DNA from: Octopus vulgaris | Lineage: Eukaryota | Length of the DNA: 64,000 nucleotides | NCBI GenBank assembly: GCA_951406725.2 | Contig: OX597843.1 | Span: 19,406,001-19,470,000, forward strand | Reading direction: 5' to 3' | Shown here: one piece after another, positions 1 to 64,000 of the stretch | Position numbering within the stretch: the first letter of the stretch is position 1 | Layout: each line of letters opens with the position of its first letter | The notes under the pieces: generated by a model | The model's database searches: none | Seen by the model: the letters and a program-made list of their open reading frames with translations, nothing else | Told to the model about the DNA's origin: nothing | Made by a program: the position numbers and the translations under genes

Positions 1-942
1 AGGTAGAGGCCACGGGTTATGGCCTCACTTGTCCTGCCGGGTCTTCTCACGCACAGCATACTTATCAAAGGTCTCGGTCTCTGGTCATTTCCTTGGTGAG
101 ACTTAAAGATCGGAGGTTGTGCTTCACCACCTCGTCCCAGGTTTTCCTGGGTCCACCTCTTCCACAGGTTCCCTTAACACTAGGGTGTGGCACTTTTTCA
201 CACAACTATCTTCATCCATTCTCACCACATGACCATACCAGCGCAGTCTTCTCTCTTGCACACCACAACTGATGCTTCTTAGGTCCAACATTTCTCTCAA
301 GGTACTTACACTCTATCGAGTATGAATACTGACATTACACATCCATCGGATCATACCGGTTTCATTCCTTGCGAGCTTACGCATATCCTCAGCAGTCACA
401 GCCCATGTTTCACTGCCATGTAGCATGGCTGTTCGTACACACGCATCATACAGTCTGCCTTTTATTCTGAGCAAGAGGCCTTTTATCACCAGCAGAAGTA
501 AAAGCTCTCTGAACTTTGCCCAAGCTATTCTTACTCTAGCAGTTACACTTTCAGCACACCCGCCCCCGCTACTGACTTGGTCACCTAGGTAACAGAAGCT
601 ATCAACAATTTCTAGTTTTTCTCCCTGAAAAGTGGCGGAAGTTGGTCTCTGTGCATTTTCAGTGTTTATTGCTCCTGAGCGTCTGCCACATACAAAAACT
701 ATCTTCCCAGTTAGCCTTCCTTTGACATTGCTGCACTTCTTATATGTCCATAGCTTACACTTGGTGCATCTTATAGAGTTTCTACCTACGCCTTTTCTAT
801 AGATCGAGCAGGGCCATCTGTGGTTTGTCTACCTTCCTACTTAGTAGGACTTTGGTTTTAGCTAGATTGACTCTAAGGCCCTTCGATCGCTAATCCTTGC
901 TTCCACACCTGAAACTTCTCCAGTTCTGATAATGACTCAGCA
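1..942 (-). mobile_element. Degraded RTE-clade (RTE-X-like) LINE, C-terminal ORF2 fragment
   Basis: Minus-strand translation gives LEIVDSFCYLGDQVSSGGG..., GRLYDACVRTAMLHGSETW, RRLRWYGHVVRM and GRGGPRKTWDEVV, the typical post-RT region of RTE-type LINEs. It is broken by stops and frameshifts. Confidence 0.8.
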
Positions 943-953
943 ATATATATATA

Positions 954-3188
954 TCTATATATATAAAACTCAACTTGTGTGTCTGTGTGTTTAACTTCCC
1001 GGCACATCTCCTCCTAGCCAACAAATTGTAGAACCACCAAAAATGGGTCACTTAAATTTTAGGCGAATGAAAATTGAACTGCGCTATTTCTGTTCCGAAA
1101 TTCATCTTGCAAGTGCAAAAATCGATAATGTGTTTGTTTAGGCCTTATCCCATGGTGGGGGGGTGGGGATTACAACATTACAACCGTGTTTCGTGGTCTG
1201 CTACCACAACAGCTCCTTTATAGGATCCAGTTAACTCAAGACATCATCAGGAGGAACCACGTCTTGTTTCGGCCCCTACTCCTCTACAGTTTTGACGTGG
1301 CGGGACCCCTCCTTTTGGAGGTGTCTTCAGCTCTGGTGTTGGGTACATGTCTTCGTTCTTCTTTTCCCTGGCCTCTTCGATGTATCGTCAGCTGGTGACT
1401 GACTGTCTTGTCAAATTTCTCTCTTTAAATACCTGCCACATAGCCCCAGCTACTTGTCACATGACACTGTCTCACCTTAACTGACTAGAGAAGGCGCGTA
1501 GTTTTAGCCCGCGCTTTTTCTAAACGACCATCACCATCACCTGTCAGTCAGCGAAGCTGATTCAGTCAGCCAGTCTCACCTATTGATGTTATTTCCCGTC
1601 GGTTTGTTTATGATTTTCAAGCCATTTTCGGTCTTCCCGCTTCAGCCATATATAGAAGCTGGCTTTTTCGACCGCCTCCTGTACTCTCCTTATTAGTCCA
1701 CGCAGCTCGGGGCTAGAAACAACAAATCTTCTTTTGAAAAGCGTTGTCATTTTCCTTTCAATGAAGCCTCTAGCCCCCACTGCCAGGTGATAATATTCGA
1801 CATTCCATCCCTGTTCTCTGCATTCTTCGATTAGCTTTTCATACCTCCTCACCTTTCGTTCCTCGGCATTGCCGATGTTCTCTTCCCAAGGTACTGTCAG
1901 TTCTAGTAAAATTCCCATTCCCCGGTCTCTGTTCCATAGAACTAAGTCCGGTCTTTTTGTTGCTTTTATTAGTGGAAATACTACTTGTCTTTCCAAGTCC
2001 GTGGCCACCTCCCAGTATCCCTTCCATCTTTCGTCTATCTTGTATACTTTACTTGTAGGCCTTTTCCCTCCCTGTGGAAGTATACTTCCTGCGCTTTTCT
2101 ACTTTTGGGTACTCTCCCCTATTGTACCTCTCGATCTTCTCCTTGAGTGCTGCGCTTATGACGCTGAGGACCTGATTATGCCGCCAAGTATGTCTTTCAA
2201 GTGCTAGTCTGCAATTTGATAGAACATGTCTAACCGTCGCTTTCTCTCTGCATCTACAGTCATCAGTTTTGTTTATGTTCCACCGGACTAAATTCGCCGG
2301 TAAAGGTAGAACGTCGAAGGTAGACTTGATCAGGAAAGATGTTCTTGCTTGTTCCCAAGCCCAAAGTTCCTTCCATGATATTCTGCGGTTGATCACATAT
2401 TCCTCCCATCTCAGGCATTGTCAATTTTAACTGCATTGCACCAAATGTACATTTCGCCTTTCTTCTTCCTCCTTTTTCACTTCGTATACCAATGCCTCTT
2501 TCATCTCTTGAATAGTGAACTTTACTCAGTCAGCTGCTTGACGTGAACTGTGTTCACCACGCGTGCAAGCATGCGTAAATTGCATGAAAAATAAAAAATC
2601 AAGATATAAAAACGAATCACCGTAAACATTGTAGAAATTCGGCAAAGAAATGAATTTTCGGGGTGTAGCCTGGAGGGTTTTTTCGTATTAATCATTTGGA
2701 CTTTGTGAACACATACCAATTGTTTTCATACCATTTTTAACCCTTTGAATTAAATGTGACCATTTTGCGTTGAGTCTGCAGTTTGAATCACTTTAACCAA
2801 ATTTTAGCAGGCCGGATTTTTGATCATCACGATACATCGCCAGCGACTCCCTGAAACTCTCCCCTGAAATCCCCGTTGAGATATACTGATCTTAAAGAAT
2901 AATTCAACAATGCAATTATTTGATCAACAAAATTTTATGAAACCCTTCTACGTACTTCCTATTGAGAAAATGGAACGCATAAGCGCAAAAATAGAGGGCA
3001 TTAAATGCTTGATTTTTAAAACCAAAATAATTGAATTTTGATTGAACTTCATCCAAGTTTAGCTTAATTCGCATGTGCATAGAACGCACGAGCGCACGTA
3101 CGTACATTGTGTAAGAAAGTATTGATTTTGCACTCACAGATTAATCGATTTTCCTCAGTGTGATTAATAAGTCGGGCAATACTGCTAG
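954..3188 (+). mobile_element. Non-autonomous Helitron-like element with a retrotransposon fragment inside
   Basis: Starts A|TCTATATATATAAAACT followed by a GTGTGTCTGTGTG tract and ends GGGCAATACTGCTAG|T. Same terminal pattern as the elements at 17173 and 30795. The 3' hairpin is only partly preserved. Confidence 0.55.
1589..2500 (-). mobile_element. Truncated non-LTR retrotransposon with CCHC zinc knuckle and restriction-like endonuclease (R2 group, HERO-like)
   Basis: ORFs 2049-2396 (CRCREKATVRHVLSNC...WRHNQVL) and 1589-2008 (KRPDLVLW...ILLELTVPWEEN...RKVRRY...GARG) carry the CCHC and PD-(D/E)xK-type RLE motifs. Split by stops or frameshift; no RT core present. Confidence 0.85.
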
Positions 3189-3214
3189 TATATATATATA
3201 TATACATATACATA

Positions 3215-3378
3215 TATACGATGGGCTTCTTTCAGTTTCTGTCTACCAAATCCACTCACAAGGCTTTGGTTGGCCCGAGGCTATAGTAGAAGACACTTGC
3301 CCAAGGTGCCACGCAGTGGGACTGAACCTGGAACCATGTGGTTGGGAAGCAAGCTACTTACCACACAGCCACTCCTGC
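3215..3378 (-). mobile_element. tRNA-derived SINE family 1, 5' half
   Basis: Reverse complement of the GCAGGAGTGGCTGTGTGGTAAG...GGTTCAGTCCC...ACCTTGGGCAAGTGTCTTC head seen in the full copies at 24010 and 25607. Confidence 0.8.
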
Positions 3379-3404
3379 ACAAATGTATGTATATATATGA
3401 GGAG

Positions 3405-3740
3405 GAAACCCCCTTCGGTGATGAATGACCTTGGGATTGCACCTAGAAAGTTCCCCTCCGAGGCACAAGTCCAGGCAAGGTTGTTTGTGGAAGACCAGCA
3501 GTCGCCCATGCATACCAGCCTCCCCTCTCCACGCCACCAGTGTTATCCAAGGGAAAGACAAAGGTCGATACAGCTTGGAACCAGTGACGTCGCAACTCAT
3601 TTCTACAGCCGAGTGAACTGGAGCAACGTGAAATAAAGTGTCTTGCTCAAGAACACAACACGCAGCCCGGTCCGGGATTCGAGCTCACAACCTCACGATC
3701 GAAAGCTCGACGCTCTAACCACTGAGCCATGCGCCTTCAC
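3405..3740 (-). mobile_element. tRNA-derived SINE family 2, full-length
   Basis: Minus strand begins GTGAAGGCGCATGGCTCAGTGGTTAGAGCG with A box and a B-box-like TCGAATCC. Near-identical copies at 10622 and 53497. Confidence 0.8.
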
Positions 3741-3751
3741 AGACAGAAAGA

Positions 3752-3870
3752 TGTTTACAGCACCTAGGTTTCCCAAGTGGTCACCCATCTAAGTACTAGC
3801 TAGGCTCGATTTTGCTTAACTTCGGTGATCGGACGAGAACTGGTGTTTTCAAAGTGATATAAGCCGATAT
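3752..3870 (-). pseudogene. Dispersed 5S rRNA pseudogene
   Basis: Reverse complement reads ...TTGAAAACACCAGTTCTCGTCCGATCACCGAAGTTAAGCAAAATCGAGCCTAGCTAGTACTTAGATGGGTGACCACTTGGGAAACCTAGGTGCTGTAAAC. About 119 nt, matching metazoan 5S with several substitutions and a degraded 5' end. Confidence 0.9.
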
Positions 3871-4546
3871 AAAGTAGGAAAAATATAGTAAAAGTAATAA
3901 AAATTCTTGAATGGAATTTCTAAATATTTTGACGCATTGCTACGTCTTCTCTTCACCTCCCACCCTGCCCCACCAAATAGGCACAGAACGGCCCACATTG
4001 GTCAAAATTGGTAAATAACCCTCACTTAAATTTCCATCAATGTTATTTTGCCCAAAGAAATGAATGCGTGAGCACAATCCATGGATTCTACGAACTGCAA
4101 TGTAATCAGAGCAAGAATACGGACTTCTGATCATAAGAGACATGAGATTTGTGGAAACGTGCGTAGCAATGTGTTAAAATGTTTATAAATGCCATCCAAA
4201 GATTATTATTTTTAGTATATTGTGTGTGTGTGTGTGTGTGTAGAAGACACCTGCCTTAGGCAGCATGCAGTGGGATTGAACCCAGAACCATGTATTTGAG
4301 AAGCAAGCTCCTTACCACATGGACATGTCTGTGCATATATATATATATATATACACATATATATAGAAAATAGTAAAAAGTGAAAAAACTACAGAAGGCT
4401 TGTTTTAAAAGGTTAAAGAATATATATTTAAGTCAATATGTCTGAAGAATATTATAAATTTTTTTATTACAATGACATAGTTTAGAAGAAAGACCGGTTT
4501 CGCGTTTAGCTTTTCAAATTTCTTACGTCGTTATATATATATACAT

Positions 4547-4579
<33 letters not shown>

Positions 4580-4649
4580 CACATACATATATACACACAC
4601 ACACACAGCACTATCACAGTCCACCTTGGACTGTAATAATCTCCAATGA

Positions 4650-5087
<438 letters not shown>

Positions 5088-5099
5088 TGATCCTGTAGA

Positions 5100-5650
5100 C
5101 CTATGATCAAAAGTGTTCCAGCTGTGACCATTCTGTCTTTTATTCAGGCATAGGGTATCAAGGACTACATTATTTAATGTGTCTTTCTTCATTATTGCAT
5201 TTTAGCCCTGGACAGTCAGAATCCAATTGTCCCATGATCATAGATGTTCCAGTTGTGACCATCCTGTAGTCATAGTGTATCTAATGTGTCCTTCCTCATT
5301 GTTGTTTAGCCCCAGGTCAGTCTTTATCCAACTGAACTATGATCAAAGATGTTCCAGTTGTGACCATCCTGTCTTTTATACAAACACAGTGTACCTAGGA
5401 GTACATTATTTAATGTGCCTTTCTTCATTATTGCATTTTAGCCCTGGACAGTCAGAATCCAATTGTCCCATGATCATAGATGTTCCAGTTGTGACCATCC
5501 TGTAGTCATAGTGTATCTAATGTGTCCTTCCTCATTGTTGTTTAGCCCCAGGTCAGTCTTTATCCAACTGAACTATGATCAAAGATGTTCCAGTTGTGAC
5601 CATCCTGTCTTTTATACAAACACAGTGTACCTAGGAGTACATTATTTATT
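5100..5650. repeat. Intronic tandem repeat, 236-bp unit x2 built from related subunits
   Basis: ORFs at 5227 and 5463 start identically (236-bp offset). The motif ATGATCA(A/T)AGATGTTCCAG(C/T)TGTGACCAT recurs five times. Confidence 0.85.
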
Positions 5651-5740
5651 ATGTCCTTGTCCTTCTTGTCTATCCTGTTGTATTATAATGATGCTGATGT
5701 TATAGACGATCACGCAGGTGTAGTTGTTTACCTTAATTAA

Positions 5741-5965
<225 letters not shown>

Positions 5966-6375
5966 TAAGATCATTTCGTAATCATGTGGTCTCGGGTTCA
6001 ATCCCTCTCTTTGGCTGTCTTCTCTTATAAACCTGAGATGACCAAAAACTTCTGAGCAAATTTGGAAAAACAGCAACTGTGTGCACTGCTGTTTAGTGGT
6101 TAAGGTGTTGCATTCACGATTGCGAGAATGTGGGTTCAATTCCAAGACTGGGCTTGCATTGTGTTCTTGGGCAAAACACTTCATTTCCCATTGTTCTGCG
6201 ATCATTTTATCATCTGACATGTGGCACCCATTGCACCTGTACAGGTAATGTCCATCTGATGGAGAGAATGAGCTTATGTCTACGCAAATATTTGATCATT
6301 ATAAACAAATCATCTTTGTGGTTGTCCAGTAAGAAACTGTCAAACCCTCATATGTCGTCTAACAATGGGAGAGTT

Positions 6376-6427
<52 letters not shown>

Positions 6428-6865
6428 CATCATCATCATCATCGTTTAATGTCCGTTCTCCATGCTAGCATGGGTTGGACGGTTCGACCGGAGATCTGGG
6501 AAGCCAGAAGGCTGCACCAGGCTCCGGTCTTATCTGGCAAAGTTTCTACAGCTGGATGCCCTTCCTAACGCCAACCACTCCGAGAGTGTAGTGGGTGCTT
6601 TTTACGTGCCACCTGCACTGGTGCCAGGCGAGGCTGGCATCGGCCACGGTCGGATTGGTGCATTTTTACGTGCCACCTGCACGAGAGCCAGTCGAGGCGG
6701 CACTGGCTTCGGCCACGAATAGGATGGTGCTTTTTACGTGCCACCAACACGGAAGCCAGTCGAAGCGGTGCAGGCATCGGCCACGATTCGGATAGTGCTT
6801 TTTACGTATCTCCAGTCCAGGGGTCCTGGCATCTGCCGGGTGCCAGTCATAGGATTGGTTCAATT
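6428..6865 (-). mobile_element. Interspersed retroposon ending in (GAT)n (probable RTE-LINE 3' UTR or derived SINE)
   Basis: Shares ...GGAAGGGCATCCAGCTGTAGAAAC...CATGCTAGCATGGA...GGACGTTAAACGATGATG with at least 10 other copies (e.g. 11290, 13700, 22460, 27190, 31515). Contains internal GCACGTAAAA subrepeats. Confidence 0.75.
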
Positions 6866-6993
6866 ATATATATATGTGTGTGTATATATTAGGCAAGATG
6901 ATTTGCTGTACTTGATAAGACACATGAAGCCAAGTAAAATCGCTGTCGTCCATCCATACAAGCTTGTCTTTTGCAGGTGTCAGTACCACATAA

Positions 6994-7195
<202 letters not shown>

Positions 7196-7711
7196 CAGTT
7201 TCCATCTACCAAATTCATGCAAAAGGCATTGGTTGGCCCAGAGCTATAGAAGAGGACATTTGGAATTGAACACAAACCATTGTATTGCAAAGCAAGCTTC
7301 TTAACCACACAGCTAAAGCATCTGAAATTAGCAGAGTCTGTAAAGTATGAATTTGTTGTAGCTCCCTACAATCTGAGTCCAAATCTTTTTGTTTGGTTTA
7401 CTTTAAGGCCCTTTCATTTGAGGCTTTGCTTCCACTTTTGAGATTTCTTCTCTAAATATTAATTCAGCTATAAAACCTGTGGTTCAATATGTCTGACATT
7501 GGTCAAGAGAAATTTCAAATATTTCTACTTTCAGACTTCTTATTCAACACTTCAAACTTTTATATCACAACATTATACTTTTCTGCAAAACACAAACTAC
7601 ATCTCTTTGCTCCAAAGATATATGGAGTGGAGGAGTGTTATCATTCCCACTATGCTCCAGTTCATAAGACTGTTGCCAGTTCCACTATATGTGTACATTG
7701 TATCCTTACAG

Positions 7712-7841
7712 GCTTCAACACGCAGAGTGGGGTTGTAGTTTTGGCTGCAACGAACCGTGTCGACATTCTAGATCCAGCTCTTCTGCGTCCTGGTCGATTT
7801 GATCGACAGATTTTTGTTCCCGCACCTGACATAAAGGGCAG
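7712..7841 (+). CDS. AFG3L2: AFG3L2 exon (second region of homology, Arg finger)
   Basis: (G)[42 protein letters not shown](R), flanked by CAG and GTAAGT, in phase with neighbouring exons. Confidence 0.95.
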
Positions 7842-8398
7842 GTAAGTACGAAAGTACTTGATATTTACAATTTCACTTTTACTCTTCATCCTTTGCTTAT
7901 TTCACTTATTGGACAGTGGCCATAGTGGGGCAACACTTCAAAGGGGTTTTGCCAAAAAAGTCAACCCCAGTATTTGTTAGTATTTTTTAAGTCTTGTATT
8001 CATTATGCCAGTCTGACATAAACAAACCAACAGCAGTTGTGAAGCGATGGTAGAGGAACACACAGACACATGACTGGCTTTCTTCAGTTTCTCCCTACCA
8101 AATTCACTCCCAAAACATTGGTCAGTCCATGGCTATAGTAGAAGACACTTGCCCAAGGTGCCATGCAGTGAAAATGAACTTGGAACCACATGGTTGCAAA
8201 GTGAGCTTCTTAACCACCCATCCATGCCTGCAGCTCTTAGTAATTTATCAAAAGAAACGTTTACTGATATTCAAGGCAACATATTAAGTAAGGGGTCAAT
8301 ATTGAGACCTGCTGTCCCCTAATGTCTGACTTTCCTGAAATGAAAAAGACCCAAATATTGTTTTCTTGAGAGAATTGATTATGAAAACACCTAAAAGT

Positions 8399-8890
8399 GA
8401 TTTCATTTCATTTCATTTCATTTGACTTTGAGTCCATGCTCAGGCCAAGTCGAAGACTCCACCCTCAGAGTCTGGCGTGGTTGCCAGGTTGTATTCTCTG
8501 TTTAATTTTGACATGTGTAGGAGCGAGTTTGAGTCAGTTTGTGCTCGTTGTGTATATCCTGGGAGATGGGGTTCATCTCTAATGGTGCTAAAGTATCTAT
8601 CCAGCTGCAATTTGAATGATTCCACACTGCATCCTGATAGATTTCTGACATGTACCGGAATGGAGTTGAATAGTTGTGCTCCTCGAACCAACAGACTTGA
8701 CTCTCGCAGGGTTTTTGCTGCCTGGCCAGCCTTTTTGTTGATTGGTGGTAGCTGGCAGCGTCTTCCGTGGCGCAGTGAGTGGTAGGTTTTGATACCAAAG
8801 TTTGGCACCTTTTGCTCTATCATTTTCCAAATGTATATAATTCGGTATCGCTCAAATCTTCTTTCTATTGAGTACATCTTCAAGGTTTTG
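8399..8890 (-). mobile_element. 5'-truncated CR1/L2-group LINE 3' end with (AAATG)n tail
   Basis: ORF 8440-8883 (YSIERRFERYRIIYIWKMI...RGAQLFNSIP...SVESFKLQLDRYF) is the typical ORF2 C-terminus. (TTTCA)n at 8400-8422 is the tail. Confidence 0.75.
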
Positions 8891-9204
8891 AAGATGCAAA
8901 ACTTATTTTGTCATCGTCGTCATCATTGCCATCATCTTTGTCATCTTTCTTCTCATTATCTTCTTCATTGTCATCGTCATCATTATCATCGTCATTTGTA
9001 ATAGCAACTTTTCCATCCTTGTACAAATCGAATGGAGTTTAACAGGTTTGAGTTTTTTGGGGCTTTTTTTGTGTTTTTTTTTTGATGGTTGGGTGCCCTT
9101 CCTGTTGCCAACCCTTGCCCGTTTCCAAGCCCAAAGTAGCAGTTCCGCATGGCCAGACATGTTTTCGTGGATGACCCATCCACCCTGCACCATCAAATCA
9201 AGGT

Positions 9205-9240
<36 letters not shown>

Positions 9241-9275
9241 TATACATACACACACATATACATACACACACATAT

Positions 9276-9316
<41 letters not shown>

Positions 9317-9468
9317 TACACACACACACATATATACACACATATACACACACATACACACACACATACACACACACATACACACACACACACACATACA
9401 CACACATATACACACACACACATATACACACACATATACACACACACACATATACATACACACACATA

Positions 9469-9516
<48 letters not shown>

Positions 9517-9562
9517 TATACATACACACACATACACACACACACACATACACACACACACA

Positions 9563-9609
<47 letters not shown>

Positions 9610-9708
9610 ACACACACACACATACACACACATACACACACACACACACACATATACACATACACACACACATACACACACACACATACACACACACATA
9701 TACACACA

Positions 9709-9769
<61 letters not shown>

Positions 9770-9777
9770 ACACATAT

Positions 9778-9830
<53 letters not shown>
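9205..9830. repeat. Compound (CA)n/(TA) microsatellite, about 625 bp
   Basis: Directly visible. Confidence 0.98.
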
Positions 9831-9831
<1 letters not shown>

Positions 9832-10162
9832 ATATGGTGCCACATTGTTAAAAGTGCTGGTGTCACGTAAAAGGCAGGCAGTACACTCTGGAGAGGTTGG
9901 CATTAGGAGAGGCATCCAGCTGTGGAAACCCAGCCAGAACAGACGATGGAGCCTGGTGCGGCTCTCCAGCCTTGCCATCCCCAGTCAAACCATCCAACCC
10001 ATGCCAGCATGGAAAACCGACGTTATTCAAAAGTGCAGGGTTTGGCCACATGACCACCACCACCATCCACCCACCCACATCATTCCCACCACCATCCACC
10101 CACCCGCATCATTCCCACCACCACTGCAGCTAATACTAGTAATGTTGTTGTTGTTGTTGCAG

Positions 10163-10260
10163 AGCTTCCATTTTTAGGGTCCACTTGAAGAACCTGAAAA
10201 CAGAGATAAACAAGGATGATGTTGCACGCAAAATGGCCTCCCTCACTCCTGGATTTTCTG
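10163..10260 (+). CDS. AFG3L2: AFG3L2 exon (AAA lid)
   Basis: CAG|A GCT TCC: (R)[32 protein letters not shown](G), donor GTAAGT. Not in the ORF track; found by phase matching. Confidence 0.93.
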
Positions 10261-10621
10261 GTAAGTTCTTGGCAAATTGCATCATATTGCGGTAACCTAG
10301 CAGGTCTACCTTTGTATAACTTTCACACACGAGAAGGGGCTGAAAAGTTGCTGGCTTTGGGGGTAAAAGGGAATACAGAGGATCAGTTAATTGCGATTTT
10401 ACTCAACATATTCCCCCTCTCAGTTTCATGCACACACTTATTGTAGAAGTCCCACAGTTTTTTCAGAACCCAGAAAGAGAACTTGGGAAGTTGGACCTAC
10501 AACGAAGCCTCTCATGACATCCTTAAAGCCAGAAAGTTTTCAGCACCCCCACCTCACTCATGTGAATACACACACGCATACACACATATGTATGTATGTA
10601 TATTTATATATATAAAGGGTA

Positions 10622-10920
10622 CAGACCCCCTTCAGTCGTGAATGACCATGGGATTGCACCTAGAAAGTTCCCTTCCAAGGCACAAGTCTAGGCAAGGTTG
10701 TTTATGGAAGACCAGCAGTCACCTGTGGATACCAGCCACCGATGTTATACACGGGAAAGGTAAAGGGGCCGATACAGCTTGGCACCTTTCTACAGCTGAG
10801 TGAACTGGAGCAATGTGAAATAAAGTGTCTTAAGAACACATCACACAGCCCAGTCTGGGAATCGAACTCACCACCTCGGGTTTGTGAGCCTGGTACTCTA
10901 ACAACTGAGCCATGCACCTT
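10622..10920 (-). mobile_element. tRNA-derived SINE family 2, internally deleted copy
   Basis: Aligns to 3405-3740 with deletions. Confidence 0.75.
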
Positions 10921-11031
10921 TATATATATATATTCTTTTATTAGTTTTAGTCATTTGATTGTGGCCATACTGGAGTACCACCTTATATATAATGCATATA
11001 TATACACAGACGGGGAGAGAGAGAGCAAGAA

Positions 11032-11272
11032 AGGTGGCAAGCTGGCTCAAATGTTCGCATGCTGGGCGAAATACTTAGCGGGATTTTGTCTACCATTATG
11101 TTCTGAGTTCAAATTCTGCCGAGGTCGACTTTGCCTTTCATCGCTTCGGGGTCGATAAATTAAGTACCAGTTACGCACTGGGGTCGATGTAATCGTCTTA
11201 ATCCGTTTGTTTGTCCTTGTTTGTCCCCTCTGTGTTCAGCCCCTTGTGGGCAATAAAGAAATGAGAGAGGGC
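11032..11272 (+). mobile_element. tRNA-derived SINE family 3 (Meta-domain-like core)
   Basis: GGCAAGCTGGC... head, B-box-like GAGTTCAAATTC, core GCCTTTCATC...GGGGTCGATAAATTAAGTACCAG. Other copies at 16260(-), 19437, 26645, 27080 and 39617. Confidence 0.75.
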
Positions 11273-11525
11273 TTTGTCCTAGGATATGTAGTGCCGGTGG
11301 CACATAAAAAAGCACCAACCGATCGTGGCCGATGCCAGACTCCTCTGGCACCTGTGCAGGTGGCGTGTAAAAAGCACCCACTACACTCATGGAGTGGTTG
11401 GCGTTAGGAAGGGCATCCAGCTGTAGAAACACTGCCAGATCAGACTGGAGCCTGGTGCAGCCTTCTGGCTTCCCAGACCCCAGTAGAACCGTCCAACCCA
11501 TGCCAGCATGGAAAACGGACGCTAA

Positions 11526-11720
<195 letters not shown>

Positions 11721-11744
11721 TAAACAACGGCTGGGGTCAGTGTT

Positions 11745-12080
11745 CTGTGGTGGTGGTGGTGGTGGAGGAGGCAGAGGTGTGGTGGTGGTGGTGGTGGTGG
11801 TGGTGGTGGAGGCAGAGGTGTGGTCGTGGTGCTGGTGGAGGCAGAAGTATGCTGGTGGTGGTGGTGGTGGTGGTGGAGGCAGAGGTATGCTGGTGGTGGT
11901 GGTTGTGGTGGTGATGGTGGAAGCAGAAGTATGCTGGTGGTGGTTGTGGTGGTGGAGGAGGCAGAGGTATGCTGGTGGTGGTGGTGGTGGTGATAGTGGC
12001 GGCGGCAGAGGTGTGGTGGTGGTGGTGGAGGCAGAGGTATGCTGGTGATGGTGGCGGCAGAGGTGTGGTGGTGGTGGTGT
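11745..12080. repeat. GGT-rich minisatellite (GGAGGCAGAGGTATGCT(GGT)n)
   Basis: Directly visible, irregular unit. Confidence 0.85.
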
Positions 12081-12283
12081 TTTATATGATACAGGTGTGA
12101 CATGGTGATGGTATGCTGTGGTTGTGGCAGTAGTGGTGTGTTTTATTGCGCTTCAGGTGGTTTGGGAGGAAGTTCTTTTGGGGTAGTGGTGGTAGTAGTG
12201 TCTGTTACAAGCTACACCACCACCACCACCACTTTTTGGTATCACCTGTATCACAGCCACTGCTGTAGTTGGACCCCGCTTGA

Positions 12284-13147
<864 letters not shown>

Positions 13148-13662
13148 TGATGACCCCTTCCTTCGACATGGGCTTTGCAATGTATATGTGGATATGTTCT
13201 TTTTATTTGTTTCAGGCATTTGACTGCGGCCATGCTGGAGCACTGCCTTTTAGTTGAAGAAATCGACCCCAGCATTTATTCTTTGTTAAGTCTGGTACTT
13301 ATTCTCTTGGGCTCTTTTGTTGAACTGCTAAGTTACAGGGACGTAAACACACCAACATCGGTTGTCAAATGATGATGAGGAGGGCACAAACTTGGACACA
13401 AACACACACACACACATAAATACATGTAGCATGTAAAAAGCACCATCCAAACGTGATCGTTGCCAGGCCCGCTTTATTGGTTCCCGTGCCGGTGACACGT
13501 AAAAGGCACCCACTACACTCCTGGAGTGGTTGGCATTAGGAAGGGCATCCAGCTGTAGAAACCAGATCAGACTGGAACTTGGTGCAGTCGCTGGCTTTCC
13601 AGACCTCAGTCAGACCGTCCAACCCATTCCATCATGGAAAACGGCCATTAATCAATGATAAC

Positions 13663-13703
<41 letters not shown>

Positions 13704-14689
13704 TCATATCATCATCGTTTAACGTCCGCTTTCCATGCTAGCATGGGTTGGACAGTTCGACCGGGGATCTGGGAAGCCAGAAGGCTGCACCAGGCTCCAG
13801 TCTGATCTGGCAATGTTTCTACAGCTGGATGCCCTTCCTAATGCCAACCACTCCGTGAGTGTAGTGGGTGCTTTTACGTGCCACCTGCACAGGTGCCAGG
13901 TGAGGCTGGCAACGGCCACGGTCGGATTGGTGTATTTTATGTGCCACTGGCATGGAAGCCAGTCGAAGCGGTGCTGGCATCGGCCACGAGTCGGATAGTG
14001 CTTTTTACGTACCACCAGACCAGGGATCCTGGCTGGTTCAATTCAGAAAAATACAAACTGGGACAAGAATGTAAAACATTTAGAAGACGATACAAAAAAC
14101 ACGGACGGGACATTCGAAGCCTTCAATCTTCAGTCAAGAACCGGATCATCCTAGCAATTTCGGCTGATTAATCTTGAGATCGCTCCGATCCGGCCAGCCC
14201 CAAGGAAAAACTAAGCTACGAGCATTAGATTTCTTGGAAGAAGGATCGAATGTATATGAAACAGGGACAGAAAAACGGACGATGCCACACGAATATAAAA
14301 TACACATACACACACATACGACAGGCTTCTTTCAGGTTCCATTTACCAAACCCATTCACAAGCCCTTGGTCGGCCTAAGGCTATAGTGGAAGACTCTTGC
14401 CCAAAGTACTATACAGTGGGACTGAACCCAGAACCGTTTGGTTGGGAGCAAGTTTCTTACCTCACGGTCATGCCTGCACTTATGTATATATATTTCTTTT
14501 ATTTGTTTCAGTCATTTGGCTGTGGCCATGCTGGGGCACCACCTTGAAGAGTTTTTAGTTGAATGAATTAGTCCTGGTACTTTTTTTTTTTTTAAATCTT
14601 CCCAAAGCCTTGTGAGTGGATTTTGATAGATGGAAACTGAAAGAAGCCTGTCAGCATCATCTACATCCACTGGTTTCCCTCTAGCCAGA

Positions 14690-15190
14690 TGCTCAACAAA
14701 CAGTACTTTGTGGGAGTTCAGGAAGAGAATTTGTGGCTAAAGACCAGAGGTCTTTTGCCCATGTCATTGACACCTGCACCAGTCCATGATTCCATTCTGT
14801 TAACCAACTACCTGATAGAGACAGGCATTAAACCTGTCCCCTGCCCCCTACAGTCCAGACCTTGTTCTTTGTGATTTGGTTGTTCTCTAAGCTGGAGGAG
14901 ACGATGAAGGAGGCTGTGACAAGGGTCCTGGACCCCTTCACGTTAACCCTTTTGTTACCATAAAGTGCATTGAAGCCAGAGGATGATACTTTGAAGGAGA
15001 TTAGAATTTTGAACTTCTTTGAAATGAAGTCTCAAAACTTTCTGGAATGCACCTTATATGTGTACACGAAGGACTGGTGCAATAAATGTGTGAATCTGAG
15101 AGGGGGAATATGTTGAATAAAATCCTAAATAACTGACCCTCCTCTATTCTCTTTTACCCAAAGCCAGAAACTTTCAGCACCCACCCTGTA
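14690..15190 (+). mobile_element. Possible highly degraded Tc1/mariner 3' remnant
   Basis: Contains TGCAATAAATGTGTG...GGGGAATATGTTGAATAA, resembling mariner transposase ends, and an AAACTTTCAGCACCC end shared with about 10530. No intact ORF. Confidence 0.35.
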
Positions 15191-15414
15191 CAATATACAC
15201 AGGCTGGAATTTCTCCATGGTTAGCTATATCATCACCATCATCATCATCGTCATTTAATATCCGCTTTCCATGCTAGCATGAGTTGGACGATTTCACTGA
15301 GGACTGGCGAACCAGATGGCTGCACCAGACTCCAATCTGATCTGGCAGAGTTTCTACGGCTGGATGCCCTTCCTAACGCCACATACACATTTTATATATG
15401 TATGTATGTACATA

Positions 15415-15765
15415 GGCACAGGTGTGTTTGTGTGTAAGAAGCTTGCTTCCTAACTGCATGGTTTAGGGTTCAAGTCTTCTGCTATAGCCACAGGCCGATC
15501 AAAGCCATGTTAGTAGATTTCATGGACAGAAACTGAAAGAAGCCCATCATCTGTGTGTGTGTGTGTTCTCCCACCATTGCTTGACAGCCAATGTTGGTGT
15601 GTTTACATCCCCGTAACTTAGCAGTTTGGCAAAAGAGATCAATAGAATAAATACTAGGCTTACAAAGAATAAGTCCTGGAGTCAGTTTCTTTGTCCAAAA
15701 ACCCTTTAGGGTGGTGCTCCAGCATGGCCACTGTCAAATGACTGAAACAAGTAGAAAATAAAAGG
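15415..15765 (+). mobile_element. tRNA-derived SINE family 1, diverged copy
   Basis: Head, central (TG)n and the 3' GGTGCTCCAGCATGGCC...TGACTGAAACAAG tail. Confidence 0.75.
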
Positions 15766-16687
15766 AATGTTGTAGAATCTCATGTAAGATAGTGTGAAAA
15801 ATTAACTGAGATTATCTTTTCAATTAGGAGACAAAAACTCCTTGTAGGTCATCTGAAAAATTTCATCATCTCTTCATCTCTCCCTCCACCATCTTGATAT
15901 CTTCACTTCTCTGCATCGAATTATTCCATCTCTTTAATTACTTTACGTGCAGAATCTCTCTAATTCCTTCTCTCTCTCTCTCTCTCTCTCTACATATACA
16001 CAAAATTATTAAAATCTACGCCTTCCTGGGAGTGGCTTTTATCCTTCAAATGCTTTACTCCATTTCTTATGTATTTCCAGATCTGCTTCTGATGGTAATC
16101 TTTTCCTCTTCATTTTTGAGGCTCTGAAATGATGCAGAAGCACTCAGCCATGAAGGCATTGCACAGCAGAAACGGCTGTTATCCAATGAAGTTTATTACA
16201 TAATTTCTCCTACCTTTGTCATCCTCATTTAATGTACGATTTCTGGGCTATGTTTTTTCATTGCCCAGAAGGGGCTACACACAGAGGGGACAAACAAGGA
16301 CAGACAAAGGGATTAAGTTGGTTACATCGACCCCAATGTGTAACTGGTACTTATTCAATCGACCCTGAAAGGATGAAAGACAAAGTCGACCTCAGCAGAA
16401 TTTGAACTCAGAACGTAAAGACAGACGAAATACTGCTAAGCATTTCGACCAACTGACCACCACTTCTCTGCTGATAGTTAAAGATCCACACAAATGCCAA
16501 CCAGTCCATAGTGTTGTTGGTGCTCTTTGCATGGCACCATCCCCCTGTGGCACCAGAACCAGTACTTTTTATGTTGCACCATCACCCTTGCTTACTACGC
16601 CCTGTGTTTGACTAATACTTTATTCTCAAGCATATCAAGTTCTAACAGCTTGCCTATCACTATACCTAAGCAAAAGATGGTTGTGGG

Positions 16688-16925
16688 TTCAATCCCACTG
16701 CGTGGCCCCTTGGGTAAGTGTCCTCTACTATAGCCTCAAGCCAACCAAGGCCTTTTGAGTGGATTTGCCAGACAGAAACCGGAAGAAGCCCATTGTGTGT
16801 ATATATACACACACACATGATGGGCTTCTTTCAGTTTCCATCTACCAAATCCACTCACAAGGCCTTGGTTGGCTTGAGGCTATAGTAGAGGACACTTACC
16901 CAAGGGGCCACGCAGTGGGACTGAA
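16688..16925. repeat. Fold-back pair of SINE family 1 heads (inverted repeat)
   Basis: 16693-16754 is the exact reverse complement of 16859-16920. The inner arms pair with mismatches around a (TG)/(CA) loop. Confidence 0.9.
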
Positions 16926-17172
16926 TGTAGAAAGGAGGTTGGAAAAGAGAACCAGAGGAAATGTCTGTGTGCAATGATGTGTGTCTGGTTGCTAAACTGG
17001 AAGCTTGAGAGAGAAAAAAAATATCCAATTTTTGAAGGCAGGCAAGTGCGCAAAGGTGTGTTATATATCATCATCGTCATTTAACATCCATTGTCTATGT
17101 TGGCATGGGTTGGATGGTTTGACTGGGGCTGGCACACTGGAAGGCTGCGCAAGGATCCTGTCTGATTTGGCA

Positions 17173-18212
17173 TCTTTATATATATATATATATAAAACTG
17201 AGAATGTGTGTCTGTGTGTTTCCCTAAAACTTGAGAACTACACAACCAGTTTCATTCAAATTTTACACATGCCTTACTTAGGGTCCGTGTAGTTTCATGG
17301 ACAAAAAAAAATGTTCAACTTCTTGCCTAGAGCGAGCCCATAGCAATATCATATCTTCTCCACTATTTCAGTGTTACGTGTTAAAAGTGAAACAAAAACA
17401 TTTCTCTATTTTATGTCAGATAGTTTCAATTTAACAATAAAAATAGTAATAATTGAATTACATGTAGTAAGTAATAATTAAAATCAAACTAAAGTATAAT
17501 ATAATCATAACTTAACAAAAGTAAAAATAGCAATTGGTATAAAATTGCATCAATGACTTGAACTTGAATAAGTGGTTTCTCATGAATGGGAAAAAATTAA
17601 AAATAAAATTAGCGTGCAGAAATGGAATAGTCCAGATGGATAATAAAAAATTAAATTAAAGAAAAGACTATTGCCTATAAAGTATATAATGTAGAGAAAA
17701 AAGAAGATTTGAACACCTGGAGGAAAGCACCTTCGAAAAGTGTCTTGGGGCGACTATGAAAGGTATCTAATCAGAGGCGGTAAATTCACCACAATAGAAG
17801 CAAGGTTCGAGTCAATGGAGCGTGCAAAGGAGTACTCGACTCGAACTTGCAAAGTGGAAATATTTTATTTTTACCTTTATATCTGGGACATAGGACGTCC
17901 CGGAAAAAATTTTTTAATGCCCCCCACCACCCACCCCCAACCAAGTAGAGGTACGCTGGATTGTAGCTACACTTCTCTACAAGAGGGAGGACAAGATACA
18001 ATTGATCGAAATTACAAGAGATGGGCTAACAATTCCAGTCTGTTATATATTTTGAGTATTGTTATCACTGGCGATATCAAGATATAACTTGTATTTTGTA
18101 TTTTATGTGTAGATGTATATATATAGATGTACATGTATTATATACACATATATATACACATATATACATGCACTAGCACTATGACCCGGCAATGACGGGT
18201 CTTTAATGCTAG
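17173..18212 (+). mobile_element. Non-autonomous Helitron
   Basis: 5' A|TC, 3' hairpin GACCCG-gcaatga-CGGGTC then CTAG|T, no TSD. It splits a retroposon copy whose halves rejoin (TCTGATTTGGCA|TTGTTTTCTATAGCTGG). Confidence 0.85.
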
Positions 18213-18371
18213 TTGTTTTCTATAGCTGGTTTCCCTTCCTAACGTCAACCACTCTGAGAGCGTAATGGGTGCTTTTATGTGCCACCAGTATCTGCCCTTT
18301 ACTGTGATTTTGGTCAGCTTGATGGGTCTTCTTCTTCTCAAGCATGACATAATGCCAAAGGTTTTGGTCAT

Positions 18372-18560
18372 TGCCTCCATCAGGCCCAATGCTCGAAAGG
18401 AACTCAACCCCTTTGCCTCCATCAGGCCCAACGCTCGAAAGGAACTCGACCCCTTTGCCTCCATCAGGCCCAACGCTCGAAAGGAACTCGACCCCTTTGC
18501 CTCCATCAGGCCCAACGCTCGAAAGGAACTCTGTTCCCTTTGCCTCCATTAGGCCCAACA
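18372..18560. repeat. 42-bp tandem repeat, about 4.5 copies
   Basis: Unit TGCCTCCATCAGGCCCAACGCTCGAAAGGAACTCGACCCCTT, contiguous, no spacers. Confidence 0.95.
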
Positions 18561-18807
18561 TTCGATATACACACACACACACACACACTAGTATTGAACA
18601 TTGGGAATAAATGCTCAACACTGCATTGGTGGTTAAATATTCATTATTTGAGGATTAAAAAGGCAACCAATAGTTTTATGTGAAGAGATCATCACAATTG
18701 TTCAAAAGCAAGCTACTCGTCTCTATTTGGGATGTCTATACATATACACACACATTACCATGTTATATCTTTGTATCTGACCCTATCACGTTGCCTACCC
18801 ACCCTGA

Positions 18808-19083
<276 letters not shown>

Positions 19084-19436
19084 TGAGTTTTCTGACTTTC
19101 TCGTCATGTTTTCTTGGGCTGGTTTGCCATTGCCTTCCCCAACAGGATGACCTGTGGCCCCACAAAGAACTCATCTACCCTTCGACGGGTCTTGTTTTTC
19201 GTCCTGCAAGGTGTCCAGATGTCCTTCTCATGATACTAACAAACTGCTCTTCAAGGGAGTGAGGAGGATTTACTTGTACGCCACCTGACCCCTGGAACAA
19301 GTAGTACTGGTCAACATGTTACCATTAGCCGGTCTCCTAAGCCTGTGATGCACTCCTTGACCTGGCTCAAGAGTACATTTGGGGGTTGCTTAATAACTCC
19401 AACACTGACCAATCCTTTGTTATATTGTTTAGGTAA

Positions 19437-19657
19437 AGGTGGCGAACTGGCAGAATCGTTAGCACGCCGGGCGAAATGCGTGGCCGTATTTCGTCTGCTG
19501 TTACGTTCTGAGTTCAAATTCCGCCGAGGTTGACTTTGCCTTTCATCCTTTCGGGGTCGATAAATTAAGTACCAGTTCCGCACTGGGGTCGATGTAATCG
19601 ACTTAATCCCTTTGTCTGTCCTCTCTGTGTTTAGCCCCTTGTGGGTAGTAAAGAAAT
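19437..19657 (+). mobile_element. tRNA-derived SINE family 3, near full-length
   Basis: Aligns to 11032-11272. Confidence 0.8.
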
Positions 19658-19939
19658 ATATATTTGTTTAGGTATTGGTCAGCCTTGGACTTGTGCTGCA
19701 CCATCACATAGGAACTTGCTATATAACTATGCACAGCCCCTTTCTTCCAAATATGCAAAGTCTCCCCCCCCCCCCCTCTGTCTCTTCTCTTCTCTCTCAC
19801 CCCTTTCTTTTTCAATCCACACACAGTGACACAATAGCGAAGCACCTATTCTAAAAAACCCAATTCTATCCAGTATTAATACATCCATCAATCTGCCCAT
19901 CCATCTATCTACCTACCTGTCTGCTTGCCTTTCAGCTAT

Positions 19940-19999
<60 letters not shown>

Positions 20000-21045
20000 A
20001 AACAAGTCAAAATAGAAAATGCTAAAATAATTTTATAAAGAACATTTCCGTACCGGTTTCGGTCATTTTGAGACCTTTTCAACTGTAACGATTAAATAAT
20101 TAGATTTAGAAAAAGTAGAAGAAAAGTTTTTTTAAAGGAATATTTGTATAGTGTTCAGATATAAGTGGCATTCTGCCTTTCTCTGTCTCCCTTGTTTGCA
20201 CTTGTGTGTTCGAGGTCGTTGTGAGTTCTTGGTAGGGTAGAAGAAGAAGAAGGCTGATGAGGAGAGGGGGTGGAAAAATCTGGGAGTGCCCTGATGATCA
20301 TATTTTGAATGGTCAGTGGCGGCTAGCAGTCGCAGTTCAATTCAGGAGAATATTTCTATTGAAAGGCTTGTTTATGGAATTTGCGTAGGTGTTATACTAA
20401 AGAGCATTAGTGACAAAGTTAAGAGGTAGAAGATGACGATGTTGATGATGATGATGATGATGAAGATGATGGTGATGATGATGACGACGATGATGATGAT
20501 AATGATGATGATGAAGAAGAAGAAAAAAACAGAGAAGGGAGAATATGAATGGGTGAAAGTAGTGAGGTGTTGTATGACTTGAAGTTGGCATGTTATGGAT
20601 TATAGCTGTGATTAGTAATGGATTCTTTGGAATGTAATATTTGTGTGTGTATATTTCTTTTATTCTAAAGTTGAGGTATATTAATATATATATATATATA
20701 TATAATATATAAACAGGTTATTAAGAATGAAATGTCCAATTTTGAAAGTTTAATTCTACTTTATCTCAACAAAAAGCAATGCAGTTAATCAAAGTATTCA
20801 CCTAAATTATCAACACAATCTTGCCATTTTATTGGTAGCTTATTTATGCCGGAAACAAAGAATTGTGGAGAGCAAGAGATACTAAAATCATGAAAGGCTG
20901 TTTTGGCATCTTTTTCACATTTAAACCAGGACTGCCATGTTATGTTGGCAAACAATTTTTACTTCTTTTCCTCAGGTTGTTACTTTATATATATATATAT
21001 ATATATGTGTATATATATGTGTGTGTGTATATATATATATATATA

Positions 21046-21146
<101 letters not shown>

Positions 21147-21344
21147 TCGAGCGAGGTCGTTGCCAATGCTGCTGGACTGAGACTGGTGCACCCATCTGGT
21201 TCGCCAGACCTCAGTCAAATCGCCCAACCCATGCTAGCATGGAAAGCGGACGTTAAATGATGATGATGATGATAAAAGAAATATTGAATTTCTAAATCTC
21301 TCGTAGAGACATGTACGGTGGTGGGGCGATAGAATGGTTGTATA

Positions 21345-21512
21345 CTGTCAATCTAACAAGAACGTGACAGTAGGGGGTACACCACCGTTGTATAGCCCTT
21401 GTATATAAGGACACAGGGAAAAAATGTGTAAGCTGTCAGGAGGCGTTCGATGCCTCCTAGGGCTATACAACGGTGGTGTACCCCCTACTGTCATGTTCTT
21501 GTTAGATTGACA

Positions 21513-21513
<1 letters not shown>
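21345..21513. mobile_element. MITE with about 55-bp TIRs and TA flanks (Tc1/mariner-type target)
   Basis: CTGTCAATCTAACAAGAACGTGACAGTAGGGGGTACACCACCGTTGTATAGCCCT and its reverse complement differ at one base. TATA on both sides. Confidence 0.85.
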
Positions 21514-21548
<35 letters not shown>

Positions 21549-23075
21549 ATCAGTTTAATACACATATTGAAAGAGTTATTGATATTTCATGCTTTTATGA
21601 TGCTTTAATTTGGTAGATGTATGAAAGATGCCATGAATCTCAAAGCAATCTTTCAGACATTTTTTGTGTGTTAAATGCATATCAAAAACTGGATGCTGGG
21701 CTGCGAGAAAATGAGAAAAACAAACGAGAAGAAATCCTTGCAATGATGGAAGATGAGGATGCTGTTTTTGTTTCTTTCTTTCTTGTTTTATTTTTCCTTA
21801 TTTCCTGACTGTCAACTGCCCTTTTCCCAAACTATATCTAACGCATAAACAGAGCCTGAAAAATTGCTTTGAGATGCATGACAGGTTTTATAAACCTGCC
21901 AATTTAAAGTTTTGTAAAACATGAAACTCTTAGAAGCTCTTTCACAATGTGTCTCTCTCAAACTGGATGGAATATTCTTTCTTTGTTTTTGGGGGTTTTT
22001 TTCTGTTGTTGATTCTACTTATATTTCTTAAGGTCATCTTTACAGATTTCTCTATAGCAATTATAATCAACACTGATTCTGTTAATGGTGTTTCGTATCT
22101 GAGTACATCTAATGTAAACTACAAGATCAAAGATGAAAAATGGGCGTGTGACGCCATATCTCAGGTTTTATAGAATAGGCACATCTCTACTATGTCACAC
22201 AGTGTGAGTTGAACAGAAGTGAGAGGGAGGAGGGTGAAACAAAGGGGGAAACAAAAAGATGGATGGTGTGTTTCATGGCACGGAGACCCCTTAACAATTT
22301 TCCATCTTTGATCCCTTTGGCATTCAGGCATCTCAGACACGAAACGTAACAAAAATCAATGCTGGCCATAATTTGTGTAGAAAACCTGAACATATTGGTT
22401 TAAGAGCACTTTGTAGTATGTCATGGTTGCATTACAAAGGACCACATGCCTACAAATCTGCCTGATTGGCACCCATGCTGGTGGAACGTGAAAGACACCA
22501 TTCGGACATGGTCATTGCCAGTGCCTCCCGACTGGCTCTTGTGCCAGTGACACTTAAAAATGCACCATTTGAGTGTGGTCGATGCTGGTACCACCTGACT
22601 GGCCCTCGTGCTGGTGGCACATAAAGAGCACCCGCTACACTCTCAGAGTGGTTGGCATTAGGAAGGGCATCCAGCTGTAGAAACCTTGCCGGATCAGATT
22701 GGAGCCTGGCTCGCCAGTCCTCAGTCAAACTGTCCAACCCATGCCAGCATGGAAAGCGGACGTTAAACGATGATGATGATGATGATGATGATGTATATGT
22801 AAACTGTCAAAATTGAGGATGTGAATTCCTCGCTAGGGATCTTTTAAAATATCCGGATATCAACTGGTCTTCTATGTTCAAAGATCCTCAATATATAGGA
22901 TGAACTGTCCAATATTTTCTTAAGGAAACGGAGAAGAATTGGTAAATGTATAATTTTATTTGTATCAATGAAAACATATCAATGGTGTAGTACAAATAAA
23001 GATGTGTTTTCATTGTGATACAAATAAAATTATACATTTACCAATTCTTCTCCGTTTCCTTATACTTAACAAAAA

Positions 23076-23698
<623 letters not shown>

Positions 23699-24009
23699 TA
23701 GAAGGGTTCAAAATCAGTGAGACAAGCAGTGTTTGTTAAGGCAGGTTTTCTATGGTCAACAACCTTCACTCGTTTCCAAGTGAGAGAATATCTTCCCATG
23801 GCTGGATATGTTTTCCTGGAAGATTATTAAACGAACCACACTAATTGGATGATGCTGACACTCATAATTATTTTGTGATGTCAAGAAAGACTAATATCAA
23901 GCCTGTACACACACACACAAACGTGTGTGTGTGAAAAATCCTAAAGAAAATCTTTTAAGAACATGCAAAATGTTTTCCCACATGAAACGTCTTAAATTAT
24001 TCTGTAAAT

Positions 24010-24815
24010 AGGTGCAGGGGTGGCTGTGTGGTAAGTAGCTTGCTTCCCAACCACATGGTTCCGGGTTCAGTCCCACTGCGTGGCACCTTGGGCAAGTGTC
24101 TTCTGCTATAGTCTCGGGCCGACCAAAGCCTTGTGAGTGGATTTGGTAGACGGAAACTGAAAGAAGCCCGTCGTATATATGTATATATGTATATATATAT
24201 ATGTGTGTGTGTGTATATGTTTGTGGGTCTGTGTTTGTCCCCCCCCCCCCCCAACATCGCTTGACAACCGATGCTGGTGTGTTTACGTCCCCATAACTTA
24301 GTGGTTTGGCAAAAAGAGACCGATAGAATAAGTACTGGGCTTACAAAGAATAAGTCCCGGGGTCGATTTGCTCGACTAATAAAAATGCGGTGCTCCAGCA
24401 TGGCCGCAGTCAAATGACTGAAACAAGTAAAAGAGAAAGAGAAAATAGGTGCAGGAATGGCTGTGTGGTAAGAAGCTTGCTTCCCAACCACATGGTTCCG
24501 GGTTCAGTCCCACTGCATGGCACCTTGGGCAAGTGTCTTCTGCCATAGCCCCAGGCCGACCAAAACCTTATGAATGGATTTGGCAGATGGAAACTGAACG
24601 AAGCCCATCATATATATACACATACACGTGTGTGTGTCTGTATTTGTTACTCCATCACCACTTGACAACCGGTGTTGGTGTGTTTATGTCCCTGTAATTT
24701 AGTGATTTGGCAAAAGAGATAGAATAAAAAAACCTCTTGGGGGTCAATTCATTCGACTAAAAATTCTTCTGGATAGTGCTCCAGCATGGCCGCAATCTAA
24801 TGACTGAAACAAATG
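24010..24815 (+). mobile_element. Two head-to-tail SINE family 1 copies (about 24010-24443 and 24447-24815)
   Basis: Each has a tRNA-like head, CORE-like ACCTTGGGCAAG, a central microsatellite and the conserved tail. Confidence 0.85.
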
Positions 24816-25606
24816 CTCTGCAGGCAGGTCTGCTTGAATTATCTCCCCTTGGACTCCTCTCGGCTCAGTGAAGGAAATGCCCCAGTATGGCCTCGATCCT
24901 AATAAAAGGAAGCAAAACATTGCACGAAATACCTTGTGGTATTGAGTTCCTCCCTTTTACATTTCCAGTTCTAATCCTGCTAAAGTCAGCTTTTTACCTT
25001 TGGTTGTTCAACATTGAATTTGGAAGTTGAAAGTCTGTTTCAAGCCCCTTTCATGTCCCCCTGTGTCAGATCTTACCCCTGTTTTTTTTTCTTTGTCTGA
25101 AAGCTTAAGATTCAGCCCTACTCTTTGTCATAGATTTAACTCTCTCCCCTTGATATTACTGGTATTTATTTTCAGCTTGAGTAGACCGTAATGACTTGAA
25201 ATGAAGTCTCTTGCTCAAGGCCACAATGTACTGCCTGCTGCAGGAACTGAACCTGTGACCAAATGATTGTTAACTCAACACCTTGACCCCTAGAACACCT
25301 GTCTTCCATTTTTGGGGTTCATTGAATTGTTCACTTTCTACTCTACAGTTTTCAAGCCTTGCATCTAATGGAGGCCTCAAAAGTCATTTTAAGATCCACA
25401 AAGATCAGGACTTGTTTGCAGCTCTTCTTGGGGGGTCCAAATCGGAGGTGCAGCCTTTATGGGTGTCTTTTCAGAACACTGTCTGGTTTTTAAAAAAAAA
25501 GCCACATCAGATGCCATGATGGTTCTAAGGTGTAGGTACAGGAGGTGGTCAAACTGTGCACAAGGAGTAGACAACCACTATAACATATACGTATAGGAGT
25601 GGCTAT

Positions 25607-26015
25607 AGGCGCAGGAGTGGCTGTGTGGTAAGTAGCTTGCTAACCAACCACATGGTTCCAGGTTCAGTCCCACTGCGTGGCACCTTGGGCAAGTGTCTTC
25701 TGCTATAGCCCCAGGCCGACCAATGCCTTGCGAGTGGATTTGGTAGACGGAAACTGAAAGAAGCCTGTCGTATATATGTATATATATATATAAGTGTGTG
25801 TGTATATGTGTGTGTGTCTGTGTTTGTCTCCCTAGCATTGCTTGACAACTGATGCTGGTGTGTTTACGTCCCTGTCACTTAGCGGTTCGGCAAAAGAGAC
25901 CGATAGAATAAATACTGGGCTTACAAAGAATAAGTCCCGGGGTCGATGTGCTCGACTAAAAGGTGGTGCTCCAGCATGGCCGCAGTCAAATGACTGAAAC
26001 AAGTAAAAGAGTAAA
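25607..26015 (+). mobile_element. tRNA-derived SINE family 1, full-length
   Basis: GGCGCAGGAGTGGCTGTGTGG ... TGACTGAAACAAGTAAAAGAGTAAAA. Confidence 0.85.
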
Positions 26016-26854
26016 AAAAAAGTGTAATATATATATATAATAATCCTTATATCTTTGGTGAGGTGGCACAATCATTGGCACACGGGGCAGAATACTTAGT
26101 GACATTTCGTCTGTGTTCACGTTCTGAGTTCAAATTCCATCAGGGTCGACTTAATCTGTCATCTGTTTGGAGTGGAAATTAGTACCAGTTGTAGACTGGG
26201 GGTTGATGTAATCAACTTTGCCCTTCCCCTCAAAACTGCTGGCCTTGTACCACTGTTTGAAACCATTATCATTCGTGGCCACCCATACGTATAGGCTTGT
26301 CCTTTACAGGTGTTGGTGCCACTAAAAGGCACACTTGCCAGTGGCAATCTAAAAAGCCCCTTGCACATTCTGTCAAGTGGTTGGCATTAGCAAGAGCATC
26401 CGTGCCCCAACGGTACTAGCATAGCTGGAGTGTGTGCCACGTGGGGCAGCCCTTCTGTTTGCTGCACGCAGACCCCACAAAAAACACAATGCTTACAGCA
26501 GACCCAGAAGTGCTGCCCTGGGAAGGCCGATTCAAGCTCCATTTGTGCCCAACAAACACAGTTGGCATCTAGACAGCTCCTATCAAACCGTCCAACCCAT
26601 GCCAGCATGGAAAACAGATGTTAAAGGAGGAGGAGGAGGAGGAGGTGAGGAGCTGGCAGAGTCATCAGCACACTGGACAGAATGCTCAACAGCATTCTGT
26701 CTGCCGTTACATTCTGAGTTCAAGTTCCACCAAAGTCAACTTTGCTTTTTTATCCTTTCGGGGACAATAAGTACCAGTGATACACTGGGGTCGATGTGAT
26801 CAGCTTAACCCCCTCCTCCAAACTTGTTGGCTTTGTGCCATTATTTGAAGTCCT

Positions 26855-26970
26855 TATTATTATTAGGATTAATTATCATCATCGTCATCATCATCATCAT
26901 CATTATTATCATTATTATCATTATTATTATCATCATCATCATCATCATTATTATCATTATTATTATTATT

Positions 26971-27005
<35 letters not shown>

Positions 27006-27078
27006 TATTATTATTATTATCATTATTATTATTATCATTATTATCATTATTATCATTATTATTATTATAATAATAATG
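26855..27078. repeat. (ATT)/(ATC) compound microsatellite
   Basis: Directly visible. Confidence 0.95.
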
Positions 27079-27079
27079 T

Positions 27080-27995
27080 GGTTAAGCTGGCAGAATCGTT
27101 AGCAGGCTGGATGAAATGCTGAAACAGTATTTCACCTGTCACTACGTTCTGAGTTCAAATCCTGCCAAGGTTGGCTTTTGCATTTCATAACCAGCCCACT
27201 TATGCATACCTTTTCCTTCTTTGGTCCCTAAACTCTGCTTGCGAAGACCTGTTGAGGCAAGTGAAATCGAAATCAAAACCAATTCGATGACTGGCATCCA
27301 TGCTACCAGGGTGCAAAGAGCACCATACGAGTGTGATCGTTGACAGAGAGGCTATTCGAGTACGATCGTTACCAGCGTCGCCTTACTGGCACTCATGCCT
27401 GTGCTAGTAGGGTGCCAAGAGCACCATCCGAGTGTGATCGTTGCCAGAGCAGCCAACTGGCTTCCGTGCTGGTGGCACGTAAAAGGGCACCATTCGAGCG
27501 TGATCATTACCAGCGTCGCTTTACTGGCACTCATGCCTGTGCTAGTAGGGTGCCAAGAGCACCATCCGAGCATGATCGTTGCCAGAGCAGCCAACTGGCG
27601 TGGCATGTAAAAGGGCACCATTCAAGCGTGATCGTTACCAACGTCACATGATTCGAGCAAGGTCATTACCAGTACCGCCTCACCGGCCCCCGTGCCAGTG
27701 GCACGTAAAATGCACCCTCTACACTCTCGGAGTGGTTGGTGTTAGGAAGGGCATCCAGCTGTAGAAACTCTGCCAGATCAAGATTGGAGCCTGGTGCAGC
27801 CATCTAGTTCAACAGCCCTCAGTCAAAATCGTCCAACCCATGCCAGCATGGAAAGCGGACGTTAAACGATGATGATGATGATCCTTTCGGGGTCGATAAG
27901 GTTAAGTACCAGTTGAGTACTGGGGTCAATGTAATTGCCTTAATCCACCCACGAAAAAAATTCAGGCCTTGTGCCTAGAGTAGAGAGGATTATTA
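27080..27995 (+). mobile_element. SINE family 3 copy split by a roughly 690-bp (GAT)n-tailed retroposon (about 27190-27882)
   Basis: The SINE stops at TTTCAT (about 27188) and resumes at CCTTTCGGGGTCGATAA (27883) right after the (GAT)n tail. Confidence 0.8.
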
Positions 27996-28099
27996 TACTC
28001 TTTTACTCTTTTACTTGTTTCAGTCATTTGACTGTGGCCATGCTGGAGCACTGCCTTTTGATTATATTATGATTATATTGTTTTTTCTTTTCCATTCAG

Positions 28100-28214
28100 G
28101 TTGCTCGTCTTTTGCTGGAAAAAGAGAAAATTGACAAAGATGACATGGTCAGGTTAATTGGTCCCCGGCCGTTTGCTGAGAAAACAACATATGAAGAGTT
28201 TGTAGAGGGCACAG
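28100..28214 (+). CDS. AFG3L2: AFG3L2 penultimate coding exon
   Basis: [38 protein letters not shown](G), with CAG and GTAACA boundaries. Not in the ORF track. Confidence 0.95.
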
Positions 28215-28233
28215 GTAACAATATAAACCTTAA

Positions 28234-28459
28234 CCCTTTAGTGTTCAGATTAATCTGTTAAATGTAATACTTTTTTCGCTCAAATTATTTTCAATTAAAT
28301 TAATCATGCATTATCTTACAGCTTTGAAGTTTCAATGGTGTGATAGTTTATTCTTAGAATGTCAATGTAGGATAGGTGTGAGGGGCCAGATATGGCCAGG
28401 TTGAATGTAAAACATGTTGGATATTTGGGCCGGATATGGCCAGCTTTAACACCAAAGGG
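28234..28459. mobile_element. piggyBac-type MITE
   Basis: TTAA|CCCTTTAGTGTT ... AACACCAAAGGG|TTAA: TTAA target duplication with CCC/GGG termini. Confidence 0.8.
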
Positions 28460-29080
28460 TTAAAGAGAGCCAGCAATGCATCAAAGTTGAAGCATTTGCC
28501 TGGTCCTTAAAAGGAGCACTAGTCTTTTAAAGATGTAAACTTAAATGTTATTGTTTGTATGTGTGGTGTGAAGGGGCCACCTTGAGAACTCGGGATTAGG
28601 AAGGTTTTACAACAATATGGTAAAGTACTGGGGTTGATCAATCATTGATCAATCCCTACCCTAAAACTGCTGCTCTTCATAGAATTGTACAAGTGTTGCA
28701 CAAATTACCAGGCAGTATTTTTTTCAGCTTTTTGCATTCTGAGTTCAAATCCTGCCCTCATCTTTGACTTTGAGTTGAGTGCTGGGGTCAAAATAATCAA
28801 CTAGTCCCCTACCCTAAAATTTAGGCCTTGCGCCAATATTAGAACAACTTTACTTTGCATTTTTTCAGGGTTGATAAGAGAAGTTTTATATGTTTATATT
28901 TGCCCTTGTGGCAAAATTTGAAACCATTATTATTGGCAGAATTATTGGCAGACCAAGCATGAGGCTTTGTGCTATTTCGTCCGACTTTACGTTCAGAGTT
29001 CAAATTCCACCGAGGTTGCCTTTGCCTTTTATCCTTTTAGGGAATATTAAATAATTAACGAGTACTGGGATTAATTAAAC

Positions 29081-29538
29081 CAGTGGTTCCCAAACTTTTT
29101 TTTGGGCTGCCGTCCCCTTGACTCCCGGGCCACATTCCTAGCAACCCCGCCCCAATTAACCTCTTTCTGAACAAATTCAAAGCAACTCTATTTCACAAAT
29201 AAAACTTAACCTAATGAACCCTTTTTTTGTTCTTTTTACATGAACAGCTACCCCTTTATTGCCCCACTTTTTACATGACTCGCCACCCACTCCACTCTCG
29301 GAGTGGTGGGCATTAGGAAGGGCATCCAGCTGTAGAAACATTGCCAGATCAGTTTGGGACCTAGTACAGCCACTGACTCTCCAGATCTGTCAAACCCTCC
29401 AACTCATGCCAGCACGGAAAACGGACGTTAAACAGTGATGATGATGCTACCCAGTAATTTCCCCAATTTTCTTCAATGCCCCCTTGGAACTATACACTAT
29501 CCCAAGGGAAGCAATACCACCCACTTAGGGAACTACTG
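29081..29538. mobile_element. hAT (Charlie-like) MITE containing a retroposon tail
   Basis: Termini CAGTGGTTCCC / GGGAACTACTG; 8-bp flanks AATTAAAC / AATTCATC (6 of 8 match). Confidence 0.65.
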
Positions 29539-29649
29539 AATTCATCGACAAGTGCCCCTCCCACAATTTTTAGTCCTTGTGCCTATTGCAGAAAGCTTTA
29601 TTTATGGTTATTTTTAATATCATTGCTTTTAATTTTTTCCACCCTCCAG

Positions 29650-29780
29650 GTTCTTTAGATGAAGATGTAAGTCTACCGAAAGGTTTAGAAAGTTGGAACC
29701 AGAGCCGGGACGAGGCGGAACCAGGATCCGAAAGTCAGCCCAAAGAACAGAAGGAGATGTTTAGCAGTGTTAAAGTGTGA
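29650..29780 (+). CDS. AFG3L2: AFG3L2 last coding exon
   Basis: (G)SLDEDVSLPKGLESWNQSRDEAEPGSESQPKEQKEMFSSVKV*. Matches the conserved GSLDEDxSLPxGLxxWN end; stop TGA. Confidence 0.92.
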
Positions 29781-29806
29781 TGAGAATTGTAAAGAATTTA
29801 GTTTAA

Positions 29807-29812
29807 AATAAA
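29807..29812 (+). terminator. Candidate polyadenylation signal AATAAA
   Basis: Canonical hexamer about 26 nt after the stop, in AT-rich context, so it could be chance. Confidence 0.35.
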
Positions 29813-30794
29813 TTTTTTAATTTAAAAAAAAGAAATCTCTCATTCTTTTATTTGTTTCAGCCATTTGGATAGCGGCCATGCTGGAGCACTGCCTTTAGTC
29901 AAAGACATCAACCCCAGGACTTATTCTCTGTAAGCCTAGTACTTATAATATCAGTCTCTTTTGCTGAACCGCTAAGTGACGGGGATGTAAACACACCAAC
30001 ATTAGTTGGTTTAGGTGGGAGGAACTGAGTTTTAGTGGTGTTGTAGCAGGCCCTGACCCCCACACACACACACACACACAGAGATATATGCACCTGGATA
30101 CAATCATGCAAATACCTGGGAAATTTTCTCGTGTCATTGAGGTAAAAGTGTTTGGTCAAAGGATGGAACCAGGAATAAGGTGTTTTGGGTGGGGTGGGGG
30201 TGTAGCATGTTTGTGTTTGGAAAGGCATGAATGTCACTGCATCCAGGTTGAAGCAAGAATAAGAGAATTGACCAAAGTAGAGGTGAGAAAGAAGTGTGAA
30301 TGTGAGAGAGAGACAGAGAGGGAGAGAGAGGAGAAGCAGAGACGAAGAAAGAGGGGGGTGGACGGGAGGAGAGAAAGAAAAGTAAAGGTGAAATAAAACA
30401 ATGAGAAGATATTAACTGACAAAATATTTTATTGACAAAACAGGTGGTGGTGGTGGGGGGAGGAGGACTTGTCATTGATGTCAATGATTCTGTCAATGAT
30501 GCTGTCAACACAATTGTTCTTGTCAATCTGATTGTTGGGGTTAATAGAGTTTTTGTCAATGTGGTAGTTGTCATTGTTAATACAATTGTTGTTGTTGTCA
30601 GTTTAGTCTTTGTCAATATAGGTGGTGGTGGGGTCTTTAGCCCAAAACCCCTTCTAATTGAGCAACACCATCATCAGATGTCTCCCATCCATTCACACAT
30701 TATTGCACAGAACCAAACTCTGCAACGGTGGTTGTCAACCGGGGATCACGTGACCCTTGGGGGTCCCCTTATCAGATTTTCTTGATAGAATTTA

Positions 30795-31174
30795 TCTCTC
30801 TCTATATAAACGGCAGTTTGTCTGTCTGTGTGTCTGTCAGGTTGTACCCTCACCCTGACCACGGCTTTCAACCGATTCTGATGAAACTTGACACACACAT
30901 AGCCCAATGTCATAATTCAAAACTAACGCAGCGAAAATTTTGAAAAGTTCCCCCAGTTCTGAAAAAGATCGATAAATTCGACATGGGGTCGAGAATCCTG
31001 GAAACCCAAACCACAGACCGTCTAGGGGACGCAACTCCACCTTTTTTAACTCTCAAAAAAAAATTTACCATAATTTTTTTTCCATTTTTTTGCTATTTTT
31101 TGGCTATAACTCTCTAAAAATGCTTTATAGTTATTTCCCTTACAAACCTGAGCAACGCCGGGCGATACTGCTAG
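30795..31174 (+). mobile_element. Non-autonomous Helitron nested in a hAT-like MITE (about 30726-31340)
   Basis: A|TCTCTCTCTATATAAA start; CCTGAGCAACGCCGGG hairpin then CTAG|T end. The host has GTGGTTGTCAACC / GGTTGAGAACCAT termini. Confidence 0.8.
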
Positions 31175-31514
31175 TCTGCAATAAACCATTCGTTTTTTTT
31201 TTTTTACAATACACAAAATGTTTATCTTTGGTAATTATTCCTGATAATATTTAATTGAAAGAGTCTACGAATGATTGCTAGGATCTAAAATAGGTATTGG
31301 TGAGATTCCACAGGCGAAAAAATGGTTGAGAACCATGGATCCTTTCTTTTAACACACCACGATATGATTTGAGTGATTTCTAGCAGATCAGGTGATTGTG
31401 TAGCGTAGTGGCTTTCAACCGTTTCCTCCCTCATGTTACTCTGCTGGATCTCCATAGCAATTCACAGTGTGTAAATTTTTTTAAAAATTGCTATTTTATA
31501 ATAATTTTTTTTAT

Positions 31515-31846
31515 ACAGTGACTGGCTTCCGTGTCGTTGGCACGTAAAAAACACTATCCGAATCATGGCCGAAGCCAGTGCCGCCTCGACTGGCTTCCGT
31601 GCAGGTGGCACGTAAAATGCACCAATCCGACCGTGGCCGATGCCAGCCTCGCCTGGCACCAGTGCAGGTGGCACGTAAAAAGCACCCACTACACTCACGG
31701 AGTGGTTGGCGTTAGGAAGGGCATCCAGCTGTAGAATCACTACTAGATCAGACTGGAGCCTGGTGCAGCCTTCTGGCTTCCCAGATCCCCGGTCGAACCG
31801 TCCAACCCATGCTAGCATGGAGAACGGACGTTAAACGATGATGATG
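31515..31846 (+). mobile_element. (GAT)n-tailed retroposon copy
   Basis: Near-identical reverse complement of 6428-6800 and 13700-14010. Confidence 0.8.
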
Positions 31847-32039
31847 GTTTGTTGTGGCCGTCCCAGGAAATGCTTTTTAGCCCCAGGAAAACACTGTTTC
31901 CAGTTGGTCATGTGACACAATCATTCTGTGTCCTTAACTTTTCAAACAGGGGAGCTAAGCACCTCCACCTAGTTTCAGAGTTATTGCTGTTCATCAGTTG
32001 GGAATAGCTTGGCTTCTTCACTGTCGATGCTTACTCTTT

Positions 32040-32256
32040 CTCTCTTTTACTCTTTTACTTGTTTCAGTCATGTGACTGCGGCCATGCTGGAGCACCGCCT
32101 TTAATCGAGCAACTCGATCCTGGGACTTATTCTTTTGTAAGCCCAGTACTTATTCTATCGGTCTCTTTTGCCGAACCGCTAAGTGACGGGAACGTAAACA
32201 CACCAGCACCAGTTGTCAAGCGATGATGGGGGGGGGGGACAAATACAGACACACAA

Positions 32257-32311
<55 letters not shown>

Positions 32312-32465
32312 TCTGACAGGTTTCTTTCGGTTTCCGTCTACCAAATCCACTCGCAAGGCATTGGTCGGCCCGAGGCTATAGTAGAAGACACTTGCCCAAG
32401 ATGCCACGCAGTGGGACTGAACCCGGAACCATGTGGTTGGTTAGCAAGCTACTTACCACACAGCC
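32040..32465 (-). mobile_element. tRNA-derived SINE family 1, near full-length
   Basis: Reverse complement of 25607-26015. Confidence 0.85.
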
Positions 32466-32547
32466 CCTATTTGCAACAAACCATCATTTTATTGTGTTGC
32501 TAACGGTAGCAACAAGTGAGTCTGGGAGATTTAGAAATGCAATGTTT

Positions 32548-32647
32548 NNNNNNNNNNNNNNNNNNNNNNNNNNNNNNNNNNNNNNNNNNNNNNNNNNNNN
32601 NNNNNNNNNNNNNNNNNNNNNNNNNNNNNNNNNNNNNNNNNNNNNNN
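32548..32647. other. Assembly gap (100 N, size unknown)
   Basis: Run of exactly 100 N. Confidence 1.
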
Positions 32648-35600
32648 AATATGAAGAAGGGAAAGGAGGAAGGAAGGGGGGAGAATGTGGAATAAAGAGG
32701 TAAAAGACCAGGAGAAATTGAGCTGAATATGGGAGGTGGGGAAGGAAAATGTCATAAAACATAAAGAACTATAGAAGTGGCAAGAGAATATGAAGAAGGA
32801 AAGGAGGAAGGAAGGGGGGAGAATGTGGAATAAAGAGGCAAAAGACCAGGAGAAATTGAGCTGAATTTGGGAGGTGGGGGAAGGAAAATGTCATAAAACA
32901 TAAAGAACTATAGAAGTGGCAAGAGAATGAAGAATGGAAAGGAGGAAGGAAGGGGGAGAATGTGGAATAAAGAGGCAAAAGACCAGGAAAATTGAGCTGA
33001 ATTTGGGAGGTGGGAAAGGAAAATGTCATAAAACATAAAGAACTATAGAAGTGGCAAGAGAATATGGAAGAAGGGAAAGGAGGAAGGAAGGGGGCTGAAT
33101 TTGGGAGGTGGGGAAGGAAAAGGAAATGTCATAAAACATAAAGAGACATAAGTGGCAGGCAAAATGGAAAGGAGGAAGGAAGAGGGAAGGAAATGTGGAA
33201 TAAAGAGGCCAGGAGAAATTGAGCTGAATTTGGGAGGTGGGGAAGGAAAATGTCATAAAACATAAAGAACTATAGAAGTGGCAAGAGAATATGAAGAAGG
33301 GAAAGGAGGAAGGAAGGGGGGAGAATGTGGAATAAAGAGGTAAAAGACCAGGAGAAATTGAGCTGAATTTGGGAGGTGGGGAAGGAAAATGTCATAAAAC
33401 ATAAAGAACTATAGAAGTGGCAAGAGAATATGAAGAAGGGAAACGAGGAAGGAAGGGGGGAGAATGTGGAATAAAGAGGCAAAAGACCAGGAGAAATTGA
33501 GCTGAATATGGGAGGTGGGGAAGGAAAATGTCATAAAACATAAAGAACTATAGAAGTGGCAAGAGAATATGAAGAAGGGAAAGGAGGAAGGAAGGGGGGA
33601 GAATGTGGAATAAAGAGGCCAAAGACCAGGAGAAATTGAGCTGAATTTGGGAGGTGGGGAAGGAAAATGTCATAAAACATAAAGAACTATAGAAGTGGCA
33701 AGACATTTTCCTTCCCCACCTCCCAAATTCAGCTCAATTTCTCCTGGTCTTTTACCTCTTTATTCCACATTCTCCCCCCTTCCTTCCTCCTTTCCCTTCT
33801 TCATATTCTCTTGCCACTTCTATAGTTCTTTATGTTTTATGACATTTTCCTTCCCCACCTCCCAAATTCAGCTCAATTTCTCCTGGTCTTTTACCTCTTT
33901 ATTCCACATTCTCCCCCTTCCTTCCTCCTTTCCCTTCTTCATATTCTCTTGCCACTTCTATAGTTCTTTATGTTTTATGACATTTTCCTTCCCCACCTCC
34001 CAAATTCAGCTCAATTTCTCCTGGTCTTTTACCTCTTTATTCCACATTCTCCCCCCTTCCTTCCTCCTTTCCCTTCTTCATTATTCTCTTGCCACTTCTA
34101 TAGTTCTTTATGTTTTATGACATTTTCCTTCCCCACCTCCCAAATTCAGCTCAATTTCTCCTGGTCTTTCACCTCTTTATTCCACATTCTCCCCCCTTCC
34201 TTCCTCCTTTCCCTTCTTCATATTCTCTTGCCACTTCTATAGTTCTTTATGTTTTATGACATTTTCCTTCCCCACCTCCCAAATTCAGCTCAATTTCTCC
34301 TGGTCTTTACCTCTTTATTCCACATTCTCCCCCCTTCCTTCCTCCTTTCCCTTCTTCATATTCTCTTGCCACTTCTATAGTTCTTTATGTTTTATGACAT
34401 TTTCCTTCCCCACCTCCCAAATTCAGCTCAATTTCTCCTGGTCTTTTACCTCTTTATTCCACATTCTCCCCCTTCCTTCCTCCTTTCCCTTCTTCATATT
34501 CTCTTGCCACTTCTATAGTTCTTTATGTTTTATGACATTTTCCTTCCCCACCTCCCAAATTCAGCTCAATTTCTCCTGGTCTTTACCTCTTTATTCCACA
34601 TTCTCCCCCTTCCTTCCTCCTTTCCCTTCTTCATATTCTCTTGCCACTTCTATAGTTCTTTATGTTTTATGACATTTTCCTTCCCCACCTCCCAAATTCA
34701 GCTCAATTTCTCCTGGTCTTTCACCTCTTTATTCCACATTCTCCCCCTTCCTTCCTCCTTTCCCTTCTTCATATTCTCTTGCCACTTCTATAGTTCTTTA
34801 TGTTTTATGACATTTTCCTTCCCCACCTCCCAAATTCAGCTCAATTTCTCCTGGTCTTTTACCTCTTTATTCCACATTCTCCCCCTTCCTTCCTCCTTTC
34901 CCTTCTTCATATTCTCTTGCCACTTCTATAGTTCTTTATGTTTTATGACATTTTCCTTCCCCACCTCCCATATTCAGCTCAATTTCTCCTGGTCTTTTAC
35001 CTCTTTATTCCACATTCTCCCCCTTCCTTCCTCCTTTCCCTTCTTCATATTCTCTTGCCACTTCTATAGTTCTTTATGTTTTATGACATTTTCCTTCCCC
35101 ACCTCCCAAATTCAGCTCAATTTCTCCTGGTCTTTTGCCTCTTTATTCCACATTCTCCCCCCTTCCTTCCTCCTTTCCCTTCTTCATATTCTCTTGCCAC
35201 TTCTATAGTTCTTTATGTTTTATGACATTTTCCTTCCCCACCTCCCAAATTCAGCTCAATTTCTCCTGGTCTTTTGCCTCTTTATTCCACATTCTCCCCC
35301 TTCCTTCCTCCTTTCCCTTCTTCATATTCTCTTGCCACTTCTATAGTTCTTTATGTTTTATGACATTTTCCTTCCCCACCTCCCATATTCAGCTCAATTT
35401 CTCCTGGTCTTTTACCTCTTTATTCCACATTCTCCCCCTTCCTTCCTCCTTTCCCTTCTTCATATTCTCTTGCCACTTCTATAGTTCTTTATGTTTTATG
35501 ACATTTTCCTTCCCCACCTCCCATATTCAGCTCAATTTCTCCTGGTCTTTTACCTCTTTATTCCACATTCTCCCCCCTTCCTTCCTCCTTTCCCTTCTTC

Positions 35601-38600
35601 ATATTCTCTTGCCACTTCTATAGTTCTTTATGTTTTATGACATTTTCCTTCCCCACCTCCCATATTCAGCTCAATTTCTCCTGGTCTTTTACCTCTTTAT
35701 TCCACATTCTCCCCCTTCCTTCCTCCTTTCCCTTCTTCATATTCTCTTGCCACTTCTATAGTTATTTATGTTTTATGACATTTTCCTTCCCCACCTCCCA
35801 TATTCAGCTCAATTTCTCCTGGTCTTTAGCCTCTTTATTCCACATTCTCCCCCTTCCTTCCTCCTTTCCCTTCTTCATATTCTCTTGCCACTTCTATAGT
35901 TCTTTATGTTTTATGACATTTTCCTTCCCCACCTCCCAAATTCAGCTCAATTTCTCCTGGTCTTTACCTCTTTATTCCACATTCTCCCCCTTCCTTCCTC
36001 CTTTCCCTTCTTCATATTCTCTTGCCACTTCTATAGTTCTTTATGTTTTATGACATTTTCCTTCCCCACCTCCCAAATTCAGCTCAATTTCTCCTGGTCT
36101 TTTACCTCTTTATTCCACATTCTCCCCCTTCCTTCCTCCTTTCCCTTCTTCATATTCTCTTGCCACTTCTATAGTTCTTTATGTTTTATGACATTTTCCT
36201 TCCCCACCTCCCAAATTCAGCTCAATTTCTCCTGGTCTTTGCCTCTTTATTCCACATTCTCCCCCCTTCCTTCCTCCTTTCCCTTCTTCATATTCTCTTG
36301 CCACTTCTATAGTTCTTTATGTTTTATGACATTTTCCTTCCCCACCTCCCATATTCAGCTCAATTTCTCCTGGTCTTTTACCTCTTTATTCCACATTCTC
36401 CCCCCTTCCTTCCTCCTTTCCCTTCTTCATATTCTCTTGCCACTTCTATAGTTCTTTATGTTTTATGACATTTTCCTTCCCCACCTCCCATATTCAGCTC
36501 AATTTCTCCTGCTCTTTTGCCTCTTTATTCCACATTCCCCCCCTTCCTTCCTCGTTTCCCTTCTTCATATTCTCTTGCCACTTCTATAGTTCTTTATGTT
36601 TTATGACATTTTCCTTCCCCACCTCCCATATTCAGCTCAATTTCTCCTGGTCTTTTACCTCTTTATTCCACATTCTCCCCCCTTCCTTCCTCGTTTCCCT
36701 TCTTCATATTCTCTTGCCACTTCTATAGTTCTTTATGTTTTATGACATTTTCCTTCCCCACCTCCCAAATTCAGCTCAATTTCTCCTGGTCTTTAGCCTC
36801 TTTATTCCACATTCTCCCCCCTTCCTTCCTTGTTTCCCTTCATCATATTCTCTTGCCACTTCTATAGTTCTTTATGTTTTATGACATTTTCCTTCCCCAC
36901 CTCCCATATTCAGCTCAATTTCTCCTGGTCTTTCACCTCTTTATTCCACATTCTCCCCCCTTCCTTCCTCCTTTCCCTTCTTCATATTCTCTTGCCACTT
37001 CTATAGTTCTTTATGTTTTATGACATTTTCCTTCCCCACCTCCCATATTCAGCTCAATTTCTCCTGGTCTTTCACCTCTTTATTCCACATTCTCCCCCCC
37101 TTCCTTCCTCCATTCCCTTCTTCATATTCTCTTGCCACTTCTATAGTTCTTTATGTTTTATGACATTTTCCTTCCCCACCTCCCAAATTCAGCTCAATTT
37201 CTCCTGGTCTTTCACCTCTTTATTCCACATTCTCCCCCCTTCCTTCCTTGTTTCCCTTCATCATATTCTCTTGCCACTTCTATAGTTCTATATGTTTTAT
37301 GACATTTTCCTTCCCCACCTCCCATATTCAGCTCAATTTCTCCTGGTCTTTTACCTCTTTATTCCACATTCTCCCCCCTTCCTTCCTTGTTTCCCTTCTT
37401 CATATTCTCTTGCCACTTCTATAGTTCTTTATGTTTTATGACATTTTCCTTCCCCACCTCCCATATTCAGCTCAATTTCTCCTGGTCTTTCACCTCTTTA
37501 TTCCACATTCTCCCCCCTTCCTTCCTCCTTTCCCTTCTTCATATTCTCTTGCCACTTCTATAGTTCTTTATGTTTTATGACATTTTCCTTCCCCACCTCC
37601 CAAATTCAGCTCAATTTCTCCTGGTCTTTTGCCTCTTTATTCCACATTCTCCCCCCTTCCTTCCTCGTTTCACTTCTTCATATTCTCTTGCCACTTCTAT
37701 AGTTCTTTATGTTTTATGACATTTTCCTTCCCCACCTCCCATATTCAGCTCAATTTCTCCTGGTCTTTTCACATTCTCCCCTTATTCCACATTCTCCCCC
37801 TTCCTTCCTCCTTTCCCTTCTTCATATTCTCTTGCCACTTCTATAGTTCTTTATGTTTTATGACATTTTCCTTCCCCACCTCCCATATTCAGCTCAATTT
37901 CTCCTGGTCTTTTGCCTCTTTATTCCCCATTCTCCCCCTTCCTTCCTTGTTTCCCTTCTTCATATTCTCTTGCCACTTCTATAGTTCTTTATGTTTTATG
38001 ACATTTTCCTTCCCCACCTCCCATATTCAGCTCAATTTCTCCTGGTCTTTTGCCTCTTTATTCCACATTCTCCCCCTTCCTTCCTCCTTTCCCTTCTTTA
38101 TATTCTCTTGCCACTTCTATATTTCTTTATGTTTTATGACATTTTCCTTCCCCACCTTCCATATTCAGCTCAATTTCTCCTGGTCTTTTACCTCTTTATT
38201 CCACATTCTCCCCCCTTCCTTCCTTGTTTCCCTTCTTCATATTCTCTTGCCACTTCTATAGTTCTTTATGTTTTATGACATTTTCCTTCCCCACCTCCCA
38301 TATTCAGCTCAATTTCTCCTGGTCTTTTGCCTCTTTATTCCACATTCTCCCCCCTTCCTTCCTTCCTTTCCCTTCTTCATATTCTCTTGCCACTTCTATA
38401 GTTCTTTATGTTTTATGACATTTTCCTTCCCCACCTCCCATATTCAGCTCAATTTCTCCTGGTCTTTTGCCTCTTTATTCCACATTCTCCCCCCCCTTCC
38501 TTCCTCGTTTCCCTTCTTCATATTCTCTTGCCACTTCTATAGTTCTTTATGTTTTATGACATTTTCCTTCCCCACCTCCCATATTCAGCTCAATTTCTCC

Positions 38601-39200
38601 TGGTCTTTCGCCTCTTTATTCCACATTCTCCCCCTTCCTTCCTCGTTTCCCTTCTTCATATTCTCTTGCCACTTCTATAGTTCTTTATGTTTTATGACAT
38701 TTTCCTTCCCCACCTCCCATATTCAGCTCAATTTCTCCTGGTCTTTTGCCTCTTTATTCCACATTCCCCCCTTCCTTCCTCGTTTCCCTTCTTCATATTC
38801 TCTTGCCACTTCTATAGTTCTTTATGTTTTATGACATTTTCCTTCCCCACCTCCCAAATTCAGCTCAATTTCTCCTGGTCTTTCACCTCTTTATTCCACA
38901 TTCTCGCCCCTTCCTTCCTTGTTTCCCTTCTTCATATTCTCTTGCCACTTCTATAGTTCTTTATGTTTTATGACATTTTCCTTCCCCACCTCCCTTATTC
39001 AGCTCAATTTCTCCTGGTCTTTGGCCTCTTTATTCCACATTCTCCCCCCTTCCTTCCTCCATTCCTTTCTTCATATTCTCTTGCCACTTCTATAGTTCTT
39101 TATGTTTTATGACATTTCCCTTCCCCACCTCCCATATTCAGCTCAATTTCTCCTGGTCTTTCGCCTCTTTATTCCACATTCTCCCCCCTTCCTTCCTCCT
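32648..39200. repeat. 138-139-bp satellite array: about 7 inverted copies, then about 40 forward copies
   Basis: Monomer GACATTTTCCTTCCCCACCTCCCA(A/T)ATTCAGCTCAATTTCTCCTGGTC...CTATAGTTCTTTATGTTTTAT (starts at 33841, 33979, 34119, 34258). Orientation flips at about 33700. Confidence 0.97.
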
Positions 39201-39310
39201 CCTCTTTATCATCATTGCCAGTTTCTCTTTCATAACCGTCTTTTTCCGTTTGATTTTAAGACTACAAATTTTTATATATTATTTCTTTTATATTCTTTTT
39301 TATGTTACAG

Positions 39311-39382
39311 AACTTTGGAATATAATAAAATCGAAAAGGTCGAAAGTGGAATATTTCAAGGACTTACTTATTTAGAGAAATT
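39311..39382 (+). CDS. LRR protein exon A (72 bp)
   Basis: TACAG|A ACT TTG...AAA TT|GTAAGT encodes TLEYNKIEKVESGIFQGLTYLEKL, a typical 24-aa LRR. Confidence 0.9.
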
Positions 39383-39616
39383 GTAAGTACAATTTTTGTT
39401 CATAATTTTTTTAACTAACGGAATATCACTAGAAATTCCATGTCCTCTCTTTCTTGCTATCTCTCCCTCTGCTTTTCTAATACATATTCTGTCATTATAT
39501 TTTCGTTTGTGATTGTATGAAGATGTGAACGAGTGTGTCTGTGTGTCCGTGTGTGAATAAACAAATGTTTTGCGTATGATAATGAACATATGCATGAGTG
39601 TGAACATGTCAACAAA

Positions 39617-39982
39617 GGCGCCGAGCTGGCAGAAACTATGCGCCAAGGTGGACTTCGTCTTTCAACCTTTTGGGGTCGATAAATTAAGCATTAATTGCGT
39701 ACTGTGACGATCTAATTAACGGGCCCAGTTGCCAACATTTTGGGGCCTTGTCCCTAAAGTAGAAACGAATGTTTTAAAGGCGGCGAGCTGGCAGAATTCT
39801 CAGCACAACGGGCGAAATGCTTAGCGGTATTTCGTCTGTCTTTATGTTCTGAGTTCAAATTCCGCCGAGACCGACTTTGCCTTTCAGGGTCGATAAATTA
39901 AGTAACAGTTGCAAACTGCGGTTGATCTAATCAACTGGCCCCCGCCCCAAAAATTTCGGGCCTTGTGCCTAGAGTAGAAATG
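39617..39982 (+). mobile_element. Two tandem SINE family 3 copies
   Basis: GGCGCCGAGCTGGCAGAA at 39617 and GGCGGCGAGCTGGCAGAA at 39779, both with GGTCGATAAATTAAG. Confidence 0.8.
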
Positions 39983-40072
39983 AACATGTATATCTGTATC
40001 TGCGTGTGTCGTGTCCATTCGTGTCTCTGCGTGTCTGTAAGAAAATACATACTTACAGAAAACCAAATTATC

Positions 40073-40624
40073 AGGGTTGGCCTCCCTTTGCAAATACTCC
40101 AAGGACACAGATATTGTGTCTAGCGCCAGCTAGAGACGAAGATCTCTTGGGGCTATAAAGCTACAGTAACACCCCCTCCCCAATGTGATTAGCCATGATA
40201 AGATGGCTTCTATACTTTACATTATCGAGCGATTACTGTTTCAATCTCATTTTGAGATTTAATTATGCTTACTGTTCGTTTTTCGACATCAGTGGCAGAC
40301 GCCATTAGAAAAACTTATATCTATTTGCAAAGGAGCCTTCACTTTCATCGCTACCTGGTGGTTACCGCCCGTTGACGAGGGACAACATTCCCGAAACTAG
40401 TTCGAGCGTATCACTCAGGCTTGCGAGGAAGGGATGGCCTCCCTTTGCAAATACTCCAAGGACACAGATATTGTGTCTAGAGCCAGCTAGAGACGAAGAT
40501 CTCTTGGGGCTATAAAGCTACAGTAACACCCCCTCCCCAATGTGGTTAGCCATGATAAGATGGCTTCTATACTTTACATTATCGAGCGATTACTGTTTCA
40601 ATCTCATTCTGAGATTTAATTATG
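40073..40624 (+). mobile_element. 1.5-copy tandem element (357-bp period) with hammerhead motif: Penelope pseudo-LTR or non-LTR retrozyme-like
   Basis: 40073-40267 is repeated at 40430-40624 with about 4 differences. The sequence between them carries a minimal type I hammerhead motif. Confidence 0.6.
40363..40410 (+). ncRNA. Minimal type I hammerhead ribozyme-like motif
   Basis: CGCCCG-TTGACGA-GGGA(caacat)TCCC-GAAA-CTAG-TT-CGAGCG: stem I with one mismatch, core with C3U, 4-bp stem II, palindromic mini stem III, GUU triplet. Confidence 0.55.
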
Positions 40625-41675
40625 TTTTTACACTGTTTTACACAAAGACAAAGTGTGAGCAATATACTTTCATCGAGAGTTACTTCACGCAGGGAATTAT
40701 AAGATTTTATTAATATTCATGGATAGCCTATTGCTTAGGACTCAGATATCACAAAGGAACATCTCTCGGCTAACACACACATACATATAATCACATACAC
40801 TCGCATTTACACTCAGACACATACGCATATATAATACAGGGACAGTTGTTTGTGTAGAAGGAATGTTGTTACAAAGCACATGGTTTAAAACACAGTATAA
40901 ATCTGTGGCCCGCCGTGCGCCTGACTTTTCTTTCTACCTCACGTCCAATCAATTCCAGTCTGCTGTATGATGCATGTATATGCATATATGGGGGTCTTTG
41001 TGTCTACTTTTGGCCCCAACTACCTCTTAACAAACAACTTCTATCCCTATTTATTTTCATCCTATCCTTTGTGTTTCTTCTTCTTCTTCTTCTTCTTCTT
41101 CTTCTCCCTCCTCCCTCCTCTTCTTCTTCGCGTTGTTCTGTTTCTTATTCGTATCCTCTTCCTCTCCTCCTCTTCCATCTTCTTCTTTTCCTTCTTCTTC
41201 TTCTCCTTCTATCTCTTCGTTTTCTCCTCCCTCTTCTTCTTCTTTCTCTTCTCCTCCTCCTCCCTCTCCTTCTTCTTCTTCTTCTTCTTCTTTTCTTCCT
41301 TCTTTTTCTTCTTGTCTTCCTTCTTTTTTCTTCTTCTTCTTCTTCTTCTTCTTCTTCTTCTTTCTTTTTATAATCCTTTAATTTCTCTAATTCTTCTTCC
41401 TCTTTTACTATTTCTTCTCCATCTTCTTCTCGTTGTTCTTCTTTGAGAGCTTATTCTTTTCCTTTTTCTTCTCTTGCCCCTTCTTCATTTTCTTGTTCTT
41501 TGCGTTTTACGTGTGCTTCTTTGACTTTTTCCTTCTCCTTATTCTTGTTTTTCTTCCTATTCTTCGTGTTTACCAATATGCCTTGTCATTGTTTATTTCA
41601 ATTCAGACCCACATTATTGCATATGTTGCCACAAATATTTTCCATGATTCTTACCCTTGTTCTTTATTGCTACAG

Positions 41676-41747
41676 ATATTTAAACGGAAATAATATTTCG
41701 AGTATTGAACAAGGAAGCTTCGAAGGTCTTCATCGATTGCTGCAATT
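41676..41747 (+). CDS. LRR protein exon B (72 bp)
   Basis: YLNGNNISSIEQGSFEGLHRLLQL; TACAG and GTAAGT; phase 2-2. Confidence 0.9.
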
Positions 41748-42401
41748 GTAAGTTCGTTCAGTCTCGATGATACTATATTATGAATGATGAATGTTATTCT
41801 TACATAACTTTTCCGTCCTCTCGTTTCACTTTCCCTTACTTTTTTAGCCCTCTAACTCATATTCTCTCCCAATATTGGTACAATATCTGCTTGGTTGTTT
41901 CTGAAGGCGAGTCGAACTGGGTTATTATATATGCCTGCATCAAAACTTATCAATGAAAATGTATCTGTGTAAGTTTATGTATATGTTAGTGTCTGCGTGT
42001 AAATATGACTATATTTTATATTCATTTTGTATTCTTTTCTATATCCTGTCCTTGTCTATTCATCTCCAACCTCCTCATTCGCTTCAAGTTACTTGTCTAA
42101 TAAAGCAACTTATAGATGGAGAAGTGAAATATATAAGTACTTAGAATATAGTAATATTTCTTTCTCTTTCTAAGCAATACTAGCTTTTAGCATTCGTAAC
42201 TTGCATCATTTTACTAGCTACCCTTTCTCTAATGAAATACATTCTCTCTCATCATATTTGCGCATTTTCTTTGTCTTCTTCGACTACTCCTTATTCAAAT
42301 AATTCTTGTTTTTCTTATTCCTGCTCTTTTTTCTTCTACTCCTTCTTCATCCTCCTCTTCTTTTCCGTCTTTTTACTCTTCTTCTTCTCTTATTATTATT
42401 A

Positions 42402-42477
<76 letters not shown>

Positions 42478-42534
42478 CATCATTATTATTATTATCGTCA
42501 TCATCATCATCATCATTATTATTATTATTATTAC

Positions 42535-42565
<31 letters not shown>

Positions 42566-42684
42566 ATTATTATTATTAGTATTATTATTTGTCGCAATCT
42601 CTCTTCTCACCCACTCTCCTATTTTATTATTACCCTGCCAATATTTTATTTGTAAACATTTATCGTCCATCTTTTCTGCTATAG

Positions 42685-42756
42685 GTCTCTTCACAGAAAC
42701 AGTATTTCGCATATTTCGAAAGAAATCTTCCAAGGTCTTCCAAGTTTAAAGGAATT
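42685..42756 (+). CDS. LRR protein exon C (72 bp)
   Basis: SLHRNSISHISKEIFQGLPSLKEL; TATAG and GTAAGT; phase 2-2. Confidence 0.9.
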
Positions 42757-43154
42757 GTAAGTTCGTATATTTTAGTTCTTACAACTTTATGAATGCAAAA
42801 TTTCTCTAAATTTAATCTCCTGGCCTTTCACGTTCATTCTCGGCTCTTTTGACTCTTACACATTTTCTGTCCTTAAATTTTAGCAATATTCTCTTGAATC
42901 TATAAAGATGAGCACAACTGGGATTTTATGTTTGCATCAAAGCATAGAAGAATTACATGTATGTTCCTATGCATGGGAATTCTGCCGTATGTGGCTTTGA
43001 CTTTAATAGTTCGGACCCATTTTTTACTCCTCCATTTTCATTCCATTATTGTTCTTTACTGGCTTCTCTTCCTCCAATTTTTTTCTATTCATTTCAATTT
43101 TATTCCTTCATCTTATTCATCAAATACAACCTATAAATGTAGAAGCAGAATATA

Positions 43155-43380
43155 CAATAAAATATTCTGAATATGCTCTTTTGTCACTTCCATTAGAACG
43201 TTGAAAAAGTAAGCGTTAAATTGAACTGCACTATTCATATCTTGAACTAAGAATAAGTACAAAGTAAAATTACAACCTGATTTTATAACGAGTTCGTGTA
43301 AGTAGTTTATCCCGCCCCCCTTCGGCTTTTGGTTCGTCCGATTGAAATAACCGCATTATTTATGAGATAACGCAAAATAA
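43155..43380 (-). mobile_element. Mariner 5' remnant (paralogue of 54946-56150)
   Basis: Minus strand gives MEVTKEHIQNILLY plus upstream sequence and TIR aligning to 55930-56150. Confidence 0.7.
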
Positions 43381-43774
43381 ATGCTTATAACAATTCTCAC
43401 TAATTCGTTTCTCTCTGTAAACGTCATCCGTTTACAGCACATCATTGCCCTCATAATATTCCACATTTTCATATGCTTCTGACTCTCTCGCGTTTTCCTT
43501 TTAAACGGATATTCTCTCTCACCATATTTGCACGTGAGTGTGTGTGAATATGTGTGTGAAATATGGGTATACCAGAACCACGTTTTTACAATCTGTACAT
43601 AAATGTATGCGTGTATGACTTTATATGCATATATGTGTATGTGACTAGGGGCATCTCTGTTATCTTCCCATCAGGTTCTCTCTATTTCAAAGTCCATTCT
43701 CAATCTTCGAAATATTCGTCTCCTTACCTTTAAATATATTTTCGGTTACCTTTTACCACTTTTCAGCAATCCTT

Positions 43775-44237
43775 TTCTTCTTCTTCTTCTTCTTCTTCTT
43801 CTTCTTCTTCTTCTTCTTCTTCTTCTTCTTCTTCTTCTTCTTCTTCTTCTTCTTCTTCTTCTTCTTCTTCTTCTTCTTCTTCTTCTTCGTGATTTTCTTC
43901 TTCTTCTTCTTCTTCTTCTTCTTCTTCATCTTCTTCGTGATTTTCTTCTTCTTCTTCTTCTTCTTCTTCTTCTTCTTCTTCATCTTCTTCGTGATTTTCT
44001 TCTTCTTCTTCTTCTTCTTCTTCTTCTTCTTCTTCTTCTTCTTCTTCTCCTTCTTCTTCTTCTTCTTCTTCTTCTTCTTCTTCTTCTTCTTCTTCTTCGT
44101 GATTTTCTTCTTCTTCTTCTTCATCTTCTTCGTGTTTTTTCTTCTTCTTCTTCTTCTTCTTCTTCTTCTTCTTCTACTTCTTCTTCTTCTTCTTCATGCT
44201 TTTCTTCTTCTTCTTCTTCTTCTTCTTCGTGCTTTTC

Positions 44238-44269
<32 letters not shown>

Positions 44270-44871
44270 CTTCTTCGTGCTTTTCTTCTTCTTCTTCTTC
44301 TTCTTCTTCGTGCTTTTCTTCTTCTTCTTCTTCTTCTTCTTCTTCTTCTTCTACTTCTTCATGCTTTTCTTCTTCTTCTTCTTCTTCTTCTTCATGCTTT
44401 TCTTCTTCTTCTTCTTCTTCTTCTTCTTCTTCTTCTTCGTGCTTCTTCTTCTTCTTCTTCTTCTTCTTCTTCTTCGTGCTTTTCTTCTTCTTCTTCGTGC
44501 TTTTCTTCTTCTTCTTCTTCTTCTTCTTCTTCGTGCTTTTCTTCTTCTTCTTCTTCTTCTTCTTCTACTTCTTCGTGCTTTTCTTCTTCTTCTTCTTTCT
44601 TCTTCTTCTTCTTCTTCTTCTTCTTCTTCGTGCTTTTCTTCTTCTTCTTCTTCTTCGTGATTTTCTTCTTCTTCTTCTTTTTCTTCATCTTCTTCGTCCT
44701 TTTCTTCTTCTTCTTCTTCTTCTTCTTCTTCTTCTTCTTCTTCTACTTCTTCTTCTTCTTCTTCTTCTTCTTCATGCTTTTCTTCTTCTTCTTCTTCTTC
44801 TTCTTCTTCTTCTTCGTTCTTCTTCTTCTTCTTCTTCTTCTTCTTCTTCTTCTTCTTCTTCGTGCTTTTCT

Positions 44872-44903
<32 letters not shown>

Positions 44904-45220
44904 TTCTTCTTCGTGCTTTTCTTCTTCTTCTTCTTCTTCTTCTTCTTCTTCTTCTTCGTGCTTTTCTTCTTCTTCTTCATGCTTTTCTTCTTCTTCTTAT
45001 TATTATTATTATTCGTGCTTTTCTTCTTCTTCTTCTTCTTCTTCTTCTTCTTCTTCTTCGTGCTTTTCTTCTTCTTCTTCTTCTTCTTCTTCTTCTCCTT
45101 CGTGCTTTTCTTCTTCTTCTTCTTCTTCTTCTTTTTCGTGCTTTTCTTCTTCTTCTTCTTCTTCTTCTTCTTCTTCTTCTTCTTCTTCTTCTTCTTCTTT
45201 TTCGTGCTTTTCTTCTTCTT

Positions 45221-45251
<31 letters not shown>

Positions 45252-46358
45252 TTCTTCGTGCTTTTCTTCTTCTTCTTCTTCTTCGTGCTTTTCTTCTTCT
45301 TCTTCTTCTTCTTCTTCTTCTTCTTCTTCTTCTTCTTCTTCTTCTTCGTGCTTTTCTTCTTCTTCTTCTTCTTCTTCTTCTTCTTCTTCTTCTTCTTCTT
45401 CTTCTTCTTCTTCTTCTTCGCGCTTTTCTTCTTCTTCTTCTTCTTCTTCTTCGTGCTTTTCTTCTTCTTTTTCTTCTTCTTCTTCTTCTTCTTCTTGCTT
45501 TTCTTCTTCTTCTTCTTCGTGCTTTTCTTCTTCTTCTTCGTGCTTTTCTTCTTCTTCTTCTTCTTCTTCTTCTTCTTCTTCTTCTTCTTCTTCGTGCTTT
45601 TCTTCTTCTTCTTCTTCTTCTTCTTCTTCTTCTTCTTCGTGCTTTTCTTCTTCTTCTTCTTCTTCTTCTTCTTCTTCTTCTTCTTCTTCTTGCTTTTCTT
45701 CTTCTTCTTCTTCTTCTTCTTCTTCTTCTTCTTCTTCTTCTTCTTCTTCTTCTTCTTCTTCTTCTTCTTCGTGCTTTTCTTCTTCTTCTTCTTCTTCTTC
45801 TTCTTCTTCTTCTTCTTCTTCTTCTTCTTCTTCTTCTTCGTGCTTTTCTTCTTCTTCTTCTTCTTCTTCTTCTTCTTCTTCTTCTTCTTCTTCTTCTTCT
45901 TCTTCTTCTTCTTCTTCTTCTTCTTCGTGCTTTTCTTCTTCTTCTTCTTCTTCTTCTTCTTCTTCGTGCTTTTCTTCTTCTTCTTCTTCTTCTTCTTCTT
46001 CTTCTTCTTCTTCTTCTTCTTCTTCTTCTTCTTCTTCTTCTTCGTTTCTTTCTTCTTTCTTCTTCTTCTTCTTCTTCTTCGTGCTTTTCTTCTTCTTCTT
46101 CTTCTTCTTCTTCGTGCTTTTCTTCTTCTTCTTCTTCTTCTTCTTCTTCTTCTTCTTCTTCTTCTTCTTCTTCTTCTTCTTCTTCTTCTTCTTCTTCTTC
46201 TTCTTCTTCTTCTTCGTGCTTTTCTTCTTCTTCTTCTTCTTCTTCGTGCTTTTCTTCTTCTTCTTCTTCTTCTTCTTCTTCTTCTTCTTCTTCGTGCTTT
46301 TCTTCTTCTTCTTCTTCTTCTTGTTCTTCTTGTTCTTCTTGTTTTTCTTCGTGCTTTT

Positions 46359-46389
<31 letters not shown>

Positions 46390-46460
46390 TTCTTCTTCGT
46401 GCTTTTCTTCTTCTTCTTCTTCTTCTTCTTCTTCTTCTCCTTGCTTTTCTTCTTCTTCCT
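43775..46460. repeat. About 2.7-kb interrupted (TTC)n array
   Basis: (TTC)n runs punctuated by GTGCTTT/GTGATTT. Confidence 0.97.
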
Positions 46461-46547
46461 GTACTTTTTCTCCTAGTGCTTCTTTTCTTCTTCTTCGTTT
46501 TATCCCTCTTCCATAACAAATCTTATCATCATTCTTTACTGCTACAG

Positions 46548-46619
46548 ATATTTATACAGGAATAATATTTCGAGCATTGAACAAGGAAGCTTCGAGGATC
46601 TTCCTAGACTAAAGATATT
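46548..46619 (+). CDS. LRR protein exon D (72 bp)
   Basis: YLYRNNISSIEQGSFEDLPRLKIL; TACAG and GTAAGT; phase 2-2. Confidence 0.9.
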
Positions 46620-46879
46620 GTAAGTTCTTCAGTTTTATTAAGAAATTATGACTTTTCATATCTTTTCTGTAATTTAATTCCACTTTTCTCTCGCTCTTTT
46701 TATCACACTAACTCATAATCTGCTCCCATATTGGTAATATATCTGTATGATTACTTCTTCTAATTCGTCTTCTTCGTCTTCTTTCTCTTCTTTGTTTCCG
46801 CGCTCTTTCTCTTCTCTATTGCTCTTCTTCTTCTTGTAGTTATTATTGTTACTGATGTTGCTATTGCTCTTCATTATTA

Positions 46880-46947
<68 letters not shown>

Positions 46948-47152
46948 TATCATGTTTGTCTTTTTTTTCCTCTTTTTCTTTTTCATGCCGTCATTTTCCT
47001 TGCTCGTGCTTTTCATCTTTCGTTTCTTCTGATCCATCTTCTTCATCTTCTTTTGCCCTTCTTGTTATGCTTCTTCATCATCATCTTCTTGGCCTCCTTT
47101 TATCAGAAATCTTTCATTTACACTTTCCTTTATACATTGTTTTATGTTACAG

Positions 47153-47224
47153 ATATCTGAAGAATAATACGATCGAAAAAATCGATCAGCGAATCTTCCA
47201 CAACCTTACCGGTTTAAAGATATT
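47153..47224 (+). CDS. LRR protein exon E (72 bp)
   Basis: YLKNNTIEKIDQRIFHNLTGLKIL; TACAG and GTAAGT; phase 2-2. Confidence 0.9.
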
Positions 47225-48369
47225 GTAAGTTCAATTTTTGTTGGTAATATTTTATTAATGTACTACCTCTATAATTTATATATCTTCTCTTTTTTACTCA
47301 GTCTCACTCTCTCTCTCTCTCTCTCTTTCTATCTAACTTATTTTCAAGATTCTGTCTAAGTGATTATGATTCTATGTGAATACGCATCTTTGTATTTCTG
47401 TGTGTGTGAATGTTCCTCAAGTTCCTATGCGTGTGTAAGAACAATCATAGTCATTAGCAGTAAATAATGATCTTAATTATTTCTCACGGTTTTTAAATCA
47501 TTCCCTCCTCCAATGAAATATCTTAACGACATGCGTACACACAGCCTGGCAAACGTACCAACACACAATGGGAGCAACACATTTTTTCATGGAATGTTAG
47601 AAATTTTACCATGAGAAAATAAAACATTTATGCAACTACAGGGATTTTGTATTATGGAAATGAAGTGAATATATACAATTAAATATACATATATATATAT
47701 ATATATATGTGTGTGTTGTGTGTGTGTGTGTGTGTGTGTGCGTGTAAACAAACATATATTCGCTCTCATCAAATTTGCGGTTGAGTGTTTTTTCATTGTA
47801 ACAATGTGAGTGTGTAGGCGTAACAGCACAGTGCAAAACTGTATGTGCATGTGTGTGTATCTGACAGAGTGTATCTGGGATTTTCGTTTCCAACTTGTTC
47901 TCTTTCTCCAGATTACCTTCTCATACTCCGAGTTATTAGTTAAAATTTCTGTTTTAATCTTATTTATCGTGTTCGTTTTAAAGACCTTCTTCATCTCCGT
48001 CTTCTGCTTTCTTCTGTTCTTCTTCTTCTTATTCTTCTTCTAACGACTACTACATTTTCTACTACTACTGCTACTACATTTTCTACACCTGTATCTCACC
48101 CTTCCTAATTCTCATCGTATTCTTCTTTCTCCTTTTCTCCGTCGTCACCATTCTTCCTTCCCCTAGTTTAATTCTCCTCACTCAATATTAACATATTATA
48201 TTCATCTGCTGCATCATTATACAATCAGCAATATCATCCAACGATAATTCTAATTACTTATTGTCTTCCCATTTTGCTTTTCTTCCAACTTTTGTCTTCT
48301 CTAATTCATATGCTCTCTCTCTCTCTCTCTCTCTCTCAGTTTCTGTTTAAATCTATTTTAGAATTTTTG

Positions 48370-49680
48370 AGTATATGTGTGAAGGTATGCGTGTGAAGGT
48401 ATGTGTGTGAAGGTATGCGTGTGAAGGTATGCGTGTGAAGGTATGTGTGTGAAGGTATGTGTGAGAAGGTATGCGTGTGAAGGTATGCGCGTGAAGGTAT
48501 GTGTGTGAAGGTATGTGTGTGAAGGTATGCGTGTGAAGGTATGCGTGTGAAGGTATGCGTGTGAAGGTATGCGTGTGAAGGTATGTGTGTGAAGGTATAT
48601 GTGTGAAGGTATGCGTGTTTGAGTATATGTGTGAAGGTATGCGTGTGAAGGTATGCGTGTGAAGGTATGTGTGTGAATGTATGTGTGTGAAGGTATGCGT
48701 GTGAAGGTATGCGCGTGAAGGTATGTGTGTGAAGGTATGTGTGTGAAGGTATGCGTGTGAAGGTATGCGTGTGAAGGTATGCGTGTGAAGGTATGCGTGT
48801 GAAGGTATGTGTGTGAAGGTATATGTGTGAAGGTATGCATGTTTGAGTATATGTGTGAAGGTATGCGTGTGAAGGTATGCGTGTGAAGGTATGTGTGTGA
48901 AGGTATGTGTGTGAAGGTATGCGTGTGAAGGTATGTGTGTGAAGGTATGTGTGTGAAGGTATGCGTGTGAAGGTATGCGTGTGAAGGTATGTGTGTGAAG
49001 GTATGCGTGTGAAGGTATGTGTGTGAAGGTATGCGTGTGAAGGTATGCGTGTGAAGGTATGTGTGTGAAGGTATGTGTGTGAAGGTATGCGTGTGAAGGT
49101 ATGTGTGTGAAGGTATGTGTGTGAAGGTATGCGTGTGAAGGTATGTGTGTGAAGGTATGTGTGTGAAGGTATGCGTTAGAAGGTATGTGTGTGAAGGTAT
49201 GCGTGTGAAGGTATGCGTGTGAAGGTATGTGTGTGAAGCTATGTGTGTGAAGGTATGCGTGTGAAGGTATGCGTGTGAAGGTATGCGTGTGAAGGTATGT
49301 GTGTGAAGGTATGTGTGTGAAGGTATGCGTGTGAAGGTATGTGTGTGAAGGTATGTGTGTGAAGGTATGTGTGTGAAGGTATGCGTTAGAAGGTATGTGT
49401 GTGAAGGTATGCGTTAGAAGGTATGTGTGTGAAGGTATGCGTGTGAAGGTATGTGTGTGAAGGTATGCGTTAGAAGGTATGTGTGTGAAGGTATGTGTGT
49501 GAAGGTATGCGTGTGAAGGTATGCGTGTGAAGGTATGTGTGTGAAGGTATGTGTGTGAAGGTATGCGTGTGAAGGTATGCGTGTGAAGGTATGTGTGTGA
49601 AGGTATGCGTGTGAAGGTATGTGTGTGAAGGTATGCGTGTGAAGGTATGTGTGTGAAGGCATGCGTGTGAAGGTATGTGT
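48370..49680. repeat. 14-bp minisatellite GTGAAGGTATG(C/T)GT, about 93 copies
   Basis: Directly visible. Confidence 0.97.
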
Positions 49681-50315
49681 GGGTGCATCAACATCAGCGA
49701 TAGATATCCTCGGCAAAATTCTATGTGTGTATGCTCATATGTGTGACTGTACTATTTATATTCATATTTATTTTCTTCTCCCCTATTCTGATTTTCCTTG
49801 TTATTCTCCTCATCCTCCTTCTATTATGTCTTTCCTTCCTGCATCTTTCGTCTTCCTCACAATTTCTCTCTACATCCTTCATCTTCACCATCTTGTGTTT
49901 CTTCTCCGTATTTAAAGATTTTCAGCTGATCTTTCCATTTCTAATTCGTCGTTTTCACTTCATCGTATTTTACTCGCACTTTTATAAATCCATACATTCC
50001 ACCACTTATTTCCCTTCACCATCCTCAGTAATTCCGCTCAATTACTCATTGTGCATCGCCTCTCTATTCCACCTTCTGCTCCCGCTTCCTGTACTACCCA
50101 CCTCCTATCCACTTCATACTTCCGCTCTTCCTCTCCTCTCAGTTCCTACATCCCCTCCTCTTCTATCCCCCTCTCCAAATCGTCCCCTTCATTAACTTTG
50201 TCATACTTTTCTTTCATAGCCCTCTTTTCTTCATTTGAGTTTAAAACTCCAAATTTAATGTTTTATCCGACAACGTTTCTGTATTATTTCTTTTATAATC
50301 TGTTTCATGTAAAAG

Positions 50316-50387
50316 AACATTTGAGCATAATAAGATCGAGAAAGTCGAACGTGGAACCTTCCAAAGTCTTACCAATTTACAGGAATT
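50316..50387 (+). CDS. LRR protein exon A' (72 bp, atypical acceptor)
   Basis: TFEHNKIEKVERGTFQSLTNLQEL; acceptor CATGTAAAAG, donor GTAAGT; paralogue of exon A. Confidence 0.8.
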
Positions 50388-52139
50388 GTAAGTTCAATTT
50401 TCGTTGATATTTTATTAACGTAATATCACTAGAAAGTTCATGTCTTCACTTTCTTAATTTTTCTTTCTGCATTTCTAATTTATATTCTACCATTATATCT
50501 CCGTTTGTATGGTTATGAAGACGTGTAGGAGTGTATATGTCTCTGTGTGAATGAATAAATGTGTTGTGCATGAGAGTATTATTTTATGCAAACATATATA
50601 TCTTTATCTGTGTGTGGAGGGTTCATTTCATATCTCTGTCGGTGTCTGAGTGGATCTGTAACAGAAATCATAGTTATTAACAGAAAATCGTGCGACTAAA
50701 AACATTTTTACACGGTTTTCCTATCATTCTTTTACCCAAATGGAATACATTTCTCACATGCATACACACACACACGCGCGCAGATATGCATATATGCAGA
50801 CACAGATGTTAGTGTAGTAACATGTTTGTTACATACTACATGGTTCAAGACAGAAGACTGAGTGTCACACCGTGGATATGCGCATGACGTTCCCTTTTTT
50901 CTCGGGTTAAGCAATTCCTTTTGAGTGGGTTTGACAGACAGAAATTGATAGAGTCTGCTGTATGGTACATGTATATACATATATGTGCATCTTTGTGTCT
51001 GTTTGTGTCCTCAACCATCTCTTAACTAATTGCGCTGGTACTTCCTACGCCGTAACTTACCGGTTCAGCAAAACTGACCAATAGAATAAGTAAGAAGCCT
51101 TCAGAAATAAGTACAGGTGTTCGATACATTCGACTAAAGTCTTTCAAGGTGGTGTTCTAGGATGGCCGAAGTGTAATGAGTGAAATAAGTAAAAGATAAA
51201 GATAGGCATATATAATATGCATCAGTGAAATGACAGAATGATCTAACGTAGGACTTCTTCAAATATTCAACTGAGAAAGCATATTTTACACCTTTGAATG
51301 ATTGTAAGGAATACGCTGTATATTAATTCTATCATCTCATCAATACTCTATGCTTGTGGCATAAAGAAACAATTTTAGTGTTTTGCAATAAAAAAACCCA
51401 TCGTTTCATTAATTCTCTCCTATTTCTCTGTGCATAAACTCTTCAGATTCTGTGAAATTTCAGGTGAATATTAAATGTCTGGACTATTCCACACTCTCAT
51501 GTTATACCGATATTTCTACATTTTCATCTACTTTTTTTACCTTTCTTCAGCATCTCCATTTCCTATTTCTTTCTTTTTCCTTTTCGCTTGCCTTTCTTCT
51601 TTTCATTCGTTCTTCTTTTTCTTCACTTCTTTCTTTATTTTCCTTTCCTTTCTTTTCCTCGATATCCTCGTCATCATCTTCAACGTCTTCATCACTGTCA
51701 TCACCAAGATATTCAGTCATTATTGTCATCAGTATTAAGCTAGCATTCATATCCGAATCTCCAACATCATCATCATTAACATCATTTTTAGTGTCCTAAT
51801 CGTTATCGCTTTGAGCATTATCCTTGTCATTACTCTCCTCCTCCTCCTCCTCCTCCTCATCATCATCATCATCATCATTATCATCACCATGGCATCGATT
51901 TATTATTGTAATCTTACTTTCCTTATACTTAATCATACATAATTGTCTCACTAATTCTTGATATTTTCATTACCTTCTTACTCCACTTGTTTCTCATTAA
52001 TACCCTCTTTCCGCTCCTCCTCCTCCTCCTTCTCATCGTCATCATCGTCATCGCAATCACCATCATCATCATTATTATTGTCATCATCACCGTGATTTCC
52101 TCAACGTATTATTCATCACTAATCATTCTCGTCAGTATC

Positions 52140-52180
<41 letters not shown>

Positions 52181-52806
52181 TAAATAATAAATATAATGAT
52201 TATAATCAACATCATCATCATCATCATCATCATCTTCTTCTTCATCTACAGAATTGTTAGGTTATTCATTGATATTTACATTAACACGAACATCATCAAC
52301 ATTCTCATCCTGTTCCGCATTATTCGTCGTCATTAATTTCATAATTATCATCATCAACATTATCATCAGAGTCATCAACATCATCATAGTAATATTCCCC
52401 TTCAGCTTTATCATCATCTCCATCATCATCATCATATATCATCGTCATCATCATCATGATTATCATCCTCTGACATTCCTTCCTTCATCGAGACTCTTTT
52501 AATATATGACCAGAAGTCTTTACAATTTCTACTCGAACGAATCCATTGTCTCAATCGTAACACCTTTCCCTTCATCTTTTCCGCCTCACCCATTCCTTTT
52601 ATACCTCACTTTTGTTCTTCTCCACCTCCTCCTTTTCACCCTCTTCTTCCCCTTCAACATCATAATCTATGTCATCATCATCATCATAACATTTTTCTCA
52701 TTATTATTCTTATACTTATTATTTTGTGCCTTCTTCATGAGCGTCGTTATCGTGGTGTCGTTTTCCTTCTCTGCACCTTCTTCTTCTTCATCTTCTTCTT
52801 CTTAAT

Positions 52807-52849
<43 letters not shown>

Positions 52850-53121
52850 AACTTCTGCTTCTTTTTTCCTTCATATTTTACCTCTTTCTTATTCTTCTCC
52901 TTTACTTCTATTTCTTCTTCTTCTTCTTCTTCTTCTTCTTCTTCTTCTCCCTCTTCTTCTTCTTCCTACATCTTCTCTTTCAGCCTCGTCGTCTTCTCTT
53001 CAGTTTTTCTTTCTGTTATTCTTGTTTGCCATAATCTGTCTTGTCATCGTTTGTTTTATTTCAATATGTAATCAAACACATTTTCCATAAACACTGTTAT
53101 CCTGTTCCTTTATTGCTTCAG

Positions 53122-53193
53122 GTATTTAAATGGAAATAATATTTCGAGTATTGAACAAGGAAGCTTCCAAGGCCTTTACCGATTGCAGCAATT
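53122..53193 (+). CDS. LRR protein exon B' (72 bp)
   Basis: YLNGNNISSIEQGSFQGLYRLQQL; TTCAG and GTAAGT. Confidence 0.9.
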
Positions 53194-53359
53194 GTAAGTT
53201 CGTTCACTTTTGTTAAGATTACATTATGGACGCTATTTTTATGTAACTTTGCTGTGCCCTCGTTTCTCTTTCCCTCGCTCTTTTTTTCACTCTAACGCAT
53301 ATTCTGTTCCCATATTGGTACAATATATGTTTGAACTTTTCTAAAGCCGTGTTAGACAA

Positions 53360-53409
<50 letters not shown>

Positions 53410-53496
53410 TACTAGTCTGCATCAAGACTTATTAACAAAAACGAAAATGTATACCGGTATGTTCGTGTAAATGTTAGTGTTTGCATGTACATCTGA

Positions 53497-53825
53497 GCCC
53501 CCCCTCGGTCATGATACTGACTATTTAGAAAATTACCCTCCCAGGCACAAGTCCAGGCAAGGTTGTTTATGGAAGGCCAGCAGTCGCCCATGCATGCCGC
53601 CTCCTCTCCCCATGCCACAAGTGTTATCTAAGGGAAAGGCAAAGGGGCCGATACAGCTTGGCACCTGTGACGTCGCAACTCATTTCTACAGCTGAGTGAA
53701 CTGGAGCAACGTGAAATAAAGTGCCTTGCTCAAAAACACAGCACGCATCACGGTCCGGGATTCGAACTCAACAACCTCATGATCGTAAGCTCGACGCTCT
53801 AACTACCGAGCCATGCGCCTTCACA
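53497..53825 (-). mobile_element. tRNA-derived SINE family 2, full-length
   Basis: Aligns to 3405-3740. Absent from the paralogous position after exon B, so it probably inserted after the duplication. Confidence 0.85.
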
Positions 53826-54438
53826 CATGAAACTATATAATTTGTATTAACATATTTTATTTTATTTCTTTCCTACCGGTTGCCCTTTTCCGTTTTCTTT
53901 GCCAGTTCCTTCTCCGACTTATTCATTCACTTCATTTTATTATTCTAATACTTACAATATAGTCACGTATTTCTTTCTCCTTCCTCCAACACTTATAATT
54001 TGCATCGATTTCCCAGATATCCTTTCACTGATATTAGATTTTTAAAATATCTGATGTGATCGTTTTCAACTTCCAAATTATTCGTTGTCATCTTTTAAGT
54101 ACTTTCTCTGAATTTATTTTCTTTAACATCTTAGCTTTAAACATATCTTCTTCCCGTTTTCTTCTTCTTCTTCATCCTTCTTCTCTTTCTTCTTCTTCTT
54201 CTCCTCCTCCATCTCCTTCCTCTTCTTCTTCTCCTTCTTCTTCTCCTCCTTCTTCTCCTCCTTCTTCTTCTTCTTCTTCTTCTTCTTCTTCTTCTTCTTC
54301 TTCTTCTTCTTCTTCTTCTTCTTCTTGTTTCTCGCTGTCTGTCTTCTCATCCATTCTCCCATGTTAAAGAAAAGTTTTTCATATACTTTTACAAATGATT
54401 TCTATATTAATATTTATCATATTTGTTTTCTGCTGTAG

Positions 54439-54510
54439 ATCTCTTCACATAAATAATATTTCGCATATTGAGAAAGGTATCTTCCAAGATCTTCCAATTC
54501 TAAAGAAACT
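54439..54510 (+). CDS. LRR protein exon C' (72 bp)
   Basis: SLHINNISHIEKGIFQDLPILKKL; TGTAG and GTAAGT. Confidence 0.9.
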
Positions 54511-54945
54511 GTAAGTTTGCTTACTTTTCTCCATACAACTTCATGAATGTAATATTTCTATAAATTTTATATAATCTGGTTTCTTTTTCACTCCTCGTTA
54601 TTTGCCCTCTTACTCATATTCTGTCCCTATATTTACGTGATATTGTTCTGATTGTGCATGAAGATAAATGCAACTGAGATTTGATTTATGTTGGCATCAA
54701 AACATATTAATAGCTATGTATTATGTATGTTCCTATGTATTTGAATGTCGACGTATATATATTTGAATAAATAATTCGTGTCCATATGTTTTACCGCCTC
54801 TGCTTTTCATTCCCATCTTGAATTTTGTTTTTCTCCTTCTTCTTAACTCTCCGCTATTTCTTCAAATCTTTCTCTTCCTTTCCAGTTTCTTCAGTCACTT
54901 TCGTTTATTTATCTAATACAACCTGCAGAATTTGAAGCGGATCAT

Positions 54946-56150
54946 ATTGGGTTATTCCTGGAATGATGTGTTTTTTTTTATAATTCTTATATTTTTCAAT
55001 ATTAAGATAAACAAAGTTCATTTAAAATATGCACTCTTTCATTTTCTGCAATGCTCCTCCACCTATCTGGTAGAAAAATCAAGGCTCCTCTTCCAAAATG
55101 CATTTCTCCGTGGCGAAATATACTCCTCAAATAATCATATAACCCCGTCTACAGGATTCCTATTATTTCCGTCCAAAAGATTTTGAAGACCGCGGAATAA
55201 ATGATAATCACATGGTGCAGTGCCCGACGAATATGTTGGCTGGGGCATCGTTTCCCATTCAAACTGCTCCAGCCTTTGGAATGTCATCATTGATGTGTGT
55301 GGCCGAACATTATACTGATGGAAGAACGCCTTTCATCTTGAAATCGAAGGCGGGTGATTAAGCCCCTCAAGCTGCTCGCAGTAAATCTTTGTTAATGTTT
55401 GGCTTCTGTCGAAAGAGGTAACAATATTTTGCGCGGCTGAAGTCCTTGGGTGCCGGTATTTTTCCTTACCCACTGTCTTCGGCGCTTCACATTTTTTATA
55501 GAGAACCTATTTCCCGTCACCAGTCACTATTCAGTCCAAACAAGGTTCATGCATGAGACGTAGCAGCAAGGAAGAGGACACATTCGCGCACTGCGCGCGA
55601 TTAGAGTCGAATTATTTGGGAGAAATCTACTGATCCAATTCCTTGACTTTTCCAATGGAATGCAGGTGTCGATGAATGGTTGATTGACCAAATCTATTCT
55701 TCTCTGCTGGTTCCCTAACAGTTACAATGGGATTTTCTTCCAACAAAGTTTGCAGGAGGTCCTCGTCGAGCTCTACAGATCTTCCAGGATGAGGCTCGTT
55801 TTCAAGGCTATAGTTTCCGGCTCGGAATATCTGGAACTACCGTTGACACTGGCTTACCTTTATTGTCCCATCTCCATAGATTGCATCAATATTCTTCGCA
55901 GTTTCCTCTATGTTGTTGAAGTCGTAATGCAAAACATGCCGAATATGCTCCCTTGTCACTTCCGGTATAGCTTTGAAACATAACTGTTAGATCGAGCAGC
56001 ACTCTTCAAAACTCGCACTAAGAATAAGTACAATGTAAAGTTACCACCTGTTTTTATTGCAAATTGATGCAAGTGGTTTATCCCCTCCTTCACCAATTTT
56101 TCTTTCATCCTATTGAAAAACCGCATTATATACGAGACGAGTCAATATAA
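54946..56150 (-). mobile_element. Degraded near-full-length mariner transposon
   Basis: Minus strand retains IVTGDGK*VL (about 55500-55530) and YSSGTAPCDYHLFRGLQNLLDG (about 55170-55235), decayed forms of IVTGDEKW and YSPDLAPxD. Degenerate TATTG... TIRs; about 1.2 kb. Confidence 0.85.
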
Positions 56151-56514
56151 ATATTTACAATAAAGTCACCTATTGGGTTCTCTCTGTAAACATCGCCAGC
56201 TTACAGTACGAATAATTTGCTTCTTTTCCCTCATAAAATTCCACCACAAATATATTTCTAAATATTTCATGTTTTCTTATGTTTCTGATTCTCTCGACTT
56301 TTCTTTTTAAAGTAATCAACTTTCCCGCCATATTTACATGAGTGTGTGTGTGACCGTGTGTGTGTGAACGTGTGTGTGTGAACGTGTGTGTGCGTGAACG
56401 TGTGTGTGTGTGAAAGTGTGTGTGAACGAGTGTGTGTGAACGTGTGTGTGTGTGAACGTGTGTGTGTGAACGTGTGTGTGGGTGTGTTGGTAGAGCTGAA
56501 ACACATTTTGATAT

Positions 56515-58660
56515 CTTCTCTTCTCCTCATCCTCCTTTTTCTGCTTCCTCTTCTCCTCATCCTCCTTTTTCTGCATCCTTCTTCTCCTCATCCTCCTTTT
56601 TCTGCTTCTTCTTCTCCTCATCCTCATTTTTCTTGTTCTTCTTCTCCTTATCCTCCTTTTTCTTCTTCCTCTTCTCCTCATCCTCCTTTTTCTGCTTCTT
56701 CTTCTCCTCATCCTCCTTTTTCTTCTTCTTCTTCTCCTCATTCTCCTTTTTCTGCTTCTTCTTCTCCTCATCCTCCTTTTTCTACTTCCTCTTCTCCTCA
56801 TCCTCATTTTTCTACTTCCTCTTCTCCTCATCCTCCTTTTTCTGCTTCTTCTTCTCCTCATCCTCCTTTTTCTTCTTCTTCTTCTCCTCATCCTCCTTTT
56901 TCTTCTTCTTCTTCTCCTCATCCTCCTTTTTCTGCTTCTTCTTCTCCTCATCCTCCTTTTTCTGCTTCCTCTTCTCCTCATCCTCATTTTTCTTCTTCTT
57001 CTTCTCCTTATCCTCATTTTTCTTCTTCTTCTTCTCCTCATCCTCCTTTTTCTTCTTCTTCTCCTCATCCTCCTTTTTCTGCTTCTTCTTCTCCTCATCC
57101 TCCTTTTTCTACTTCTTCTTCTCCTCATCCTCCTTTTTCTGCTTCTTCTTCTCCTCATCCTCCTTTTTCTTCTTCCTCTTCTCCTCATTCTCCTTTTTCT
57201 GCTTCTTCTTCTCCTCATCCTCCTTTTTCTTCTTCTTCTTCTCCTCATTCTCCTTTTTCTTCTTCTTCTCCTCATTCTCCTTTTTCTGCTTCTTCTTCTC
57301 CTCATCCTCCTTTTTCTACTTCCTCTTCTCCTCATCCTCATTTTTCTTCTTCTTCTCCTTATCCTCATTTTTCTTCTTCTTCTTCTCCTCATCCTCCTTT
57401 TTTCTTCTTCCTCTTCTCCTCATCCTCCTTTTTCTGCTTCTTCTTCTCCTCATCCTCCTTTTTCTTCTTCTTCTTCTCCTCATCCTCCTTTTTCTTCTTC
57501 TTCTTCTCCTCATCCTCCTTTTTCTGCTTCTTCTTCTCCTCATCCTCCTTTTTCTACTTCCTCTTCTCCTCATCCTCATTTTTCTTGTTCTTCTTCTCCT
57601 CATCCTCCTTTTTCTGCTTCCTCTTCTCCTCATCCTCCTTTTTCTGCTTCCTCTTCTCCTCATCCTCCTTTTTCTGCTTCCTCTTCTCCTCATTCTCCTT
57701 TTTCTGCTTCTTCTTCTCCTCATCCTCCTTTTTCTACTTCCTCTTCTCCTCATCCTCCTTTTTCTGCTTCTTCTTCTCCTCATCCTCCTTTTTCTACTTC
57801 CTCTTCTCCTCATCCTCATTTTTTCTTCTTCTTCTTCTCCTCATCCTCCTTTTTCTGCTTCTTCTTCTCCTCATCCTCCTGTTTCTACTTCCTCTTCTCC
57901 TCATCCTCCTTTTTCTTCTTCTTCTTCTCCTCATCCTCCTTTTTCTACTTCCTCTTCTCCTCATCCTCCTTTTTCTGCTTCCTCTTCTCCTCATCCTCCT
58001 TTTTCTGCTTCTTCTTCTCCTCATCCTCCTTTTTCTACTTCCTCTTCTCCTCATCCTCCTTTTTCTGCTTCTTCTTCTCCTCATCCTCCTTTTTCTGCTT
58101 CCTCTTCTCCTCATCCTCCTTTTTCTGCTTCCTCTTCTCCTCATCCTCCTTTTTCTGCTTCTTCTTCTCCTCATCCTCCTTTTTCTGCTTCTTCTTCTCC
58201 TCATCCTCCTTTTTCTGCTTCCTCTTCTCCTCATCCTCCTTTTTCTTCTTCTTCTCCTTATCCTCCTTTTTCTTCTTCTTCTTCTCCTCATCCTCCTTTT
58301 TCTTCTTCTTCTTCTCCTCATCCTCCTTTTTCTTCTTCTTCTCCTTATCCTCCTTTTTCTTCTTCCACTTCTCCTCATCCTCCTTTTTCTGCTTCTTCTT
58401 CTCCTCATCCTCCTTTTTCTGCTTCCACTTCTCCTCATCCTCCTTTTTCTGCTTCTTCTTCTCCTCATCCTCCTTTTTCTGCTTCTTCTTCTCCTCATCC
58501 TCCTTTTTCTGCTTCTTCTTCTCCTCATCCTCCTTTTTCTGCTTCTTCTTCTCCTCATCCTCCTTTTTCTGCTTCCACTTCTCCTCATCCTCCTTTTTCT
58601 GCTTCTTCTTCTCCTCATCCTCCTGTTTCTGCTTCCTCTTCTCCTTATCCTCCTTTTCTT
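56515..58660. repeat. 30-bp pyrimidine minisatellite, about 70 copies
   Basis: Unit CTTCTCCTCATCCTCCTTTTTCTGCTTCTT with 27-bp variants. Confidence 0.97.
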
Positions 58661-59891
58661 GTTCTTTATCCTTTTTTTAGAAGATGACATAAATGTTTAT
58701 TTCTGCTTTGTCCTTTCTACTTTTTCTCCTTCTCCTTCTTCCTCTCCTTTTTCTACTTCCTTTTGTTCTCCCTCTATATTATCATCTTCAAGTTCTTTTA
58801 CTTTTTCTTTACTCCTTGCTCTACTTCTTCTTCGTCTCGTAGTTGTTGCATCTTTCTTCTTCTTCTTCTTCTTCTTATTATTATTATTATTATTATTTCT
58901 TCTTCTTCTTCTCCTTCTTTTTCGTCTTTTTCTACATCTTCTCCTTTTCTTTCTTTCTTCTTCTTCTTCTTCTTCTTTTTCTTCCTCTTCTTCTTCCTTC
59001 TTCTTCTTCTTCTTTTTCTTCTTCTTCTTCCTTCTTCTTCTTCTTATTCTTCTTCTTTTTCTTCTTCTTCTTCCTTCTTCTTCTTCTTCTTCTTCTTCTT
59101 CTTCTTCTTCTTCTTCTTCGTTTACTTTTGTTTCTTTTTCGTTTCTTACTTTGCACCTTCTTCGTCTAAATCTTTTTCTTAATCTTTCATTTCTTCTTCG
59201 TCTGCTTCGACTCCTTCTTATTCTTCCCCTCCTTTTTCTTCTTCTTCACCTTTTGTTGTTGCTGTCTTGTTGTTGTTATTGTTTTTTTATCGTTATTTTT
59301 GTTGTTGTTGTAATTGTCCTTCTCTTTCGTCTTTACCTGTTTTACCCGTTCTTTTTTTTCCTTTCTTCTATTTCTTCTTTTTATCTCTTCCTTATCGTTT
59401 TTTCACCTCCTTATTTGTCATCTTTTCGTTCCTCATCAGTTTATTCTTGTTTTCTTCTTTTTCGTCTTCTTCTTACTTCTTTTTCTTCTTCTGTACTTCT
59501 TTATTTTTGTTGTGTTTGTCGGTGTTGAAGTTGTTGATTTTAATGCTCGTTTTCTTTGTTTACCTTTTACTTACTTTTCATCTTTTTTTACTCTTTTTCT
59601 TCCTATTATTTTTTCTCCTTTCTCTTTTTCATCTTTTCATTGTTTTCTTCTACTTCTTCCTAAACTTATTTTCTACTTCTTCAACATCTTGTTCTTTTTC
59701 TCATACTTCTTTTTCTTCTTTTACTTTTTTCTTTTCTTCTCCCTTTTTTGTCTTCTTTTCTTCGTTATCTTCGTTTTCCTCATAATATTTCTTCCCATAG
59801 TTTGTCTCATTATTTCAAACACACAGTATTCAATAATTTATCACAAATATTTTCAATGACAAAATGTTATCATCGTTCTTTACTTCTACAG

Positions 59892-59963
59892 ATATCTTTA
59901 CCGAAATAATATTTCAAATATTGACCAAGGAAGTTTTCAAAGTCTTCATAGATTACGGATGTT
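59892..59963 (+). CDS. LRR protein exon D' (72 bp)
   Basis: YLYRNNISNIDQGSFQSLHRLRML; TACAG and GTAAGT. Confidence 0.9.
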
Positions 59964-60744
59964 GTAAGTTCCTTTAATTTTTTATTCTATTTTATGAATG
60001 TAAAATTTACATATCTTCACTATGCTCTAGTCTGTCCTGCTTGCTTTCTCTCTCTCTCTCTCTACATCATTCTACTATCCTCTCCTCATAGTACAGGTAA
60101 AACAATAAGTAGAGGTAAAACAGGTAATTAAAGACGAAGGAGAACGACAATTAAAACTACAACAAAATCACGATGAGAAAAACAATCACAACAACAACAG
60201 CGACAACAAATCAGCAACAGCAAAATTCCTGATTGGCACGAAATCATTCTGATTGCACATAAAGACGAGTGCGACTGGGATATTACATGTTTCTTCATCA
60301 AAACTTATAAATGGGAATGTATCTTTACTTGCATTCTCCTTTTTAAACTAATATTTGATCTCTTCAAATTTGCGAGTCAGTGTCTTTCAATGTGTTCATC
60401 TGTGTGGACGTAACTGCACAGTTCTATTGTATGCACAAATGTATGCGTGTTTGACTGTGTCCAGACGTGTGCAAGACTGTATGTTCATGCATGTGTATCT
60501 GACAGCGTGTGTCTGTGTGTGTTTTCCCTACTTCCATTCCATTCTCATACTCCGAATTATTCGTTAGAATATCTTTAAATATTTTTTTGTTTTCATCTTA
60601 TTTATCATCTTTTATTGCTTTCTTCTTTTTCTTCTTTTTCCTCGTTCTCCTTTTCCTCCCCCGCCTTCTACTTCCCCTCCACTTTCTACCTCTAGTACTT
60701 CTTCCTCCTTCTCCTCCTCTCCATTCTCTTCTTCCCCTACTCCA

Positions 60745-60883
60745 CTACTACTACTACTACACCTTCTACTTCTGTATATCACCCTTCCTAATTCTCATCG
60801 TATTATTCTTCCTCCTCCTCCTCTTCTTCTTTCTCTTCTTCCCCTACCCCTCCACTACTACTACAACTACTACTACTACTACA

Positions 60884-60920
<37 letters not shown>

Positions 60921-61067
60921 TACTATTACTACTACAACTACTACACCTTCTACTTCTGTATATCACCCTTCCTAATTCTCATCGTATTATTCTTCCTCCT
61001 CCTCCTCTTCTTCTTTCTCTTCTTCCCCTACCCCTCCACTACTACTACAACTACTACTACTACTACA

Positions 61068-61107
<40 letters not shown>

Positions 61108-61217
61108 TTACTACTACAACTACTACACCTTCTACTTCTGTATATCACCCTTCCTAATTCTCATCGTATTATTCTTCCTCCTCCTCCTCTTCTTCTTTCT
61201 CTTCTTCCCCTACCCCT

Positions 61218-61250
<33 letters not shown>

Positions 61251-61265
61251 ATACTACTACACCTT
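60745..61265. repeat. About 180-bp unit x3 with embedded (CTA)n
   Basis: ACACCTTCTACTTCTGTATATCACCCTTCCTAATTCTCATCG... recurs at about 60759, 60943 and 61125. Confidence 0.9.
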
Positions 61266-61485
61266 CTACTATCTCATCCTTCCTAATTCTCATCGTATTC
61301 TTCTTTCTCCTTTTCTCCGTCGTCACCATTCTTCCTTCCCCTAGTTTAATTCTCCTCACTCAATATTAACATATTATATTCATCTGCTGCATCATTATAC
61401 GATCAGCAATATCATCCAACGATAATTCAAATTACTTATTATCTTCCCATTTTGCTTTTCTTCCAAATTTTGTCTTCTCTAATTC

Positions 61486-61528
<43 letters not shown>

Positions 61529-61559
61529 GTTTCTGTTTAAATCTATTTTAGAGTGTTTG

Positions 61560-64000
61560 ACTATGCGTGTGAAGGTATGTGTGTGAAGGTATGTGTGTGA
61601 AGGTATGCGTGTGAAGGTATGCGTGTGAAGGTATGCGTGTGAAGGTATGCGTGTGAAGGTATGCGTGAGAAGGTATGTGTGTAAAGGTATGTGTGTGAAG
61701 GTATGCGTGTGAAGGTATGCGTGTGAAGGTATGCGTGTGAAGGTATGCGTGTGAAGGTATGTGTGTGAAGGTATGTGTGTGAAGGAATGTGTGTGAAGGT
61801 ATGTGTGTGAAGGTATGCGTGTGAAGGTATGCGTGTGAAGGTATGCGTGTGAAGGTATGCGTGTTTGAGTATGCGTGTGAAGGTATGTGTGTGAAGGTAT
61901 GCGTGTGAAGGTATGCGTGTGAAGGTATGCGTGTTCGAGTATGCGTGTGAAGGTATGTGTGTGAAGGTATGCGTGTGAAGGTATGTGTGTGAAGGTATGT
62001 GTGTGAAGGTATGCGTGTGAAGGTATGTGTGTGAAGGTATGCGTGTGAAGGTATGCGTGTGAAGGTATGCGTGTTTGAGTATGCGTGTGAAGGTATGTGT
62101 GTGAAGGTATGCGTGTGAAGGTATGCGTGTGAAGGTATGCGTGTTTGAGTATGCGTGTGAAGGTATGTGTGTGAAGGTATGCGTGTGAAGGTATGCGTGT
62201 GAAGGTATGTGTGTGAAGGTATGCGTGTTAAGGTATGTGTGTGAAGGTATGTGTGTGAAGGTATGCGTGTGAAGGTATGCGTGTGAAGGTATGTGTGTGA
62301 AGGTATGCGTGTGAAGGTATGCGTGTGAAGGTATGTGTGTGAAGGTATCCGTGTGAAGGTATGTGTGTGAAGGTATGCGTGTGAAGGTATGCGTGTGAAG
62401 GTATGCGTGTTTGAGTATGCGTGTGAAGGTATGCGTGTGAAGGTATGTGTGTGAAGGTATGCGCGTGAAGGTATGCGTGTTTGAGTATGTGTTTGAAGGT
62501 ATGCGTGTGAAGGTATGTGTGTGAAGGTATGCGTGTGAAGGTATGCGTGTGAAGGTATGTGTGTGAAGTTATGCGTGTGAAGGTATGCGTGTTTGAGTAT
62601 GCGTGTGAAGGTATGTGTGTGAAGGTATGCGTGTGAAGGTATGCGTGTTTGAGTATGTGTGTGTGAGGTATGCGTGTGAAGGTATGTGTGTGAAGGTATG
62701 CGTGTGAAGGTATGCGTGTTTGAGGTATGTGTGTGAAGGTATGCGTGTGAAGGTATGCGTGTGAGTATGTGTGTGTGAAGGTATGCGTGTTTGAGGTATG
62801 CGTGTGAAGGTATGTGTGTGAAGGTATGCGTGTGAAGGTATGTGTGTGAAGGTATGCGTGTGAAGGTATGCGTGTGAAGGTATGCGTGTGAAGGTATGCG
62901 TGTGAAGGTATGTGTGTATGTGTGTGTGTGAAGGTATGTGTGTGTGGTATGTGTGTGTGTGTGTGAAGGTATGCGTGTGTGAAGGTGTGAAGGTATGCGT
63001 GTGAAGGTATGCGTGTGAAGGTATGCGTGTGAAGGTATGCGTGTGAAGGTATGCGTGTGAAGGTGTGAAGGTATGTGTGTGAAGGTATGCGTGTGAAGGT
63101 ATGTGTGTGAAGGTATGCGTGTGTGAAGGTATGCGTGTGAGGTATGCGTGTGAAGGTATGTGTGTGAAGGTATGCGTGTGAAGGTATGCGTGTGAAGGTA
63201 TGTGTGTGAAGGTATGCGTGTGAAGGTATGTGTGTGAAGGTATGCGTGTGAAGGTATGCGTGTGTGAAGTATGCGTGTGAAGGTATGCGTGTGAAGGTAT
63301 GTGTGTGAAGGTATGCGTGTTTGAAGTGTGTGTGTGAAGGTATGCGTGTGAAGGTATGCGTGTGAAGGTATGTGTGTGAAGGTATGCGTGTGAAGGTATG
63401 TGTGTGAAGGTATGCGTGTGTGAAGTATGTGTGTGAAGGTATGCGTGTGAAGGTATGCGTGTGAAGGTATGTGTGAAGGTATGCGTGTGAAGGTATGCGT
63501 GTGAAGGTATGCGTGTGAAGGTATGTGTGTGATGGTATGCGCGTGAAGGTATGCGTGTGAAGGTATGTGTGTGAAGGTATGCGTGTGAAGGTATGTGTGT
63601 GAAGGTATGTGTGTGAAGTTATGCGTGTGAAGGTATGCGTGTTTGAGTATGCGTGTGAAGGTATGTGTGTGAAGGTATGCGTGTGAAGGTATGCGTGTGT
63701 GTGTATGTGTGTGAAGGTATGTGTGTGAAGGTATGCGTGTGTGAGGTATGTGTGTGAAGGTATGTGTGTGTGAAGGTATGCGTGTGAAGGTATGCGTGTG
63801 TTTGAAGTATGCGTGTGAAGGTATGCGTGTGAAGGTATGCGTGTGAAGGTATGCGTGTTTGAGTATGCGTGTGAAGGTATGTGTGTGAAGGTATGCGTGT
63901 GAAGGTATGTGTGTGAAGGTATGCGTGTGAAGGTATGTGTGTGAAGGTATGCGTGTGAAGGTATGCGTGTGAAGGTATGCGTGTGAAGGTATGCGTGTGA
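61560..64000. repeat. 14-bp minisatellite GTGAAGGTATG(C/T)GT, about 170 copies or more, running off the window
   Basis: Same unit as 48370-49680. Confidence 0.97.

Follow-up and report, generated by a model that had tools for sequence, protein, structure and literature searches.

The 64-kb stretch of Octopus vulgaris DNA analysed here (the window) contains nine LRR exons, each 72 bp long, flanked by AG and GT, free of stop codons, bounded by phase 2-2 introns and encoding one 24-aa LRR apiece. They fall into classes that follow one another as a-b-c-d-e / a-b-c-d, a five-unit higher-order pattern. The features are given below, the repeats being numbered as in an inferred gene of 25 LRRs, and the twin being a second gene described further on.

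32548..32647, no strand: 100-N scaffold gap, with an unrelated m-AAA protease gene to its left and the receptor gene to its right
32648..39200, no strand: 138-bp intron satellite of about 47 units, the first 1.05 kb inverted
39311..39382, + strand: LRR exon, class a, 15th of 25
41676..41747, + strand: LRR exon, class b, 16th of 25
42685..42756, + strand: LRR exon, class c, 17th of 25
46548..46619, + strand: LRR exon, class d, 18th of 25
47153..47224, + strand: LRR exon, class e, 19th of 25
50316..50387, + strand: LRR exon, class a, 20th; the sole AAG acceptor among the nine (CAG in the twin)
53122..53193, + strand: LRR exon, class b, 21st; 72 of 72 bases the same as in exon 12 of the twin
54439..54510, + strand: LRR exon, class c, 22nd of 25
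59892..59963, + strand: LRR exon, class d, 23rd of 25

An earlier note on this DNA had reported these nine exons, and all of them were recovered; none of 200 block shuffles yielded even one such exon. In a PWM scan of the window they score 89-115, the best background score being 2, and no tenth LRR exon was detected within the 64 kb. Their 3' ends read TT in eight cases and CT in one, and their first base is A in seven and G in two, so that every join makes Leu, as the note had stated. The xLxxN-region motifs and the NIS, NNT and NLT sequons that it listed are likewise present, the NNT sequon falling on the ladder Asn of the LRR, a residue that is usually buried. The donor is GTAAGT in all nine exons (24 of 25 across the inferred gene) and the acceptor is YAG in eight of nine. 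Leu arises at the joins because the phase-2 intron sits within the conserved Leu of duplicated exons. Joins of this kind are widespread in LRR genes, according to the accessible portions of two reports (PMC6642158, PMC11378527), and are therefore no evidence for shuffling. The nine exons form no free bank of cassettes; domains encoded downstream place them inside one receptor gene, which continues as follows.

G000:C30:19473849 and 19474576: LRR 24 and LRR 25
G000:C30:19476186: cap LRR
G000:C30:19481743: LRRCT
G000:C30:19483984-19485913: Cys-rich domain
G000:C30:19487709-19492820: SEA-like domain
G000:C30:19499926-19501611: HormR
G000:C30:19502948-19508323: GAIN
G000:C30:19508721: GPS
G000:C30:19509678-19523863: 7TM
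G000:C30:19525345: stop codon

The GPS and 7TM exons share the strand of the LRR exons with no assembly gap intervening, and all of the TM exons were located in the window gene copy. The gene thus ends outside the window, as the note had said, its 3' end lying 55 kb beyond the window edge, and the extension of the locus that it had proposed revealed a secretin-class 7TM together with GAIN/GPS, in support of its reading of the repeats as a receptor ectodomain. The proteins nearest to the 3' exons are Octopus 'ADGRG6-like' models (93-97% identity), the nearest annotated one beginning only at repeat 24. A Pfam search run on P0001, a model 93% identical to the window gene, placed 7tm_2 (E 2.9e-37), GPS (E 1e-11) and LRR_8 above the cut-off, and GAIN (E 3.6e-4) and HRM below it. 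The best matches in a PDB search were ADGRG2/G6. A structure model aligned with the Adgrg6 ectodomain over 401 residues (Z 26.1, rmsd 15.9), its GAIN fold resembling those of Adgrg6 and BAI3, and the SEA fold, modelled on paralog P0033, was matched over 110 residues (Z 9.5, rmsd 3.8). Judged by its predicted secretin-class 7TM and the GAIN/GPS before TM1, the window gene is an ADGRG-like adhesion GPCR (class B2). Its GPS motif reads Y-L-T, as do those of the twin and the O. sinensis model, rather than the canonical H-L/I-S/T, and self-cleavage may be reduced by the substitution of Y-L-T for H-L-T; atypical GPS sites are still able to cleave, as stated in the available text of PMC9539791.

The Cys-rich domain, with ten invariant Cys and a C-N end, is a candidate Ly6/uPAR three-finger domain, a type that has ten cysteines ending CC..CN. 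Its matches to Pfam Activin_recp and UPAR_LY6_2 are weak (E about 6.5), pLDDT is low there, and a PDB sequence search with this part gave 0 matches. Foldseek with the joint Cys-rich/SEA model gave nothing at E 0.001, and no three-finger fold appeared among the matches listed. The LGR/RXFP/GRL101 lead of the note did not hold up. These receptors have a rhodopsin-class 7TM, with LDLa in RXFP/GRL101; LGR genes share 72-bp LRR exons with the window gene, whereas the 7TM of the latter is secretin-class (7tm_2 plus GPS) and a search of three regions, each of 200-264 kb, found no LDLa motif. Once the GPS and 7TM exons had turned up, the readings as LGR/GRL101, TLR or a Slit-like protein were dropped.

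On the 5' side, the array starts at the 100-N gap, followed by the 138-bp satellite. The same satellite closes the contig bearing the inferred 5' half (G000:C30:19111575-19114328, 20 units); the twin holds three units, and a genome search placed the satellite at only three locations. Matches in the genome number 36 for the signal exon and 40 for the GAIN exon, two of each being of the window gene's type. On these counts the 5' half, consisting of a signal exon and 14 LRRs, most likely sits 324 kb upstream, severed at the gap within the shared satellite. The join would cross two other contigs, and the likely total is 25 LRRs.

The twin gene has 16 LRRs and 97% coding identity to the window gene, from which it differs by a 30,856-bp in-frame deletion of nine exons, with 3 bp of microhomology (ACA) at the junction; within its intron 5, sequence from introns 5 and 14 of the long copy is combined as a mosaic. 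Each of its 16 LRR exons pairs one-to-one with an exon of the long copy in the same order (15 of the 16 pairs starred), and the nine exons extra in the long copy have longer branches. Across the cluster the number of LRRs ranges from 5 to 25. A third full copy was sought in C31:1330001-1530000, where just an orphan last 7TM exon was present. The in-frame change of exon number that the note foresaw is thus borne out between genes, and arm length alters through ordinary inherited deletions, without demonstrated antibody-like shuffling.

Selection on the binding face was estimated from recent exon pairs. Concave-face pN/pS is 0.58 [0.36-0.93] for the 16 twin exon pairs and 0.53 for 12 within-gene pairs, against 0.03-0.06 for the scaffold in the same pairs, and reaches 2.09 in B1, 3.36 in E and 1.96 for D vs B1 among neighbouring paralogs. 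All of these values are biased, since nearest pairs were chosen greedily, NG86 counts were left uncorrected, introns were aligned locally and conversion tracts were kept in. A tree-wide codon fit, in which six codons were used and parameters outnumber sites, gave an omega of 0.97-1.4 for concave positions versus 0.46-0.56 for convex ones, and the binding face is therefore no more constrained over the whole history; scaffold fits stuck at the start value in three of four sets were excluded. With recent pairs at 0.53-0.58 and a tree-wide omega of about 1, the active diversification of the binding face proposed in the note is not borne out for the window gene. A concave-face dN/dS above 1 would mark a diversifying immune-type LRR receptor; on the present values, sister subfamilies of one cluster appear to differ, the binding face of the window gene being steady and those of its neighbours diversifying.

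Counting the twin's span and its flanks, the two genes are colinear for about 115 kb (mostly 88-99%); one GAIN stretch shows no difference over 301 bases, and the region contains six assembly gaps. These observations would fit the 25- and 16-repeat genes being allelic versions of a single locus that entered the assembly twice, with exon number differing between individuals. This is improbable, however, given a dS of 0.11 and about 7% intron difference against a heterozygosity of 1.22% reported for O. vulgaris in the available part of PMC10700109; the downstream neighbours of the two genes also differ, and the last 7TM exon of the twin is nearer the O. sinensis model (99%) than the window copy (92%). 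Somewhat less unlikely, yet still doubtful, is that the window copy has recently become a pseudogene or supplies a secreted decoy ectodomain, with the 16-repeat twin as the working receptor. In the assembly, a GAIN exon of the window gene lacks 1 bp of a T run, the sole frame break specific to this copy in the 20 3' exons that were checked; amino acid identity to the O. sinensis model is 93.4%, compared with 97.2% for the twin, and neighbours B1 and E are likewise without GAIN/7TM. On the other side, all 25 LRR exons are free of stops and keep their splice sites, scaffold pN is 0.004 against a pS of 0.10, and the identical deletion in a second paralog fits homopolymer error or a conversion tract. 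Reads of X5 and X6 have a T insertion at this run, for which paralogs are a possible source, and no contig spanning the site with bases of the window copy was identified. Also speaking against a pseudogene, one spliced contig of run X1 omits a GT-AG intron and bears two bases diagnostic for the window copy. With this one low-depth contig over GAIN exons, from one of two presumed RNA runs, the window gene is likely transcribed.

A low probability is assigned to many isoforms, made by skipping LRR exons stochastically or under regulation, being the main source of binding diversity, as in NLRP3 and brown-algal ROCO genes. Frame is preserved at all joins, and as each exon boundary divides the concave strand, any skip would create a new surface. 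RefSeq models of relatives vary in 24-aa steps, that is, by single LRRs: an O. bimaculoides locus has one 617-aa and three 593-aa forms, each without a different divergent repeat, and two O. sinensis loci have 13 and 6 listed forms. These skip models are computed, however, and come from other subfamilies, and the 13-form locus has several units resembling hybrids of near-identical exons, as mis-mapping gives; the GTAAGT donors (24 of 25) and YAG acceptors (8 of 9) look constitutive. The relatives' models retain most repeats, dropping one to four. Occasional in-frame skipping in the window gene is possible. The many alike single-LRR units and the varied residues near xLxxN recall VLRs, in which an incomplete germ-line gene is completed by somatic assembly from flanking donor cassettes, the product having a GPI stalk. 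It is very improbable that the present exons are such donors, copied into an expressed locus: each has its own acceptor and donor within one linear gene ending in 7TM, and the twin keeps the exon order one-to-one. The VLR analogy of the note accordingly falls, these being spliceable exons of a linear gene and not of an incomplete germ-line one. Dscam uses mutually exclusive exon clusters, one exon at a time; a modular variable ectodomain is common to VLR, Dscam and the window gene, but mutually exclusive clusters are not in evidence here.

The vertebrate receptors ADGRG6/GPR126 and ADGRG2, the best sequence and fold matches, have the SEA-HormR-GAIN-7TM core in common with the window gene, which differs in a GPS without His, in its dozens of paralogs and in having LRRs and a 10-cysteine domain where ADGRG6 has CUB and pentraxin. 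The same LRR/Cys-rich/SEA/GAIN/7TM order occurs in LRR adhesion GPCRs of lophotrochozoans, as seen in models from abalone, scallop, whelk and tubeworm. These have only about 2-4 LRR motifs, and their GPS is the canonical H-L-T; an arm that is long and variable appears in octopuses. Across 22 aligned proteins, 11 cysteines are invariant. Named homologs above 60% identity are octopod without exception, and marker exons have 36-40 genome matches each, clustered on C29-C31. A Death-bearing relative was found; among 77 candidates for short LRR-only relatives, none passed E 1e-15. By shared features rather than by a tree, the window gene appears to be a member of the octopus adhesion GPCR expansion, group 3 (Ritschard 2019, PMC6408891), whose accessible text describes GPS, adhesion 7TM, tandem clusters and signs of positive selection, with LRR in 5 of 22 sequences and a Death domain in one; that text does not describe single-LRR exons, differences in repeat number, the Cys-rich/SEA module or the Y-L-T GPS. 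As far as the available parts of the reports go, brown-algal LRR-ROCO (PMC11378527) and NLRP3 (PMC6642158) resemble the window gene in that each symmetric exon carries a single LRR module (72 bp and phase 2 in LRR-ROCO), and exon gain and loss, LRR skipping and positive selection on the concave face are reported in them, but they are cytosolic and belong to unrelated families. In the openly accessible literature searched, none of the papers listed deals with how the exons of this family are organised, and the SPLASH preprint (PMC10370119) does not mention LRR, adhesion or GPCR.

Taken together, the nine exons are probably repeats 15-23 of the likely 25-LRR arm of an octopus adhesion GPCR, whose length varies through heritable gains and losses of whole exons that keep the frame. 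The variable-receptor reading of the note survives as a receptor ectodomain with in-frame change of exon number, and in the existence of LRR-skipping models for relatives, and not in its LGR lead, face diversification or VLR analogy. The array would have grown by duplication of five-exon blocks, the twin losing nine exons afterwards, and each class would retain its own concave-face residues. The arm may form a long, glycosylated and multivalent rod for binding or spacing, its reach and avidity set by repeat number, with the signal passing through the 7TM as in ADGRG6; to judge from family-level expression, the best guess for its ligand is a partner on the cell surface or in the matrix of arm, skin or gill.

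As it stands, the locus is an interesting gene-family result and no new mechanism. The family has so far been known just from fragmentary models, its LRR arms being under-annotated, and the mapped nine-exon deletion provides a clean natural pair for the role of LRR number in adhesion-GPCR binding and signalling. There is a small chance that a molluscan adhesion GPCR with 3-4 LRRs became a two-tier variable recognition system in octopus. In such a system, gain and loss of cassettes in the germ line would set arm length (5 to 25 repeats in the cluster), stochastic skipping would multiply the isoforms of each cell, specificity would come from hypervariable and partly secreted paralogs, and the window receptor with its five-unit period would read a repeating ligand by avidity; its role could be to recognise non-self, or to allow self-avoidance, in the arms and the skin. 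Should skipping prove common, the family would be a candidate variable receptor system in cephalopods, bearing on immunity and on self-recognition of the arms.

The nine 72-bp LRR exons of the earlier note stand at the positions it assigned them; all are flanked by AG and GT, are in phase 2-2 and contain no stops, and none of 200 block shuffles yielded even one such exon. No tenth exon copy was found elsewhere within the 64-kb window, which corresponds to positions 19406001-19470000 of C30. To the left of the array lie the following features:

window 1-29780: 3' portion of an unrelated m-AAA protease gene (Peptidase_M41), beyond the gap
left of the array, along with the satellite: gap of 100 N
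window 32648-39200: 138-bp satellite, first 1.05 kb inverted

The protease is presumably of the AFG3L2/paraplegin type, and the contig bearing it is likely misplaced inside the receptor gene. The satellite changes orientation after window 32648-33703, the start of its contig, reflecting either a fold-back at the contig end or a real inversion.

The survey around the window covered 1.46 Mb of contig OX597843.1 (C30) and 0.2 Mb of another contig, C31. Lying 3' of the array, on the same strand and free of gaps, are two further LRRs, a cap LRR, LRRCT, cysteine-rich, SEA-like, HormR, GAIN and GPS domains and a multi-exon 7TM with its stop at C30:19525345. The closest protein matches are models from Octopus sinensis and O. 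vulgaris that bear the name 'adhesion GPCR G6-like'; in the nearest (P0001), Pfam LRR_8, GPS and 7tm_2 score above the cut-off and GAIN and HRM under it, and its best solved-structure relatives are ADGRG2 and ADGRG6. A predicted model matches the Adgrg6 ectodomain with Z 26.1 (rmsd 15.9, 401 residues), and a SEA fold is supported on a paralog (Z 9.5). With ten invariant cysteines and C-N at its end, the cysteine-rich part resembles a Ly6/uPAR domain and may be one. The GPS reads Y-L-T instead of H-L-T; excerpts of one study indicate that cleavage is still possible at atypical sites (PMC9539791). The gene probably works like an ADGRG6-type adhesion receptor carrying an LRR arm. Neither the LGR/GRL101 lead, given the GPS and 7TM, nor the VLR analogy drawn earlier holds for it.

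The putative 5' half lies on a contig 324 kb upstream, which carries a signal/LRRNT exon, its hydrophobic leader assessed by eye, and 14 LRR exons. This contig terminates at a gap within the 138-bp satellite, and the window's contig starts in that satellite too. A genome search placed the satellite in three places only, at both of these contig ends and within a single intron of a twin gene. Signal exons of this type were recovered twice, and so were GAIN exons. On the simplest reading, the two contigs represent a single gene with 25 LRR exons and a cap, which scaffolding has divided.

The twin (C30:18470009-18552773) has 16 LRR exons and is colinear with the upstream contig in its 5' part and with the window in its 3' part. 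Its intron 5 passes from intron 5 of the long copy to intron 14, with a 3-base microhomology (ACA) at the switch, where 30,856 bases are missing. In a tree of 41 exons with flanks, each of the 16 twin exons pairs with one long-copy exon, and 15 of these pairs are starred. The nine additional long-copy exons have longer branches, which argues that the twin lost nine exons rather than that the long copy recently gained them. Divergence between the two is 2.8% over the 3' coding exons, with dS 0.11 in LRR exons; heterozygosity in O. vulgaris is given as 1.22% in excerpts of PMC10700109. Since this divergence is well above heterozygosity and the neighbours of the two genes differ, a pair of paralogs is more probable than a pair of alleles. 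LRR number has changed in the germ line, as the mapped deletion shows, and to this extent the proposed exon copy-number change holds.

GTAAGT donors occur in 24 of 25 LRR exons, and window exon 50316 is alone among window acceptors in having AAG. RefSeq models of relatives vary in length by multiples of 24 aa. At one O. bimaculoides locus, three forms each miss a different divergent repeat. For two O. sinensis loci, 13 and 6 forms are listed; at the 13-form locus some units look like hybrids and may be mapping artefacts. These isoforms are computed models, which are usually based on RNA-seq introns. A contig from X1, one of two presumed RNA runs examined, has spliced out a 292-base GT-AG intron that separates GAIN exons, and two of its bases are diagnostic of the window copy; it tentatively points to transcription of the window gene. 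A one-base deletion in a T run of a GAIN exon is the sole copy-specific break among 20 3' exons of the window copy, is shared by a second paralog, and is either an assembly error or a real lesion; the remaining phase flags are common to both copies and arise from greedy donor choice. A variable receptor system built on splicing, or one with two tiers, seems unlikely.

Across the assembly, marker exons have at least 36 matches for signal/LRRNT, at least 40 for GAIN and, counting weak ones, at least 65 for the last 7TM exon. Copies of the last 7TM exon with 85-95% identity lie at C31:1512616, C8:118786593, C1:216684012, C7:649872 and C14:83094; within 180 kb upstream of the first, no other exons of the gene are present. 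An O. bimaculoides member (P0029) carries a Death domain C-terminal to the 7TM. The gene is consistent with group 3 in Ritschard et al. 2019, which excerpts of that paper describe as octopus-expanded adhesion GPCRs, with LRRs in 5 of 22, expressed chiefly in axial nerve cord, suckers, skin and gills (PMC6408891). Invertebrate adhesion GPCR groups beyond the vertebrate subfamilies are noted in part of Scholz et al. (PMC6900090). Genes with one LRR module per exon are common, and the closest analogues for LRR exon gain, loss and skipping are brown-algal ROCO genes and NLRP3, as far as extracts of the two sources go (PMC11378527, PMC6642158). No account of the exon architecture of the octopus family was found in the literature searched. 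Models from abalone, scallop, whelk and tubeworm share the layout, but have just 2-4 LRR motifs, and their GPS reads H-L-T; the layout is therefore ancient, and the long arm was added in octopuses.

The 25 LRR exons of the inferred gene comprise five classes in the order abcde abcde abce abcde abcd ab, and intron blocks were duplicated together with them. A duplicated intron segment with a 14-bp minisatellite (window 47998-50647 and 61165-64000, ~90% identity) precedes a class-a exon in each case. Concave signatures are class-specific, Y-N-G-N marking class b and Y-Y-R-N class d, for example. In 12 of 25 repeats, a sequon follows directly on the ladder Asn. A tree-wide codon fit, over-parameterised and limited to six codons, gives omega of 0.97-1.4 on the concave face and 0.46-0.56 on the convex; the former leaves room for early adaptive divergence of the classes. 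The binding-face diversification proposed for this gene is not borne out in recent pairs.

The cluster's other genes have 21, 14, 5 and at least 2 LRR exons, the last interrupted by a gap. Two of them lack GAIN and 7TM:

C30:18377591-18431000: paralog ending after HormR
C30:18563000-18774700: paralog ending after HormR

These carry the 21 and 14 LRR exons and, ending as they do, would be secreted. At C30:18637630 (minus strand) stands an LRR exon whose AG acceptor is lost; splicing would pass over it with the frame kept. In the convergent paralog D (C30:19583286-19597059, minus strand) a cysteine-rich exon pair stands in three tandem copies, one broken, so exon duplication extends past the LRRs. 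Two GAIN exons (e.g. 3468-3573 and 5230-5390 of C30 region L004) are 95-99% identical among paralogs and a neighbouring GAIN exon ~79%, which suggests a gene-conversion tract. By rough counts, with pairs picked by identity and conversion tracts still included, concave pN over pooled pS in the window gene is 0.58 [0.36-0.93] for 16 twin pairs and 0.53 [0.39-0.74] for 12 within-gene pairs (scaffold positions 0.03-0.06), and concave pN/pS reaches 2.09 in B1 (10 pairs), 3.36 in E (7 pairs) and 1.96 for D vs B1 (5 pairs). B1 and E, the paralogs without GAIN and 7TM, thus show excess amino-acid change on the concave face, and hypervariability belongs to the neighbours more than to the window gene.

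Follow-up and report, generated by a model that had tools for sequence, protein, structure and literature searches.

A dispersed retrozyme family of Octopus vulgaris with a predicted hammerhead ribozyme and Penelope-type insertion ends

Introduction

The non-LTR retrozymes of metazoans, among them axolotl HHR_Amex1 and the mussel repeats, are protein-free tandem units of 170–400 nt with a GC content below 45%. In the available text of PMC7229834, each unit carries one type I hammerhead ribozyme with a weak helix III and a palindromic tetraloop, the monomer as a whole is highly self-paired, and Penelope elements are proposed as the mobilisers. Vertebrate retrozymes (Li, Clavereau, Pollet 2026; 10.64898/2026.07.22.740005) are non-autonomous hammerhead repeats tied to Penelope elements, and the accessible part of that source treats retrozyme monomers as dead-end offspring. 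Transcription and copy-back of animal retrozymes have so far been proposed more than shown. For newt satellite 2, also a hammerhead tandem repeat, an internal snRNA-type promoter was shown by experiment (as cited in the portion of PMC2220036 at hand).

Two kinds of autonomous element are also close at hand. The Penelope elements with a GIY-YIG endonuclease are marked by 5' truncation, partial tandems and an inverted 5' arm, as well as by an optional tail between two internal starts, AT-rich or TA targets and a hammerhead with a palindromic loop (available sections of PMC8557442, PMC11167929 and PMC4209133); the canonical endonuclease-bearing members have one ORF (PMC8557442, same sections). 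Among the target-specific LINEs of the Tx1 clade, Keno inserts in U2 genes, Tx1L in Tx1D and Tx1-Mar in Mariner-N4 (PMC4494074, as far as its available text goes).

The octopus unit considered here is like the metazoan retrozymes in size, composition, ribozyme layout and self-pairing, like the vertebrate ones in its tie to Penelope elements, and like the Penelope elements in all of the insertion features just named. It lies in the window, meaning the whole 64-kb stretch of DNA that was analysed. The window element is a non-LTR retrozyme, one 5'-truncated member of a dispersed family. No cephalopod retrozyme was found in the literature search, from which the species tables of PMC7229834 and 10.64898/2026.07.22.740005 lay outside. 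The kind of element is already known; the value of this family lies in its predicted start site, in a one-of-each rule for its insertion ends, and in a LINE target that it has in common with the U2 genes.

Results

The repeat map and contigs of the empty site place the insertion at 40075..40625 on the + strand, as a 5'-truncated single arm of 1.55 units with the long (tailed) end; an earlier note on this DNA had put the partial tandem at 1.5 monomers. The unit is 357 nt long, with a GC content of 44.5%. Unit positions 1–198 are present twice, at 40073..40270 and 40430..40627 (+), so that two direct repeats of 198 nt lie 357 nt apart. They differ at five positions (40077, 40124, 40188, 40252 and 40268), two of which are junction positions. 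The spacing of 357 bp had been given correctly before, and the repeat length of 195 bp and the count of about four differences are replaced by these figures. There is no ORF, as had been noted: the longest stop-free frame of the unit on either strand is 68 aa, whether it is read as a linear molecule or as a circle.

Host LRR exons of 72 nt, located by exon mapping, lie on the + strand both upstream (39311..39382) and downstream (41676..41747). The element is thus intronic and in sense to its host, as first described. No other 14-mer of the unit occurs within the 64-kb window outside the insertion, in agreement with its reported absence from the paralogous intron; since the paralogous introns are only about 70% identical, this absence is weak evidence of youth. 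The suggestion that the insertion looks recent gains from the empty site, which was seen in contigs of runs X15 and X16, two runs of one study of which either may itself be the source of the assembly. These contigs connect 40074 to 40626 with eight different letters between, so that the copy displaced about 8 target bases and made no target duplication. The end of the copy, TAATTATG, is similar to the displaced target, AATAATTG. The two repeats already differ at three internal sites, so the insertion is not brand new. It is probably an intronic polymorphism, neutral for the host LRR gene. Active copies are described as having two consecutive ribozymes (Li 2026); the window copy has one and should not release monomers for that reason. 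Two-ribozyme copies exist elsewhere in the family, for example at L004.

Several other features of the surroundings may be recorded. The LRR gene (window 39311–59963) has at least nine exons of 72 nt and internally duplicated blocks that are about 70% identical. Just upstream of the insertion, at 39600–39985, are two adjoining copies of a very abundant SINE, which presumably resembles octopus SINEs. An array of 139-bp units, about 5.5 kb, is found at 32648–39200, and its inverted block (32648–33703) adjoins a 100-N gap at 32548–32647.

Genome-wide searches of the 2.8-Gb assembly, which the earlier note had proposed as a check with the 357-mer, showed the unit to be multicopy and dispersed, with tandem copies present. 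The unit itself gave 1646 candidate places, 40 of which were scored and contained 134 matches, the best of them 92–99% identical. The ribozyme pattern has 240 exact matches in the genome and a 33-mer near the 3' end has 647, with none for the controls in either case. Unit size, low GC content, hammerhead, lack of coding capacity, tandem arrangement and dispersal are all as in metazoan non-LTR retrozymes, which upholds the label "retrozyme-like" under which the element was first described.

The relatives of the window unit's own family (family A) extend over a considerable range. Family C is about 90% identical to the unit (61 matches), families E and B are about 72% and 70% identical, and D and F are more remote still. 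ORF-less tandem units likewise make up B, D and E. The ribozyme-model search covered 55 sequence sources, and further families or a partner element may have been missed. One candidate family with the loop CGCG, which came from a mixed loose-end consensus, had no genome matches and was discarded. Hammerhead repeats of two distant families were noticed at L227:3719 and L228:1778, with the combinations UUGAUAA with ACAUGU and CUGAUGA with ACUAGU.

The predicted type I hammerhead occupies 40366..40408 (+), on the evidence of its motif, covariation and palindromic loop. It is made up of the 5' strand of stem I, CGCCCG (40366–40371); the core UUGACGA, TTGACGA in the DNA (40372–40378); stem II, GGGA/UCCC (40379–40392); GAAA (40393–40396); the palindromic loop III, CUAG (CTAG in the DNA, 40397–40400); the UU of GUU (40401–40402), with the predicted cut after 40402; and the 3' strand of stem I, CGAGCG (40403–40408). 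Every part proposed from the first inspection is in place, and a single C·A mismatch interrupts stem I. No second such motif exists in the 64-kb window, and none of 20000 shuffles of the 555-nt track contains one. For the ribozyme by itself, the fold is no more stable than that of shuffles (z 0.33), and Rfam returns no hammerhead match at E<=10. The whole 357-nt monomer folds well (z -4.4, with none of 100 shuffles as good). Its predicted fold is a long rod (40324..40451, +) with arms at 40324–40335 and 40439–40451 and the hammerhead at its tip, and such a rod would keep the cut ends together. A "minimal" hammerhead had been claimed originally. The hammerhead itself stands; its layout is the canonical 6-bp/4-bp one, with one or two pairs in helix III, and not the minimal form without this helix that Penelope ends have.

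Comparison between copies bears on the state of the core. Across family A copies, U3 is found in 61 of 63 observations and G8 in 59 of 63, so that U3·G8 is the family norm, and not, as the earlier note had it, a C3U change of this copy. The 3-8 pair is U·G in family A and most of E, U-A in C and D, and C-G in B and F. All six families have a palindrome in loop III, with four different sequences among them. Over the 25 sequences compared from families A, B and C, the predicted pairs form in 91.3% of cells, against 25–53% in slid controls. Double changes among these three families occur in stem I (G-C/A-U), in stem II (A-U/G-C) and in the 3-8 pair (C-G/U-A). The pairs with double changes number 5, against 3.1 in shuffles, of which 39 in 500 are equally high in a control that ignores relatedness; the covariation signal consists of few independent, family-level events. 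To judge from its sequence, the family A core looks the weakest, with its U3·G8 wobble, its GUU and the mismatch in stem I. No paper on a U3·G8 wobble in hammerheads was found in the literature; a U3-A8 covariant and dimer-favouring palindromic loops have been reported (PMC4209133, available part). In Xenopus, eight of nine predicted retrozyme dimers failed to cleave, according to the accessible text of 10.64898/2026.07.22.740005. A dimer of the octopus ribozyme region is predicted to be 5.4 kcal/mol more stable than two monomers, a difference too weak to count. The family presents a hammerhead that has spread with a U3·G8 core.

How do the copies end? The first 100 of the 647 33-mer matches belong to 68 insertions, and 66 of these were mapped, which gave 97 arms. 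Within this 66-insertion sample the 5' ends vary freely, and the 3' ends cluster at two fixed points some 45 nt from each other: 52 of the 97 at unit 148–155 and 37 at unit 190–204, with 8 elsewhere. The short end site in the window (unit 148–153, TTTACATTAT) is at 40577..40582 and also at 40220–40225 (+). The Penelope-type tail that leads on to the long end, with the hairpin AATCTCA/TGAGATT in the monomer fold, is at 40583..40627 (+). By arrangement, the 66 insertions comprise 36 single arms, 29 head-to-head pairs and one complex case. A short end is combined with a long end in 24 of the 29 pairs, two like ends in none, and some other end is involved in the remaining 5; one of each in 24 of 24 pairs would arise by chance with a probability of 3e-8. 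TA repeats adjoin 39 of the 89 ends in the same sample. At non-microsatellite sites, duplications of 7–16 nt are present in 18 of 35, against 58 of 1190 controls. Such dispersal, with duplications of more than 4 bp when present, is that of retrotransposed retrozymes; the window copy has no duplication.

The optional tail, the inverted 5' arm, the partial tandems and the TA targets are all found, as in Penelope-like elements. A young Penelope-like element of this genome, with a 781-aa frame that contains RT and GIY-YIG domains, ends after the same TTTACA in 13 of 17 copies and about 43 nt later in 4 of 17. Two of its inverted arms can be followed to an end, and each has the short end and faces an arm with the long one. 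Experiments with a Penelope protein in vitro have shown extension of both strands, with starts at two internal positions by which the tail is defined (PMC11167929, in the sections available). The retrozyme bears the Penelope insertion signature without an ORF, and the enzyme that pastes the unit in is likely to be of Penelope type. The unit behaves as a non-autonomous Penelope passenger, a link proposed in the available text of PMC7229834 and argued for vertebrates in that of 10.64898/2026.07.22.740005.

These same ends, tails, inversions and TA targets, all of Penelope type (PMC8557442, available text), could also mean that an autonomous Penelope-like element has the unit as its terminal repeat, and that the copies are truncated ends of that element. 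Xenopus retrozymes are similar to Penelope terminal repeats (10.64898/2026.07.22.740005, in the part available), and four octopus loci (L101, L194, L205 and L207) have a same-strand Penelope fragment 1.3–2.1 kb upstream of the copy. Such an origin is nevertheless very improbable. What follows in the arms longer than one unit (26 of 89, the longest being 896 nt) is more of the same unit, to a maximum of 2.5 units. The earlier note had called for a search for an adjacent Penelope RT; in L001–L050, L101–L150 and the 66-locus sample (flanks of 1.5–5 kb) no copy has a Penelope ORF next to it, in keeping with the view that the unit is not tied to an RT ORF. The 50 GIY-YIG loci examined, which come from 6136 candidates of which 150 were scored, do not have the unit as terminal repeat in any case, nor do the loci of unit copies examined show the ORF with RT and GIY-YIG between terminal repeats that marks an autonomous Penelope element. 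Families B, D and E, being ORF-less tandems, speak against it too. At L098/L101, the only one of the four loci read base by base, the Penelope element contains a ribozyme of its own and stops in TA repeats before the copy is reached. The 781-aa element was rejected as sequence parent of the unit, since the alignment of its terminal repeat with the unit does not rise above shuffles. Two same-strand ribozymes 3667 bp apart on C6 were considered as a full Penelope element and rejected as well, the filling being a nested LINE. What remains preferred is the passenger relation, in which a Penelope-type enzyme acts on a unit that has no ORF.

The young Penelope-like element (L081–L097, e.g. L084:244–5490) has identical terminal repeats of about 500 bp. 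Its 781-aa frame is preceded and overlapped by another of 479 aa, which L084, L092 and L094 have intact and for which no convincing Pfam match was found. CCAAT-like motifs and TGACGTC recur in the 3' region of the element, where there is also a candidate hammerhead with UUGAUAA. A second Penelope family, at L098:4795–4850, has its own hammerhead, with a palindromic GUAC loop, about 500 nt past the ORF.

Which RNA was copied? One possibility is that the same family and the same Penelope enzyme worked from linear, uncleaved RNA, transcribed from tandem copies or by host read-through, the family A ribozyme being slow or vestigial and the tandems arising from template jumps. Uncleaved RNA is indeed the main substrate of the Penelope protein in vitro, and ribozyme cleavage is dispensable there (PMC11167929, available sections). 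The U3·G8 and GUU core would suit a slow ribozyme, and an apparent arm pair with 3.3 kb of LINE at L250 suggests that long RNAs can be copied. The cut site is crossed by 49 arms without a stop, and two cut sites by 3, which a circle would explain equally. On the other hand, RNAs started at the promoter should leave 5' ends at the predicted start (unit 275), where 2 were seen and 2.55 expected; at the cut site (unit 331) there were 3 against 3.1 expected. No pile-up exists at either place. Copying of a promoter-started linear RNA would halt at 275 and that of a cleaved linear monomer at 331, so that a circle is the simplest explanation of the lack of excess. The two or three repeats of one insertion, furthermore, have rare variants in common: in a tally of 89 loci, in which one insertion was entered twice (L014 and L182), 17 such variants are common to all repeats of an insertion, and divergence is 2.2% between repeats inside one insertion and 3.7% between insertions. 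In the copies listed, the sequence passes over the cut site without a seam, and both the ribozyme and the end-joining rod are conserved between families 28–30% apart. A linear template is on these grounds rather unlikely, and a circular RNA of about 357 nt is a plausible template as far as genomic copies can tell.

Reads were also consulted for the circle itself. In four runs that were guessed to be RNA, the contigs were scattered. Run X19, the kind of which is not stated, yielded one contig of 387 nt whose end rejoins its beginning at 357, as would also be expected from low-coverage tandem-copy DNA. A depth of about 1000 in X6, a run guessed to be RNA, was rejected as an abundant retrozyme circle, because the signal runs on into unique DNA at three paralogous C27 loci. 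The copy there (L151–L153, in a triplicated segment) is a 5'-truncated member of family C that lacks the ribozyme core.

The unit has a predicted snRNA-type promoter. The 10-nt PSE-like element ACATCAGTGG at 40286..40295 (+) is identical and in register in the unit and in the DNA upstream of U2 genes, at -61 to -52 from ATCG in both, and a run like it was reached in 80 of 200000 shuffles. A similar motif is found in families B, C and E at -60 to -63. The proximal element of snRNA genes lies 60 bp upstream of the start (PMC4494074, in the text available), and the octopus motif has this spacing, consistent with a start at unit 275. In the window, the predicted start (ATCG at 40347), together with the LINE target as defined by LINE junctions and leaders, lies at 40343..40363 (+), and no LINE is present in this copy. 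Two things underlie the start-site prediction, the spacing of the motif and a LINE jump that was probably a single ancestral event. No literature that joins a proximal sequence element with a retrozyme was found. The motif is accompanied by at least one ribozyme in 33 of 89 arms and by two ribozymes in 1 of 89.

The LINE concerned is 5.5 kb long, with zinc-knuckle, APE, RT and zf-RVT domains, and is apparently of L1/Tx1 type, a clade assignment made by domain layout only. Its 3' 25-mer has 14 exact matches in the genome. At 5 of the 14 the LINE stands at the first base of a U2 gene (U2 as recognised by Rfam), in one case followed by a second LINE; at the other 9 it stands at retrozyme unit 269–273, in family A three times and in family E six times. 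Two of the six family E insertions are arms of one inverted structure, so that there were fewer than nine events. All four 5' junctions seen for LINEs in U2 genes begin, past the U2 duplication, with a family A leader from unit 275. These leaders have one change in common and therefore probably go back to one event.

The repeated presence of this LINE in the unit might be taken to mean that the unit is a SINE-like passenger of the LINE. That reading has been largely refuted by the structure of the ends and hardly merits belief: the LINE is nested in the unit, with duplications of 17–21 nt and its own A-rich end, and the unit has no poly(A) tail and no 3' end in common with the LINE, its ends being of Penelope type. 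The LINE copies, moreover, are 98–100% identical, and their hosts are 83–97.5% identical in family E and 93–96.5% in family A. That the LINE copies are more alike than the host copies points to separate recent LINE insertions into older retrozyme copies. The sites chosen by this LINE lie in a mobile element with a ribozyme and in a gene for an essential RNA.

The LINE was seen in U2 genes at L242, L243 and L245 (C3 and C23), with tandem LINEs at one U2 start in L243, and in retrozymes at L225, L249, L265, L269 and L270. An internally deleted LINE copy at L031 is duplicated as L224. An older related LINE (64–82% identity) lies beside unit 291 of a family C copy at L226 (C10). At L250, also on C10, a 5'-truncated LINE is fused to an inverted long-end retrozyme arm, a structure that the Penelope enzyme may have made from a joint retrozyme-LINE RNA.

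Discussion

The stretch in the window is, with good probability, a retrozyme copy with a predicted hammerhead, likely to have been inserted by a Penelope enzyme and probably from a circular RNA template. The life cycle might run as follows. RNA polymerase II would start at unit 275, directed by the snRNA-type element 61 nt upstream, and the start would lie 56 nt before the cut. In those rare copies that have two ribozymes behind the promoter, the hammerheads would excise a 357-nt monomer, probably while paired via their palindromic loops, and the monomer ends, held together, would be ligated. A Penelope protein with RT and GIY-YIG domains would then nick AT-rich DNA and prime at one of the two internal sites about 45 nt apart, and where both strands are extended, one arm would come from each site; the pattern of ends is observed, and the enzyme is that which such a pattern suggests. 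The products are 5'-truncated single arms, head-to-head pairs and partial tandems. The window copy presumably started at the long site. About 8 bases of the target were lost in its insertion, and with its one ribozyme it would be a dead end as a source of circles.

A wider and more tentative picture, possible without being favoured, is a parasite system of three layers. A retrozyme with a U2-type promoter would be copied as a circle by Penelope, from two fixed sites, one on each strand and never the same twice; a LINE that alternates between the starts of retrozymes and those of U2 genes would in turn use it as its chief landing site and as the origin of its promoter. In any case the family supplies testable coordinates, namely a predicted start and a promoter element with a counterpart at the U2 genes of the same genome. 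Given the ORF-less 357-nt RNA in vitro, a Penelope protein would be expected to use the two fixed copying sites and to obey the strict one-of-each rule.

How, then, does the octopus family differ from the systems with which it has so much in common? Metazoan retrozymes, as described in the available part of PMC7229834, form long arrays, whereas the octopus unit occurs mostly as dispersed partial units and head-to-head pairs; it also has U3·G8 as its family state and ends at two fixed sites. Compared with the Penelope GIY-YIG elements, in the accessible text on them (PMC8557442, PMC11167929, PMC4209133), the unit lacks an ORF, its tail is about 45 nt long and not 30–40, its ribozyme is the canonical 6-bp/4-bp one, and no homologous terminal repeat was found in 50 GIY-YIG loci. 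The link to Penelope was drawn for vertebrates from co-occurrence and terminal-repeat similarity (10.64898/2026.07.22.740005, in the part available) and is drawn in the octopus from insertion ends. The promoter shown by experiment in newt satellite 2 (PMC2220036, available text) has its octopus counterpart in a prediction from U2 upstream identity and LINE junctions. The octopus LINE, finally, is like the Tx1-clade elements in its APE-RT arrangement, its zinc-knuckle ORF1 and its choice of U2 genes or another mobile element as target. In the available description of that clade (PMC4494074) these targets belong to different elements, whereas in the octopus one family hits both U2 +1 and retrozyme unit 275, at sites that have the same upstream motif and ATCG.
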